Source: Macrostomum lignano (lineage: Eukaryota). Taken from it: a stretch of DNA of 64,000 bases. The notes under the pieces were generated by a model, which saw only the letters and a list, made by a program, of their open reading frames with translations, was not told the DNA's origin and made no database searches. Of the stretch, positions 1 through 64,000 are shown in pieces; position 1 is the stretch's first letter, and each line of letters begins with the position of its first letter. The stretch lies in the NCBI GenBank assembly GCA_002269645.1, contig NIVC01002757.1, positions 62,001 through 126,000 on the forward strand. Reading direction: 5' to 3'. Both the position numbers and the translations under genes were made by a program.

Positions 1-3000
1 AAGCGTTCTGTGTCCGTGCGCCAGTGCTACGTGAAAAACTGTCGCCGAAAACTGTACATCCAAAGTCGTTTGCAGTTGTGCTGCAAGCCGAAACCAAAGC
101 GGCATCGCTATTGTGAGAAAAAATCTGGGAAGTGGGTCACAAAGACATTGCACTACAAGTGAGTTAAATGCCTCCGTCTATGTACTTTTATTAGGACCAT
201 TTTGTTATTCACTCCTACGTTTATGGATAATATGAAACAAACGCTTTCCCTAATGTTGTTTCTCAGACTTGTTCCATCTGGTCCCTGCTGAAAGACCGAC
301 ATGGTCGAGTCCTAGCTAAGCAGCTGAAGGTGGTAGCCACAACTAAACGTCACTATCGAAAAGTACGCTGCCCTCGAAATAAAACTCGCGAAAATTGTCA
401 CCGACGTTCCGGCCGCTGGGAGAAAACCCAAATTACTTGGCGTCGCGTTGGCTGTCATTGCAAACGTCGAATCGTTCGTAAAAGGGGTCGATGCAGTGAG
501 TTCTTCTCTGAAAAAATCGTTAATTCGAATCACTTTTCTTAATTAAAATGCAAGCATTAAACTTAAATATTATTACTAAACCAAAACAGAGTGCCCACCA
601 AAGCGAGTCCGCTGGGGTCGGTGCCATAACAGACACAAGGTTCGCACCGTCATCAAATTTTTCCTGAGGAGTCAAAAATGTCACCGCGAAGTCAAGAAGC
701 GACTATTCCTGTGTGCTTGCCCCAAGCCTCGACGTTACACCGTGTGCGACGGCAAAGGTGCCTGGAAGAAGTGTCATGTGACGTATCGTCTTAAATTCCG
801 TCAACAGCGCTGCATCAAAAAGCGACACTGCCGAAGTCGCCTACAAACGTGCGAGGCGTCGTCTGAAACTCGTAGCAAGTGCAAGCATTGCCACCGAATA
901 ATTCGCACAGTCTCGTGGCGCTTGAACCGACGTAAGTGCTCGTGCACTCGAATAACTCGCAAGCGAAAGGTCGAATGCGATTGTCGGAAGCGGAATAGTC
1001 GGAAGACTGTTTGCAAGCACGGAGCGTTCGTCACGAGCATTGTCAAGTATCATCAAAAAGGCGAGAAGTGTGCCAAGGTTGTCCGAAAGATTACAAGAGC
1101 TGTCCGTAAGTTTAACCTTCTTTTTTCGGTAAAAAGCTACTCATATTAGCGATGCAAATTACTCCTAAATATAATGTATTTATCGTGCAACACTCAATCA
1201 GGCTGCAGTCGTCGCCACATCAAGCGAATTTTGAAGGGCACCTGTGTGAAAAAGGCTGGTCATAAGCGCCGCGGCTACCAGAAGCTGTTACGGCTGTGGC
1301 ACGAGCGTCGTGGTTGCAAATGCTACCGAAAACGAGTCTATTCCTGGGTGCCATGCGTCTGTCACCTGATTAAGAAATACCGAACAAAACGATCGGTTTA
1401 TTGCAGCCGGGGTCACGTGACTGTTCACAAGAAAGTTTATTACGTTCTAAAGAGGAAGAGCCACAGATGTGTAAAGCGTGTCCACAAACGAAGGACTCCA
1501 GTTGGTGAGATTTATGTTTAAGCTTATTTACTGGTTTTAAGCTAATCTGTAGGCAGCACAAAGCAAATCGAAATTCAGGATAGTTGGTTAGGTATCTATT
1601 TAGGTCTACAATCAGTGAATTTAGGTTAGTTATAGTTGTACTGATGCAATGTCTACTGATGCAATAACTTCCAGTATGCAAGGGCACCAGGACCCGACGC
1701 AGTCGTTGCAAGCCAAACGGCAAAGGCGACAAGTTTTCTGTCACACGAGTTCTGCGTCAGCGCAGCGATGGCAAATGCGGCTGTGCTTGGCGTTCGGAGA
1801 GCACGCGTAAAAATGTTTGCCACTGCCGTCCACCTCGCCGAATTAAGCGCTGCGTGCAGAATAAGACGCGTCAACAAATCCTTATCCGCTACCACCCAGT
1901 TCGCGGACGCAGTCACTGCAAAGGAAAGCGCCGTGTTTACAACAAGCATCTGTCCTGCCCGAGCAACTTCTCCCGACGAGACAAGTGTCATCGATGTACT
2001 TTTCAGTTAGAAAATACGCTTATCATCCGGAAAAGTGTCGCTGCGTAGCACGAAAGGTTGCCACAAAGCGACTCCGCTGCTGCTGTCCAAATCCTGTCAC
2101 AAAGCGTCACTGCGATGCCAAACGACATATGATTGTCACCGTCAGGAGCATCTACAAGCTGCGACACTATCGCTGTCATCGCCGACGCGTCACGCGCACT
2201 CGCCGAGTTCGTTGTGGACGAACGCGACCCCTATACCGCGTGTCTAAGTGCAGCAAGGACGGTTTCCGTAAAATTCGCAAAATGTGGCGTTACACGGTCG
2301 GTTGCTTGTGTCGCAAGCGCACGGTTGTCCGCAAGCAACGTTGCTCATGCCCGCACGCTCGCGTCTACAAGCCCGGAAAGTGTGGTCGCCGCTTTGCTCA
2401 CGACGTCTGGCTAGGTTACAAACTAAAAGACACTGGCGTGAAAATTCCCGGCACCAACAAACCAGTGTTAAAGTGCGTAAAAGTGGTTGTCGATAAACGA
2501 AAGCGCCGTTGCCGCTGTCCAAAGCCATACCGTCGGTCGATCTGCCGTAGAGACAACCTCATTCTCCGGATAACCGTTTCTTATCGCCTGCACGCTAATA
2601 GCTGTCAGCGAAAGCGAGTTGTTCGTAAGCGACGCTTGTCCTGTCGTCGTCGTCCCCACCTTGTTCGTCGGATAGTATCGCCAGAAAAGTGTTCAGCAAA
2701 GCATGGCTATTCCCAGAAACTAACATACATTTACGTGCATGCAAAGGGCTGCCATTGTAAAAAGACCCGACGAGTGAAGCATAGAATCTGCGACTGTTTC
2801 CGCAAGTACGGTGGCAAAAAGCATCATGTTAAATGTGTTAAGCACAACCGGCTGTTTAGGCGCAGCTTTTGGATGGCAAAGCGCGGTAAAGGCTGCGTAA
2901 AGCGAGTCAAAACTGTCGCCAAGACAATCCGTTGTGCCAAGAAGGTACGCATTCGTTCCGGTCCGTGTAAGCGCTCGAGCGGGAAGAAATCTTTCCGTTT

Positions 3001-6000
3001 CTATCATCTGGTTGCCCGTCACTGTCGCTGCGTTTGGCAGCTGGTGCGCCGCGCAAAAGCTGCTTGCCGATGTCCGCCATCGAAGCGCTCCACGCGTTGT
3101 CACAAGAATGCTAGCTGGGTGACAACCAAGTTCAAGTGGCGTCTAGTTGGAAGCGGGCCAAAAGCTCGCTGTGTCCTGCACAAGCGGAAAATAGTGCGCC
3201 ATATCAAGTGTCGGGTTGGTCGACGAGTTCGTCGCTCAAGCCGCTGCAATAACTCAGGCTACAAAGTCACCGAAGCCACTACTCGAAGACTAGTGAAATG
3301 CAAGTGCATGAAGCGCACTGAACGTCAAAAGTGCAGGTGCCGATGCCCAAAGAATCGTAAAGCGCGCGTATGTCGCGGCAGTGTGTGGGTGACGGAGCGC
3401 ATTACTCACAAGCTGGCCAAGTGCGCTTGCAGAACAACGCGTCAAGTGATTAGAGAGCCGGTTTCCTGTCCGAAGAAAACTCGAGTACAAGGCCCCTGTC
3501 GGCGTGGCAAAAACGGAGATTTCTACAAAAAAGTTGTGCGAACAAGTTGGAGGATTAGTGGGTAAGCTTTGCATTCACGGACTTTGTATTTTCATTGACA
3601 CTATGCGATGTACAAATACAAACTAGGCCTTTATAGAAAATTTGTGATCCATTTTTAAACAAATGACGTTCATTGATGATTTTCATTTTTAGCTGCAAAT
3701 GCAAACGCATCCGCAAAATCCGACACCGCCTCTGCGGCTGCGACGCCCAACAACTTAAGCGTCGCATTTGCGAATCTGGATTTGTTCGCGTCACAGTCGT
3801 CTGGAAGCGACTGTTAGTTAACAATGCATGCCGCCGAGTGCGAAAGTATCGGCGAAAAGAACGCCTTCACTGCGGCCGGGTTCAAGTGCGTCAGTGTGCG
3901 ACAGACGGAGCGGCAAATTGAGCGTGTTTGCTATTAGGCCCTACGCCAAGAGTTGCCGTTGTCATAAGCGTGTGGTTCGGCGCCTACGACGATGCGGTGA
4001 GCCGATGCTCAAATTATAGATAAATGGCACTTTCCCAATAAGAGCTCATTAGCAGTGCTTCGTCTTAGCTAGTTGTAGCCTACTAGTTGGAGCGTCGGGC
4101 TCACGACTTTGAGGTCGGGGGTTCGATTCTCGACCCATTAGGAACAATTTGTGTCCTTGAGCAAGACACCTAACTCTGCATTGCGTCAGTTCACCCAGCT
4201 GTAAAATGGGTGCCAGCATTAGCTGGGGTAATTGAGGATGGGTGTGGTGACCTCCCCCCCCCCAGTCCTTAGACTGAACAGCCGTACGCAGCCTTTAGAT
4301 GCGCCGTGTAATAGCTTCGGCTGAGCTGTCGGTTGCACATCTGCCCATTAGTGTAGGTGTAGTCAATTATTATTCATATTATTAGTGTTATGATATCAAG
4401 TAAATCAATGCATCTTTAATAATTTTAGGCTGCCACCAGCGCCGCAAGATGAAGGTTGGAAAGTGCAACCGTCATACGTGCCGGCAGCGGCTGTTGTATT
4501 TGCGTCGAGTATTCAACAAGGCGTCCGAAGAGTGCGTATGGCGACGTTATCAAAAGCAGCGGACCTGCTGCTGTAAGGGAGTGAAACGCCTGGAAAAGTG
4601 CAAGCACAAAGAGGGCCAACGAGTCGTCAAGGTTCTTAAACGTGTACTCAAACATTGGAGCTGCGTCACTGTGGCGACAGAAGTCCGTCATCAAATTAGT
4701 AAGTGAAATTAAAGCTTTGCTAGACAACTGTAATTTTATCTATAATTTCGCAACTATTCGTTCCAGAATGCAAGCGTCATTTGACTGTAATGAAAAAGCG
4801 TCAGAAGAACGGAGTCCTCAAGCTGGTCAAGTGTTGGACGGTGCGCAAAGGTTGCGGTTGCGGTAAAAGATGCAAAACAATGTTCCGACGCTACCGTAAG
4901 TACTGAATGTTTCGTTGTTTTCCTTTATATTCTAAAGATTGGAAGATTTGGCTCTATTGTGTCAAAGTAACAATTCATACCCACCCGACAGGCTGCAAGC
5001 GTCCATTGAAACGCAAAAGATGCATCTGCGTCAATGGCAAGTGTCGCACCCAGCTTATGTTAAAGCATTGGCGTCTGGCCCACGGCGGATGCTACGGCCA
5101 GATCCGGGTCCGCACTCGGCCCACCGTTTGTCCGCCAGTGCTATTCAGCCAAAGCAGATGCGCCGTGCCTACAAAGTACGGCTTCTACCGTGTTAAGCGC
5201 ACTGTTCACTGGCGCCAGAAGCGCTGCCGTTGTGTGCGCATCATCAAACGTCAATCTGTCGTGTGTCGCTGCTGGCGATCAAGCTCGAAAAAGCGCTGTC
5301 ATCGACGACGCGGATTGATTGAGCACATCCGAGTTCACTATCGAATCAACAAGGGCCGTTGCGTGAAATCGATCAAGCGAACGCAGCGTCGGGTGAAGTG
5401 CGGTCATAAAAACTGGCGCTATTCGCGACGAGTTGCCCACCCGAAGCGCAAGGATGTACACTTGAAGATCTACGTAAAACACGTCCGAATTGGTTGCAAT
5501 TGTAAAAAACAAATTAAGCGAGTGCCCTGCAGATCAAGGTTAGCTGCTTCTGCTAAAATTTCGAGGTCTGGGCTTCCATTAAAATATAATTAATTTTTTG
5601 TTTCTAATCTACTATTTATTTACCCCAGGTGCCGACCATGCATCAAAAAGCGTCGCTGCAGCTCCGCTGGTAGAGTACTCGTCAGTTCAAGAATTTGCTG
5701 GCACCTTTCTAATTGTCGATGCATCCGTCGAGTGGTCGTCAAACGACACCGTGTACGCTGTCCGCGTTCTCGACGTCGGACAATCTGTCATCGTAAAAAA
5801 AGTGTGCCGTTGCAATAGCCACTAAGCAATACCGTGTTCAAGGTTGCCGATGCGTAGCGAAAACCAAAGTGCATCGAACTGGCCTAAAGTGCTGCTGTCC
5901 TGGGCCAAGGAAAAGTCGCAAATGCGTCCGCGGTTCCATACGCCATCGAACTGTCCGTTACCAGTTGCGCGATGGTCGCTGCCACGCTATCGTTTCCAAT

Positions 6001-9000
6001 GCCTTCCGACCAGTACAATGTCCCAAAAAGCGTCGCCACGTTGTTCGCGGACGCTGCCGTAACGGTCGACAGGCCTACGTCCAGCACTTTTGGACTAAGC
6101 GCGGCTGTCGATGCGTTCGAGTAAAACGCTCCTATCACCGCCGATGCGGTTGTCGGTACAAGATAGTCGAGCTGGTTGTCGCTGTGGATCTTCATTCTCG
6201 GAGAAGGAAGGCAGTCCAAACTATCGATCGCACGTCTCCGATTTTCTTGAAGTAGTCCTGCGCCAATTCGAATCCGGCTCAGCGAAGGTTCGCACGGTGT
6301 TGTTCACATACAGCTCAACTGTGCGCAAGCATCACATCGAGTCCAGCGAGAATGATGCTTCTGCACTGTTCAACGATTTCACTAACAGTAAGACAAATCT
6401 TTTCGGCGCTCTGAAAGCTATTAAGGCTCACCTGGTTCGCAGCAGGCGTCAATATTCGAATAAAGTCAAGCGAATCGTGCTCGTAGTGACCAGAGGAAGG
6501 CATACAAAGAGCAGGCGCTCGATTTTACTCGCGGATAAGATCAAACACATGGCTCGATTGTTCGTCATCGGATTCGGTTCGCTGCCTAAATCAGGTCGCT
6601 ATGTTAAATGGTTGGCTAGCAGGCCAAGACGGGTGCATTATCTGAGGATGAAGAAGACACAAGAGTAAGTCTAGGCAATAACTCCTGACTATCCGGACAT
6701 ATAAGTAGTATAAACGCATATAAATTTCAAAAGTACCAAGCACAAAACATCTTGGTACTTAGTATTGTTCTTAATAAGACAAAGCATTCAGAGGCTGGTT
6801 AAGGTCAGGTAAGTTCCTGGACCAAGTTCCAGTGCTCGTAGTAGTAACGAACGATTAATTATTTACGATCCGCGCAGTCAGTAGTAAGTATAGTTAAGTA
6901 GCCAATAGTAAGCACCATTGATTTTTCAGATACAAGTTCATCGCTTCGCGAATCTTTGAGCACGCCTGTCGCAAGCATTGTCGACGACGGCCTAAACGTC
7001 ATATTGGCAAGTGCAAGCGCGACACGTGCCGTCGTCTGCTTACCGAAGTCACGTGGCATCGCGACAAGCGCAGCGGAAAGTGCGTCCGACGCCGCCGGAC
7101 AAAATCTCGCACCTGCTGCTGTAGAGGTCAAAATTCGAATCGCCTGGTGTGCAGAAACGGTCGCCGACTTCGAATCATTGTCCGATACAAGTTCGACGGG
7201 CGTCGAGGCGTCTGTCATAGGCGAGTTCATAAAATCGACACCTCAGCCTCGCTACACGCTCGCTGCCGTCCAGTCAAACTGCGACGTCGCGGCTCTTGCG
7301 ATGCTAAAGGCTGGCGTCGCGACGTTTTGGTACATCGCTACGTCACTAAGAAATCTTGTCGATGCCACACAAAACGGCGCCACCTACGCGCTGTTCGCTG
7401 CCGTTGTCCATCGACTAAACGTCAGCAAAAATGTCGACGCAATCGACGCGGTCATTGGTACCGCGTTACCTGCCGTATTGAGTACAAACTGCATCGTCGC
7501 GGTTGCAAAAAGCGGAGACATTGTTCAAAGCGTCGAGTCGTTTGTCGACACAAGAAAAGAGTTGTCCGGGTTCGAGGCCGGTGCCATCGACATAGCTGCC
7601 GTCGCCGAAACAGTGTAGTCACATACAGCGTTCATAAATGTCGCTGCAGGAAAAGAGTCAAGACTTTAACTCAAGTCTGCTGTAAGTATTCGTAAGAGTA
7701 TTTGCATGCGTGCTTAGAATACAAAAATGCGTCTTGCTCGTTGAAAATCAGCCACGTATGCAAAAGGCAGGCGCGGCGCATCCAAAGGCTGTGTACAGCT
7801 AGGTGCCCACAACTTCCGTCCAGAATTTCCACTACAGCCCAGGGCCAACGATCATATCAGAGTATGGTAAAGTGAAGCTCAACTTCATTTTTCTCCCTTC
7901 TTACTGTGGCTATTTTGAGGGGTGACACTATACGACGTAGCCTATTAGGTTGCGCACTAACCGCGAAAAACTCTGCTTAACTTGCCTCTCTAGCAGTGAA
8001 TTTAATAGCATTTGTAATGCTATTATGGCATTACAAAAGTCGCTCTATTAAAACATTTTCGAAACATTTTCAACAGGCTGCAAGCGAAAAAGTCGTAAGC
8101 ACAGTTTCTGCAACAAGCGCCGACACGCTATAGTTCGAGTTAAAACGCACTACCGCCTGGTTCACGGCGCTTGTCGCCCTGTCTCGCGCAAAACGGAGCA
8201 CCCCATCCAATGTCGCACCGATCGTCGTAAGCTACCGGGCCACTGCCGACGCCACAAAAACGGCTTTTATCGACGCGTAGTCACGCAGACCTGGCATCGA
8301 CGTGGCTGTCGTTGCATTCGACGAACGCGTAAAAGTGGTTTGCGCCTTTGCCGATGCTCGTCGAAGAGACGCAAAGTTCAGCGCTGTCTGTCGCGACGTG
8401 GAGTGATAGTTACCATCGAGAGTTGGCTGCATCCGCACGGCAACAGCTGTAAACGGCGCAGTCGCACTGTCGGCCGAGAGCGAGTCACCTGCAGCCATCG
8501 TCGCGTTCGAGTTAAGGGTCGCTGCGGTCGCGGCAAAGCGGCAAAGGCGGCCGCTGCTGCAGCGAAGGACGGTCGGAAATTCGCTATTGAAACTGTCACG
8601 TGGCAGCGCAGGGCTGGCTGCAAGTGCAGGTAAGTTGAAGCTTTTTTTAATCTTGATTTGTTTATCTTGTCTTTTTATCTTTCTGTTTATCTTTACCATC
8701 TTTTTGCAGACGGATCCGCCGCTCCCACGTCCGCCTCTGTGCATGTACAAAACGCGTTCGTCGAGTGACACGTTGCCATGCCAACCGCCAACTGTCGGTC
8801 ACGCTTTATCATCACCGTCTGGCGCATTCTCGCAATGGATCTGCGACATGCAAAATCGTACGAATAACTCGCCGCCACCGAGTCCGCTGCCGTCGACCAG
8901 TGATCCGCTTGGGACGAAAGTGTCACTCAGGCAAACGAACTGTCCTCGTTAAAGTCTTCACGCCGAAGAAATGTCGCTGCAAAGCTAAACTTTACCGACG

Positions 9001-10629
9001 TTTGATAGCCTGCAAAGCCGCCTGCACTGACAAGCTGCCTAGCAAGGTGTGCAAAAAGTGGGCCGCATCTCGTAAAATTAAGATTTGCCGTCGACACCCA
9101 CACTTGGCTGATCGGCTGTGCGCTGCAACATGTGGAAAATGTAAGCTTAAAGTAGTGGAGCTGTCGTCGATTTTCCTTTTTTATAACTAAGTTATGACTC
9201 TATTTAATTTTCCATCAAACAGGCTGCAGCAAATCGACAATCGTCCACGTAGGAGAGCACTGTCTGCTGGCTCAAAATCGTACACTGCTTGCCAGTCAAA
9301 ATGATACGAGTAGCAACCATAAACTTACCCTTGCAAAGCTGACCACGTTTGAGGCCTGCAGCCGTTCCTGCTTGGCTAATCCTCACTGCCGAGCCTTTGA
9401 CTATAAACGCAGCAGCGGCCACTGCCGCCTGCTCCGCATCAACCACCACAGCCTCGACCGCGACCTTCCGGAACTCAAGCCCACCCCGGGCTGCCTGCTG
9501 TTCGAAAAAGCTTGTCAACGAAAACCAAAAGGCTGCCCGCATCGACGCATTAAAAAGTCTTGGGCCTGCGTTTGTCGTCCATTCTTTGGCAAGGGTCGAC
9601 GTCCGCTGTGTTATCGACGCGCTCTCGTCGCTGTTTACTTCCGACGCAGCCGCCGCCGCTGTGTCCACAAACTTCGCCGAATTTTAATTCCTTGCCACGA
9701 TTGCGAGGACAAGAAGCGCTGGTGCCAGCAAGCCGCTCGGAAGGGCAAGTGCGCCAAGGATTCCCGGGTGAGAAAACTTTGTCCGCACAGCTGTCACAAG
9801 TGCGCCCGACATCGCACTCGGGCAGGACGCGCAGGTCATGGTCATCGGCTAATGCGCCGTCGCATTAGTGCCTGCTCCAAATCTGGCTGGCGTAAGATCG
9901 TTCGAGGTGGATTGTACTACGACAGGCGACTGAAGCTGTGGCGAGTTTATAAGGGAGTGAGTCACAAACGCTGCATTCGCTGCCCAATAGGTTCCAGACT
10001 GATTGTTGGACGCTGCACCAAGCACGGCAAACGGAAGCTGACCTGGATTGTGGTTACTAGACACAGTCGTCGGGGTCATCACAGTCGACCCTGTCGAATC
10101 AAAAAGAAACACCGCGTGGTGAGCTGTCGCGGCTGCGGCGGACTCGATCTAGTTCGAAAAGTTGGCCATTGCGTTCGCAAGCCGGGACACGGCTGGCACC
10201 GTGTGGTGACGAGTACATTCACGGAGCGCGACAGTCGTAAGCATCGCTGCATTGTGCGCCACCATAAGAACACATTCGCGTGCTCGCCGAAGTGTCCCAA
10301 GCGTAGCGTTAGCCAGTCTCGGTGCAAGTGCGGCCGTCGCGTTGTTTGCACTCGGTATTATGTCACCTACCCCGGTCGGCGCCGCTGCGTGGCTAAGAAG
10401 ATCACCCGAAGCGAGAAATGCGTCAGTGCCGCCTCTGGTAAGAACCGTCCTTGACGTCAAATTACTTTTTACAAGCATGAACAAATCCACTATAGTGATC
10501 TACAATTTCTAACTCTTTTTAGATTGCAACGATCAAATCAAGGCGCACGATTGTCAAGCAATCAAGCACTCGGGAATGTGCTCTACGCTGCACCGTCTAT
10601 GCGCGAAAACTTGCGGTCGCTGCAAGTAG
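1..10629 (+). CDS. 3' part of a giant Arg/Lys/Cys-rich repeat protein with vWA, 3x ShKT and PAN/apple domains (5' end outside window; five 1-nt frameshifts as assembled)
   Basis: Exons read by hand with GT-AG boundaries and matching phases: <1-158, 267-495, 590-1105, 1202-1504, 1675-3561, 3693-3996, 4429-4698, 4767-4895, 4992-5538, 5629-6664, 6930-7681, 8077-8629, 8710-9140, 9223-10437, 10523-10629 (TAG). Exon sum 8437 nt plus 5 missing bases = 8442 nt = 2814 codons. The same R/K/C/H-rich motif style runs through all exons. AATAAA at 10742-10747. Confidence 0.85.
4072..4385 (+). mobile_element. tRNA-derived SINE in an intron of the giant gene
   Basis: A-box-like TAGCCTACTAGTTGG, B-box GGTTCGATTC, central TCCTTGAGCAAGACAC..CAGTTCACCCAGCTGTAAAATGGG resembling conserved SINE core domains, TTA-rich tail; second copy at 48998-49207. 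Confidence 0.7.
6154..6965 (+). other. von Willebrand factor A (vWA) domain within the giant protein
   Basis: CRYKIVELVVAVD-[S]SFS (DxSxS MIDAS-like once one T is restored at 6189/6190), then DFLEVVLRQF..VRTVLFTYSS..TNLFGALKAI..KRIVLVVTRG..ARLFVIGFG..; spans intron 6665-6929. Confidence 0.75.
9019..10626 (+). other. Three ShKT domains and one PAN/apple domain in the C-terminal part of the giant protein
   Basis: ShKT-type six-Cys patterns: ACTDKLPSKVCKKWAA..ICRRHPHLADRLCAATCGKC (about 9019-9224), DCEDKKRWCQQAARKGKC..RKLCPHSCHKC (about 9700-9805), DCNDQIKAHDCQAIKHSGMCSTLHRLCAKTCGRCK* (10523-10629). PAN-like TFEACSRSCLANPHCRAFDYKRSSGHCRLL (about 9225-9520). Confidence 0.75.
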
Positions 10630-11409
10630 CATTTGCGCTCCGAAACTGAAAACTTTATTCAAAGCACTCAAAGCACTCTGGTCAAGAAAACTGATTACAT
10701 TTGTTGTGGTGGTTGAACTGAAGCGAGTGACGCTACTCAAAAATAAAACCATTTAGCTGACGAAATTATATTTATCATTTGAAGCTCAACTGACTTTGCG
10801 TGCCTTATTTAGGGTAATTAAGCTCTCAATTATAATTAAGTTAGGCTGTGTTAAGTTAGACTTGAAAAAAAGGTAAAGTTGCATGCTAAATGGACTAATT
10901 TGACCCCAAAAATGCACTCAGTTTGTCGTGATTAAGCCATTTCGAGCCCGCGAAATCTGTCACAAAGTCAGTCAGGCTTGTCTCTAAAATGAGACACTAG
11001 ATTATAGAAAGGGAGACGAGGTTGCTCAAAGCTAAGGAAGGTCCTTCGAAGCGGTCGCATTCACTTCTTCCTTAGTTAACGGGTTGGGCAGGTAATTGAG
11101 TTAAACGAAAAAAGAAGGTAGGTAGAAAAGAAATAAGAGGTTGGATGGTCTGAAGCTGAGAGACGTCAGTCACTTCCTTCTATAAAGGCGTCTGCCCGGA
11201 TTCAAACCAGCCTGCCTAACCTCATATTTCCGTGCGCTTAACCCTTCTCAGTTCCTCGTCATAAGGAAGCTTTTATATCCTTCGTGCCTGGAGTTCTCTT
11301 TCTCCGTCTCTCATTAGCAGCGAATTTTGTAAAGCTGCAACTGACCATGGAATGGGTGACAAGTAGATCTTCTCGCCTTAGTAATTCTACTTATCCTGAC
11401 TGTGGTGCT

Positions 11410-11595
11410 TACAGTGAGCAGGCACACAAGCGCGCGGATACGTACGCAGTCATACGCACAGGCACACACTCACACAGGACAGTACATCTGCCCTAACTTC
11501 AATAATTATCGTTAGGGGCGTTAATTGCACGAGCAGAGCAAAGCCGAGATTCAAATTTTGCCTCAAATTAATGTGACTGCACTTGGAATCGCTAG
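11410..11595 (+). repeat. Dispersed ~270-bp repeat family, partial copy
   Basis: Shares GCAGTCATACGCACAGGCACACACTCACACAGG and TTGCACGAGCAGAGC..AAATTAATG..GACTGC..ACTTGG.ATCG with copies at 24545-24825, 38025-38295 and 42703-42915. Confidence 0.75.
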
Positions 11596-12319
11596 ACCAC
11601 TGACTCTGGTGCTGATGAAAAGCTTTAGGTATTGCTGACCTGGTCTACCTAAGTAACACTCCATAGTTTATTAATATACTTGAAGCAATTGACTCAATGG
11701 TGATACTTTAGCGCCTATTGTATCAGATTTTGCGATTCAACTACTCAGATGTAGGGATGAACGTACGAGGGTATTTATACTGTGTATAGTTATTGACTAA
11801 GCGAGACTTCACTCAACGAGAAATCGGTCCTGCAGTTGAATTAGGAGCAAATATAGTTAATACAGAGAGAGCATTGTCAACAGAACCGACATTAAGAGAG
11901 AGAGAGATTGCAATGCATTGCTACCTACAAATAAACCGTATATTATCGATTGCAAAAGCAAGTTGCAATGAATATGAATGAGTAGATGAAGCACCTGGCT
12001 AGTTACTCTAGTTTATTAGTACTGGCTTCTAAAAATGTAAGATTCTGCAGGGCAAAATACCGACTGAGACAAGCTGAAATACCGCCAGTTCAATTAGTGC
12101 CTTCCCCTATTTAATAACATCAGCGCGAAGCTGGTACGCAATGAAAAAAGCCACATCACTTTCAAGGCAGGAAATTTGTTTTCTGAGTTGCCTGGATTTA
12201 TCGTCACACTATCTGATGTTGTACTTGTCGTTGTGTGCTATAACCACGGAGAAAACCATAGCATTCTGATATTTGAACTATAGTTTAGATGTAACAACAA
12301 CGGCGAAAATGTCTCATTT

Positions 12320-13610
12320 TGTCTGCCTGTCTATCTGTCTGCCTGCCTGTTTTAGTGTCAGTCTATCTTCGTTCTGCCTGTCTGTCTTAGTGTCTGTCTG
12401 TCTGTCTATCTATCTTAGTGTCTGTCTGTCTTAGTGTCTGTCCGTCTGTCTGTCCGTCTGTCTGTCTATCTGTCTGCCTGCCTGTTTTAGTGTCAGTCTA
12501 TCTTCGTTCTGCCTGTCTGTCTTAGTGTCTGTGTCTTAGTGTCTGTCTGTCTGTCTATCTATCTTAGTGTCTGTCTGTCTTAGTGTCTGTCCGTCTGTCT
12601 GTCCGTCTGTCCGTCTGTCTGTCTATCTGTCTGCCTGCCTGTTTTAGTGTCAGTCTATCTTCGTTCTGCCTGTCTGTCTTAGTGTCTGTCTGTCTGTCTA
12701 TCTATCTTAGTGTCTGTCTGTCTTAGTGTCTGTCCGTCTGTCTGTCCGTCTGTCCGTCTGTCTGTCTGCCTGTCTATCTGTCTGCCTGCCTGTTTTAGTG
12801 TCAGTCTATCTTCGTTTCCGCCTGTCTATCTTAGTGTCTGTGTCTTAGTGTCTGTCTGTTTTAGTGTCTGTCTGTCTTAGTGTCTGTCTGCCTGTCTATC
12901 TGTCTGCCTGCCTGTTATAGTGTCCGTCTATCTTCGTTTCTGCCTGTCTATCTTAGTGTCTGTGTCTTAGTGTCTGTCTGTCTCAGTGTCTGTCTGCCTG
13001 TCTATCTGTCTGCCTGCCTGTTATAGTGTCAGTCTATCTTCGTTTCTGCCTGTCTATCTTAGTGTCTGTGTCTTAGTGTCTGTCTATCTTAGTGTCTGTC
13101 TGTCTGTCTGCCTGTCTATCTGTCTACATGCCTGTTATAGTGTCAGTCTATCTTCGTTTCTGCCTGTCTATCTATAGTGTCTGTGTATTAGTGTCTGTCT
13201 GTCTGTCTGCCTGTCTATCTGTTTGCCTGCCTGTTTTAGTGTCATTCTATTTTCGTTTCTGCCTGTCTATCTTAGTGTCTGTCTATCTTAGTGTCTCTCT
13301 TAGTGTCTGTCTGTCTATCTTAGTGTCTGTCTGTCTGTCTGCCTGTCTATCTGTCTGCATGCCTGTTATAGTGTCAGGCTATCTTCGTTTCTGCCTGTCT
13401 ATCTTAGTGTCTCTCTTAGTGTCTGTCTGTCTATCTTAGTGTCTGTCTGTCTGTCTGCCTGTCTATCTGTCTGCCTGCCTGTTATAGTGTCCGTCTATCT
13501 TCGTTTCTGCCTGTCTATCTTAGTCTCTGTGTCTTAGTGTCTGTCTGTCTTAGTGTCTGTCTGTCTGTCTGTCTGCCTTCCTGCCTGTTTTAGTGTCTGT
13601 CTGTCTTTCT
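12320..13610. repeat. Compound microsatellite (TCTG/TCTA/TTAGTG blocks in longer recurring units)
   Basis: Direct inspection: tgtctgtctatctgtctgcctgcctgttttagtgtcagtctatcttcgtt recurs throughout. Confidence 0.95.
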
Positions 13611-13972
13611 ATGCATTTCAAAGCATCGTGACTCATTGCATTAGCGGTCTTCATTCGTTTCCAAGCTTTACTTTGATAAAAATTTGCAACTAGCTACGCC
13701 CAAACTCATAAATCTGCACTTTAATCTGCAATATAACACGTTTTATCCACCTGGAAATCAGAAATTTTCAGTTTCTCTCCTTCCCCCACCGCGATTCCCT
13801 CTCAACTGATCTTCAATTCCCCGGCAATCCACCTCATCCCTACTGTATCCCGAACGGGCCTACAGGATTGGTCAAATTTGCCGTCCCATCATGATATTTA
13901 GCATCTCCGCCTAGAGAACTCATCCAGCTACTTTCAAATTGAACCTTGCCGCCTGCAATATCAGCCAGAGCC

Positions 13973-14593
13973 ATGTCTCCGACCGCAACCTTGGCGTCCG
14001 CAACTTGGCCAGTCTGTTTGGCACTCGTCACCTCGGCTATCAGCGCGGGCGTACTGGTGGCAGCGGCTCTCTACTGCTGCCTCCGGGACACCAGTCGGTT
14101 CACCTGCTGCGGCGCTGAGTTTTACTTTGCCTCCGAACTGTCGTCCTGGAGCGACTACGACGAACCCGGATGTACATGTAGCAGCGGAATCGGTGACGCC
14201 GCTACCACATCCGGCAGCCACTATTCAACGCACTGTCGATATCAGCGTCAGGCTGCACTGTTGTCCTCACCGACAATGTTTCAGCAGCAGGGCGACAGCG
14301 GCAGCCTCAGGCTTCAACCGATGACCTCATCGACTGTGATTAGTAACCACAGCAACGCGAGCTCCCTACCTGTAACGCCTCGAACCGTGGATGAAACTCG
14401 AGTGCTGTTAGTACCCACGGTAGTCGAGCTAGACGACGACGAAGAATGCGACGAGTTTGTTGATGGCGACAACGGAGCTTTGCAAACAGCTACTGCGTCG
14501 TCTCGGTTTGCTGCTCTGATCAATAGCGGATCTAGTGGGTCAGCTGGACAGCGATTGGGAGCTGAAGCGCCTTGTAGACGAGAGTATGTGTAG
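13973..14593 (+). CDS. Hypothetical single-pass membrane protein, 206 aa
   Basis: GC-rich ORF from ATG 13973; hydrophobic helix WPVCLALVTSAISAGVLVAAALY followed by CCLR, Ser-rich tail, acidic patch ELDDDEECDEF, C-terminus REYV*. May be a last exon rather than a whole gene. Confidence 0.55.
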   Translation: MSPTATLASATWPVCLALVTSAISAGVLVAAALYCCLRDTSRFTCCGAEFYFASELSSWSDYDEPGCTCSSGIGDAATTSGSHYSTHCRYQRQAALLSSPTMFQQQGDSGSLRLQPMTSSTVISNHSNASSLPVTPRTVDETRVLLVPTVVELDDDEECDEFVDGDNGALQTATASSRFAALINSGSSGSAGQRLGAEAPCRREYV

Positions 14594-14689
14594 CGATGTA
14601 TGTAAAATAGTTCAAGAACGTTTTGCTGACCAATAATTGCGTAACCTGCTTTGAAATTTACTTACAGTACGCGTACTTTGATAGCAGCC

Positions 14690-16760
14690 TATTGAAACGC
14701 ACCGAAAGAGGGATTAACAGTTCATTAAAACACACCGGAAGAGGGATTAGCAGTTCATTTAAACACACCGGAAGAAGGATTAACAGTTCATTTAAACACA
14801 CCGGAAGAAGGATTAGCAGTTCATTTAAACACACCGGAAGAGAGATTAGCAGTTCATTTAAACACACCGGAAGAAGGATTAGCAGTTCATTTAAACACAC
14901 CGGAAGAAAAAGGATGAACAATTCATTTAAACACACCGGAAGAAAAAGGATGAACAATTCATTTAAACACACCGGAAGAAGAATTAACAGTTTATTTAAA
15001 CACACCGGAAGAAGGATTAGCAGTTCATTTAAACACACCGGAAGAAGGATTAACAGTTTATTTATCACACCGGAAGAAGGATTAACAGTTCATTTAAACA
15101 CACCGGAAGAAGGATTAACAGTTTATTTAAACACACCGGAAGAAGGATTAGCAGTTCATTTAAACACACCGGAAGAAAAAGGATGAACAATTCATTTAAA
15201 CACACCGGAAGAAAAAGGATGAACAATTCATTTAAACACACCGGAAGAGAGATTAGCAGTTCATTTAAACACACCGGAAGAAAAAGGATGAACAATTCAT
15301 TTAAACACACCGGAAGAAGGATTAGCAGTTCATTTAAACACAACGGAAGAAGGATTAACAGTTTATTTAAAAACACCGGAAGAAGGATTAACAGTTTATT
15401 TAAACACACCGGAAGAAGGATTAACAGTTTATTTAAAAACACCGGAAGAAGGATTAACAGTTTATTTAAACACACCGGAAGAAGGATTAGCAGTTCATTT
15501 AAACACACCGGAAGAAAAAGGATGAACAATTCATTTAAACACACCGGAAGAAAAATGATGAACAATTCATTTAAACACACCGGAAGAAGGATTAGCAGTT
15601 CATTTAAACACACCGGAAGAAAAAGGATGAACAATTCATTTAAACACACCGGAAGAAGGATTAGCAGTTCATTTAAACACACCGGAAGAAAAAGGATGAA
15701 CAATTCATTTAAACACACCGGAAGAAGGATTAGCAGTTCATTTAAACACACCGGAAGAAAAAGGATGAACAATTCATTTAAACACACCGGAAGAAGGATT
15801 AGCAGTTCATTTAAACACACCAGAAGAAGGATAAACAGTTCATTTAAACACACCGGAAGAAGGATTAGCAGTTCATTTAAACACACCGGAAGAAAAAGGA
15901 TGAACAATTCATTTAAACACACCGGAAGAAAAAGGATGAACAATTCATTTAAACACACCGGAAGAAGGATTAGCAGTTCATTTAAACACACCAGAAGAAG
16001 GATAAACAGTTCATTTAAACACACCGGAAGAAGGATTAGCAGTTCATTTAAACACACCGGAAGAAAAAGGATGAACAATTCATTTAAACACACCGGAAGA
16101 AGGATTAGCAGTTCATTTAAACACACCGGAAGAAGGATAAACAGTTCATTTAAACACACCGGAAGAAGGATAAACAGTTCATTTAAACACACCGGAAGAG
16201 AGATTAGCAGTTTATTTAAACACACTAGAAGAAGGATTAACAGTTCATTTAAACACACCGGAAGAGGAATTAACAGTTCATTTAAACACACCGGAAGAGA
16301 GATTAGCAGTTCATTTAAACACACTAGAAGAAGGATTAACAGTTCATTTAAACACACCGGAAGAAGGATAAACAGTTCATTTAAACACACCGGAAGAAGG
16401 ATTAGCAGTTCATTTAAACACACCGGAAGAAGGATTAACAGTTCATTTAAACACACCGGAAGAAGGATTAACAGTTCATTTAAACACACCGGAAGAAGGA
16501 TTAACAATTCATTTAAACACACCGGAAGAGAGATTAACAGTTCATTTAAACACACCGAAAGAAAAAGGATTAACAGTTCATTTAAACACACCGGAAGAAG
16601 GAATAACAGTTCATTTAAACACACCGGAAGAGGGATTAACAGTTCATTTAAACACACCGAAGAAGGATTAACAATTCATTTAAACACACCGAAAGAAAAA
16701 GGATTAACAGTTCATTTAAACACACCGGAAGAAGGATTAACAGTTCCAAATATAAGAAGG
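14690..16760. repeat. Minisatellite of 33-bp and 36-bp units (about 60 copies)
   Basis: Unit TTCATTTAAACACACCGGAAGAAGGATTAGCAG (33) and variant with AGAAAAAGGATGAACAA (36); accounts for ORFs 15183-16835 (+) and 15065-16657 (-). Confidence 0.95.
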
Positions 16761-18419
16761 ATTAGCTTACAACAAATAAGCTGTATTGTAAAACAAATCA
16801 AGTTAATTCCCAAAATACACGCGAGCCGTTTTTGATGTAAACTGTTTATCCGATTAACGTAGACAAATATATATTAGTATTGTTATATTCTGTTTTATTA
16901 GTACGCTCGTATATATGCCTTTATTCTTTAAAAATACAGAAAAAAATCTGCTAGAAGGCAGCAATTATAATCCAGTGAAAGCAAATTAATCACAAGACTG
17001 GCAAAGAGACAGTTGAAGCGTTGCAAAGAGTTTCAAAAGAAGTCTTTTTATAGAAAAAATATTCGAGAACAACAGCTTCCGCGTACGTGACAAAACGAAG
17101 ATTTTTAATTTGTAGCTTAGCAAAGACAAACAAAGCAAAACGATTTAACTTTTTCCGGCGTTAACTGCGACAGAAGAACAGGTTCTGACATGCAATTAAC
17201 AAGGACTGCTCAAGTAAAAGTACTTCATTATAACTCGATTGATATTCCTATAGAGCTTTTTGTTTAGAATAAAAAGGTCTCATTATATTAGGCGAGTATA
17301 CGAGTATATATAGGCCATACTTATGAGAAAGCTTATACCTAGTTGCTAGTTATGCCATTTTATGACTTTCCGACACAGGAAAAGTACGTAGGAGAGAAAA
17401 TTAGCATAGAATCCTAATTTTCCTTAAAACAGCTCTTCGAATATCAATAGAGTTATTATAAACGAAGCCACATCAGGAGATGCAGAAACATTGGGTCTGC
17501 CCTACTATCAAAGGCAATTATAAATTTTGCGCTGTAAAAGATGGAAATCGCTATGATCTCCAAAATTTACTAATTGGTAATAATTGATAAAACTGATTGA
17601 TTGCATCAGTAACTAAATTGAAACAATTTTGGCTAAAAAAAATTAAAGTTAGCTAGAAAGCTTCAATAATGAAGACATTAAGGAGGTCAGGGAAACAACA
17701 AATCAGTTGACAACGCACATAAAACGTTTAATAAAGATGAGAACGCGATATTGAGAAGGGATTTGAAAACGAAGCTCTTAAATCTCCAAAAAAATATAGA
17801 AAAAGCGTCTTCAACTGAAATTTTATCAAGTATGATCGAGTGTTGAGTGCTAGCTAACTTCCTAAATCCTAACCCACAGAGGCATCAAGTCAGATTAACG
17901 CCCATCTCAAGTCTCGGGCACAATTAGCAATTCAAGACTCCTCATGGGAACAGAAAAATCCTGGCGCCTAATCAGTGCGACATGAAAATCAATTCTAGAT
18001 CTTATAGCTGACACTTTTTCAGGGGGGATATTTCAGCGCTTCTATAGTGGATTAAAAATTTTCATTCCAACACGAAATTAATTTGACACACAACAGACGG
18101 TTTGGTAAACGTGCGCTCGCGCTTACTACAAGTAGCATTTACAGGTAGCTAAAGTTATCTTGTATAAAAAATACAGTTTAAAGTATAAAAAATAAAGAGA
18201 ATTTTATGACTCAATGGGTAAAAATTCTTAATATCCCACTCTCCATTCAACCCGAATGCTTGGTAAGTAGTGTCGGTTTTGGGGGCGTTACAGCTTCTGT
18301 AGAAAGTATTTACATGTAACCAGGCTGATCAACAAGCCTATAAGTTTCTATAAATCTAAATCTAAGAAGTATTAATTTAGCAACCAATTTTTCACCTATC
18401 TAAATATACCCTTTTTGCA

Positions 18420-18600
18420 GCATATATTGTTATACTGTAAAGAGACGAGAGAGGAGAGAGAGAGAGCAGATATGAGAGAAAAGAGATGAGATAAAAAGAA
18501 AATGGATAAAAGAGGAGAGAAGAGAGAGAATATAAGAGGATAAATGAGATGAAAAAAGAAAATCCGAGAGGAAAGAGGAGAAAGGAGAGAAGTTTCAAAG
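18420..18600. repeat. GA-rich low-complexity tract
   Basis: Purine-rich on the + strand (gagagaggagagag..). Confidence 0.8.
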
Positions 18601-19016
18601 AAGCCCACATGCTTAAGACAGACATTTAGAGAGATTCATTCTGCGTGGCGGCACCCCAGCTGACCAGATCAATGCTTGGCTCAAATCTTAATTTAACACG
18701 AATTTACTCCATTTTTTTCAAACCTCTATCCTAAATATTGACAATTTTTGCTTGAGTATTAGTATGACTTCAAAATGAAGAATTTTTGCAAAAATAGGTC
18801 CGGGGATCGGAATTCTGCGGCTTCAAAATCCGCGGCTTTCAACAGCTTGTACTGTAATATGAAGCATGCACTTATTATTTATTCACCATTTTTTGTTAAA
18901 CCAGGTGCCAAAACGCCCTACAATGCAAAACACTGGCTAGCTACAGCTAGCCTGGTCTAAAGCATCTCAAGTTTTATATATCGGTGCTTTTCGTTTACCG
19001 AGCTTACTTCAACGTT

Positions 19017-27060
<8,044 letters not shown>

Positions 27061-28320
27061 GACCACTGCGTCTCTGTGCGAGGTCTAATGACTTTATAGA
27101 GTGAGTGAAAGTGTCCGGAAGGAACCACTAAACCGGCTGCACGGATACTACGACAAAGGATGCGGCTTAACTTATCAGTAATAGATTTCTAGTCCTAAGA
27201 GCTCTCACCCCCTGCTCTGATCCGAATTGGCTGGCCGCAGAGCCGAAATCCCCCAGCCACTCAGCAATCATTAGTAATTGGGGGATAATTCCTGCCGTCT
27301 CCACCCCGCGTCCCCCTTCCAGTTTCCCTGCCGGGCCACACTCAGCAAATCAGCTTTGCAGAAAGAGAATGGCTGGTTACTATGGACGACAACAACGAAT
27401 GAATGGTAAAAAAGAGACTGGAAGAGTGAATAGAGATGCGTAGAGGCAGACGCAGGGGGAGGTACTTGGCTTAGTGGAAGGACAAACCAGCTGAAGTGCC
27501 CGGGTGGCCTGCAGGTCTGACTCTCGCCCACACGCCCCAGCAGTAAGATTCTAAGCTTCTTTTGTGTCCGCGAACTGCAGCAGCTGTCTCCAGCGGCTGG
27601 GAGCAGCAGCAGTCGCTATTGTCACGGGTCGGGCCTGCAGCTGTGGAAAAAAGCATGCAGTCATACACAGCATTACATGTTTATCTGTCAGTCTTGCAGC
27701 TTTCGCCCCGCAGCGGTACCGCTATCTATTCGGCTATGGATGCCACGCAAGGATGAACCCTTAGGCAGGGAATATCTCGATGAAAAAGTTGAGGCCCTCA
27801 TGGAATCCTTGTAGAAAAGATCTTTACTATCTATAGTTTACTTTTTTCGATTCATTCACATTGAGTCTTGAAAGGCTTTGTCAATTTTTTTGGCTTTGCG
27901 GGCTTTGTCTTCAAACATTGCTGGCTCCCATGGCAAAGAAATAACAAATAGACGACTACTTCGTTAATTCAGTATCGGAAATGTCTATTGAAATGTTCAA
28001 CAACAGCATCGGCAGGGAGTAAGAGAGCATTTAAAATAATCTATTTTTAAAATCACTCTTCAATTTGCGTTCAATTTTTCATTAAACAGAAAGCTCAATT
28101 AAGAGACCAATTTAAGTTTCGCTGGTCAGAAACAACCTTGCAAGCTCGTAAAAAAGTAGTCGATAAGTTGCTGCTCAACAAAATGACAGCATTAGGTTAG
28201 TAGTATATTTAGATTCAAATTTGTCGCTTAATTCAAATCTATAGGCGGAAGGCGTCTTGCATTGTCTAATGGAATAAAAACCTTTAAAATGCCATTACAT
28301 TACAGCTGTGGAGCTATGTG

Positions 28321-28680
28321 ACTACGTAGCACGCAGAAACTGCAGGGTTTTCAGATGTTTTGACGCAAAAAACGCAAATTATACTACTATCTGAAAATGA
28401 AGTAAGTAGTATATGAAAACGATATCCTAAGCGTGATATACTTTAATATGTACTCGTATATGTACATTAATCCATGTACTCATATGTGTACATTAATCCC
28501 ATGTACTGCATTAATCCCTATCTATCTCAAATTGTATATGTACATTGTCTACTTCCATGTCTATCCCAATTCTACATGTGTATTGTCAACTTGTACAGTC
28601 CTTCTATATGTACACTTGCGCATTAATCTACTTCTATGACAATTTTTATATGTACAGTACATTATGTACATTAATCCCCA
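28321..28680 (+). repeat. Left terminal inverted repeat (core 28321-28437, degenerate inner part)
   Basis: 28321-28437 is the reverse complement of 37901-38018 with one A-run indel and three substitutions; inner part made of TGTACATTAATCC-type subrepeats matching 37660-37900 loosely. Confidence 0.9.
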
Positions 28681-31644
28681 ATCTACACGACGGCCCCCGC
28701 TCTGCGTATTTGAATCGTCAACCCCACAAGATTATATGTACAACTCGAAACACTAATTGTTACGTGTACAGCACAGTATATGCGCAGAGGTGGGTCGGTG
28801 TGTGCGCGCCAACTGTACAATCTCACCTACTACCAAATGAGTCAACTAACATTCAAGTTTTACAGAACACGTCATATATGCATATTTATATGTGAATTAC
28901 TCAAAACCAAATGTAACTGATTACGCCATACTACCATTAGTAGAGTTTACAAGTCGAGATTCTTACTGAAAAAGATTACATTCATAATTTTACATTTTTA
29001 TATTGAAAAAGCTGATATCATGTTTATTTTCAACTATTTTCAATAGTTGAAACAGAGAGCATGCAGAAGCGCCCACCCACCCAAATTATACCCAAAATTT
29101 GCAAAGCGGCCGCACATCCAAGAATTAACTCTTCATATTCCGCTGACCCTCAAAAAGCAAACAGTGTACGCAGAAACCGCCGCCCATCCCCAAAATTGGC
29201 GGAGGAGGTGCATGAGTTAGCCAAAAATTGCTGTCCACACTGTTATATCCACTCCTTTTATACTTCATCCCTCTAGAATTCAGCCCTCGTCGCCACTCCG
29301 AGACAATTACGTCATTCCCAACCCCTCTCCCCGAGTCAAAAAAGTTTTCAAAAGACGTATATATATGATACGTATACGATTTATTTAGTCGGCCTCTAAA
29401 TTCAAGACTGTGAAAGCAATGTTTTATATGCTTCGTATCACAGTGCGGATGATACAAGACCCTTGTCGCACTTTATCCGCAAAATATGCCACTGACGCTG
29501 GTGTACACTATGGAATTAATTATGTTGCATGTTGAATCACCCTTTATCTCCGGCCATATTCAAAATTCAACCCCAAGACTTGTTCGAAAACATCCACCCC
29601 TCAGCAGACCCCTATATAGCAAATCGAATTGAACCACTCGCCCCTGTTTCTCTCTGCACCCTTCTAAATGCCAAGGAATTTCGACCCCTCTCTCCATTTT
29701 CAGTGTACAAACAGATCTTTTCACAGCACGGACCCTATATTAAACCTCATTCAGCAAAACCCCTCTTCTCCAATTACGTCATCCATGCCGCCCCAGTTAG
29801 CAAGAAACTAACTTTCAATGCACACATCAACCCCACGAATCTGAGCAAATCCGAGTCAACCTCCAACTGCATCGACCCAATACCCCTGCATCTGTCAATG
29901 TACACAACCTATGAATCAGTGTATCCTCTGCATACAATTCCGAGACTGAATTCTATAGATGTGTTTTGTCAAAGAAATACTTTGGCACTATAACCAATGC
30001 GGTATACTAGAAGTAGTGAAGTCCACCCGCCCAAAAACGTGCTGCTATGTCAATTCTATCGCCTCCCCTACCTTCTCACTTCAAGCTTTCAGACTCTATG
30101 AAAGTTCGATCGCTCGAAGCAGGAATGAATCACCCACGGACCTCTCCAAGTTGGAATTCCGTCCAAGTTTATTAAAAGCTAAATTAGTAGCTCGTAAAAA
30201 GCACATTTCATAAAAGGCGAGTTTTCTACAGTTTCTTTAATTTTACCGTTTCAAGTTACACTTTGTTGATCAAAATCAGTAATTTCATCACTGGAAACCA
30301 TAATTTCAACAGCTAATTTGCCCAAATGCCGTTTCAACTTTACTTGAGACGGCTTCGAAGCAAGAATGATCCCACACGGAAGTCCACAAGCCAGCCCAGC
30401 CTAAGAAATGGTTGATTAATGGTAAAAATTTATTAGAAATGCAAACTTTTTCACGAAAACCACGAGTTTTCCTCATTTTTCGATTTTTAACGTTAAAATG
30501 CTTACTTTATGGATCGAAATCTGTCATTTTATCAATAGAAATCATAATTTTAGCTAATAAACCATCAAAAATGCTGTTTAATCATTCAAATAGGCATGTA
30601 TATTGCCCAAGAAGCTGGGGAAATATTGTATAGACACTGTAAAAATTGGGGCTAAAAACACAGTCTGCTATTAAACTTAAAGTTTTCAGTGTTCGATTGA
30701 TTTCGATTACTAAATCATGCCATTGATGCTATTTTAAACGTTATTCTCAGTTCCGAAGCTCCCAACAGCCTCTTTTAGATGCACTGAATCCTGAATCAGT
30801 TTTGCTGCATACTTTGCATGTTGAATCACCCTTCAATTCAAAGATTCTCCACTACATACATTCTAGCCATATTCAAAATTCAACCCAGGACTATTAATGT
30901 TCGCCAATATGGAGAGAACAGCACAACACCTACCCCAGCCTCACCAAGGCAATTCTTTACTACCGCGTAAATGCCATAACTGACTCTCTGTCCCTATAAC
31001 CCCAGGTCCATCCCTAAACATTACGTAAACAGAAGTAGAAAACTCTGTCTCTCTGTTTTGGCTTGTGACAGGGATCTCCGTCACTTCATTACTCTTTGTG
31101 GATATTTTAGATGATGGCAAGAGCTTTTCATCGACTATTACTCTTCACCAAGCCTCTGTCAATCGGATGCTTTGCACACAAGCCCCATTTCACCAAGGTT
31201 ATTAAATTGATACAGCGATTTTTAACAACCATTTTCTCGCAGAGACCGGCGGGCCTTAAAAACCACAGAAGTTATCTTTCATATTTTCATCTGTATTTAG
31301 CTATTATTGGTCCGCCAAGGTATTGTATTTTGAATAAACACCGTTTTCTATCAGATTTAAGTCGAAAAGACATGCTGCAAGAGGAAGCTGTCTTCCTAAT
31401 TAAGAGACTGTACTCTGGCGGAGCAGCAGTTTCCACTCCTGCGAGAATGCTGGTTGGGTGGCTCCGCTCAGATCCAATAAAAAACCGCATGAGAAAAGAA
31501 TTTATGGGGTATTTTCGACCCCAACTTTTCTATACCAAATGCGGAACCGAGTGTACAATCGTACACTAATCTAGAAAATATAGACCCGGGAAAGAAAACC
31601 ACGCACACCTCTCGTGCCCCTACCCCATCCTCCCTCTCGCGGGG

Positions 31645-31652
31645 TATATAAA
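31645..31652 (+). promoter_or_regulatory. TATA box upstream of the putative first PolB exon
   Basis: TATATAAA in GC-rich context, about 190 nt before ATG 31839 whose short frame ends at a GTGAGT donor (31972). Confidence 0.5.
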
Positions 31653-33041
31653 GCGGGTGAGAGCTGCTGCAGCCGCATCAGCAAAAGCAGCCAGCAGCAG
31701 AAGCCACAACAGCAGCATCACAGCTAGCAGCAACAGCAGAAGCAACGACAGCCACCAGCCCTCTGCCTCTAACATCAGCTGCAGCAGCATCATTAACATC
31801 ACCAGCAGCATCAACAACCATCTACCTTCCCCATCGAAATGGCATCGAAGCGCTCTGCTGCGGAAGCGGCTATTTCAGCCTTGTGGGGGCAGGCCGGCCC
31901 ATCCAGGCAGCAACCGCAGCAACAACAGCAGCAGCATCAGCCTCCGGCAGCAAAGAGGGGACGACAGCTAGGTGAGTCTCTGCGCGCGTAAAACTATGCT
32001 TTTAGCATTTGCAAAATCTAAAATCAGAAAAATAGGGCTGTATAATTGCTTTAGCATTTGTGTGTGATTTGCAAACTTCACGCTTGTTGAAATATGGGCT
32101 TTCTTTGAAACCACAGCTTTCCATCTTTAACATTCATTTTGGCTTAAAATTTCTGTAATTGCTTTTCAGCTTTAGCATTTGTGTGATTTGCAAACTTAAC
32201 GCTTGTTGAAATATGGGCTTTCTTTGAAGCCACATCTTTCCATCTTTAACATTCATTTTGGCTTAAAATTTCTGAATTTCCTCTTGACATAGATGTTGAA
32301 GTTGGATTTCTCAAATTCAGGCCTATTGAAATAACAGAGTTTTAGAGAATATCCGCAACAGCAGTATAGCCGGATAATGCCTGTAGAGGATAGTCATAAA
32401 ATTTCTGGGGTTATGTGACTAGAGAAGCAAAAACAGCAATCCTGTGGCGAGCGCGTGACTTAGCGGGGGGCGGGCAGGCGGCAGTGATAAAATCAACCCC
32501 CGATTTTTGGGCATGATTATGTAATCACCGCTGCAATTGACAGTAGGGGTTTTGGCAGCAATAAAACTTGGCTGCTACAGTGAGGGTTATTAATCAGACA
32601 GCTTTAAAAATCCAAAAGCGGCCGCGCGGTATTGTTGCTAGGTGTCAAGGAGGTACAATGGAGGCACGTGCTGATAGGGGTTTTCTTAAATTTTACAATG
32701 GCTGCTGCGGCAGGATCAGTGTTATCAGGGTCATCAATCAAACATTTTTGACAGCCTAAAATTCGAAGCGGGGGTCAATCAACCCCACATTTCTTTTGTT
32801 GCTACGTGTCGGAACGTGCCGAGTTGGGGTTTTTACAACTCGCCGATTTTTGTTGCTTGGGGTGGGGCGATAAAATTGCTGCTGCTGCAGGCAATCAATC
32901 AAAAGTTTTTGACAGTTGTAAAATTCCAAGCGGTCAGAATTTTAGTCACCATGCGCATTTTTATTGCAGATTTGGCTCAATTTCAACCCCCACCCCAGCC
33001 CGACACTGTCGAAGGCGATGGTAAGGAGTTGATTTTATTTC

Positions 33042-36000
33042 ATGAGTCATACACCCGCAGCCTCTCGCAATTCTAATTTCAAAACCCTCCATTTTTCAGG
33101 CTTTATTGCGCGTCTTGGCGGGGCAAAGGCCCTGCCAAAATTTAAGGCAAAAGGGGTCGAATACGAGATAGTATTCACAAATTTGAGCGATATTCGCTCA
33201 ACATTTGAGAAAATAATAGCAACCCTCTGCGCCGACCTGAATGCAGATGACTTCGTCGCATCTAAGCTGACGGCGGACAATATGATGCTCGCCATCAATG
33301 TCCCGCCCGTCCGCCGCAGCCGCTTCACTGCAGAGCTTGTCTTCAAGCATATCAACAAGGTGCTGCAGTCGGACTCCAGCGTCTTGGGCAACAACTTTAA
33401 ATTGTTTTTGCTCAAGGCCTGGGTCCCGCGGGGCGGCTGCGGCAGCTTAGATGCGGCGGAGCGCCACATTCAGGCCAGGCATGCTATGGGCTATAATTAT
33501 GTCATCATCGCCAACAGCGACAAGCGCTGTCTAATTCGAGCGCTGCTTGTCGCCAAGGCCTTTGCCGACCTGCAGGCCAAAGTCATCACGAGAACTACGT
33601 GGCAAACAATCAAGGCCGACTCCCCAATGCAGAAGAAGATTACTGGAGAATTACAAATTACCGCCAAATTGTATTCGGTGAGTAAAAATGTTCTTGCGCA
33701 TTTTAATTTGCATTTTTATTAATATACAAATGTTTTAGTCTTTATCAACCATCACACAGGCCGGGCCTTTCGGGGTTGACGTGCTCCCCCAACTGCTCGC
33801 CGCCATGAACGCTCAGTCGCCCGGCCGAGATTTCGGCGTCCGGGTGTACAGTGCCGAGGAGGGCAATACGTGCGTGTACGCCCTACCCGGCCGCGAAGTG
33901 CTGAATCTGCACCTAATTGGCGAACACTTTAACGCGGTGTGCAAGGTGCCGCCATTTTTCGGAGCCCGCCGCTATTGTGACCGCTGCCAGCAGCCGTATG
34001 ATTGCAACTCTGGAGAGCACAAGTGCGCCAACACCTGCCCTCAATGCAAAGCGCCTGGCTCCAATTGCAAGAGCCTGCGGTGTGACTATAAGCGCTGCGC
34101 TGATTGTGGCCTCAAGTGCTACAATCAGCAGTGCTTCGACAACCACCTTCGCAAGAACCGGGCTGGCCGGTCGCGCTGCAGCTCAACCCGTGTCTGCCCC
34201 AATTGCGGGTATTGCGAAGACCTGAAAGCCGGTCAAAAGGAGCCAGAGCACAAGTGCGGCCACATCAAATGCCCACTGTGTAAACAGTATGATGAGGCCG
34301 GCTCGCATTTGTGCTTCGTCAAGGCTCCTAAAGTGAAAGCATCGACTATGCCGTACGTGTTCTACGATACGGAAACATACACGGACGAGGAGAAGCAGCA
34401 TCACGTGCATCTGGTGACTGCCGTCACGTGCTGCGAGACCTGCTCCGGCCGGGCGTTTCCGCGCGAGACTTGCCGCCTCTGCAATGGCCTGCATAGCGCC
34501 GCCAATTGTCTGACTGGCCGCGATCTGGGGGAGGAATTCTCCAATTGCGTCAGCCACTCAGACTGCGCCTGCCAAATGGCCGATTTTGTGGCTGTGGGCC
34601 CGGCCTCGCTGAATGCTTTTTTCACCTGGCTGAGCACCACATTCCGCGGCGGCGTCATTGTTGTCGCGCATAATGCATCAGGCTATGATGCGTTTCTACT
34701 GCTTGGCGCTCTGCTCAACGGCCTGGCCAAGAAGCGGCCCCAAGTACTGTTCCAGGGCAGCCGGCTAATGAGCATGACGGTTGACAAATTGGTATTCAAA
34801 GATTCGTTAAATTTTATACCAATCCCGCTTGCGCAATTCCCCAAAGCGCTGGGGCTCGCTGACACAAAGCTGGCCAAGGGGACGTTTCCCCACGAGTTCA
34901 ACAAGCCGGCTAATTGGAACTACGTGGGCCCCTACCCGGCTATTGAATATTATGGCGGCAAAGCAAACAAGGACTATGACTCAATCTGTGCTTGGCTAGC
35001 CTCGCGACAGGGCGAGTTGTTCAACTTTAATCGGGAGTATCTCGATTATTGTTTGAGCGACACAGTCCTGCTTCGCGAGGGCTGCATCAAGTACAGGGCA
35101 ATAATTGGTGAAATTTGTGACGGCCTGGAACCATTTGTACAGGCCAATACGATTGCCAGTTTGGCAATGGCCGTTTTCACCACCCGATTTATGGAGCCCA
35201 ACTCGCTCGGCGTGATTGCCCGGCAGGCCGACCAGCAGTCATTCAAGGCGCGCAAGTGGCTGGCCTATTTGAATGCCACCGAATTTGGCGGGCGGCTGCG
35301 AACCTGCGACTCTACTGGCGGCGAGGCTGTCATTCTCGGCCGCAAGGTGGACGGCTTCGATGAGGCGAGCAACACTGTCTTGCAGTTTCATGGCTGTTTC
35401 TACCATGGCTGCGAGCAGTGCATGCCTGATCAGGATGCTGTCCACCCGCTCAAACGGCAGCCTCTGAGCCATATCCGCCACGAGACTGAGTGGTTCACTC
35501 GCGAGTTGGAGCGGCAAAACTACAGTGTTCGTACAATTTGGGAGCACGAATACGACACTGTATTGGCATCGCAGGCTGATTTCATTGCCGCAACTGCACA
35601 TCTGCGCGCTCCACTCAAGATGGAAGATGCTCTCTACGGCGGCCGCGTAGAATGTTTTATCCCGCATGCTGTGGCCAGCGAGACTGAGACTCTCAAATAT
35701 CGGGATGTGGTGAGTAGTGATACTACTAATATAGTAGAATATTTTGCAAAAATACAGTTTATGAAAATAATGTTTTATTTCAACTTGCAGGTCTCTCTGT
35801 ACCCGACGGTGCAGTCGAAAGACCCGTACCCGATTGGCCACCCGGTGCAACATCCGACGCCGCAAGTGCTAGATTCTGACGCGCTGGCTAGTTACTTTGG
35901 TATTGCCAAAGTGACTGTGTTGCCGCCGTCAAATTTGCACATTCCGCTGCTGCCCTACAGGGTGCAAAAGAAGCTCTTTTTTGGGCTTTGCCGCACCTGT

Positions 36001-37169
36001 ATGGAGCAGCAGTGCGGCGACGATTGTGACCACTCAGACGAGCAGCGGGCACTGACTGGTACCTGGGCAACGCCGGAGCTGCAAAAGGCCTTCCAGTTGG
36101 GCTACCGGCTGCAGGTGGTGCACGCGCTAGCCTACTGGACAGAGAAGCGGACCGGTCTGTTCAGTGACTATGTCAGCACCTTCCTCAAATTGAAGGCTGA
36201 GTCGAGCGGCTCCCCCGGCATGTCGGATGAAGACAAGGCCGCCTATATTGCCGATTTCTTTGCAAAGGAGGGCGTCACGCTGGACAAGGTCGAGCCCAAC
36301 CCCGGACTTCGCTTTGTAGCGAAAATCTTTTTGAATTCGTAAGTAATTATAAATTCTGTTTTTTAAACGATTTTCTTCTACTAATAGTAGCACTTCTTTT
36401 CACAACACACAGGCTCTGGGGCAAATTTTGTCAGCGTGACGACCTGACATCGACAGAAATAGTATCCAGCTACGAGGACTGGCTCGCCTGGCTGACCGAC
36501 CCCAACCTCAAAGTCAAGGCCTGCGAACCGATTGGCAGCGAGTTTATGCTGCTAGAGTACCGGCACCGCTACTTTAATCAGCGGCCCTTCCGGTACTCCA
36601 ATGTGCCAATCGGTGTCTTTACGACCACGCAGGCCCGGCTGCGCCTGTACGAGGCATTGGAGGGGCTCGGCGAACGGGCCATTTACTGCGACACTGACTC
36701 GTAAGTAATGCATTGATAAATTATTTTAGAATTGAATAGTTGGCATGTGGAACTAATTATCTCTCTCCCCACACCCAGGGTCGTTTACCGGCATTCCGAG
36801 GGCCAATGGGAGCCGCCCCATGGCACGAGCCTCGGAATGTGGACCGACGAGGTGCCCGCAGGCAGCCGGATGACCGACTTTGTAAGTGGAGGGCCCAAGC
36901 TCTACACTTACATTGTCGAGGATGCGGCCGGAGTCCAGAGCCAAGTCCTGAAATGCAAGGGCATCCGCCTGACTCCGGAGATTCGGGAACGCAGCGACGA
37001 ATTGCGCAGTGCCCTACTACACGGCGGCTCCCTGAAACTGCCGCAGTTTCAGTTCAGGCGCGACAAGGCGTCTTGCACCATACACACTGTTAGTATGGAC
37101 AAGACGTTTCAGCGCGTCCTGACGAAACGCGTGTACGGGACCTGCAGCAGGCCTTATGGCTATAAATAA
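33042..37169 (+). CDS. polB: Protein-primed family B DNA polymerase (pPolB), intron-containing, about 1270-1295 aa depending on first exon
   Basis: Exons (33042 or 33100)-33677, 33760-35709, 35791-36338, 36413-36700, 36779-37169; introns of 82, 81, 74 and 78 nt, all GTRAGT..CAG. Spliced product has ExoI YVFYDTET, ExoII AHNASGYD, ExoIII YCLSDT, LYGGRVE, YRDVVSLYP, KIFLNSLWGKF, YCDTDSV, LGMWTDE, SGGPKLY, KCKGI. No stops or frameshifts. Confidence 0.95.
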
Positions 37170-37659
37170 TGTATTCTAGTTGTGACTGACAATTCAATGT
37201 ACATTTTGCAATATTAAATTAGTAAAATCTATTTATTGTACATAATTTGCATTGTAATACTGCTGTATTTATCAGAATCTATTTGCTGTATATATATAAT
37301 TCATGTACATAGAGCATTTTTGTATTGTGTGTGGCGAAATTGCCAATGTAAAAATCTATTGTACATATTTTACATGTCAAACCTGTTTAAAATCATTTAT
37401 GAAGAGAAAATTATTGAAAAAACAATGTAAAATTTTCTGTATATTCTATTTGCTGGTGATGGTGTACATGTCTCGATTCCTGTAATATGCTACTGATTAA
37501 ATGTAAATATATCTTCATTGTAAATACTTATACATGATGTACGCTACACTGTTAGTTGACTCATTTGGTAGTAGATGAGATTAGTAATTCTCGCCTCTGC
37601 GTACATGTAGTATTGTACATGTAATTTTGGTGCGCGCTCAGACCGTCTGGGGATGACAC

Positions 37660-38018
37660 TGTACATGTAGAGTGTAGATTAATGCACATACTGTGTACAT
37701 ATAGAATTGGGGATAGACATGGACATTTGAGATATGGATTAATGTACATGGAATTAATGTACATATCCAATTTGAGATATTTAGGGATTAATGTACATGG
37801 AATTAATGTACATATCCATTTTGAGATAGATAGGGATTATTGAACATGGAATTAATGTACATATATGAGCACATGGATTATTACGACTACATATTGCCAC
37901 ATCACGCTTAGGATAGCGTTTTTGTATACTACTTACTTCATTTTTCAGATAGTAGTATAATTTGCGTTTTTTGCGTCAAAACATCTGAAAACCCTGCAGT
38001 TTCTGCGTGCTACGTAGT
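37660..38018 (-). repeat. Right terminal inverted repeat (core 37901-38018)
   Basis: Reverse complement of the left TIR; ends GCTACGTAGT. Confidence 0.9.
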
Positions 38019-38024
38019 TATGTG

Positions 38025-38295
38025 CACTCTGGCGCACTTTAAGCGACATTGTCTCACAACCGGCGAGAGGCATTACTGCCCATTCCACCGACTGCCCTTG
38101 AGCAGTCATACGCACAGGCACACACTCACACAGGAGTTTACAGCGGCCCTGACTTTATTTATCGTTAGCTAGCCATGTACACTTTACTGTGCCTTGGGGT
38201 TGACCCCCAAGGGCGTCAATTTGCACGAGCAGAGCCAAGCCGAAATTCCAATTTAGGCCCAAATTAATGCGACTGCCACTTGGGATCGAGCCCGA
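38025..38295 (+). repeat. Dispersed ~270-bp repeat family copy abutting the right TSD
   Basis: Homologous to 24545-24825, 42703-42915 and 11410-11595; internal hairpin CCTTGGGG-TTGAC-CCCCAAGG. Confidence 0.85.
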
Positions 38296-38343
38296 TGTTA
38301 TACTTTCGGATATCCGTATCTTGTGTTATCCGCCCAGATAGTA

Positions 38344-38526
38344 CAAGTGCTTTCTGATCTCCCCCTGGACATTGCAAGTGCTTTCTGATCTCCCCCTGGA
38401 CATTGCAAGTGCTTTCTGATCTCCCCCTGGACATTGCAAGTGCTTTCTGATCTCCCCCTGGACATTGCAAGTGCTTTCTGATCTCCACCTGGACATTGCA
38501 AGTGCTTTCTGATCTCCATCTGGACA
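38344..38526. repeat. 31-bp tandem repeat, 6 copies
   Basis: CAAGTGCTTTCTGATCTCCCCCTGGACATTG starting at 38344, 38375, 38406, 38437, 38468, 38499. Confidence 0.95.
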
Positions 38527-38899
38527 CCCGGATGTTTCAAGCGTCTTAAAGTATCCGGTCCGGGTAGCTCAAGCTGCTTTACGTTCTCCGGGGTGCTTGC
38601 AGTCTCCCCGGAAGTCACAAGCTAAGTTGAAACATCCTGCCGAAAACCAAGGTTTGTTTTGAGATATGCGGATTGTGATGTCCGGGTCAAAGAACGATAA
38701 TGTACTAAAACGATTAGTCTTGGAACAAAAAGACTAAGTGAAAGTGCTTCAAGGATGTGAAATTACTGAGTTAGGAAATTTTTTTAAATGTTTCTATAGA
38801 CCCCATGCCTCTATCAAAGTTTAGGTTAAAAATCGATCCCCACATGAAGAATCTCGCCACCCTAAAACCCCCATTCCCCATGTCCCGGTGGGTGGCTTT

Positions 38900-39260
38900 A
38901 AGTAAGTTTTCGCTGTAAAATCGCACAGTAAAGAGGCCAGTGGTGCTCTTCATTCCCATTTAACATGACTCGACGTGCAGTGTTTTGAACTTTTCCCTGA
39001 CTTCAACCTCCGTAAAAAGCACACGCCGCTGATGTTCTGGGCACCTTTTCTTGCAGCAGCTCCAGTTTCTCACTTTTTAGAACAATTGACCGTCTTGGAA
39101 GAAAAGCCTTTATACTTTCTCTGGAATTTTGCGCTTCAAATTGTCCCTCACTTTTGCCGGCAAGTCTCCGGGAATTTTGACGTACTCGTTCAATACGAGC
39201 CCGTAAAGAACACTTGGTTTAGACTTGCCACGTCTGTCTCCAATTGAAACTGCAAGTACC
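38900..39260 (-). pseudogene. Decayed N-terminal fragment of a Gypsy/Ginger-type integrase (zinc-binding region)
   Basis: One frame with three TAA stops: ..KVRDNLKRK..LFFQDGQLF*..RRVLFTEVEVREKFKTLHVESC*MGMKSTTGLFTVRFY, resembling the H-x-H-G-x3-T-x6-RFY pattern. Motif recognition only. Confidence 0.4.
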
Positions 39261-40556
39261 TCAGTCACGCTTTGCAGCCTTCTAAATTCTTAATTTAACA
39301 GCTTTTAAAATACAGAGCATCAGTGAGAATGAATTGTATACATTGCGCAATTACACCGACAACTCATCTAGAGCTGTGTGGGCCGTGTGAGTCCCTGCAC
39401 ATGCAACCAGTAATTCTTTGGCAGAGTTGTAGCCTCGTGTCTGTACACCGCTCATGTACATTTTTACCCCACAGAGATCTCAAATCAAGGAAAACGCAAG
39501 GCACGACTGTTATGATATGCCTTGCGTTGTTCGGGACTAGAGATCGCAAAGCAAAGTCACATTTGTCTTGCGATCTCCGGCCGCTGGCACACCAGAGCGC
39601 CGCGCTGGACCACTAGTCTACGACACCCCACTACGTCACGCCTAAATGTGTGTTTCTTATCCTTTTTAAGTCTCAAATTGAAGATACCAACAATGAAAAA
39701 AGCGATTTCAAACAAACTACAATATTTGCACATATTATCATCTGATACTATAAATCGTGCCTTTCCTTTTCGCTTCTTAAAATCAAATTGATAATATGTT
39801 AGATTGAATTCTCTGTATCGCAACTTGCTACTGTAAGTAGCGGAGCAATTGCGCATTGGCGCCCTGTCTTGCAGCTGGCAGCAGAACTCAGCATGTTTCA
39901 GAAACGTTCAATAGAAGGAAGAATTGACACAGATAGAGAAGCAGTCTGTACAGCTCTACCTAACGTGAGCATCTGCTGCAGGTGGACCTGCAGGTGAGGC
40001 GATATTCCTGCATATAAAACGGTCGCATGCGGGGAAGGAAAATAGAGCGAGCTGGGCAGAGAGTGTGGAGAGAGACGAAGCAAATTAAGAGCCAAGATGA
40101 AAAAGAAGCAGCAGCGTTTTTTTTAAAATGCAGCCAGCAAGAAACTCACTCGCGTTGTCATGGAGACGCCGCGTTCGATCAATGCATTGCTGGGGGGGGG
40201 GCGGGCAGGTGAAGCCTTACTTGCCAAGCCTAGAGCGTACTCTCTTCCTTCACCTGCCCGCGATTCCTACCAATCCTCTCTTCCCTTCACTCTGGATGCT
40301 CTCTAGCCAGGGTTGCCATGGCTTGGTAAGGTCTGCGCACAGCACAGCCCCCTGGTGCTCATCATTCATTAGCTCCATACGAATACAGTGCGACGCTACC
40401 TTTCATAGTGAAAGCAGAAAAGAATAATAGACATAGTGGCATTGAATTCTTCGGCACAATTTTGCTGCACATTTTTCTGCGCACAACGGCCGACCTCCCC
40501 TCCTTAGCTTCTCTTGCCCAGCACTGTGCAAAGTGTCCACGAATTAAAAATAAAAA

Positions 40557-42194
40557 ATGACTGACGACCAGCGGGTGTTCGGAGACGGCAGCGCTACAAG
40601 CCGAAGCAGAGTGTGCACATTTCACTATCTGGTGGGTAGCTCACAGCAGAAGCAGCCGCAACAATTGGAAAGTCAGCAGCAGCAGCAACAACAGCCGCAG
40701 CAGCAGCATTCTGACGCGCTAAGGATGCCTTCCAACCGAGACATGCCCTCTTTCGAGGAGTGGAAACGCCGTCGAGCCAATCGTCCGTTCGGTCAAGAAG
40801 TTGTGCTGCTTGAGCTCGATCCCAAGGAGGAGCTGGCCAGAAAAAAGCAACGAGACCAGCGCTTGATGTCGCTGATGCAACCGGAGGAGCAAGAAAGGTT
40901 CTACACCTACCTGGATCATTACGACCGACTGCAGGCTAAAGTTGAGCGCGACCGTGAAGAACGCGAGCGGGCAAAAGCCGAAGCCGCCAGGGAGGCCTCT
41001 GCAAAGGCGGCGGCGCGGAAAAAGGAGCAGCACAAACTGCACAAGCGTCTAGACAAGGTGGACCTCGCCACCGACTCGCAGTTCGTCGCCGACGTAGCCA
41101 AATCAAAGTACTACCGGCTGGTGCAGCGCGAGCAGAAACAGCAGTTTAGATCGCGCGACGATCACGACCAATTCTGGTTGGGCGAGCTTCAAACCAAAGG
41201 ACTGCTGCGGCCTACGGAGACGTCGGCGCTTGGACGACGGCAGCGCAGACACATGACTGGTGCCGCCGGTGCCGGTTCGGGTGCACACTCTGCAGCTGGA
41301 GATGATCTGCTACAAGCGGACGATCAAGAGTTGCATCCCACGTTGCACTGGGAAAGAACGGACGATACGCTCCAGCTGGGCGCGAGCCGAAACGCTGCTG
41401 GTGCTCGCAGCGGCGGCGGCTTTCATAGCATGTCGCGCGCTCAGCAGAACCGCATGCTCGAGGAGCTATTCCCACGAGCTGAGCGGCCCAAGCTCAGCAG
41501 CTTTAACGTTGACTTCACCAAGAAAGAGGAAAAATCGGCCGACGAATTGGAACTTGAACGCCTGAAGGAGCGCCGACGCAAGCGGCTGGACGAGTGGCGC
41601 GAGCATCGGCACATGCAGCAGATGGCTGTCACGTTCGGTGTAGCCACTCGACGCATTCTGGACGAGCGACCAGTCCGCGATTCCGCCGATCGGCTCATGG
41701 ACGAGGCCGAGGCGGACCTTGGCCAGCTGTTCGGCGGAGCGCTCGAGAGGGCTCGCCGTCGGGAGCAGCTCGAGTTGGAGTCACGACGAGGGGGCGACGG
41801 CGAGCTTGACCTGACAGATCCCCGCCTACTGCAATCGTGGCGTCGGAATCCGGCCGGAGAGCGACGACGAAAACAGCTGCGCGGCGTCGACGGAAGCTCG
41901 TCAACGTCGACTTTCTCCAGCGCCCAGCGCCCAGGCGAGCGGCCGCTGACAACGCCGGCAACGGAGACCTACAACGACGATGACGACTACGACGAAGCGG
42001 GCTATCACGATCGGCGAAGGACTCAACGACCGATGCTTTCGTTGGCTGACGCGCACAAAGAGCTGCCGCACATCGAGGTCAAAGGTCAGAGCACCCTGTG
42101 GAACAATTACATGGGCGCCGGCAATGTTCGCTTTGCTCCGCTCGATGATGACGCCTGGTATCGAGAGGCGACAACAGCTGCGGTCACCAGCTAG
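40557..42194 (+). CDS. Hypothetical protein, 545 aa, single exon, polyQ and charged coiled-coil
   Basis: Long GC-rich ORF with natural composition, E/R/K-rich helical segments, AT-rich flanks; no recognisable domain. Confidence 0.75.
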   Translation: MTDDQRVFGDGSATSRSRVCTFHYLVGSSQQKQPQQLESQQQQQQQPQQQHSDALRMPSNRDMPSFEEWKRRRANRPFGQEVVLLELDPKEELARKKQRDQRLMSLMQPEEQERFYTYLDHYDRLQAKVERDREERERAKAEAAREASAKAAARKKEQHKLHKRLDKVDLATDSQFVADVAKSKYYRLVQREQKQQFRSRDDHDQFWLGELQTKGLLRPTETSALGRRQRRHMTGAAGAGSGAHSAAGDDLLQADDQELHPTLHWERTDDTLQLGASRNAAGARSGGGFHSMSRAQQNRMLEELFPRAERPKLSSFNVDFTKKEEKSADELELERLKERRRKRLDEWREHRHMQQMAVTFGVATRRILDERPVRDSADRLMDEAEADLGQLFGGALERARRREQLELESRRGGDGELDLTDPRLLQSWRRNPAGERRRKQLRGVDGSSSTSTFSSAQRPGERPLTTPATETYNDDDDYDEAGYHDRRRTQRPMLSLADAHKELPHIEVKGQSTLWNNYMGAGNVRFAPLDDDAWYREATTAAVTS

Positions 42195-42702
42195 ACCTTT
42201 TATACTGCAGCATTCCGAATTCTGAGTCTTTGCTTGTGAATTGCCGGTTTCGTTATGCTATGATCGTTTCTAATATTTTTCTACTTTACAGCTGATTGCA
42301 ACATGACGATATTGTTCAGAACTGTAACGCTTATTTATCTTTTATGTAAATTAAATTTCGGAAAATTATATTAACTTACATAACTAAGTTTTGTGTTTAT
42401 GAGTATTTATATCGGCTTAAGATTATGGATTTAACAAAATAATTAATGTTGCTCTTTTCAATAAAAAAGAAAAAGAAGAGCAAATTTGTAGCAAATCAAA
42501 AATTTATTTTTTTTATTTTTATAACAAAATAAATTAGCAATGCTCATAAGTTTCCAGCGATTCTTGGTGGAAATTTTGACAAAACAGGGCTCAGTGTGTG
42601 ATACGCGAAGAACGCGCAGTGCTAAATTATAACAAACAAATGATTTTTTTGATCCAAGGCATAAGCGTCTAGCGAACATCAAAACAGGTACATCACGTAT
42701 AG

Positions 42703-42915
42703 CTCGATTCCAAGTGCAGTCGCGTTAATTTGGGGCACAATTGGAATCTCGTGCAATTAATGGTCTTGAGGACCAACCCCCAAGGCGCAGTGAAGTGTAC
42801 ATGCCTAACGATAAATTAAGTCCGGGCCTCTGTACATTCCTGTGTGAGTGTGTGCCTGTGCGTATGTCTGCTCAGGGGGAGTCGGCGGGATGGGCAGTAA
42901 TGCCTCTCGACGCGC
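42703..42915 (-). repeat. Dispersed ~270-bp repeat family copy
   Basis: Begins GCTCGATTCCAAGTGCAGTC as at 24548; shares the hairpin and GT-rich core. Confidence 0.85.
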
Positions 42916-43006
42916 GGTTTTATAACAATGCTTGACAGCTTGACAATGAGCTTTATTAAGAAAATAGAGTGCTAATTCGAATTCGAATTTACATGATAAA
43001 GAGGGC

Positions 43007-44065
43007 TCAAGGCAAAGCGCTGAAAAAGTTGTTAATCTGTTTCTCATTCATGCTGAAATTGGCGATAGCCACAGCAGAAACAACGCCTATTAAATGGGCA
43101 GTGTGTCCAGCATAGAAGCGACGGCCGATCGAAACAGCAAAACACGAAGGAGATCCGCCGAGAACTGCCGACCCAACTGCAGAGGGTACAATAAACCCTT
43201 TGTTATAAAATAGGGCAGATTCTGCAGTGTAAGAAACGGTAGCAGAAAACGCCACGTCCATCCAGGTGTTTTCATCTAAAGATAGCAGTCCGACTGCAGA
43301 TTTTACGTAGTAATAGTTCCTTGCATTAAAATAGAGTTGGCCTGCTTGACTGTATTCCCACAGATGAGGACCGAAAGTTATGCTGACAGGATCGGAGCAA
43401 GACACCGCCTCTATGAACGGCTGGACCCTTGGCTTTCTCTTCAGCCGCATCAGCCAAGTGAACCCGCCAGCAAAGGCGGCTCCAGAGAAGCGACTGTCGT
43501 TGAGCAGCGCATATGAGGACACCCCGTCGAACACGGCGCCCTCTTCGGTCCACTGCAGGTTCCCACTTTCCAGTCGATGGCTGCTGCCGCTGCTTCCCGG
43601 AGCATCGCCCTGGCACGCCAGGTTGCCAAATCGGTGTCCGCCTCCAGCCAGCCACAGACCCAGTAGTCGGTCGTGCACCGAGGTATCGCAGTTTGTCAAC
43701 GATTTGGTTCGAAACACATAACACTGCGCCGCTTCTTGCTTGCTGCTCAGCACCTGGTCAGTGCCAATTAGCTGGGCTTCAACTGACTGCAGGACGCGGC
43801 ACACGCGCTGGTAGTGGAAGAGCGAGCACGCACCTGTCTGCCTGTCCCACTGCAGGACGAGGTCGTCATCAGAATGGCCGGTGCTCGACGCTTTGAGCAT
43901 GCAGCTTTGCAGGTTTTGGGATTGCCACGAACTCAGAGAGGAGCTCTCGTTGATGCACAGCGGTGAGAAGTATTTGCACCACTGTTTAGCGCAGTCAACA
44001 GCCGATAGTAACGGCCATGCGCTAACTAGCAGCATGGCGAATCGAATTCTGGCTATTAGACACAT
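43007..44065 (-). CDS. Secreted protein with N-terminal PAN/apple-like segment and C-terminal ConA-like (LamG/pentraxin-type) domain
   Basis: ORF 43007-44149; likely start at Met 44065 or 44035 giving signal peptide MLLVSAWPLLSAVDC; QSCML..WDRQTGACSL; GAVFDGVSSYALL..GFTWLMRLK..WMDVAFS..SIGRR..LIGVVSAVAIANFSMNEKQI. Confidence 0.65.
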   Translation of the reverse strand: MCLIARIRFAMLLVSAWPLLSAVDCAKQWCKYFSPLCINESSSLSSWQSQNLQSCMLKASSTGHSDDDLVLQWDRQTGACSLFHYQRVCRVLQSVEAQLIGTDQVLSSKQEAAQCYVFRTKSLTNCDTSVHDRLLGLWLAGGGHRFGNLACQGDAPGSSGSSHRLESGNLQWTEEGAVFDGVSSYALLNDSRFSGAAFAGGFTWLMRLKRKPRVQPFIEAVSCSDPVSITFGPHLWEYSQAGQLYFNARNYYYVKSAVGLLSLDENTWMDVAFSATVSYTAESALFYNKGFIVPSAVGSAVLGGSPSCFAVSIGRRFYAGHTAHLIGVVSAVAIANFSMNEKQINNFFSALP

Positions 44066-44510
44066 TGTCGTCGAACTTGACAACCGTTCTATAGCTTTGA
44101 GATGTCGTATCATGCAAATTTTCTCTTTAATTTTTTTGCTGTTTTTCACGCTATTAAAGATAATTGGGAATCAGCGTGACTGACAAGCATTTTTTATTTG
44201 CAGATGCCAGCTGTGACAATTCCCAAGCCATTATCAAACTGAAAGCTCTTATGTGTTTCTGGCTTCTGAATTTTAATCAAAAGAAAAAGAGAAGAGAAGA
44301 GATGTCTTCAACAAGAGGCATGCTATTTGAATTCTCATGAATTGGCGTGAATTAAGCCAGCTGACAGGCTGTTTCGAAGCATATGCATATTGATGAAGCT
44401 TTTCTTTATCCATTCAAATATAATTTACCTTAGGAAATGCTTTCGTTCGTTCAAATTAAAAGCTAGATACAGTATAATGGTTTTACTTAGGAAATGTACA
44501 TTGTTTAGCG

Positions 44511-44605
44511 CAGGGGTCGGCACTCCGGCCCGCGAAGCCTCTCTATCCGGCCCTCGGGTTCTTTGAAACTTCAAAATAGCAATTCGGCCCGCTAAAGGTT
44601 TGTGG
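44511..44605 (+). mobile_element. hAT (Charlie/Buster-like) terminus remnant
   Basis: CAGGGGTCGGCA..CCGGCCCGCG..TCCGGCCC resembles hAT-type terminal and subterminal motifs; no intact partner end or TSD found. Confidence 0.35.
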
Positions 44606-44870
44606 CTCTCACACCTCTCTCTTCTCCTGTCCCCTCTCCCTTCCTCTCCCTCACTCTCTTCTCCCCCTCTACACTCTCCTTTCTCCTCTCTCTTTTCCCC
44701 TTCTCTCTTTTCCCCTCTCCGGTCTTTTCCTCTCTCCTCTCTCTCCCTCTTTTCCTTTCTCTTTTCTCCCTTTCCTCTCTCTTCCCCCTCTTCTCTCTTC
44801 CCTCCTCTCCCTCACTCTCTTCTCCCCCTTACCTTTCTTCTCTCTTCTGTATTCTCACTCTCTGATCTTC
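44605..44870. repeat. CT-rich low-complexity tract
   Basis: Almost pure pyrimidine on the + strand. Confidence 0.9.
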
Positions 44871-45588
44871 CTAGATTCTAGCATTGCTTTTAATTGCTTT
44901 ATGAATTGTAGCCTTAATGACTCATTGCTTAACCTATCTTGGCCTCACCTGATAATAGATACAGAAGTGTTAATAACGTCAGTGAATTAGATCAGGCCAA
45001 CGGCCAAGAGCAATTGCATTTTTTTAAAACAACAACACAGAACGAAAAATAAGATATATTTTGTAAACAATTAAATGCTTACAAGCAATAACACACATAA
45101 ACTGTAAATGAACACACATAAAAGCCACGAATAGGAAGACCTTAAACTTGGAAAATTTTAGAAATTATAAGAAGCCCAGTAAAACATCAACTGCTTTGTG
45201 GGTTAAGAAAAACATTAAACGAAATGTACGAAAATGCACCAAACGTCTAACAAAAAAACCCGCAAAATAAAAACAAAAACAAAAAAATGCGACTCGAATT
45301 GAGCCTTAAATGTGATAAAAACTGAGTAAACATGGGACATTTTGGACTGCAGGACAATTGGGTAACTGCGTTTAAGCACAAATGTAGTAAGTAGACTGGT
45401 GGAATTATTGAAATGACCAACACTTTAACCGAATTTTAGTGTTTTACTATTTTACGGGATCGTAAATTCTGGAGTCTAACTAAAAAGAAAACAAACAAAT
45501 TTCAGACTAATTAAGATATAAGCCTAAGCCAATGAAACGCTTGCTAAGTGACAAGTCAAATGAAGCATCATGGAAATGTTAAATCGTG

Positions 45589-47232
45589 CTAATTATAAGC
45601 CAACTTCAGAAGGACCAACCGGTTTCTATTAGAAGTGAAGGCCAACCACCTCGCGTTGTCTTTTTCAACCAGCTCCAGACGTTCAATATGGCCACAAAGT
45701 CCAGTCTCCTTGACAGGAAGCTCAAACGAGTCAACAAAAACATCATCGCCAGTTGAGATGACAATTTCATTGCCGGTCAATTTAACAATGAAGCCTTTGC
45801 TATCAATGGCCAGCCTCCTAACTCTCGCTGCCGCGTCAACGGGTTCGTCGTCATCGTCGGAGTCTTTGTCCGGCAGCGAACTGATGGCTTGGCCAGTGAT
45901 GCCGCAGATTTTCAGCACAGATTCAAGAACGCCCCAGTTAAACAGCAGCAATTTGCTGCCGACAAGAGCTAGATCGGTGAAGAAAATTCCTTTATCGTGA
46001 AGAGGCCACAAGTCAATCACTGACAGCAATTCAGAAGAGTCTTTGTCGATAGAAAAAACGCACTGCTTTGCCAAATCAAGGAAGCAAAGCTTGTCAGAAT
46101 TGCCCGCAATGGCGTCGAACGATCTACTGACGCCGTCAAAGCTGCTGCCACTGATCACTTTGACCAAACCGCCGCTAAGGTCAGTCACAGTTACAGTGCT
46201 GCGATGCGCCACAAACAACTGCTGACGGTTGCTGTCACAGTGCAGCCCAGTGACTTTACCTGACGTCGAGCTGAAATTGCACCCGACATTGAAAACTTTT
46301 TTATGCTCCGCTGAAAACGCCACAATGTTCAGCTTGTCGTCGTTTTGTCTTTCGAAAAATACGCACGGTGCGCCAAGAGGTTTAATGTTGCCGCGGCCAG
46401 TGCAATCAGCTGATCGCTTTACAAAACCGACCGAATTGACTACAAAGCCAGCTGTGTTGCTACAGGCTGCCAAGAACTTCGGCTCAGACTGAAGATTCAC
46501 CTGAAACACTTGATTGGATGAAACAGGCGTGATATCAAGATCATCGTTATCGTCACCGCTATCGTCCAAATCAAGCCAGCAGTCGGTCATCACGCTGGTC
46601 ATATGGTCGTCAATTGTAGACTGGAACTGTTGTACTCCAGCGGCCACGTCGCCAAACGACCTTAGCCGCATCTCGGCTCTAGGACCAGCGTCGATGTAGT
46701 CACGCTGAAACCCTCGAAGTTCGTTTCGCTTGTTATTAAAATCTTTGCATCGTTTAGAAGCGTCTACAAGCCAGGCGCTGTTTTTCTTGGATAGCTCCGC
46801 CAACTTTTTCATCTCCTGGGCGGCCAGGGCGAGCGAGGCCTCCTTCTCGCGTGACTCAGCTTCGTCAGCGTCTGTCAGCCTCTCTGCCACCGATTGGTGC
46901 ACCAACTGCAGTCGGTCCACCGTTTTCTGGCGCCACTGCTGCAATTTTTCCTGTACAGCGTTGAACATTTCGTTGACTTCCTGCACCTCGACGGTAAGAG
47001 CCTGCAGTTCCTTCGTCATCTTTGCTCGTTGTTTTGCTACGGGAACTAGCTGTCTCATTTTCCACGATACATCAGCTGCTTGCTTGCGCACTGTCTCGGA
47101 CTCCTTATCCAGGTGCTCCTGGCAAAGAACTTTATTGTTACCGAGTAAGCCAACTTCTACTGATGGATTGTCGCAAGATTTGACGCTGCAAGTTTCGCGT
47201 AGTTTTTTTATTGCTTCTCCACGGCGTGGCAT
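45589..47232 (-). CDS. TRIM-like protein: degenerate B-box, coiled coil, C-terminal beta-propeller-like region, 547 aa, single exon
   Basis: CSVKSC..VLCQEH, about 170 aa helical E/K/Q-rich region, acidic linker, then repeats such as VTGLHCDSNRQQLFVAHRSTVTVTDLSGGLVKVI and DAIAGNSDKLCFLDLAKQCVFSID (NHL-like). No RING seen. Confidence 0.7.
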   Translation of the reverse strand: MPRRGEAIKKLRETCSVKSCDNPSVEVGLLGNNKVLCQEHLDKESETVRKQAADVSWKMRQLVPVAKQRAKMTKELQALTVEVQEVNEMFNAVQEKLQQWRQKTVDRLQLVHQSVAERLTDADEAESREKEASLALAAQEMKKLAELSKKNSAWLVDASKRCKDFNNKRNELRGFQRDYIDAGPRAEMRLRSFGDVAAGVQQFQSTIDDHMTSVMTDCWLDLDDSGDDNDDLDITPVSSNQVFQVNLQSEPKFLAACSNTAGFVVNSVGFVKRSADCTGRGNIKPLGAPCVFFERQNDDKLNIVAFSAEHKKVFNVGCNFSSTSGKVTGLHCDSNRQQLFVAHRSTVTVTDLSGGLVKVISGSSFDGVSRSFDAIAGNSDKLCFLDLAKQCVFSIDKDSSELLSVIDLWPLHDKGIFFTDLALVGSKLLLFNWGVLESVLKICGITGQAISSLPDKDSDDDDEPVDAAARVRRLAIDSKGFIVKLTGNEIVISTGDDVFVDSFELPVKETGLCGHIERLELVEKDNARWLAFTSNRNRLVLLKLAYN

Positions 47233-48997
47233 AGTAGTGAAGTGTAGTTTGGCTGAAAATTAGATTTCAAAAATGAGAACCTGTGTTTCGTCAAATTGAT
47301 AATAGGGTATAACTTGGCTGTTACGGTTGCTTATGTATTAAGAAATGCTTGAGTGGCCTAAAGTGACTTGGACTTATAGTAAGCGTCATTTAAATGTACA
47401 TAGTATCTACTATTTGAGACTGTAATTTATAAAATTGATAAGATTGTACTTTTACGACTAGTGCGAGCGACAAGCTCTCATCTCATTCCCCGCCTCTCCT
47501 CTCTTCTCTCATCTTTCGTCTTCTATTCCCTTTCCTTTCCACTCTCATCTGGTCAGCAGACAAGAGCTGAATTACCTTTCTGGCCCCTGAGGCACCCTTA
47601 TAGCGCTGCAGCATTCCCAGCCGGTTCTCATTCTTAACTATATCATCGGTAGTAATACTTAGTAATTAATACCGTTAACTATGGAATTTTATAGGCTTTT
47701 AATAATTTCGATATCTTAGATATCTGGGACTTCCAACCTCTAAATCCTACTAAACACACTGTATTCAGAAATTAATTAACGTCAAGTCTCACAAATAAAT
47801 TTGAGATTTATTAAAGCAATAGTTTTAAAGCAAAGCCAGACGCGTTGCTCTGCAAAATAAATTGTTAAATCTATTTTCTTTGAAACACACCAGGTAGGTC
47901 TGTCCAGGTAATAACTGACTTAGGTAACATTATATAGACTTTGAAGCTCAGATTCACAGACTGACAGAATAAAGCGAAAGCAAAGCTGTAGCCAACGCAG
48001 ACTCTTGCGGTACAATTCGGAAAAAGACGATCTATAAACTTTTGATATTACTACTTTAATAATAAAGTAAGTAGTGCAGTGTGAGTGTTGCGGAAAATAC
48101 CAACTATAGCTGACGTATTGCAAAAAGTGGCAGAAACATTAATAATAATAATAATAATAACAATTTTATTAATACAAATGAGTGAGACTTGGGTTAGAGA
48201 GATAAGCAAAATGCTATATCAATATACATAACCTTTGAGTATTCAATCCCATCGCGCTAATTGAAGTACTTTATATTAAAGTAACACTTATTTTTGAAAA
48301 AAAATACAAAAATATTTAAAGCCTAATTGCAAAATTCATTCGATACCCTTGCAATTGCGAAATTGCAAAGGTACTCGTATCGAGCTATTTCAACTATTCA
48401 ATAGTTGAAAGTGGAAAATATGAAAAATAATAGATTCTTTTTTCTAAGTGCAATTGCAACTTAAATTAAAGAAAAAAGGTCACCACATTTATTAACAACA
48501 TTAAAGCGACTAGCATTATGAAAGTACAAAAATTATGATAACAGGATAATTAATACTTTATTCTGTAGGCATAAAATAAAAAGTTGTCTCTTCACTTCAA
48601 GCAAAAAATTGATTGCAGCTTGAATAAGTTTTTTATTGAGGTATAACAGTCGAATTCCGATGACATGAATATAATGATTATCAAGACAAAGAGATTGTTA
48701 GTTTATTTTGGCCAAATTCATATTGTCAATTTATGGACTATCGGAAAATAGAAAATAGCTGTATGCTTATTAATATATAAAATTATCTATATTTATTCTT
48801 TTAAATGAGTAAGGAACACCTCGACCTGCTAAACTTAACTTGAGAAACAAAATAAGTAAATAAATATATTGCAAAGAATGACTAATGGCATATTTTAATA
48901 GTGTGTTTTAGATTTACTCAGTAGTTAAGTTTAAGTTAAGTTTAAAAGGGGTACAATATGCTTCTGGCTAACTAGAGCGCTTTAACCATAACCTTAT

Positions 48998-49207
48998 GTA
49001 CGGCTGTTCAGTCCAAGGACTGGGGGGTCGCCACACACCCTCAATTACCCCAGCTAATGCTGGCACCCATTTTACAGCTGGGTGAACTGAAGCAATGCAG
49101 AGTTAAGTATCTTGTGCTCAAGGATACAAATTGGTCCAGTGGGATCGGGAATCGAACTCCCAACCTTCAAGTTGTGAGTCCGACGCTCTGACTACTAGGC
49201 TACAACC
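48998..49207 (-). mobile_element. tRNA-derived SINE, second copy
   Basis: Reverse-complement homolog of 4072-4287 with the same A/B boxes and core. Confidence 0.75.
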
Positions 49208-49397
49208 CGCACGCTCACACAGGGTGTACACAGGCAAGAGTCAGAGATGCGCCCAACCCTGCGATGTAGATATGCAAAATGAAACAAAAACATTGATTGG
49301 AAACAAGCGATTTATAGTATAAAAAATGAAGGACGAGAACAAGAATCGAACAGAGTTTTATCGACAGTCTAACTGTTAAACAAACCAAAAAAGCTGC

Positions 49398-52300
49398 TCA
49401 ATGATCGTCATTAAGCATCTGCTTCATCAGCAACTGCTGGTCCTGGTAACAGCGAGAACACAGGAAATTGGTCTCCTCTCGAGCGAACATGTCGCAGTTC
49501 GGGCCGACACACTGCATCAGAGCCGAACGGCGCATTTGTTGGTCGATAATTTCGGCAGACCGGCGCTTCTGTAATTCGTCTAATTGTGAGAACCGAGCCA
49601 TAGCCGAGGTCAGGTAGCTGCTAACTGCGTCAGTGAAATGTGGCGGTCGATTAGTAACGCCCAGGTGGGCGCATAGCAACCCGGTTGAGGCGCTATCCAG
49701 TAGCGCCTGGTCCGCCACCGAGGAGGCATCAGCTGGTGAAGTTGGCGTTGCAACCGACGGCCATTTACTAGATTTACCTGTTCGCCTAATTGGTAGACGC
49801 TGCTGCATGGCTTTGAGCAGTTGATGGCCAAGAGATCGGCTCGGGTTCTGTTGGCCCTGCGACTGGGAAACAAGGACGGGAGGGGTAGGTGTTAGTACGA
49901 TAAACTAGTACTAGTATAACATGATCCACTACGTTACACTGTTACACTACATGTTACAGTAGATGTTACACTATACTTTACAGTAGCTCTTACACTATAT
50001 GTTACAGTAGCTGTTACACTATATGTTACAGTAGCTGTTGCACTGTATGTTACAGTAGCTGTTACACTATATGTTACAGTAGCTGTTGCACTGTATGTTA
50101 CAGTAGCTGTTACACTATATGTTACAGTAGCTGTTACACTGTATGTTACAGTAGCTGTTACACTGTATGTTACAGTAGCTGTTACACTGTATGTTACAGT
50201 AGCTGTTACACTACATGTTACAGTAGCTGTTACACTACATGTTACAGTAGCTGTTACACTATATGTTACAGTAGCTGTTACACTACATGTTACAGTAGCT
50301 GTTACACTACATGTTACAGTAGCTGTTACACTACATGTTACAGTAGCTGTTACACTACATGTTACAGTAGCTGTTACACTATATGTTACAGTAGCTGTTA
50401 CACTACATGTTACAGCAGCTGTTACAGCATCTGTTACACTATATGTTACAGTAGCTGTTACACTACATGTTACAGTAGCTGTTACACTACATGTTACAGT
50501 AGCTGTTACACTACATGTTACAGTAGATGTTACACTACATGTTACAGTAGCTGTTACACTACATGTTACAGTAGCTGTTACACTATATGTTACAGTAGCT
50601 GTTACACTACATGTTACAGTAGCTGTTACACTACATGTTACAGTAGCTGTTACACTACATGTTACAGCATCTGTTACACTACATGTTACAGCATCTGTTA
50701 CACTACATGTTACAGCATCTGTTACACTACATGTTACAGCATCTGTTACACTACATGTTACAGCATCTGTTACACTACATGTTACAGCATCTGTTACACT
50801 ATACTTTACAGTAGCTGTTACACTACATGTTACAGCATCTGTTACACTACATGTTACAGCATCTGTTACACAACATGTTACAGCAGCTCACCATGCCCCC
50901 TGGATACAATCCATCAACACCGCCGCGCATTCTACGACAGTCGAGAGTAGCAGATCTCTGCTGCAACTGCGAATGCAACTGTTGTTGCTGCTGCTGCTGT
51001 TGATACTCAACAAAGCCGCTATCGTCTGCTGAAACAGCACCGACTGTTGCCATAGACAACTGCGCCGCATTGCCAACTGAACTACCCGAACGAGTTAGTC
51101 CAACTACTACTGGGCGTTGAGTAACAGCAGCAACGGCAGCCTGAGCGACAGCCGCCGGAAGCGGCTGCGGCGGAGCCACAGGCAATCTCAGAGTTGAGCA
51201 TCTCAGATAAGAAGCCAGCAGTTTAGCTCGAAGCCTGCCGCCCATTTCTGTATCGGGCGTCGCCACTGGAGCGTCGTTAACAACAGCCGCAGCGGCAGAT
51301 TTCGACGACCATTTCCAGTGCGGCCCGGGATCGGCACTAAAGTGCAGAGGCAGCGGGGTGTGCAGATCGCAGCAGCACAATGGAACAGCGTAGGGCAAGT
51401 TTACAGCAGTTTCCATGGGAACCAATGCGGAGAAATGAGCTGCATCGTAGGCTAGCAATACCGGATGCTTAGAACAATGCTCTGGTTTCTCTAACAGCGG
51501 CAGATAGATTCCGGCAAACGGTATTGGAGCTAAATTGTCACCTTCGGAGTCTTTGACAAACTGATCGGCTATCACTATGATGGGCCGGCGGAATACATTG
51601 GCGGCTACGAATACGTGGATTTCTTCTAGAGAATCCAGCTGATGCTGATGCTGCTGACCGATCTGCTGCTGTTGTTGCTGCTTAGGCTGGGCGCTAGCCA
51701 GTTGTAGCAACGATTTCCATTCCGATTGCCATTCCGACTCGCTTAATCTCAGGCCCGTGGCTCGGTACAGCTCCCGGGCTGTCTGCCATCTCCAGCGCCT
51801 GTACACAGCTGCACTATGAGACAGCAAATATTCGTGCAACGCGCTTCGGAATACCAATTGACGATCGTGGAAGCCTAGACTGCTCAGACTGATAGCATGT
51901 AGAAGGCAGTTGCCATCGCCGCTCGTTTGCAGAGGCCACAATCGTTGGGACAGGCCAAGGTCGTGCCTAGGTATTAGTGTGAGGACTTACGCGTCAGCTG
52001 CTTGTACTCTAAGCATATTAAATCTCTAGTCTACCTTCAGGAAACTGGTAACAATGTCAGGCTACATCCCTAGTTTACATTCAGGAAACTGGTAACAATG
52101 TCAGGCTACATCCCTAGTTTACCATTAGGAAACTGGTAACAATGTCAGGCTACATCCCTAGTTTACCATTAGGAAACTGGTAACAATGTCAGGCTATATC
52201 CCTAGTTTACCATTAGGAAACTGGTAACAATGTCAGGCTATATCCCTAGTTTACCATTAGGAAACTGGTAACAATGTCAGGCTACATCCCTAGTTTACCA

Positions 52301-54428
52301 TTAGGAAACTGGTAACAATGTCAGGCTACATCCCTAGTTTACCATTAGGAAACTGGTAACAATGTCAGGCTACATCCCTAGTTTACCATTAGGAAACTGG
52401 TAACAATGTCAGGCTACATCCCTAGTTTACCATTAGGAAACTGGTAACAATGTCAGGCTATATCCCTAGTTTACCATTAGGAAACTGGTAACAATGTCAG
52501 GCTATATCCCTAGTTTACCATTAGGAAACTGGTAACAATGTCAGGCTACATCCCTAGTTTACCATTAGGAAACTGGTAACAATGTCAGGCTACATCCCTA
52601 GTTTACCATTAGGAAACTGGTAACAATGTCAGGCTACATCCCTAGTTTACCATTAGGAAACTGGTAACAATGTCAGGCTACATCCCTAGTTTACCATTAG
52701 GAAACTGGTAACAATGTCAGGCTATATCCCTAGTTTACCATTAGGAAACTGGTAACAATGTCAGGCTATATCCCTAGTTTACCATTAGGAAACTGGTAAC
52801 AATGTCAGGCTACATCCCTAGTTTACCATTAGGAAACTGGTAACAATGTCAGGCTACATCCCTAGTTTACCATTAGGAAACTGGTAACAATGTCAGGCTA
52901 CATCCCTAGTTTACCCTCAGGAAACTGGTAACAATGTCAGGCTACATCCCTAGTTTACCATTAGGAAACTGGTAACAATGTCAGGCTACATCCCTAGTTT
53001 ACCATTAGGAAACTGGTAACAATGTCAGGCTACATCCCTAGTTTACCATTAGGAAACTGGTAACAATGTCAGGCTACATCCCTAGTTTACCATTAGGAAA
53101 CTGGTAACAATGTCAGGCTACATCCCTAGTTTACCATTAGGAAACTGGTAACAATGTCAGGCTACATCCCTAGTTTACCATTAGGAAACTGGTAACAATG
53201 TCAGACTACATCCCTAGTTTACCATTAGGAAACTGGTAACAATGTCAGGCTATATCCCTAGTTTACCATCAGGAAACTGGTAACAATGTCAGGCTACATC
53301 CCTAGGTAGTTTACCCTCAGGAAACTGGTAACAATGTCAGGCTACATCCCTAGTTTACCATTAGGAAACTGGTAACAATGTCAGACTACATCCCTAGTTT
53401 ACCATTAGGAAACTGGTAACAATGTCAGGCTATATCCCTAGTTTACCATCAGGAAACTGGTAACAATGTCAGGCTACATCCCTAGTTTACCATTAGGAAA
53501 CTGGTAACAATGTCAGACTACATCCCTAGTTTACCATTAGGAAACTGGTAACAATGTCAGGCTATATCCCTAGTTTACCATCAGGAAACTGGTAACAATG
53601 TCAGGCTACATCCCTAGGTAGTTTACCCTCAGGAAACTGGTAACAATGTCAGGCTACATCCCTAGTTTACCCTCAGGAAACTGGTAACAATGTCAGGCTA
53701 CATCTCTAGTTTACCCTCAGGAAACTGGTAACAATGTCAGGCTACATCCCTAGTTTACCCTCAGGAAACTGGTAACAATGTCAGGCTACCCCTTACTACT
53801 AACCAATGGTAGACAAAATTAACCCAAAGTAACCTTACCACCAATTCAAACAACCAGCCTGCTCCAAGTTAACCAGAGTCCCCGTATCCAACAGTTCCTT
53901 CTCCAAAAAGGCTCGAAATTCCAACGGATAGGTTGACAAGTCAGGCAATATGAAGGAATAACTACCATTGGCGCCGCAAGCACTACCATTTCGTGACAGG
54001 CTGCGACCATTGCCAGAATTAGAGCAACCGCTACCAGCTGTACCGCCACATGCGCCATTGTTGTTTATCCTCCTACCCGGCACATTTTCCGCTTGCACAA
54101 CAGCCCTATTCGATGCCAACACTTCGTCAAATGCGCACGAGAAGCCGCGTTGGGTGCGAGATTCTACGCCCGAAGAGGCTGAGGAAGAATTTATAGCGGC
54201 ACAACGCGCCGACACCATTCTGGATGCCTCGCCTACAGCAGCTGGCATGCTTGGTGACTGCTGCATCTGTTGCTGCTGGGCCGGCGAGTCTTCGCTACTA
54301 AAAGCGCTGCTGCATGCGCTACTACTGCTACTACTGCTAGTAGCGGTGCTACTATTACTTCCGATTAAATTGGCATTGGTTTTGACAGTTAATGGCTCCG
54401 GTTTGCTATCTAAATGTACAGTGTTCAT
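49398..54428 (-). CDS. OTUD7B: OTUD7/Cezanne-type OTU deubiquitinase with C-terminal A20 zinc finger, 709 aa, 3 exons
   Basis: Exons 54428-53839, 51966-50892, 49862-49398, phases match, 2130 nt. LEQAGCLNWW, TSGDGNCLLHA, GFHDRQL, RRWRWQ, EWQSEW, SLEEIHVFV, APIPFAGIYLPL, LAYDAAHFSALV; A20 finger CVGPNCDMFAREETNFLCSRC. OTUD7A vs 7B is not distinguishable and additional 5' exons are possible. Confidence 0.9.
49935..50880. repeat. 24-bp minisatellite (two related 12-mers) in OTUD7 intron 2
   Basis: GTTACACTACAT-GTTACAGTAGCT, changing to GTTACAGCATCT near 50660-50880. Confidence 0.95.
52039..53790. repeat. 44-bp minisatellite (about 40 copies) in OTUD7 intron 1
   Basis: AGGAAACTGGTAACAATGTCAGGCTACATCCCTAGTTTACCATT head-to-tail. 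Confidence 0.97.
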
Positions 54429-55013
54429 TGCTGCATCAAAATAAGATTGTTCATGTCATGAATTGAATTTATTGATTTGGAGTTTGGTAGTGTATTTGGT
54501 TATAAAATTGTACAATTTACAGTTTTTTTCCTAGAGCTCCACACTTATTCAAAATCATTGAAGTTTATCATTTTAGTTGGGAATCAGTTTCATTTTTACT
54601 TAGCTAGTGATATTTGGGATAGATAAATCCCTCTACATAGCTCTTTTATCTGAATTCATTCTACAACATGGCTCTAGCACTATTTGACTCTTTTTCATCT
54701 GTCTTACCAATATTTAGATTATCTTTACCTTCTTATTAGCCAAAAATTTAAACTAGCATAAGATAGAAAATAAAATCAAAGACACTGAAAGTTTAATTAG
54801 AAAATATTTAAAATATATTATTTGATATTTTCGAAATTAATATTGTGCAAAATGAGTTAAACACAGTATACTTCTAGAAGTAGTGCAATTGATGTGTTCT
54901 ACATCAAAATTTCAAGGGAATTTTTAGTTTGATAGCACTATATAGCTATTAAATAGCCACTGCTGCAACAGTTAAGCATGGCATATTCAAGGATAGTTAT
55001 TTAAGGTATTTTA

Positions 55014-55415
55014 GTGAATGGAACAAGCTGTACTTTTTGTAAAGACTTTTGTAAAGAGCATCTTCCAGAAGTTTTTGAAGCATTTGCAACTGAGTTTCCT
55101 GGCGGTAGCGAATTTACATCGCTGCTATCTCGTGGCAAGCTCCGGCACCCGCCAGAGTGGCTTTTAGTTTTCTCCAGCCTGTGCTATGCTTTTTTCTCCT
55201 CTGTCAAGATCCACTGCGTCAACTATTGTGTCCGATCTTTTATTAACGTTTTTGAAGCTTTCATGGATGTAACTGTTTCAGATCCAGCTCAGGTTAGCCG
55301 CATTTCCAGGAGGTTAGCTAACACATTTTTTAAAGGACTCGTGCGTCGTGATTCGGACCATGTACGAGAGACGCCCGGCAGTGGACGGCGTCTGCGAAAG
55401 TTAGCATCAAGTTAG
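55014..55415 (+). pseudogene. C-terminal fragment of a P-element/THAP9-like transposase
   Basis: CTFC..FTSLLSRGKLRHPPEW..RRLANTFFKGLVRR..RRLRKLASS*, the style of P-superfamily transposase C-termini; no upstream catalytic part seen. Confidence 0.5.
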
Positions 55416-57924
55416 TTATGAGCTGTTTGTACGCTTTTTGAGAAATCCGTGACATTCTATCAACACACCGAGTTCGTATAAAACTTGAACACCCATTGTA
55501 CACTTAGACACCTCTAATTTAAACAAACGAAGTGGACACTGGAAAATATCGAAATATCCAACCAAAAATGCAATAAGCCAAAATCGGAGGCAACATAGCT
55601 CGTAGAATTGAAGCGAACATTGTTAATTGATTGAGCATGTAATTTGACCCATAGTCCATGGTTGTCCATGTTTTATACAGACCCAATTCACATTCACGTC
55701 ATTGAATATGCTTATGCTTTCATAAGTTGGTTTATGCATCTGTTGCTGCTTTCATACGTTGGTTTAAACATTTGTTGCTGCTTTCATAAGTTGGTTTCTG
55801 CATTTTACTGCTGTTGCCTACCCAATAGTTGCCACAGTTTCTATACACTATACACTATACACAGTCTTATATTTGCAGCCTTACATACATATTTGCCTTA
55901 CTGTAGCTATCAATTGAGATTAAAGTACAATGAGCTGCTGTGCAACAAGCAACCAGTTCAGTTCAACATTTTTTGTTTCCAGTCCAACAACGATACATCG
56001 ATTGTTATCAGCACTGGCATTGTGCCAGTTTCTCTGCTTTTGCTCTTTGTTATTTTATTGTTGAAAAGATCAGGGATGGCTTTTGAAAAGTACAGACTGA
56101 CGGGCTTCGTTCTTTGTTAATCTCATCTCATTTTAATTGGATTACATTAGCTCAATTGTCGGAATTATCCTTTAAATATCCTAGCTTTATTGTTCTATAA
56201 TAAAGAAGGGGGTAACAGTACCTTGCTGTACATTTCTCGCGAATACATGTAGTTGCAGCCGAAACTGTTCACTCATCTAAAAGAGGAATAAATTCTGAGC
56301 AACCCCGTGAAAAAACTAGACCTCTACATGCAACCATTTAAAAATAACAGCATTTTGAAAAATGGCCTTCAAAAAAATCTACACCATTCGGGAGTGCAGC
56401 GTCCTTCTACTTAAGTAGTCCTTGGGTAGAAACTGCCTGCTTTAATTTTAATGCCCATTCCTTGATACAAATGCATGTTGAAATTTAGAGAAAACTAGGT
56501 ATAAGTTTAACCACCTCTAAAGGGCAAATATATCTGCCTTATTAAACATTCACATTTAAATACTATACAAAAGCATCTGCAAAGGCATGACATAACAAAT
56601 GAAAGCTTAGCTTCAAAGAATTGTGTTTAAACTATTCTGTACCCATGGCATGTATACAGATAAGCAAACTGGTATCATAGGCCAATAAGAATTGGCAAGA
56701 TAGCAATGCAGTTACTAGGCTAGGCCCATCTACTGTCTCTTAGGTGAGCACCCCTGTATCATAGGTGGAAGGCTGAGTCTAAGTCTCAAATAGACTATTA
56801 AAAAATTAAAAAAGACCAAAAGACATGCATAACATATATACTATCATCAGATAGCGACTAATAAGAACTTAGTTAAATTAGTATCTCTATTTTTTCTATG
56901 ACAATACAGTGGCTAAATTGTAGCAATGCAATAATTGCAAGGGAGCCAGCCATTATAGGCCATTTGTAGCTGGCACATTAGGACTATATTTAAATAATAC
57001 TTGTACTTTATATTTTTAGGTTCAAAATGAAACTATATTTAGTTTGACAAATGCAAAGCTGTCTCCATATGTTAGTTTTTATGTTCTATTTAGTATATAG
57101 CACTGGTTTTTCTTTGGAAACCTCAAAGGAGCAAAGATATATTTTAGAATCAAGCCTTATAGATAGCAATTATACAAATTGTTCTTTCTTTCTGCTACAA
57201 TTATTCAACAAGCATGATTGTTATTTTTTTGTTGTACAAGAAATTTGCTAATATAAGAATATGTTGTATAATATTGTAATTATGTTTATTTTAGAAGACT
57301 TTTTGATATTGCTAAAGGAGGTAGCAAGCAGCTTTTAATGGCTTTGTACCTTTATATCACTTGGGTATATTTTTACTGCTCCTTGATTTCAATCACCCAC
57401 ATTAATCTTTAGGCATGACCTTAATTAGACTCAATGATAAAGGATATTTCTAGCAATTAGACCTCTTTGTCCATTGGATGGAGTGCCAAAGGAATATAAA
57501 AGGTGAAATTTAATTATGGTATAGACTTTTATTATAAAGCTATATCCTTGCTATTTGTCAATTGCCATTGCCTGCTTCTTTTTATTTTCCTATTCCCCTT
57601 TTGTGCCCCATATTTATTCACATTTATTCATTTTGTTTATTGTCTTGCTTATCTTGCTCCCTTTTTTGTTTACTCTGCCTATCATTGTCTTTTTTCTTGC
57701 CCCCTTCAAGACTTCCTTGCAATGCCTAACAATTTGCAATGGGAGACATAACAACTCTCCAAGCTCCACCATGGCCCTAGAAAGCCCCAAGCCACACTGT
57801 GCAACATGAAACACCCTGGCTAATAGAGGCAAATGCAAAGTAGACCCAGTTACTTGTGGAGGCTATGTGCCAAATAACTATAGATATTATCAGTAAATAG
57901 CTAAAATGGCCTTATTCTGCATAT

Positions 57925-58710
57925 GGCTCATTCCATATAAGATAAACATATTTGGAAAATAGAAAAAAGTCAATATTTTTGCTTGCCATTGCCTAATTAG
58001 CCTATTTTTTTACCAAATGTTTATATTGTGCAATATATACAATCTAAGAATAAAGGAATGGTAAAATGTTGGATTAGTATATTATCAATTGGCAAAAAGT
58101 CATTTTTGTAAAAATTTGGACATTTTTCGAAGCAAAAGACATCATTAAGATTTTGTACCTTTTAAAAACAAATAGAAAGCTTTTGAAGGTTGAAACAAAC
58201 TATAGATAAAAGTATAGTACTTGCATCATCAGATAAAAGCATTGGTGACCAAATAATCTATTATATTTTTAATGTATTAGTACCTCAAAGTTACTGAATT
58301 GACAGAAAAAAATATGTTACGACCATAATGTTACGACCATAAGGCTGCCTTTTCTTTTGTATCTTTGTTGCCTTTTGAGTTTATATATTCTAATAAAAGA
58401 GTATGATTTCTAAAGATGTTCTTAGTCAAATTTTAAAAATGTATTGCAAAATATCAAAAATGAAAAATGTTATAAGACTTTTACCTTTTAGTTTCTATAT
58501 GTCAAAAATCCTGTCGTTACGACCATAAGTGTCATTTAAGGTTTAATAGCATCTATACTAATGATGATATCTATATGAAACTCTATAAATATATTCTAGA
58601 CAAAATAATCTTTTATTTAAAATATTGGTTTAGTATATTCTATTATTAGATTTCATTTTATAAGTAAAAATAGCCTGTCATGTTACGACCATGCTTATAT
58701 GGAATGAGCC
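57925..58710. mobile_element. Non-autonomous DNA transposon (MITE), 786 bp
   Basis: Perfect 17-bp TIRs GGCTCATTCCATATAAG (57925-57941) and CTTATATGGAATGAGCC (58694-58710), ATAT on both flanks, internal TGTTACGACCAT-type motif repeated near the right end. Confidence 0.8.
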
Positions 58711-61099
58711 ATATATGTATGGCACCTTGGCACTTTAGTATATGTAGGAATAAGACTATTACTCATTTATGTGAACTTTTGTATAATTAATTTGTGCCCC
58801 AGGATAGGACACTGCAGGCTATTAAAAAGTTCTATATGATATAATACTTGTTCTTTTATTGGCCTTACTTCTGGTCCTTTAGGTGGTCCTCTCTTTCTTT
58901 TTTGTGCCATGGATCCAATTGCCCTTTTTGTTTTTTTATATTTCTGCATTCATTTATTGAAATGCCATATATGGGATCAATATTGGATCTCCTATTTTTC
59001 TATGTTGCCTTAATGTTTTTGCTATATGCCATAGATATCCAATATACTAAAAATGAAAATCTTGCTTGTTTGTTTGTTTGTACGCAATCGATTAGAGAAA
59101 AAATGGCTGGACCGATTTTCATGAGACTTGCACTGTTCGATCAGAAATTTTCCCGTGACAGTACATGCATTGTGGCTAAGAAATTTAACTTGCTAATTTT
59201 ATTTTCTTTTTGCTTGCTCTCTTTTTCTTTTTCAAGTAATTACTTTTACTATTAGCTATATCTAAATATACTTATTATTGTAATTATGCTTATGATATCA
59301 TTATTATACATATTAGGCCTACTTATAAAAATATTGTTTTTGAATGAAGAAACTATTCATTTTTATTTTCTATATTGATTTCTAATATATCATTATATGT
59401 TCTAATAAAAATTTTTTCAATCTAATAGGTGGTCTTTTTGTTGTAGAAATTTTAGTTAATAATATAGATTATAACACTCCTATTTTAGCCATTTATGCCT
59501 GTTGCTATTAGGCCTAGACCATTTAAGTTTCATTGAAAAAAATGTTTTAAACTGCAATAGAAAACTAACTAAATATAAACTTAATTTAATAAACTTAAAT
59601 ATATTGTAAAATGTCATCTTTTTTGGTTTTATGCTTGGCTTAAACATAAAATAAATTAACAAGTAAGATGCCTATGTTCTGCTTGGTATTTTGGCAAATT
59701 GCCAACAATATCAAAATGAAAGCTAATAAATAACAAAATGTTTGATTCTTCTGATTCACAAAATTTGTAAAAGCAGGCAAGCCCAAACAAATAGATTATA
59801 AAAACAAAATCATCATTTATTGTATTTAGTCCTTTTTATCAAAAAGTAAATGCTCAAATATTCACTCCAGACCAAAGATTATTTAAGTTTCAGGCCTTTT
59901 TAAAACTTGAAAATTAAACAAACATCATACTAATATCCTCTCATATTTATTTATTTCATATCCAGCAGTAGTAACATTATATATATTTCCATAAGCCTAG
60001 CTACAATCTAGACCCATGTTATACTAGCTATTTTATTCATACTCTAGCTTTAGGCCTAGCTATATTTGATTTTATAAATATCTTAAACTAGCCTACAGCC
60101 ATACAAAAATAAATATAACTATAACTATTTGAGCTGTATATAGGCCTAGTTATATGTCTGTTATAGCTAGGCCTATTGATAGCCGAGTATAATAATTTTA
60201 TAATGAATATTTCTATCTATCTATTAATTCTATAATTTATCTAATTCCAACAAGCTAATCTGGTCCTAATACTCTACCTTGCTAGCCCTATTAACCACCC
60301 TTGCTAATCTAGTCTTGTTGTCTTATCCTTGCTAATCTAGCCTTAATGCCTCACCCTTTGCTAATCCAGTCCTGCTGCCTTACACCCTGCTTCCTATTCA
60401 CCCACCTTGCCTTATACCTGCTTTCCTATCCACCCACTTTCCCCTCTACCTATCTTCCTATCCACCTATTTTCCCATCCACCCACTTTCCCCTCCACCTG
60501 TTTTCCTATCTACCCGCTTTCTAATCTATTAGCCTCCCTCCTTTTCAACCTCCCCCTTCTACTTGTCATGCTACATTTGTTTAATTAAGTGTGATATTAC
60601 CATATCTGTATCTATCAACAAGTTAAAAAAATAATCATTGTCAAAATTGTAAAGAATGATATATATTGTCATATGAGCCCATTTTATGCATTAAGAAATT
60701 TATTTATAATTGGTTATAGCTTAATGAATATTTTTAGGGACATCAATTAATATTGAATATAGTTAACAAAATGAAAGGCATTTGCAGTCACCACAAAAGA
60801 AAAGTCAGTGGCTAGTCTATGTTTATCAAGGCCAAGGGAGCCAATAAGTGTCACTAGTAAGATCAGCTAGTAAGATTTGCTTTAGCATTGTGAATGCTTT
60901 TGGTATGCAATAGGCTTGTATATTTATCTTTCAAATAATTTTTCAAAGCAAAGAATAGCCTTCTTAAGTGAAGCGTTTAAGCATCTGAGTGCCAAGGAAA
61001 AACAAGCATATAAAAATGCCACTAAAGAAGCTTGTGTTCGAGGTCTGTCAGGTCTTGAATTGGAGCAAATGGTGATCTAGTAATTTTTTTAAATATTTG

Positions 61100-61190
61100 C
61101 AGGAGGATTATAGGCACCATGGCACAAGGCCTTTGAAAAGATCATTCCACAAACAGTGAAGAGGCAATTCTGTCTATTCCATTTACTCCT
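61100..61190 (+). pseudogene. Possible MULE transposase fragment
   Basis: APWHKAFEKIIPQTVKRQFCLFH resembles the A-x3-VFP-x6-C-x-FH motif that follows the second catalytic Asp of MULE transposases; preceded by a stop. Confidence 0.35.
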
Positions 61191-61302
61191 AAGCTTACTC
61201 TTCACAAACATACATGGATATGTGTGTAGGCATACACACAACTTGTCTATCTGCTTTAGATGACTCTATCATCCTCAGGCTATTATCAGCCTCAGAATAT
61301 TA

Positions 61303-61387
61303 AAGAGCCACCATGTCAAACATAGAAGAGCCACCATGTCAAACATAGAAGAGCCACCATGTCAAACATTAAAGAGCCACCATGTCA
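61303..61387. repeat. 23-bp tandem repeat, about 4 copies
   Basis: AAGAGCCACCATGTCAAACATAG at 61303, 61326, 61349, 61372. Confidence 0.9.
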
Positions 61388-62431
61388 GCAACCTTATTTA
61401 TACCCTATTTTACGCCATTCCAGCCAATAATATATTCCAGATTATTTAACTTATTTGTTACTTGACCAAGGAAGTCTTTGTACTTGATAAACATTTCTGA
61501 TGATCTAGAACATAGACTATTGATATAAGAAAATAAGCTGAAGTGCAAGTTCAAGTTTTTATTATAGAAATAAGAGAAGAATAGGAACAAAAATGGTGGT
61601 AAACTGGTATATTACAATACTTGTACTACCTATCTATGATTTGAGCTTCTTTTTAGAGAATTTGCAATGCTGTTTGATGTTTGTTAGCCTTAATAATATC
61701 TTTTCACATGCAGGCACATGCCCTATAGGAAAACATTGTAAAAAATGATTTCTAATAATCCTAAAATGTGGTAAAATAATTTGACTCCTTTTCTAAAGTG
61801 CGCATCTGCGAGTTTTCAATGTAATTGTAAAGAAGCATGATGGCACACATTTCTGGTCATGTGTTTCTCCAGAAGTTTCTAGACCTCTCAATTCTGCCAG
61901 TAGAGTTAGTTATATAGGTACGAGTAGGCTCATAAATCTGCAAGAGTTGAGGTTATAGGCATTATTATTTATAATTTCTATTGACTTCAAGTTCAATATG
62001 AGTGATGATGTACAAGTAGGCCTACTTCTATTTGAAAATCAAGAGTAGCATAAAATACTGTCATTTTACTATACTATCGTCATTTTTGCCAAAAATGTAT
62101 TTGCTTTATCTACTTGTTGGAGAAGCATAATTAAAAAATAGAATATACAATTAAAAGAGTAAACTAAAATCTGTCAAAAACATAACATTTTATAGAGCAT
62201 GGTTTGCCTTTCAACCAGCTATTTGAAACAGAAAAAAATATCTCACTAAAATGGGGGAAAAATATGTTTGACCTTTTCATCCAAAAAACTGTGTTTACAT
62301 AAAGCCTTCTAAACACCTGATGGCTAGCTCTGCAGCATGAATTAAGTAGTTTATTGAAACTACTATTAATTTATTGCACTAATACTTATACAAAAAGAAA
62401 AGTAGAGGAGTAAGCAGCTGTGAGTCTAGTT

Positions 62432-62970
62432 AGGAACAAGTCAACAAATTCAACCCAAATTTGCCAAGCCAGATCAGCAGATTAGAGGCTAAATTTCTAC
62501 AGGCTACTAGACCACACTGATACATGTATGATGCAGAAATAATTGTTTAGGTAAGTCAATTGGCTTCCAAGATAAGCAAAGGTGGAGAAATAGAGCCATC
62601 TTATAGTGTATTTAGATAGGAGAAAGTCAATGAATTCAACCCAAATTTGCCAAGCCAGATCAGCAGATTTGTGGCTAAATTTCTACAGGCTACTAGACCA
62701 CACTAGTACATGTATGATGTAGAAAGAATTGTTTAAGTAAGTCAATCGGCTTCCAAGATATGCAAATGCAGAGAAATAGCCATCTTGTAGTGTATTTAGA
62801 TAGGAGAAAGTCAACAAATCCAACCCAAATTTGCCAAGCTGGATCAGCAGATTAGCGGCTAAATTTCTACAGGCTACTAAACCACACTGATAAATGTATG
62901 ATGCAGAAAGAATTGTTTAAGTAAGTCAATCGGCTTTCAAGATATGCAAAGGCAGAGAAATAGCCATCTT
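62432..62970. repeat. About 185-bp tandem repeat, 3 diverged copies
   Basis: Units start at 62432, 62618 and 62802 (CAACCCAAATTTGCCAAGC..GCTAAATTTCTACAGGCTACT..). Confidence 0.9.
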
Positions 62971-63754
62971 AATAGCAGCTAGTGCATACAGCGACAGCAG
63001 TGGTTTTTTCACTGTATTTACACCGACGGACTGCCAATGAATAGAAACTCTTGCGGCGCATTCCTAGGATTCTTATTCGCTCTTTAACAATAGCGCCGGA
63101 AGTTTGTAGCGAGTATCTTTGGCTATATGTATCCAGCAATAAGATATACTTAGTTTTTTTCTTAAACCTTCTAAACATTAAATCAACAGCATTCGAACCA
63201 TTTTTGCAACTGCTAATCTGAAAGTTTTTGGAGGTCACTTCAAACATTGTTAAGTCAATTTTGCTGGCTTGTATACTTATACTCATATTTTACTTTTGCT
63301 ACATTGTCAACTTAGAGTACTTTGCCTACTTAACCTAAATAACCTACCTTTTCTCCCCAACCTACTTTGCCTACCTATGTAGACTGTCTTGCCTACTTAA
63401 CATACTGTACTATTTAAATAAACTATTTTGTCTATAATTAACCAACCTTATCTACAACCTACTTTGCTTACTTAACAACCTATTCTACTTTATCTACTTT
63501 GCTTACTTAACCAACCTTGTCTACTTAACCTACTCATACTTTGCCTATTTACAATAACTTACTGCATTATCTAAATAAACTGCTTTGACTATTTAACTAG
63601 CCTTGTCTACTAAATCTACTTTGCCTACCTAAACTGCCTATTCTACTTTATCTACTTTGCTTACTTCTTAGCATATTTTTTCCTGTATACTTTGTCTACC
63701 TGTTAGAATTTTGTTTAAGACTAGGCTAATGGCTAAAATCAGGTAAGATCTTGA

Positions 63755-64000
63755 GTGAAGGACCTTGATGAAGCTGTGCAGGTTGTTATTACATTCCTTG
63801 AAGCAGGTGAAAAGTTAAGTTATAGGAGCATTGTGCAGCGATTTGGTGTTTTTCATCAAATTTTGCTTTATCACATAAGGAAGGTTTCATCTAACAAACC
63901 CCAAAAGCCTTTTAATTCACAGAAACAGGTTTTCACAGTCAAAGAGGAAGCTGTCTTTGTTGAGACATTAGCAATGCAAAGGCAGCATATCCCAATGACT
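63755..64000 (+). pseudogene. N-terminal HTH region of a pogo/CENP-B-like transposase, running off the window
   Basis: KDLDEAVQVV..KLSYRSIVQRFGVFHQILLYHI..QVFTVKEEAVFV..IPMT fits a psq-type HTH followed by the start of a CENP-B HTH; upstream ATG 63729 is out of frame and followed by a stop. Confidence 0.55.

What the first reader, a model, noticed from the sequence alone, without database searches (positions are those of the whole stretch)
1..10629. Giant polycationic, disulfide-rich repeat protein of unknown family
Seen: at least ~2800 aa dominated by Arg, Lys, Cys, His and Val with very few acidic residues, built from alternating ~40-45 aa modules: one of type CP..G.C......R.....W.....C.C........C.C, the other CP.P....C......V.....Y.L....C.........C. 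Copies are highly diverged in sequence but keep Cys spacing and charge, which points to folded modules under selection rather than a satellite. Inference: a secreted structural, adhesive, mucus/gland-granule or antimicrobial precursor. I do not recognise the repeat as a named domain.
Basis: partly seen in the sequence, partly recalled or inferred. Interest (0 to 1): 0.75.

Follow-up and report, generated by a model that had tools for sequence, protein, structure and literature searches.

The report
Giant polycationic flatworm repeat-protein gene
The first 10.6 kb of the window is the 3' part of a multi-exon flatworm gene for a very large, secreted-type, extremely positively charged protein built from about 45-residue disulfide-locked beta-hairpin modules; the modules match no named domain but define an undescribed family of giant proteins seen so far only in flatworms, and this copy has at least four reading-frame breaks.

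Summary
Positions 1-10629 (+) hold about 15 exons of a gene that runs off the window's 5' edge and ends at a stop codon at 10627-10629. My spliced model has 2,769 aa: R 19%, K 12%, C 9%, V 9%, H 6%, D+E 3%, net charge about +776, pI 11.5.

Cysteine spacing is periodic. An ~89-aa, 8-Cys unit made of two ~45-aa modules recurs at least 19 times, with no DNA-level repeats. A VWA, a PAN/Apple and three ShK-like domains are embedded.

The repeat hits nothing in Pfam or the PDB, by sequence or by fold. A profile of it finds 81 proteins, up to 5,275 aa. Every one that carries an organism name is a flatworm (Macrostomum, Echinococcus, trematodes, monogeneans). The closest, a polycationic Macrostomum lignano protein, is collinear with it. 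AlphaFold2 predicts all-beta hairpin modules with confidence (pLDDT 86-89).

The most likely reading is a secreted, rod-like polycation that binds polyanionic glycans. This function is inferred, not shown.

Caveat: at least four frameshifts interrupt modules, so this copy is either a recent pseudogene or carries assembly indels.

The parts
1..10629 (+). 3' part of the gene (coding region; the 5' end lies outside the window)
   Evidence: Composition scan, splice-aware model, collinear BLASTP to flatworm homologues reaching their C-termini
1..135 (+). Exon cut by the window edge; its 3' end is uncertain (135 or 155)
   Evidence: The strong sites GTGAGT at 156 and CAG at 266 are frame-incompatible, so there may be a fifth frame problem within 136-317
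267..495 (+). Exon (repeat unit)
   Evidence: GTGAGT donor at 496 and CAG acceptors; unit HMM hit at 318-497
590..1105 (+). Exon (about 2 units)
1202..1504 (+). Exon
1675..3561 (+). Largest exon (about 6 units); contains the frame break at 1994-2015
   Evidence: The 59-nt 'intron' in my first model has a poor donor (GTCCTG), and removing it deletes half a module
1994..2015 (+). Frame break 1 (frame 3 to frame 2) inside a unit
   Evidence: Unit-HMM positions 1-65 in frame 3 end at 2015 and positions 60-89 in frame 2 start at 1994; sequence view
3693..3996 (+). Exon; contains the frame break at 3879-3897
3879..3897 (+). Frame break 2 (frame 1 to frame 3), at a GTGTG run
   Evidence: HMM 1-56 in frame 1 ends at 3897 and HMM 50-88 in frame 3 starts at 3879
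4429..4698 (+). Exon
4767..4895 (+). Exon. It is followed either by a 42-nt intron (GTAAGT...AAG) or, if there is no splicing, by an in-frame TGA at 4904-4906
4938..5538 (+). Exon (2 units)
5629..6664 (+). Exon with units and the VWA domain; contains frame breaks 3 and 4
5797..5806 (+). Frame break 3 (frame 2 to frame 1) at an A7 run
   Evidence: HMM 2-59 in frame 2 ends at 5797 and HMM 61-84 in frame 1 starts at 5806
6210..6222 (+). Frame break 4 (frame 1 to frame 3) inside the VWA domain
   Evidence: tblastn of the M. lignano homologue P0060: residue 181 ends at 6210 in frame 1 and residue 183 starts at 6222 in frame 3
6150..6664 (+). VWA domain
   Evidence: Pfam PF00092, E 2.5e-9, 38 bits against a 23.8-bit cut-off; 37 % identity to the VWA of P0060
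6930..7681 (+). Exon (about 3 units)
8077..8629 (+). Exon (2 units)
8710..9140 (+). Exon (last regular unit plus ShK-like domain 1)
9017..9139 (+). ShK-like domain 1
   Evidence: Pfam ShK 15.5 bits (cut-off 20.9), with the six-Cys pattern
9223..10437 (+). Exon: PAN/Apple, ShK-like 2 and a C-terminal cationic Cys-rich region with altered spacing
9306..9515 (+). PAN/Apple domain
   Evidence: Pfam PAN_1, E 9e-10, 38.7 bits against a 21.4-bit cut-off; 47 % identity to P0060
9699..9797 (+). ShK-like domain 2
   Evidence: Pfam ShK 16.4 bits
10523..10629 (+). Last exon: ShK-like domain 3 and the stop codon (10627-10629)
   Evidence: Splice sites GTAAGA at 10438 and TTTTTAG at 10522; Pfam ShK 20.5 bits; homologues also end in a ShK domain
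10742..10747 (+). AATAAA, a candidate polyadenylation signal
   Evidence: Sequence view

Best explanation
This is the 3' two-thirds or more of a flatworm gene, from a species related to but distinct from Macrostomum lignano. It belongs to an undescribed family of giant extracellular proteins found so far only in Platyhelminthes.

The protein is a chain of about 45-residue, disulfide-stapled three-stranded beta-hairpin modules. These come in two alternating variants, which together make an 8-Cys unit of about 89 residues. The chain is interrupted by a VWA domain and ends in ShK - PAN/Apple - ShK - Cys-rich region - ShK.

Shown: the module, its periodicity, its family, the collinear architecture, a confident predicted all-beta fold, and the extreme, uniform positive charge (about +28 per unit).

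Inferred: the protein is secreted as a stiff, rod-like polycation. It binds and cross-links or condenses polyanions, such as sulfated or acidic glycans of mucus, gland granules or matrix, by multivalent electrostatics. The VWA, PAN and ShK domains would supply specific protein or carbohydrate contacts. On this reading it is the folded-module counterpart of the cohesive Lys/Arg-rich regions of the flatworm adhesive protein Mlig-ap1.

In this assembly the copy is interrupted by at least four frameshifts. It is therefore either a very recently inactivated copy or an intact gene with assembly indels.
For: Gene structure, composition and charge. Periodicity beyond chance.

Family: the profile search gave 81 proteins at E<=1e-3 and 19 at E<=1e-30, with up to 45 units per protein. 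All 21 clusters that carry an organism name are flatworms. Alignments are collinear over 1,700-3,100 aa and reach the homologues' C-termini; the closest homologue, M. lignano A0A1I8FT25 (P0060), is also polycationic. The neighbouring OTUD7-like gene has its best hit in M. lignano (56 % identity, E 1e-82, against 1e-53 for the next hit).

Fold: AlphaFold2 pLDDT 89.3 for one unit and 85.7 for two units, all beta, with high confidence across the unit junction.

Disulfides: Cys columns are 86-100 % conserved in 426 units, and paired Cys losses occur far above expectation (C2/C4: 8 against 0.5 expected; C6/C1': 6 against 0.2).

Secretion: extracellular domain types, signal-peptide-like N-termini in long homologues, and no transmembrane-like stretch. 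One paralogue fuses the units to a mucin-type VWD domain.

Functional analogy: Mlig-ap1 is a giant flatworm protein with KR regions of reported pI above 14. In that study heparin-type polyanions blocked flatworm attachment, and the authors' model has them binding the KR repeats (PMC6410801).

Constraint: this copy keeps 95.7 % of the canonical Cys, against a family mean of 95.6 %.
Against: There is no expression, localisation or binding data for any family member, and no paper mentions them. Most family members are far less cationic: median net charge density is 0.11 per residue against 0.28 here. High charge is therefore a lineage or paralogue feature, not a property of the module. The N-terminus, and so any signal peptide, is not in the window. 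At least four frame breaks mean this locus as assembled cannot make the full protein. The exon model has no transcript support.
Confidence: 0.5

Rival explanations
1. The locus is a recently inactivated copy (pseudogene) of a functional paralogue or allele elsewhere in the genome. The frameshifts are real, and no full-length protein is made from this copy.
For: Four frame switches fall inside otherwise continuous modules, with no room for introns. There may be a fifth problem at the exon 1/2 junction and an in-frame TGA at 4904-4906 if the 42-nt intron is not real. Only one break is at a long homopolymer (A7); one is at a GTGTG slip site. Other long ORFs in the window (1.6, 1.6 and 2.6 kb) and 1.3 kb of the OTUD7-like gene show no breaks. 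M. lignano carries several near-identical copies of family genes, as seen in the names Mlig008915g3/g4/g5 and Mlig022069g1-g3.
Against: Cys conservation in this copy equals the family mean. No clear nonsense codons lie within exons. Charge is uniform across all units. Any inactivation must therefore be very recent, and assembly indel errors explain the same pattern. The comparison with other ORFs is biased, because they were picked for being long.
Confidence: 0.4
2. It is a structural matrix or basement-membrane component that anchors to heparan-sulfate-type glycans, rather than a gland, mucus or adhesive secretion.
For: Orthologue-like proteins occur in cestodes, trematodes and monogeneans. 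From my own knowledge, these groups lack the free-living worms' rhabdites and duo-gland organs. VWA and PAN domains are common in matrix proteins.
Against: Paralogues are fused to mucin-type VWD modules. The extreme charge occurs in the macrostomid lineage rather than in the parasites. There are no tissue data either way.
Confidence: 0.25
3. It is a polyprotein precursor that is cut at its many dibasic sites into cationic, Cys-rich antimicrobial or toxin-like peptides.
For: There are 266 dibasic positions and very high charge. ShK-like domains are present.
Against: Dibasic sites are scattered through the predicted strands rather than placed at module borders. AlphaFold2 confidence is highest across the unit junction. 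The C-x-C pairs straddle the borders between units, and one inferred disulfide (C6-C1') reaches into the C-x-C pair that begins the next unit. Family members with ordinary charge keep the same architecture.
Confidence: 0.07
4. It is a composition or chance artefact, or non-coding sequence.
For: None beyond the broken frame.
Against: Profile hits reach E 1e-155 in independent genomes. Pfam VWA and PAN score above their cut-offs. Splice sites are canonical. Cys periodicity exceeds all shuffles at lags 2, 13 and 45.
Confidence: 0.01

Closest known systems
Unannotated giant flatworm proteins: Macrostomum lignano A0A1I8FT25 ('Apple domain-containing'), A0A1I8GF89 / PAA50356 ('VWFA domain-containing'), Echinococcus granulosus W6UV63 (labelled 'Collagen alpha-3(VI) chain'), Paragonimus, Echinostoma, Sparganum and Cichlidogyrus homologues
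   Same: They share the 8-Cys two-module unit (profile E down to 1e-155). They share the order repeats - VWA - repeats - ShK/PAN - Cys-rich region - C-terminal ShK, and alignments reach their C-termini. A0A1I8FT25 is also polycationic.
   Different: Identity is only 21-34 % overall. Most homologues are far less basic (K+R 15-21 %, D+E 8-13 %). None has a described function. 'Collagen' is a misnomer: there are no Gly-X-Y runs.
Mlig-ap1, the cohesive protein of the M. lignano temporary adhesive (Wunderer et al. 2019, PMC6410801)
   Same: Both are giant flatworm proteins; Mlig-ap1 is secreted by adhesive gland cells. Mlig-ap1 has more than 3,600 aa of extremely basic Lys/Arg-rich sequence. In that study anionic sugars blocked attachment and cations blocked release. 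It is the best functional analogy for a giant flatworm polycation.
   Different: Its basic regions are low-complexity Gly/Arg/Lys repeats, not Cys-framed folded modules (PMC8621496). Its core is C-lectin - VWD - C8 - TIL - EGF, none of which appears here. Its antibody peptide is absent from all family members fetched. It is an analogue, not a relative.
Gel-forming mucin / von Willebrand-type polymers (VWD-C8-TIL, CTCK)
   Same: One family member, M. lignano PAA78532 (P0087), joins about 18 of these units to a VWD domain (Pfam E 1e-26) and two ShK-like motifs read by eye in its sequence. Another member of its cluster is labelled CTCK. The units therefore sit where mucins carry their central repeats.
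   Different: The part of the gene in the window has no VWD or CTCK. The repeats are disulfide-rich and have few N-glycosylation sequons (7 NxS/T in 2,769 aa), rather than Pro/Thr/Ser glycosylated repeats.
Small disulfide-stapled beta-hairpin modules of matrix proteins (fibronectin type I, VWC, thrombospondin type 1)
   Same: The general design is similar: 40-60 residues, two or three long antiparallel strands, a C-x-C motif, a conserved aromatic residue, and frequent phase-1 introns at module borders. This resemblance comes from my own knowledge, not from a test.
   Different: No Pfam hit to any of them even at E<=10. No Foldseek match in the PDB (best E 0.17-0.37, TM 0.24-0.32, to unrelated beta barrels).

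Membership tests
Unnamed flatworm 8-Cys two-module repeat proteins | Unit C-x-C-x8-C-x~20-C-x12-C-x~10-C-x~19-C-x-C-x~10, repeated many times | tested here: met
   Cys gaps; 19 full units; the same 10 Cys columns are 86-100 % conserved in 426 units from the window and 88 proteins
Unnamed flatworm 8-Cys two-module repeat proteins | Significant sequence similarity to other members | tested here: met
   Profile search gave 81 hits at E<=1e-3, best 1.6e-155; BLASTP E 4e-95 to P0002 and 7e-89 to P0060
Unnamed flatworm 8-Cys two-module repeat proteins | Collinear architecture: repeats - VWA - repeats - ShK/PAN - C-terminal ShK | tested here: met
Unnamed flatworm 8-Cys two-module repeat proteins | N-terminal signal peptide | not testable with these tools
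   The 5' end of the gene is outside the window. The long homologues P0001, P0005, P0007, P0013 and P0028 have one by inspection
Unnamed flatworm 8-Cys two-module repeat proteins | Intact reading frame | tested here: not met
   Frame switches at 1994-2015, 3879-3897, 5797-5806 and 6210-6222. Whether these are mutations or assembly errors cannot be decided here
VWA domain (Pfam PF00092) | Profile score above the gathering cut-off | tested here: met
   38.0 bits against 23.8, E 2.5e-9
VWA domain (Pfam PF00092) | MIDAS metal site (D-x-S-x-S) | tested here: inconclusive
   The frame break lies at this position. The closest homologue has DLYGK there, so the motif may not be conserved in this group
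PAN/Apple domain (Pfam PF00024) | Profile score above the gathering cut-off | tested here: met
   38.7 bits against 21.4, E 9e-10
ShK domain (Pfam PF01549) | Six-Cys pattern and profile score above the cut-off | tested here: inconclusive
   Three separate segments each have ShK as best hit, at 15.5, 16.4 and 20.5 bits against a 20.9-bit cut-off. The six-Cys pattern is present by eye, and homologues are labelled ShKT
Mlig-ap1-type flatworm adhesive protein | Core of C-type lectin - VWD - C8 - TIL - EGF, with low-complexity Gly/Arg/Lys regions | tested here: not met
   None of these domains appears in the exons scanned. The basic sequence is Cys-framed modules with no DNA-level repeats, whereas Mlig-ap1 has GRK low complexity
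Collagen VI alpha-3 (the name given to the Echinococcus homologue) | Gly-X-Y triple-helical region | tested here: not met
   No run of four or more G-x-x repeats in the window protein, P0001 or P0082
Fibronectin type I / VWC / TSP1 modules | Profile or fold match | tested here: not met
   No Pfam hit at E<=10; no PDB sequence hit; no Foldseek hit at E<=0.001

The most novel reading that the evidence does not exclude
The ~45-residue module is a new fold restricted to flatworms. It builds stiff, disulfide-locked rods. In the macrostomid lineage these rods have been charged up to about +0.28 per residue to serve as the polycation partner of anionic glycans in secretions such as mucus, rhabdite-like granules or adhesive. 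That would be a folded-protein route to the polyelectrolyte chemistry that other animals achieve with disordered Lys/Arg-rich sequences. Less basic orthologues are retained in all the major parasitic flatworm groups.
Probability: 0.35. Interest if true: 0.7.

Novelty: new variant of a known kind. Interest (0 to 1): 0.55.

Why it matters
If the reading is right, several things follow.

- It names and delimits a protein module that the Pfam copy searched here does not contain and that no paper in the searched library describes. The module makes up some of the largest predicted proteins of flatworms, including Echinococcus, Paragonimus, schistosome relatives and monogeneans.
- It corrects a misleading database name ('collagen alpha-3(VI)').
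- It gives bioadhesion and biomaterials research a second, structurally ordered kind of giant polycation to set beside Mlig-ap1.
- It offers a phylum-restricted extracellular protein family whose role in parasites can be tested.

For this particular locus the value is limited by the unresolved question of whether the copy is intact.

Tried and rejected
- **Word-indexed homology search.** The 514-aa exon gave no hit. A 45-unit alignment also gave no hit. The index misses this family; the exhaustive profile search was needed.
- **Known-domain and RNA checks.** Pfam on repeat exons and on four homologues found nothing for the repeat. PDB sequence search gave only a chance hit at E 0.6. Foldseek against the PDB with one-unit and two-unit models gave only beta-barrel noise. 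Rfam and tRNA scans found nothing.
- **Exact-protein look-up** of a neighbouring ORF, to name the source assembly, found no record.
- **My first gene model** used very short 'introns' at 1952-2010, 3894-3952 and 5802-5842, and skipped the VWA and PAN domains. I rejected these. The donors are poor, removing them deletes half-modules, and the family HMM runs straight through them in a shifted frame.
- **My early idea** that a one-base change at about 6189 would restore a D-S-S-F-S MIDAS motif. I rejected it because the orthologue alignment puts the break at 6210-6222 and the orthologue has no MIDAS motif.
- **Mlig-ap1 as a relative.** Rejected: its basic regions are low-complexity GRK repeats, and its antibody peptide is absent from the family.
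- **Collagen identity.** Rejected.
- **Literature searches** by accession and by keyword found nothing on the family.

Full report
**What is in the sequence**

The window is eukaryotic. It has short GT..AG introns, no tRNA or Rfam hit and many satellites. Stop-free stretches rich in Lys/Arg/His and Cys, and poor in Asp/Glu, occur only on the + strand between 1 and 10451. They switch frames at canonical splice sites: GTAAGT or GTGAGT donors and pyrimidine-rich CAG or TAG acceptors, with introns mostly 68-432 nt.

I built a gene model from a composition-scored splice search plus manual inspection. It has about 15 exons and runs off the 5' edge of the window. The model has no transcript support.

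The conceptual protein has 2,769 residues: R 19.2, K 12.1, C 9.2, V 8.9, H 5.6 and D+E 3.3 %. K+R minus D+E is +776. It is about 330 kDa, has pI 11.5, and has no transmembrane-like stretch.

**The repeat**

Gaps between successive cysteines repeat as C-x-C-x8-C-x~20-C-x12-C-x~10-C-x~19-C-x-C-x~10. Cys autocorrelation peaks at lags 2, 13, 45 and 90 (z = 7.5, 10.8, 6.1, 3.6). The highest z in 500 shuffles is 4.6, so the first three lags exceed it and lag 90 does not.

A self-derived HMM finds 19 complete units, plus partial units. There is no DNA-level direct or tandem repeat. Units are 19-33 % identical, yet their Cys columns are invariant or nearly so. Each unit carries +24 to +36 net charge. 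Most of the well-supported introns are phase 1 and sit just before a module-initial Cys.

A profile-profile comparison aligns the two half-units over their full length (P 3e-5, probability 46 %). This suggests one ancestral module of about 44 residues.

**Embedded known domains**

- A VWA domain at about 6150-6664 (38 bits against a 23.8-bit cut-off).
- A PAN/Apple domain at 9306-9515 (38.7 bits against 21.4).
- Three ShK-like six-Cys segments at 9017-9139, 9699-9797 and 10525-10626. Each has ShK as its best Pfam hit but scores just under the cut-off.

**Is the module known?**

Pfam gives nothing for the repeat, either in the window or in four long homologues. A profile search of PDB sequences gives only a chance hit.

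AlphaFold2 was run with only the window's own units as the alignment. It gives confident all-beta models: pLDDT 89.3 for one unit and 85.7 for two units. Each module is a short strand followed by a 12-14-residue hairpin, and confidence is highest across the unit junction. Foldseek finds no PDB structure at E<=0.001 for either model.

**Relatives**

The word-indexed protein search failed twice. The exhaustive profile search of 1.84 billion representatives found 81 proteins at E<=1e-3, 52 at E<=1e-10 and 19 at E<=1e-30. They reach 5,275 aa, with up to 45 matched units per protein.

I looked up 30 clusters. All 21 that carry an organism name are Platyhelminthes: Macrostomum lignano, Echinococcus granulosus, Sparganum, Echinostoma, Paragonimus, Dicrocoelium, Trichobilharzia, Heterobilharzia, Cichlidogyrus and Protopolystoma. 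They are labelled hypothetical, 'VWFA/ShKT/Apple domain-containing' or, wrongly, 'collagen alpha-3(VI)'.

The window protein aligns collinearly with the C-terminal 1,700-3,100 residues of the M. lignano and Echinococcus proteins, right to their C-terminal ShK. The closest relative is M. lignano A0A1I8FT25: 34 % identity overall, with VWA 37 %, PAN 47 % and the C-terminal region 40 %. It is itself polycationic.

The neighbouring OTUD7-like gene also has M. lignano as by far its best hit, at 56 % identity. The source is therefore a flatworm related to, but not the same as, M. lignano.

Across 426 full units from the family, the ten Cys columns are 86-100 % conserved. Paired losses point to C2-C4 and C6-C1' disulfides. 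Long members begin with signal-peptide-like sequences. One paralogue joins about 18 units to a mucin-type VWD domain.

Charge varies widely in the family. Median net charge density is 0.11 per residue. The window protein, at 0.28, is among the three most basic.

**The frame problem**

I searched the family HMM against stop-to-stop pieces of all three forward frames. Single units continue across frame switches with overlapping or abutting genome coordinates at three places: 1994-2015, 3879-3897 and 5797-5806 (an A7 run). tblastn with the M. lignano homologue shows a fourth switch inside the VWA domain, between 6210 and 6222, with consecutive homologue residues on either side.

Two further points are ambiguous. 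The best splice sites at the first junction are frame-incompatible. A 42-nt 'intron' at 4896-4937 hides an in-frame TGA.

This copy retains canonical cysteines as well as the family average, 95.7 % against 95.6 %. The breaks are therefore either very recent mutations or assembly indels. Other long ORFs in the window and 1.3 kb of the OTUD7-like gene are unbroken, which leans slightly towards real mutations. That comparison is biased, and I cannot decide between the two.

**Mechanism**

Shown: a very long chain of disulfide-stapled beta-hairpin modules with uniform, extreme positive charge, carrying extracellular interaction domains, in a family whose complete members look secreted.

Inferred: the protein is a stiff secreted polycation that binds, condenses or cross-links polyanionic glycans. 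The only characterised analogue is Mlig-ap1, the cohesive protein of the M. lignano adhesive. Its Lys/Arg-rich regions have a reported pI above 14; heparin-type sugars blocked flatworm attachment, and cations blocked release (PMC6410801). Those regions are low-complexity Gly/Arg/Lys repeats (PMC8621496), so this is an analogy, not homology.

The rivals are a matrix role, a cleaved peptide precursor, and a dead copy. I found no paper on the family.

**Verdict**

The feature is real and was correctly observed. It is a member of an undescribed family of giant modular proteins seen so far only in flatworms, and it is unusually cationic within that family. Function is inferred, and the integrity of this copy is unresolved.

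Noticed in passing
window 14691-16746: A 33-bp satellite of about 61 copies at 89 % identity. It reads as long artefactual ORFs of up to 550 aa on both strands, so the ORF list is misleading here.
   Followed up: partly
window 12320-13610, 20984-22732, 23203-24088, 25520-25747: Large simple and short-period arrays: (TGTC)n, a 16-mer with 110 copies, (TTAG)n and (ATAG)n. They explain the extreme AT and GC skews in the composition profile.
   Followed up: partly
window 33781-36342 (+), with flanking ORFs 33042-33722 and 36732-37169: An 853-aa ORF with a protein-primed type-B DNA polymerase domain (Pfam DNA_pol_B_2, E 1e-27). This is probably part of a Polinton/Maverick-like or similar mobile element. 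The flanking ORFs have no Pfam hit.
   Followed up: partly
window 49398-54011 (-): An OTUD7-like deubiquitinase gene: an OTU exon at 51168-51965, an A20 zinc finger at 49398-49808 and an upstream exon at 53838-54011. The satellite arrays at 49939-50888 (24-mer) and 52022-53789 (44-mer, 40 copies) lie between its aligned coding blocks. The best homologue is M. lignano Mlig005475, at 56 % identity.
   Followed up: yes
window 26665-27066 (-): An ORF with a C3HC4 RING finger. It looks TRAF-like by eye, but only the RING was tested.
   Followed up: partly
window 45589-47232 (-), 40557-42194 (+), 43007-44149 (-): Three long ORFs (547, 545 and 380 aa) with no Pfam hit. The 547-aa product is not on record in the exact-match collection.
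   Followed up: partly
P0087 (M. lignano PAA78532, Mlig022069g3): A paralogue with a signal peptide, about 18 of the new units, a VWD domain (Pfam) with Cys-rich sequence after it, and two ShK-like motifs read by eye. The new module here takes the place of a mucin's central repeats.
   Followed up: partly
P0001 (E. granulosus W6UV63 / XP_024353468): The database name 'Collagen alpha-3(VI) chain' appears to be a misnomer. The protein has 45 matches to the new unit and no Gly-X-Y runs.
   Followed up: yes

Follow-up and report, generated by a model that had tools for sequence, protein, structure and literature searches.

A six-intron polymerase element of Macrostomum lignano as the likely replication segment of a bipartite Polinton

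In a 64,000-nucleotide stretch of the Macrostomum lignano genome (the window; contig NIVC01002757.1, positions 62,001 to 126,000), we found a mobile element whose gene for a family B, protein-primed DNA polymerase (pPolB) is divided by six introns. The element is likely the replication ('R') segment of a bipartite Polinton, with polymerase-free elements ('S') that have matching ends and carry integrase and capsid genes as the second segment, the two complementing each other in trans. The window element has the following parts.

28315..28320 (no strand): target-site duplication TATGTG (6 bp), left copy
28321..38018 (no strand): whole element, R segment of family A; 9,698 bp, ends 5'-ACTAC...GTAGT-3'
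28321..28560 (+): terminal inverted repeat of the left end; perfect over 77 nt, 85% over 241 nt, in patches as far as about 28851
28852..31600 (no strand): left arm, non-coding in this copy; rich in indels, without codon periodicity or a Pfam family
29230..29364 (no strand): 135-bp non-coding block, recurring at 80–88% identity close to the termini of family A integrase/capsid elements
37795..38018 (−): right terminal inverted repeat
38019..38024 (no strand): target-site duplication TATGTG (6 bp), right copy

These limits are based on the inverted ends, the target duplication and a comparison of 17 family A stretches. Both repeats and duplication lie within the Polinton/Maverick ranges (100–1500 bp and 5–8 bp, respectively) given in the available part of 10.1101/2023.08.22.554363. 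A point missed by an earlier reading of the window from sequence alone (the sequence-only reading) is that the element is not a complete Polinton: Pfam and frame searches of the window element revealed no integrase, capsid, ATPase or protease gene, and these genes are located on the separate partner elements. Pfam searches over 44 short and 3 longer frames of the left arm gave nothing above cut-off, and an intron-split integrase hidden there was rejected, given this, the missing codon periodicity and the many indels. The same region holds PC4-like and dUTPase genes in other family A copies. A further idea, that the element is seated in the remnant of a Polinton end, was dropped, as the match is only 18 nt long (E 0.06).

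The polymerase gene occupies the right part of the element.

31645..31652 (+): TATA-like box TATATAAA of a putative promoter, upstream of exon 1
31839..31971 (+): predicted exon 1; ATG at 31839, Q-rich, basic clusters
31972..32969 (+): predicted intron 1; 998 nt, GTGAGT..CAG, phase 1
32970..33020 (+): exon 2; 51 nt
33021..33099 (+): intron 2; 79 nt, GTAAGG..CAG, phase 1
33100..33677 (+): exon 3; terminal-protein domain (predicted), PRGG linker, vOTU protease (first half)
33678..33759 (+): intron 3; 82 nt, GTGAGT..CAG, phase 0, within the vOTU domain
33760..35709 (+): exon 4; vOTU His, Cys-rich region, exonuclease motifs I–III, VSR-like insertion, start of motif A
35710..35790 (+): intron 4; 81 nt, phase 0, within polymerase motif A
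35791..36338 (+): exon 5; from motif A as far as motif B
36339..36412 (+): intron 5; 74 nt, phase 2, within motif B
36413..36700 (+): exon 6; from motif B as far as motif C
36701..36778 (+): intron 6; 78 nt, phase 2, within motif C
36779..37169 (+): exon 7, ending at the stop codon

Introns 2–6 had been placed by the sequence-only reading, and all five were borne out in position and length, with GTRAG starts and CAG ends; intron 2, then called probable, is real, its donor being GTAAGG and not GTRAGT. Intron 1 was absent from that list. All 12 family A copies that could be scored have it (931–2930 nt), and a second family, B, has a similar MAKRS start followed by an intron in the same phase. 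GC content is 25–39% in introns 2–6 versus 52–59% in the exons, and AT-rich GTRAG..CAG stretches of 60–120 nt occur five times in 33001–37200, whereas 500 shuffles gave 0.02 on average and never more than 1. When the exons are joined with the frame carried over, the reading frame is restored as claimed, with zero internal stops, and the exons match intronless homologues end to end, gap-free at the junctions (for example, P0046 residues 292–933, 934–1123, 1125–1219 and 1221–1359). If retained, four of introns 2–6 would break the frame or add stops; intron 4 is in frame and stop-free, yet splits motif A. Because the introns break the frame, the gene depends on host splicing, again as first proposed. 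Among the joints listed, introns 4 and 6 appear spliced out in contigs of runs X1, X5 and X6, and the alignments of X5 and X6 contigs end at the edges of intron 5 (that these runs are RNA is a guess). The same intron heuristic gave nine candidate host introns of 60–106 nt at window positions 1–11500, in keeping with the likeness in size to host introns noted earlier.

The spliced product, counting the predicted exon 1, is a 1,312-codon protein-primed PolB with terminal-protein, vOTU, exonuclease, VSR-like and palm parts. Exon 4 matches Pfam DNA_pol_B_2 (PF03175; E 1e-27), the top structural matches of the fold are to phi29 polymerase, catalytic and priming residues are conserved, and the polymerase motifs are intact. 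Domain calls in exon 3 draw on a structure model of the public gene model P0002, on residue conservation and on the available portion of PMC11161782; this exon contains the candidate linking Ser of the predicted terminal-protein domain (33369–33371) and the vOTU Cys (33528–33530), the vOTU His lying in exon 4 (33925–33927). The VSR-like insertion (FHGCFYHGC at 35386, exon 4) has an FHGCxxHGC motif that also occurs in Mya and other homologues. In a FastTree analysis, families A and B group together (100) and adjoin these homologues, apart from the canonical pPolBs of this genome, a placement on a long branch of a tree that excludes the pPolB2 reference sequences of Jeong et al.

Family B is about 65% identical to family A, and all six intron positions are common to both. 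Intron presence and position were scored across copies of the two families, and no intronless copy was seen, with an intron missing at 0 of 257 scorable sites. The introns are unrelated to each other in sequence (intron–intron similarity z scores of −1.2 to 2.7); introner hallmarks, namely introns alike in sequence and polymorphic in presence, were not found in this gene. Polymerase exons have dN/dS near 0.1 (0.09–0.16 in 16 family A and 0.02–0.16 in 30 family B copies), and indels among copies cluster in the introns. A third frame of family B gave no usable Atlas or Pfam match.

Copies of the polymerase gene occupy at least 91 genomic places, a count that, like the other copy counts given here, exceeds the number of independent events, because some contigs are duplicate haplotypes and copies were compared against one reference per family. 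Both ends and an exact 6-bp target duplication were present in 38 of 71 polymerase-element stretches. The suggestion that introns were gained while the element stayed mobile is therefore upheld as to mobility and not as to recent gain, the introns being old. One could instead regard the polymerase as a domesticated host gene or decaying pseudogene into which the host inserted introns after mobility had ended: the introns resemble the host candidates in size and donor, and broken copies are common (of those with exons 3–6 complete, a stop or frameshift affects 8 of 13 in family A and 10 of 24 in family B). We consider this extremely improbable and reject it as the main account, because the intron-bearing copies are dispersed and separately inserted, with 34 different target duplications among the 38 elements and inverted repeats up to 99–100% identical over 0.9–1.4 kb, and because in both families each copy that could be scored has the same six introns.

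The introns by themselves are less novel than first claimed. Core genes of intact Polintons are indeed described as intronless in the available text of PMC8097293 and 10.1101/2022.07.12.499685, but the pPolB of an unrelated contig from a metagenome has its own, independent intron at another site, contrary to the idea that such introns are unique here. Nor had the gene simply been overlooked, as automatic models that splice it are already listed in UniRef under the name 'DNA-directed DNA polymerase'.

Polymerase elements for which both ends could be defined are mostly 8.5–10.4 kb long (27 of 30), short of the 13–25 kb of the Polinton length criterion, and 0 of the 30 contains an integrase, capsid or ATPase match. 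The remaining three (13.8–15.5 kb) have extra DNA without a Polinton-type gene. Longer family A copies were considered as full-length versions and rejected, the extra DNA being a retroelement-like insertion or tandem repeats where inspected.

The missing genes were found on partner elements of 10.15–10.9 kb (one, with a duplicated end, is 11.9 kb), none of the 12 examined containing a polymerase match; the two segments sum to ~20 kb. Their core genes are uninterrupted frames and comprise an rve integrase (E 1.8e-9), a major capsid protein, an ATPase, a core-like gene, and minor-capsid-like and protease-like genes. The labels of the last two derive from position, weak matches and motifs that we presume to be diagnostic. 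The major capsid protein is a double jelly roll with matches to PBCV-1 Vp54 (E 2e-19) and mavirus; no relatives of it were found in viral_contigs. Three unnamed capsid proteins with 80–81% identity hint at an additional family.

R and S segments form two matched pairs, in families A and B. Identity over the outermost 30 nt is 0.73 for R-A/S-A and 0.70 for R-B/S-B, similar to that within classes (0.68–0.76), versus 0.46–0.51 across families; in the window element these 30 nt of the left repeat are the family A terminal signature common to partner elements. Among 49 elements, four 16-nt end variants are common to R and S of one family and 0 are shared across families. The end match of R and S is limited to ~30 nt, and bases 28–50 are common to R-B and S-A, unlike same-family pairs, which shows exchange across families and blurs the pairing. 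The 135-bp block is present in 4 of 4 family A partner elements tested and may be a shared cis signal. Families A and B diverge similarly in both segments, with dS about 2.5 in polymerase exon 4 and 1.6–2.4 in integrase, capsid and ATPase, and dN far below dS in both. The division is therefore older than the family split, and both halves stayed under selection. The two segments have complementary gene sets on separate elements and matching termini, as in multipartite viruses. Only three cases on the same contig were seen among at least 91 polymerase and at least 56 partner-integrase places, the nearest 45 kb apart.

Could both element types have arisen by deletion from a full-length Polinton of ~20 kb, one that survives as an unassembled or rare element or as a circulating virus and moves them as ordinary non-autonomous elements? 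The two gene sets do add up to one standard Polinton of that size, there are gene-less copies and a 5.2-kb copy with an internal deletion, and, because genome searches scored the best 93 of 170 polymerase and the best 123 of 1588 integrase candidates, a rare element joining both modules may exist. Deletion derivatives would, however, be expected to keep the long inverted repeats of their parent, whereas R and S share only ~30–50 terminal bases and the one 135-bp block. The division moreover recurs in two families with saturated dS and purifying selection on both halves, and end pairs with one family B pattern all span 8.4–10.5 kb (13 of 13). We hold this explanation to be quite improbable.

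The same genome also contains complete Polintons, which have an intronless pPolB of their own as well as integrase and capsid genes; the five canonical pPolBs that we read are uninterrupted frames. Insertion into these canonical Polintons was seen at a few loci, for which, with no background control, we claim no preference. Canonical Polintons were our first idea for the source of integrase, demoted after partner elements with matching ends emerged; they could still act as helpers.

Their presence, with open pPolB frames, also allows a one-way parasitism, in which the polymerase element lives as a satellite (a linear replicon that lacks a capsid) and borrows the integrase and capsid of the partners, while the partners are copied by another polymerase (canonical Polinton or host). 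At four loci, canonical Polintons and family B copies are found nested, and capsid-bearing Polinton-like viruses lacking a detectable replication gene appear in the available part of 10.64898/2026.06.19.733378. Against this, the ends of the partners and their variants match those of the polymerase elements family by family, unlike the AGTAGT with which the usual Polintons of this genome start, and the only other pPolBs observed are distant. Protein priming is end-specific, which also counts against parasitism. We judge it unlikely, if somewhat less so than deletion.

For the bipartite Polinton we observe the gene structure, the two spliced junctions, the ends, duplications and matching termini, the complementary gene sets and the selection, and we infer a scheme that acts in trans. 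Host RNA polymerase II and the spliceosome would make the pPolB mRNA. The terminal-protein domain would prime synthesis at the ACTAC ends of either segment, the vOTU domain being predicted to cleave it off. Strand-displacement synthesis would copy both segments as linear DNA, throwing off snap-back palindromes. Self-inverted copies are expected from template switching during such replication, and gene-less elements with these ends are 67–100% self-inverted (12 of 12). The partner integrase would insert either segment, making the 6-bp duplication, and the partner capsid, ATPase and protease would package both. With most genes gone, such a segment has length to spare, which is a possible reason for the introns.

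The terminal-protein, vOTU, exonuclease and palm parts and the VSR-like insertion resemble those of VSR-bearing pPolB2-type animal Polintons/Mavericks (polintoviruses, adintoviruses), as described in the accessible parts of 10.1101/2023.08.22.554363 and PMC11161782. Also shared with animal Polintons are the inverted ends, the 6-bp duplication and, on the partner, the usual complement of integrase, capsid, ATPase and protease genes. In contrast to them, the genes here are split over a pair of elements, each ~10 kb long and inserted separately, rather than kept on a single one of 13–25 kb, the pPolB has six introns, and the ends are ACTAC. Two segments with matching termini are known from bidnaviruses, which have a Polinton-derived pPolB (PMC8502044, in part), and replication and structural genes lie on separate segments in the Acheta domesticus segmented densovirus (PMC10267136, in part). 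Those are non-integrating ssDNA viruses with parvovirus-type capsids, whereas the parts described here are rve-integrated and encode a double jelly roll capsid protein. Linear plasmids and transpovirons, relatives of Polintons that have no capsid, likewise keep the replication module on an element that lacks the morphogenesis module (PMC11161782, same portion); here the element is integrated in the nuclear genome and its gene is spliced, and the module that it lacks persists on a cognate same-ended element. Spliceosomal introns also lie inside the introner-containing Polinton-like elements of dinoflagellates (10.1101/2025.03.18.643946), and nematode Mavericks have intron-bearing cargo genes, but the introns described here interrupt the core polymerase, a gene under purifying selection, and are mutually unrelated and fixed throughout the copies of two old families.

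The literature that we searched describes no bipartite Polinton; Repbase and Kapitonov and Jurka 2006, outside its scope, may hold one. Large surveys retain only pPolBs linked to integrase or to all core genes within 20 kb (10.1101/2023.08.22.554363, as excerpted), and another ignores introns (10.1101/2025.04.19.649669), so a divided, intron-rich form would be missed. Polintons are defined by a polymerase and an integrase carried together. More tentatively, and with our expectation leaning slightly the other way, the two segments may represent a multipartite dsDNA virus of an animal, with segments of equal size that each integrate themselves, are co-packaged in one double-jelly-roll capsid and reassort their ends, in two parallel lineages within one flatworm genome. 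As far as its available text goes, a 2016 review (PMC5094692) names no multipartite animal viruses other than bidensoviruses and one RNA virus, and its plant table holds no multipartite dsDNA virus. If a Polinton is stably kept as two segments in a laboratory flatworm, with dozens of dated copies per segment, three matters would become testable by observation: how divided genomes originate, how protein-primed polymerases are used in trans, and the long-open matter of the Polinton particle.

The protein-primed DNA polymerase (pPolB) gene lies within an element, here called R, which has the following position and surroundings in the window:
28321-38018: R element holding the pPolB gene; its inverted ends begin with ACTAC and its target duplication is TATGTG
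22809-27084, minus strand: TRAF-like host gene (RING and zf-TRAF) near the element
49398-54455, minus strand: A20-like host gene (OTU and zf-A20) near the element
231-10454, plus strand: large host gene of many exons, encoding VWA and PAN domains and having nine candidate short introns of 60-106 nt
38061-38168 and 42805-42912: pair of 108-nt inverted repeats (90%) immediately to the right of R, with a 546-aa frame lacking a Pfam match between them

The sequence-only reading had proposed four introns and a probable fifth in the pPolB gene, and this observation was confirmed and extended. All five (33021-33099, 33678-33759, 35710-35790, 36339-36412 and 36701-36778) are present, AT-rich and bounded by GT..AG. 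A simple scan counts 5 such intron-like stretches in the gene, whereas 500 shuffles give an expectation of 0.02, and the exons have no internal stop once the frame is carried over. An additional first exon and a 998-nt intron (31972-32969) are probable upstream, giving seven exons and 1,312 codons. Exons 4-7 align end to end with intronless homologues, lacking only the split codon at phase-2 junctions, and polymerase motifs A, B and C are each cut by an intron. Six metagenome loci allowing a check at all three of these junctions read through uninterrupted, as does a seventh at the single junction it covers (L111-L116 and L118).

None of the runs covering this stretch is recorded as RNA. Four were compared; in three of them, guessed to be RNA and representing three studies, contigs skip 35710-35790 and 36701-36778 exactly, with GT..AG ends. 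These joints are best read as splicing, because no examined genomic copy lacks the intron; the spliced contigs possibly derive from family A copies other than that in the window. Neither joint was found in the fourth run, the deepest of those compared. Contigs from two runs (X5 and X6) have alignments that end at the borders of 36339-36412, and the junctions of the first three introns were not among the joints listed.

Searching the flatworm genome with exon 4 gave at least 99 matches at at least 91 places (best 93 of 170 candidates scored). Among the matches scored, amino-acid identity to exon 4 defines family A (~88-100%), which includes the window copy, and family B (~60-68%). The closest UniRef proteins are labelled Macrostomum lignano and already include spliced automatic gene models. 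Across 17 family A stretches (90 of 102 sites scorable) and 31 family B stretches (167 of 186), an intron was present at all 257 scorable sites, identical in place and phase between the families, with splice ends altered or doubtful at 8. Intron lengths vary freely among copies: family A has 93 gaps in 5,749 nt of intron versus 35 in 50,142 nt of exon, and family B has 345 in 14,074 nt versus 27 in 87,700 nt. No likeness was found between introns or to their counterparts in the other family. The introns are old and not introner-like. Relative to a single reference copy, dN/dS was 0.09-0.16 for 16 A copies and 0.02-0.16 for 30 B copies; where exons 3-6 are complete, 5/13 family A and 14/24 family B copies are free of stops and frameshifts. 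Against uniqueness of the window gene's introns, a 2.2-kb metagenome contig carries a putative one (L119:915-1053; 139 nt, GT..AG) in motif B of an unrelated Polinton-type pPolB. This intron, seen in one contig, lies at a different site, 8 nt from that in the window gene, with an A32-like ATPase gene following pPolB, and would be an independent gain.

The protein belongs to Pfam family DNA_pol_B_2, and the predicted structure of a public gene model (P0002; mean pLDDT 72.6) best matches phi29 polymerase. Between the terminal-protein and vOTU domains, a linker (window 33420-33437) ends in PRGG, resembling the C-terminus of ubiquitin, and is a candidate self-cleavage site; its first Gly, unlike the second, is kept in 55/61 outside homologues. 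Also kept are the vOTU Cys (57/61) and His (56/61), and three exonuclease acidic sites with the ExoI Asp (60-61 of 61). Exon 3 is predicted to fold as strand-strand-helix-strand-strand-helix-loop-strand with a serine in the loop (kept in 49/61), the terminal-protein domain layout given in PMC11161782. A VSR-like motif would link the protein to the mollusc-type pPolB2 of 10.1101/2023.08.22.554363. In a FastTree of 43 rows, without bootstrap, families A and B join (100) on a long branch among homologues of the VSR-bearing kind, and the five canonical pPolBs from this genome fall elsewhere.

Both R ends and an exact 6-bp duplication were found in 38 of 71 stretches, and 34 of the 38 duplications differ. 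Of these 38 elements, 30 contain the polymerase, and no match to integrase, capsid or ATPase was found in any of the 30. A divergent PC4-like gene is present in family B and in some copies of family A (Pfam PC4 E 1e-5 for an A copy), and those A copies also have a dUTPase gene; the window copy has lost both. Canonical Polintons of the same genome are 16-17.5 kb long, with AGTAGT ends and an intronless pPolB. Nesting occurs both ways, with family B elements inside other Polintons (in a capsid gene, in an integrase gene and near an end) and canonical Polintons inside family B (flatworm contigs C4072:14540-22994, C1412:127475-136586, C1158:30380-40909, the same locus as C1157, and C271:282527 onward). 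One canonical Polinton is present in reduced form (C3000:49700-57208): it is 7.5 kb long, keeps the AGTAGT ends and has an integrase 98% identical to that of contig C114. Five metagenome contigs of 8-9.6 kb (L111-L115) each hold a single intronless 1,345-aa pPolB and two small frames; queries for integrase, capsid and ATPase found nothing across several kb, and no end pair was seen. They may represent a segment with polymerase only from a different organism.

All 12 gene-less elements with ends of this ACTAC kind (L147-L150, L040, L041 and L153-L158; 3.4-9.5 kb) consist largely of one arm and its mirror image, the arms being 97.6-100% identical; they are either built from an arm of family A or have family B ends. 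Some of the twelve are duplicate haplotypes. Exact duplications flank eight, which argues against an assembly artefact. Strand-displacement replication is known to yield snap-back molecules of this kind.

Two elements chosen solely by the family B end pattern at their start contain integrase, capsid and ATPase genes and lack a polymerase; we call these partners S. In one of them the annotated frames, all uninterrupted, comprise several small ones and those for a Fic protein, an rve integrase, minor-capsid-like, core-like, major capsid and protease-like proteins, and an ATPase. The major capsid protein, a relative of F54H12.2-like proteins, adopts a double jelly-roll fold. Genome searches with partner integrase (best 123 of 1,588 candidates scored) and capsid gave at least two subfamilies (97-100% and ~80-88%). 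Ten further partners all have inverted ends and no polymerase; six, of the second subfamily, start ACTACGTA or ACTACATA like family A, and four start ACTACTA like family B. The Fic-domain gene of family B partners (L178:602-1405, Pfam E 7e-14) is absent from the six family A partners. An exact 6-bp duplication flanks 10 of the 12 partners (one read by eye). Three capsid proteins on short contigs (P0121-P0123), 80-81% identical to the partner's, belong either to a third family or to a different host species.

Identity over the first 30 bases is 0.73 between R and S of family A and 0.70 in family B; between families it is 0.46-0.51. R and S of one family also have end variants in common. In R, S and palindromic elements these bases look like a set of three short blocks, interchangeable and shuffled from copy to copy, and a single copy sometimes has unlike ends. 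The repeats are class-specific past base 32, save that bases 28-50 are common to family B R and family A S, a poor fit to clean pairing. The window copy shares an additional 135-bp block with family A S. Where a polymerase and a partner integrase share a contig, the smallest distance among the places scored is 45 kb. Divergence between A and B is alike in R and S, and much smaller at non-synonymous positions.

The simplest account, which we consider probable, is a Polinton divided in two, both halves under selection since before families A and B split, because the gene sets are complementary, the ends and the duplication on insertion are shared, and selection acts on both halves. Each half would supply the gene set absent from the other, and the shared ends would be what the protein-primed polymerase and the integrase both must recognise. 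Two alternatives are kept, a one-way satellite as unlikely and descent of both elements from an unseen full-length parent as very unlikely, because the genome searches covered the best-scoring candidates and trans activity of the halves is a proposal. Judged by titles and abstract openings, we found no published work on Polintons of this flatworm and no bipartite Polinton or intron-rich core pPolB; descriptions in Kapitonov and Jurka 2006, in Repbase or in supplements may affect novelty. The divided genome is a more important finding than the introns: if particles carrying both segments exist, the divided Polinton might, tentatively, be a genuine animal dsDNA virus with a multipartite genome.

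Follow-up and report, generated by a model that had tools for sequence, protein, structure and literature searches.

Jeong et al. (10.1101/2023.08.22.554363) have described Polintons of molluscs and of a marine nematode whose pPolB2 polymerase bears a VSR-type nuclease insert. They share with the Macrostomum lignano element analyzed here a PF03175 polymerase with its Exo and Pol motifs, the VSR-type insert, terminal inverted repeats (TIRs), and a 6-bp target duplication. Compared with these Polintons, as far as that report describes them, the present element lacks integrase, capsid, ATPase, and protease genes, is 9.7 kb long rather than 13–25 kb, ends in ACTAC and not in AGTAGT, and has a polymerase gene interrupted by six spliceosomal introns. 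Intact vertebrate Mavericks also have TIRs, a 6-bp duplication, and a short repeated end motif starting with A, which is (AGT)2, (AG)3, or (AC)3A in the account of Barreat and Katzourakis (PMC8097293) and ACTAC(T/G) here. Unlike the present element, they are described in the same account as intronless and as having all core genes on one element.

Spliceosomal introns have been reported to show no preference for conserved sites (Swithers et al., PMC2814812), and cellular genes are reportedly free of such a bias. The polymerases considered below stand in contrast with both pictures, that of intronless Mavericks and that of site-indifferent introns: 28 of 80 metagenome relatives carry introns, at many independent positions. 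A literature search, with most subscription papers, Repbase, and supplements outside its scope, found no account of Polinton introns favoring the motifs, nor of Polintons divided in two parts.

Gene Content and Ends of the Element

The window, i.e., the whole analyzed stretch of 64,000 nucleotides, contains an element at 28321..38018 (9,698 bp, no strand assigned) whose ends read 5′-ACTACGTAG ... CTACGTAGT-3′. A 6-bp target-site duplication, TATGTG, borders it on the left (28315..28320) and on the right (38019..38024), both copies on the forward strand. The left TIR at 28321..28546 (forward strand) is 88% alike to the right one at 37805..38018 (reverse strand). Duplications of 6 bp also border three other elements of the same family (family 1), one of them a 2.7-kb derivative, and four elements of a second family (family 2), whose protein is about 70% identical over the exon of the window gene compared and whose introns lie at the same four places. 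The only gene recognized in the window element is that of a polymerase of the Polinton/Maverick kind, a protein-primed family B polymerase with intact motifs. Neither the window element nor any of the listed copies of family 1 and family 2 contains an rve integrase frame. Genes for capsid, ATPase, and protease were likewise absent from the window element, such genes being found on separate elements. Because no integrase, capsid, or ATPase frame lies inside it, the 9.7-kb element is not a full Polinton by the usual definition, and judging from its gene content it appears to work like the replication module of one. Scans of viral contigs found no relative.

Integrase-bearing elements of the same genome were surveyed by scoring 150 of 2744 candidates. 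One type (C531/C728/C106/C96) comprises integrase Polintons that have AGTAGT ends where these were seen and a distant pPolB of their own, and three further integrase elements (C84, C297, and C889) also have their own distant pPolB. The idea that all integrase elements are polymerase-less was therefore wrong. Other integrase matches belong to elements of 10.4–11.9 kb with integrase, capsid-like, ATPase-like, and TBP-like genes, and none of 12 loci of this kind gave a polymerase match. ACTAC ends with 6-bp duplications were seen in 6 of the 12 loci; no ends were located in the remaining six, where the fetched stretch may fall short of them. The first ~30 bases of the left TIR of the window element are common to integrase/capsid-like elements, e.g., G000 C175. 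The ends pair by family: those of C175 resemble family 1 (81–87% over 30 bases), and those of C976 agree with family 2 at 22 of the first 24 bases. Inspected by eye, no polymerase match (134 of 134 candidates scored) lay within 40 kb of a capsid match of the same type (150 of 328 scored). The label “capsid-like” is putative and is based on size, gene order, and the similarity of the frame to one that adjoins protease and ATPase genes in a metagenome element (28% identity, E 6e-53); searches of Pfam, PHROG, and PDB gave no match to it.

There are also cases of one element inside another. Two loci considered as full-length elements, C4072 and C2932, proved to be family-2 polymerase-only copies inserted in the capsid-like gene of another Polinton. 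Each insertion has its own target duplication, and the two cases show that the polymerase-only unit moves alone. As this mobile unit has no integrase gene, it presumably borrows an integrase in trans. Judged from gene content and ends, the arrangement is fairly likely to be a Polinton in two parts, a polymerase element and an integrase/capsid-like element with matching ends. The window element would then borrow integrase, and perhaps capsids, from the polymerase-less elements whose ends match its own. Alternatively, both may be defective derivatives, of different kinds, that depend on a full element missing from the assembly. An integrase tree gave the polymerase-less elements no firm placement, and a Pox_A32 search of the genome gave no match, though weak ATPase frames exist there, so that this blank means little.

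Gene Model and Splicing of the Polymerase

The pPolB gene extends over 31839..37169 on the forward strand. Its seven exons (31839-31971, 32970-33020, 33100-33677, 33760-35709, 35791-36338, 36413-36700, and 36779-37169) encode 1312 amino acids with no internal stop. The frame matches PF03175 (E 1e-27) and contains Exo I, II, and III, a VSR-type insert, motifs A, B, and C, and KxY; the closest database proteins, up to 96% identical, are labeled Macrostomum lignano. The VSR-type nuclease insert (FHGCFYHG), located inside the polymerase at 35230..35550 (forward strand), takes its label from the JGI names of homologs and from Jeong et al., and has a weak PHROG endonuclease match (E 0.011).

All six introns are on the forward strand. 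The junctions of the first three are predicted: intron 1 at 31972..32969 (998 nt) and intron 2 at 33021..33099 (79 nt), both GT-AG, and intron 3 at 33678..33759 (82 nt), which lies in a variable region, has an alternative acceptor at 33738, and is found at the same place in family 2. The other three interrupt the catalytic motifs. Intron A at 35710..35790 (81 nt, phase 0) splits motif A as YRDV|VSLYP and is in frame and stop-free in the window copy; intron B at 36339..36412 (74 nt, phase 2) falls within the Ser codon of motif B, KIFLNS|LWGKF; and intron C at 36701..36778 (78 nt, phase 2) falls within the Ser codon of motif C, YCDTDS|VVY. They are all AT-rich GT-AG introns with a donor consensus and a pyrimidine tract. 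An earlier note, made from the sequence, had placed introns at these residues and had described intron A as 81 nt without a stop; the window sequence bears this out, in the latter case for the window copy. It had also counted four or five introns in a protein of ~1270 amino acids: the three motif introns stand, and the totals are corrected to six introns and 1312 amino acids. The five short introns of the gene resemble one another in their splice signals alone (highest z 2.5, 10 pairs).

A spliced aligner using a profile of 91 non-Macrostomum homologs recovered the same A, B, and C junctions unaided. It also made one weak call of a GC-AG intron in a zinc-finger insert, which was rejected. Splicing itself was followed in contigs of sequencing runs whose type is a guess, since no run is on record as RNA. 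Contigs guessed to be RNA contain exactly the predicted joins, A in X2, X3, and X4, B in X2 and X4, and C in X1–X5; in a single comparison of three such runs, A was joined in 3/3, B in 2/3, and C in 3/3. The joins at A and B come from one study and those at C from two. No spliced join was seen in runs X14 and X18, whose kind is not on record and which are likely DNA. RNA joins were found at the A, B, and C junctions only. These three are ordinary U2-type spliceosomal introns removed at the predicted bases, in runs whose RNA type is guessed.

Intron Positions Among Relatives

The window gene taken alone indicates a modest bias: the probability that at least three of six introns fall at sites this conserved is ~0.01. 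For a wider view, metagenomes were searched with a protein pattern spanning the stretch from motif A to motif B, which gave 121 loci; the best 80 of these were aligned with the spliced aligner to the profile of 91 homologs. Together with the window and one family-2 copy (82 loci), this gave 166 raw intron calls. Of these, 84 calls in 30 loci were kept. Apart from four strong in-frame introns, a call had to break the frame and show good splice signals; the 82 dropped calls were mostly in-frame loops in variable regions. The tests did not include the A-to-B stretch, because the way the loci were selected disfavors introns there. Database protein fragments that start or end at motifs A and B (P0121, P0122, P0125, P0126, P0136, P0155, and others) were excluded from the counts. 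Accepted introns were present in 28 of the 80 metagenome relatives and absent from 52. In 23 of the 30 intron-bearing loci the alignment is free of frameshifts and stops, which leaves little room for hidden introns.

The bias toward the motifs is real and general among the relatives. Half of the introns of the 28 carriers (38/76) lie within 20 motif columns. In the conservation test, the 31 distinct positions have a mean conservation of 0.669 against 0.505, and 14 of them fall in the most conserved tenth of columns, where 3.2 are expected; null sets matched for phase and flanks reach means of 0.511–0.525 (p <= 5e-5), and when neighboring positions are collapsed to 19 clusters the p-value is 0.003. 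Counted as lineage-by-position events, 23 of 55 are in motifs A, B, and C against 1.8 expected, and 20 of 51 against 1.7 when the Macrostomum genome is left out. Restoring all frame-breaking calls changes the result little. With all 166 raw calls, mean conservation gives a weaker result, p 0.02 (0.09 from column 101), and the excess in A, B, and C holds (p ~1e-5). The earlier suggestion that the placement is non-random is thus supported, and far more strongly across the relatives than in the window gene.

The preference is not confined to the three catalytic motifs. The 21 positions outside A, B, and C are conserved as well (p 0.0006), with examples in the Exo II, VSR, LG, GGR, and KxKG motifs, so that the rule appears to be conservation rather than intein sites. 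The preceding base is G at 30 of 39 positions and the preceding dinucleotide is AG at 13 of 39, as in proto-splice sites.

The introns in motifs A, B, and C are not one set. They occupy ten different positions, and positions 1–8 nt apart cannot belong to one ancestral set. In the tree, carriers and intron-less sequences are interspersed, and AU tests (2000 replicates in a fast search with 30 of 95 rows) reject a single clade for the carriers as a whole and for those of four shared positions. Identical positions occur in three or four separate clades, and 1007.1, 1100.1, 823.2, and 1005.2 are shared by distant clades. The scattered carriers together with the AU result show that introns were repeatedly gained, slid, or were transferred, unless loss was extensive; these tests give no order of events.

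Origin and Persistence of the Motif Introns

The favored explanation, tentative and given slightly less than an even chance by us, is that introns persist where only a base-exact removal leaves a working enzyme. Introns would be gained repeatedly at proto-splice sites during the element's stay in a host nucleus; a drive to compactness would then remove them from loops by inexact deletion or decay, and those at invariant codons would persist. The motif introns themselves would have no function. Retention at conserved sites was named by Swithers et al. (PMC2814812) as a possible cause of the distribution of inteins and group I introns. The lineages differ as such selective retention predicts. 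In intron-poor ones (three positions or fewer, the Macrostomum genome aside), 13 of 17 events are in A, B, and C, whereas in the intron-richest lineage, L131, it is 1 of 11, and in L158 none of the 5 counted. The breadth of the motifs affected and the many phases fit as well. Several observations count against it: no inexact loss was seen, L135 is intron-rich and yet has 3 of 8 in A, B, and C, the test on raw calls is weaker, and cellular genes are reportedly without the bias. Exactly the same positions recur in three or four clades, for which selective retention would have to be supplemented by hot spots or transfer. The integrase and ATPase genes adjoining intron-bearing polymerases (5 and 8 loci, 1513 and 1378 aligned residues) contained no intron, where ~6 would be expected at the density of the polymerase; this too counts against selective retention, weakly, as the contrast is drawn from about five lineages.

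The strongest rival, rather unlikely in our estimate, holds that the motifs are targets of nucleases. Nucleases of Polintons or co-infecting elements would cut the motif DNA of rivals, repair of the breaks would create introns, and the intron would then hide the site. It would account for the staggered positions around each motif, for their recurrence in separate clades, and for the intron-free integrase and ATPase neighbors. These polymerases also hold a VSR-type nuclease, homing endonucleases are reported in Polinton-like viruses, and in a co-resident Polinton type an endonuclease VII frame adjoins the polymerase frame. Exchange of polymerases between Polintons has been reported (Jeong et al., 10.1101/2023.08.22.554363), and PRP8, in which an intron occupies the intein codon (Monier et al., PMC3749507), may serve as a precedent by analogy. 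However, at least eight motifs are affected, more than one nuclease would explain, the repeats at intron boundaries are no longer than 1–3 bases, and 52 of the 80 relatives persist without an accepted intron. In its most complete form, which is doubtful, the window element would be the replicase segment of a two-part Polinton, its motifs would be true hot spots of intron gain through cuts by a putative element-borne nuclease, and the introns would shield the gene.

Spread by recombination is improbable as the main cause. If diverged elements had kept similarity in their motif-coding DNA alone, introns there could be copied across lineages and others could not. The positions common to distant clades and the motif-B Trp-Gly codons, nearly invariant as DNA, agree with this, but it leaves the ten different positions unexplained, and at the shared motif-B site the Ser codon differs between the two sides of the comparison (TCN in the window gene, AGY elsewhere).

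The earlier note also offered that the introns are relics of mobile inserts. Inteins or group I introns once present in the motifs would have decayed to spliceosomal introns or given way to them. This is very unlikely, even though inteins of family B polymerases are known from motifs A, B, and C. Offsets were measured from intein-type sites, which for motifs A and B we take to be at the positions familiar from family B polymerases. They are −3, +2, and +4 bases in A, +2, +3, +7, +8, and +10 in B, and +4 and +8 in C, and thus none of the ten is at zero. For motif C, the reference is the pol-c intein site of Mimivirus, YGD|TDS (PMC549080). The introns have no features of group I or II introns or of inteins: they are 74–81 nt long, no Rfam intron family matches within the element, and they break the frame in most copies. 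No intein domain is listed in 120 + 4 homologs, in a search that is weak for long proteins, and the Exo II, VSR, and KxKG motifs are affected as well.

The In-Frame Intron

Intron A could be read in 28 of 30 family-1 copies fetched by a DNA search of the genome (44 matches). Its length varies between 81 and 88 nt, some of the changes being possibly assembly errors. It is in frame and stop-free in 16 of the 28 loci, corresponding to 6 of 14 distinct sequences, and all 16 in-frame loci, including one 87-nt variant, are free of stops; in the other 12 loci, or 8 of the 14 sequences, it is out of frame. It is in frame in none of the nine family-2 copies read, and the 11 other motif-A introns of the survey all break the frame or contain a stop. 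The chance of at least one in-frame, stop-free intron among six is ~0.13. Although unspliced intron A also occurs in RNA-guessed contigs, possibly as DNA carry-over, these frame counts, the chance expectation, and the existence of spliced forms make it highly improbable that, as the earlier note proposed by comparison with the P element, retention of intron A acts as a switch producing a dead or dominant-negative polymerase in some tissues.

Implications and Comparison With Known Systems

These polymerases provide a system in which two determinants of intron position can be set against each other, where introns arise and where their loss is impossible. They also have a practical side: frame-based screens miss such elements exactly at the diagnostic motifs, and screens that require a polymerase and an integrase side by side would miss a two-part Polinton. 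If nucleases do make the motifs hot spots, introns of host type would be armour in a conflict between mobile elements, and the motifs a predictable place to watch the birth of introns.

Inteins and group I introns share with the window introns the preference for the most conserved polymerase motifs (PMC2814812; for Mimivirus pol-c, PMC549080). In contrast, the window introns are short, AT-rich, and GT-AG, have neither a nuclease nor a self-splicing fold, and lie 2–10 nt off the intein sites. In PRP8 of Bathycoccus, too, a homing site and a spliceosomal intron are separated by one base or a few (Monier et al., PMC3749507). That report concerns one case with the intein in hand, whereas in the Polinton polymerases there are many positions and lineages and an intein was not found in the homologs searched. 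Spliceosomal introns inside Polinton-like elements are also known as introners of dinoflagellates (Gozashti and Corbett-Detig, 10.1101/2025.03.18.643946). Those are young repeated families, with no motif bias mentioned in the available text, while the window introns are not alike among themselves.

A two-part Polinton, if true, would be a step toward segmented viruses. Bidnaviruses have a segmented genome, in which one segment encodes pPolB and the other segments share its ends. Their pPolB is derived from Polintons (PMC11071308), and they differ from the elements described here in having single-stranded DNA, a different capsid, and no integrase.

Elements without a polymerase gene and nested insertion

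Elements of 10.4–11.9 kb with the ACTAC termini of the window-type elements, accompanied by 6-bp duplications, are found on contigs C175 (loci L233 and L234), C181 (L235 and L236), C251, C150, C807, and C976 of G000, the genome searched. The gene set of these elements consists of integrase, capsid-like, ATPase-like, and TBP-like genes, a polymerase gene is absent from all six, and a Fic domain is present in the C181-type element. Integrase/capsid-like ACTAC elements are present in G000 as numerous near-identical copies. Furthermore, on C4072 (L262–L264) and C2932 (L265–L267), a polymerase-only element interrupts the capsid-like gene of a different Polinton family, and the target duplication at this nested insertion is GACGAG.

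Several additional Polinton families are located on C531, C728, C106, C96, C494, C84, C297, and C889 of the same genome. Most of them carry a distant Polinton-type protein-primed family B polymerase (pPolB) in cis, which adjoins an endonuclease VII frame on C728 and C96. In the 12-kb C494 element, which has AGTAGT ends, a polymerase was not found.

Other features of the window

The predicted first intron of the pPolB gene contains a 119-bp tandem duplication (32048–32278), by which an acceptor-like sequence is repeated. Exons for an OTU protease and an A20 zinc finger lie at 49398–51986 on the minus strand, with a 48-bp tandem array between them (49939–50888). A single 556-aa frame without a Pfam match (45589–47259, minus strand) has a Cys/His motif at its N-terminal end and a coiled-coil-like stretch. 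Open frames at 14611–16835 are built from 61 copies of a 33-bp repeat, and their match to PF22709 is probably spurious.

Variants of the polymerase elements

Polymerase-less derivatives of family 1, the family of the window element, occur at L192, L193, and L194 (C657, C982, and C440, respectively); their long inverted arms are the mirrored left 2–4 kb. A third lineage, about 33% identical, is represented by a degraded polymerase in L066 (C234:52000–61999), in which an intron at motif A is not evident; an unannotated 1008-aa frame adjoins it. Polymerase elements of family 2, the second polymerase-only family, have a small PC4-like frame (L077:4055–4549, minus strand; Pfam E 0.18) that was not seen in family 1; it is 27–33% identical to the PC4 frames of other elements. 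In the sister sequences L150 and L124, the motif-B intron is offset by one base (T/GG versus TG/G, the slash marking the intron), which likely reflects intron sliding.
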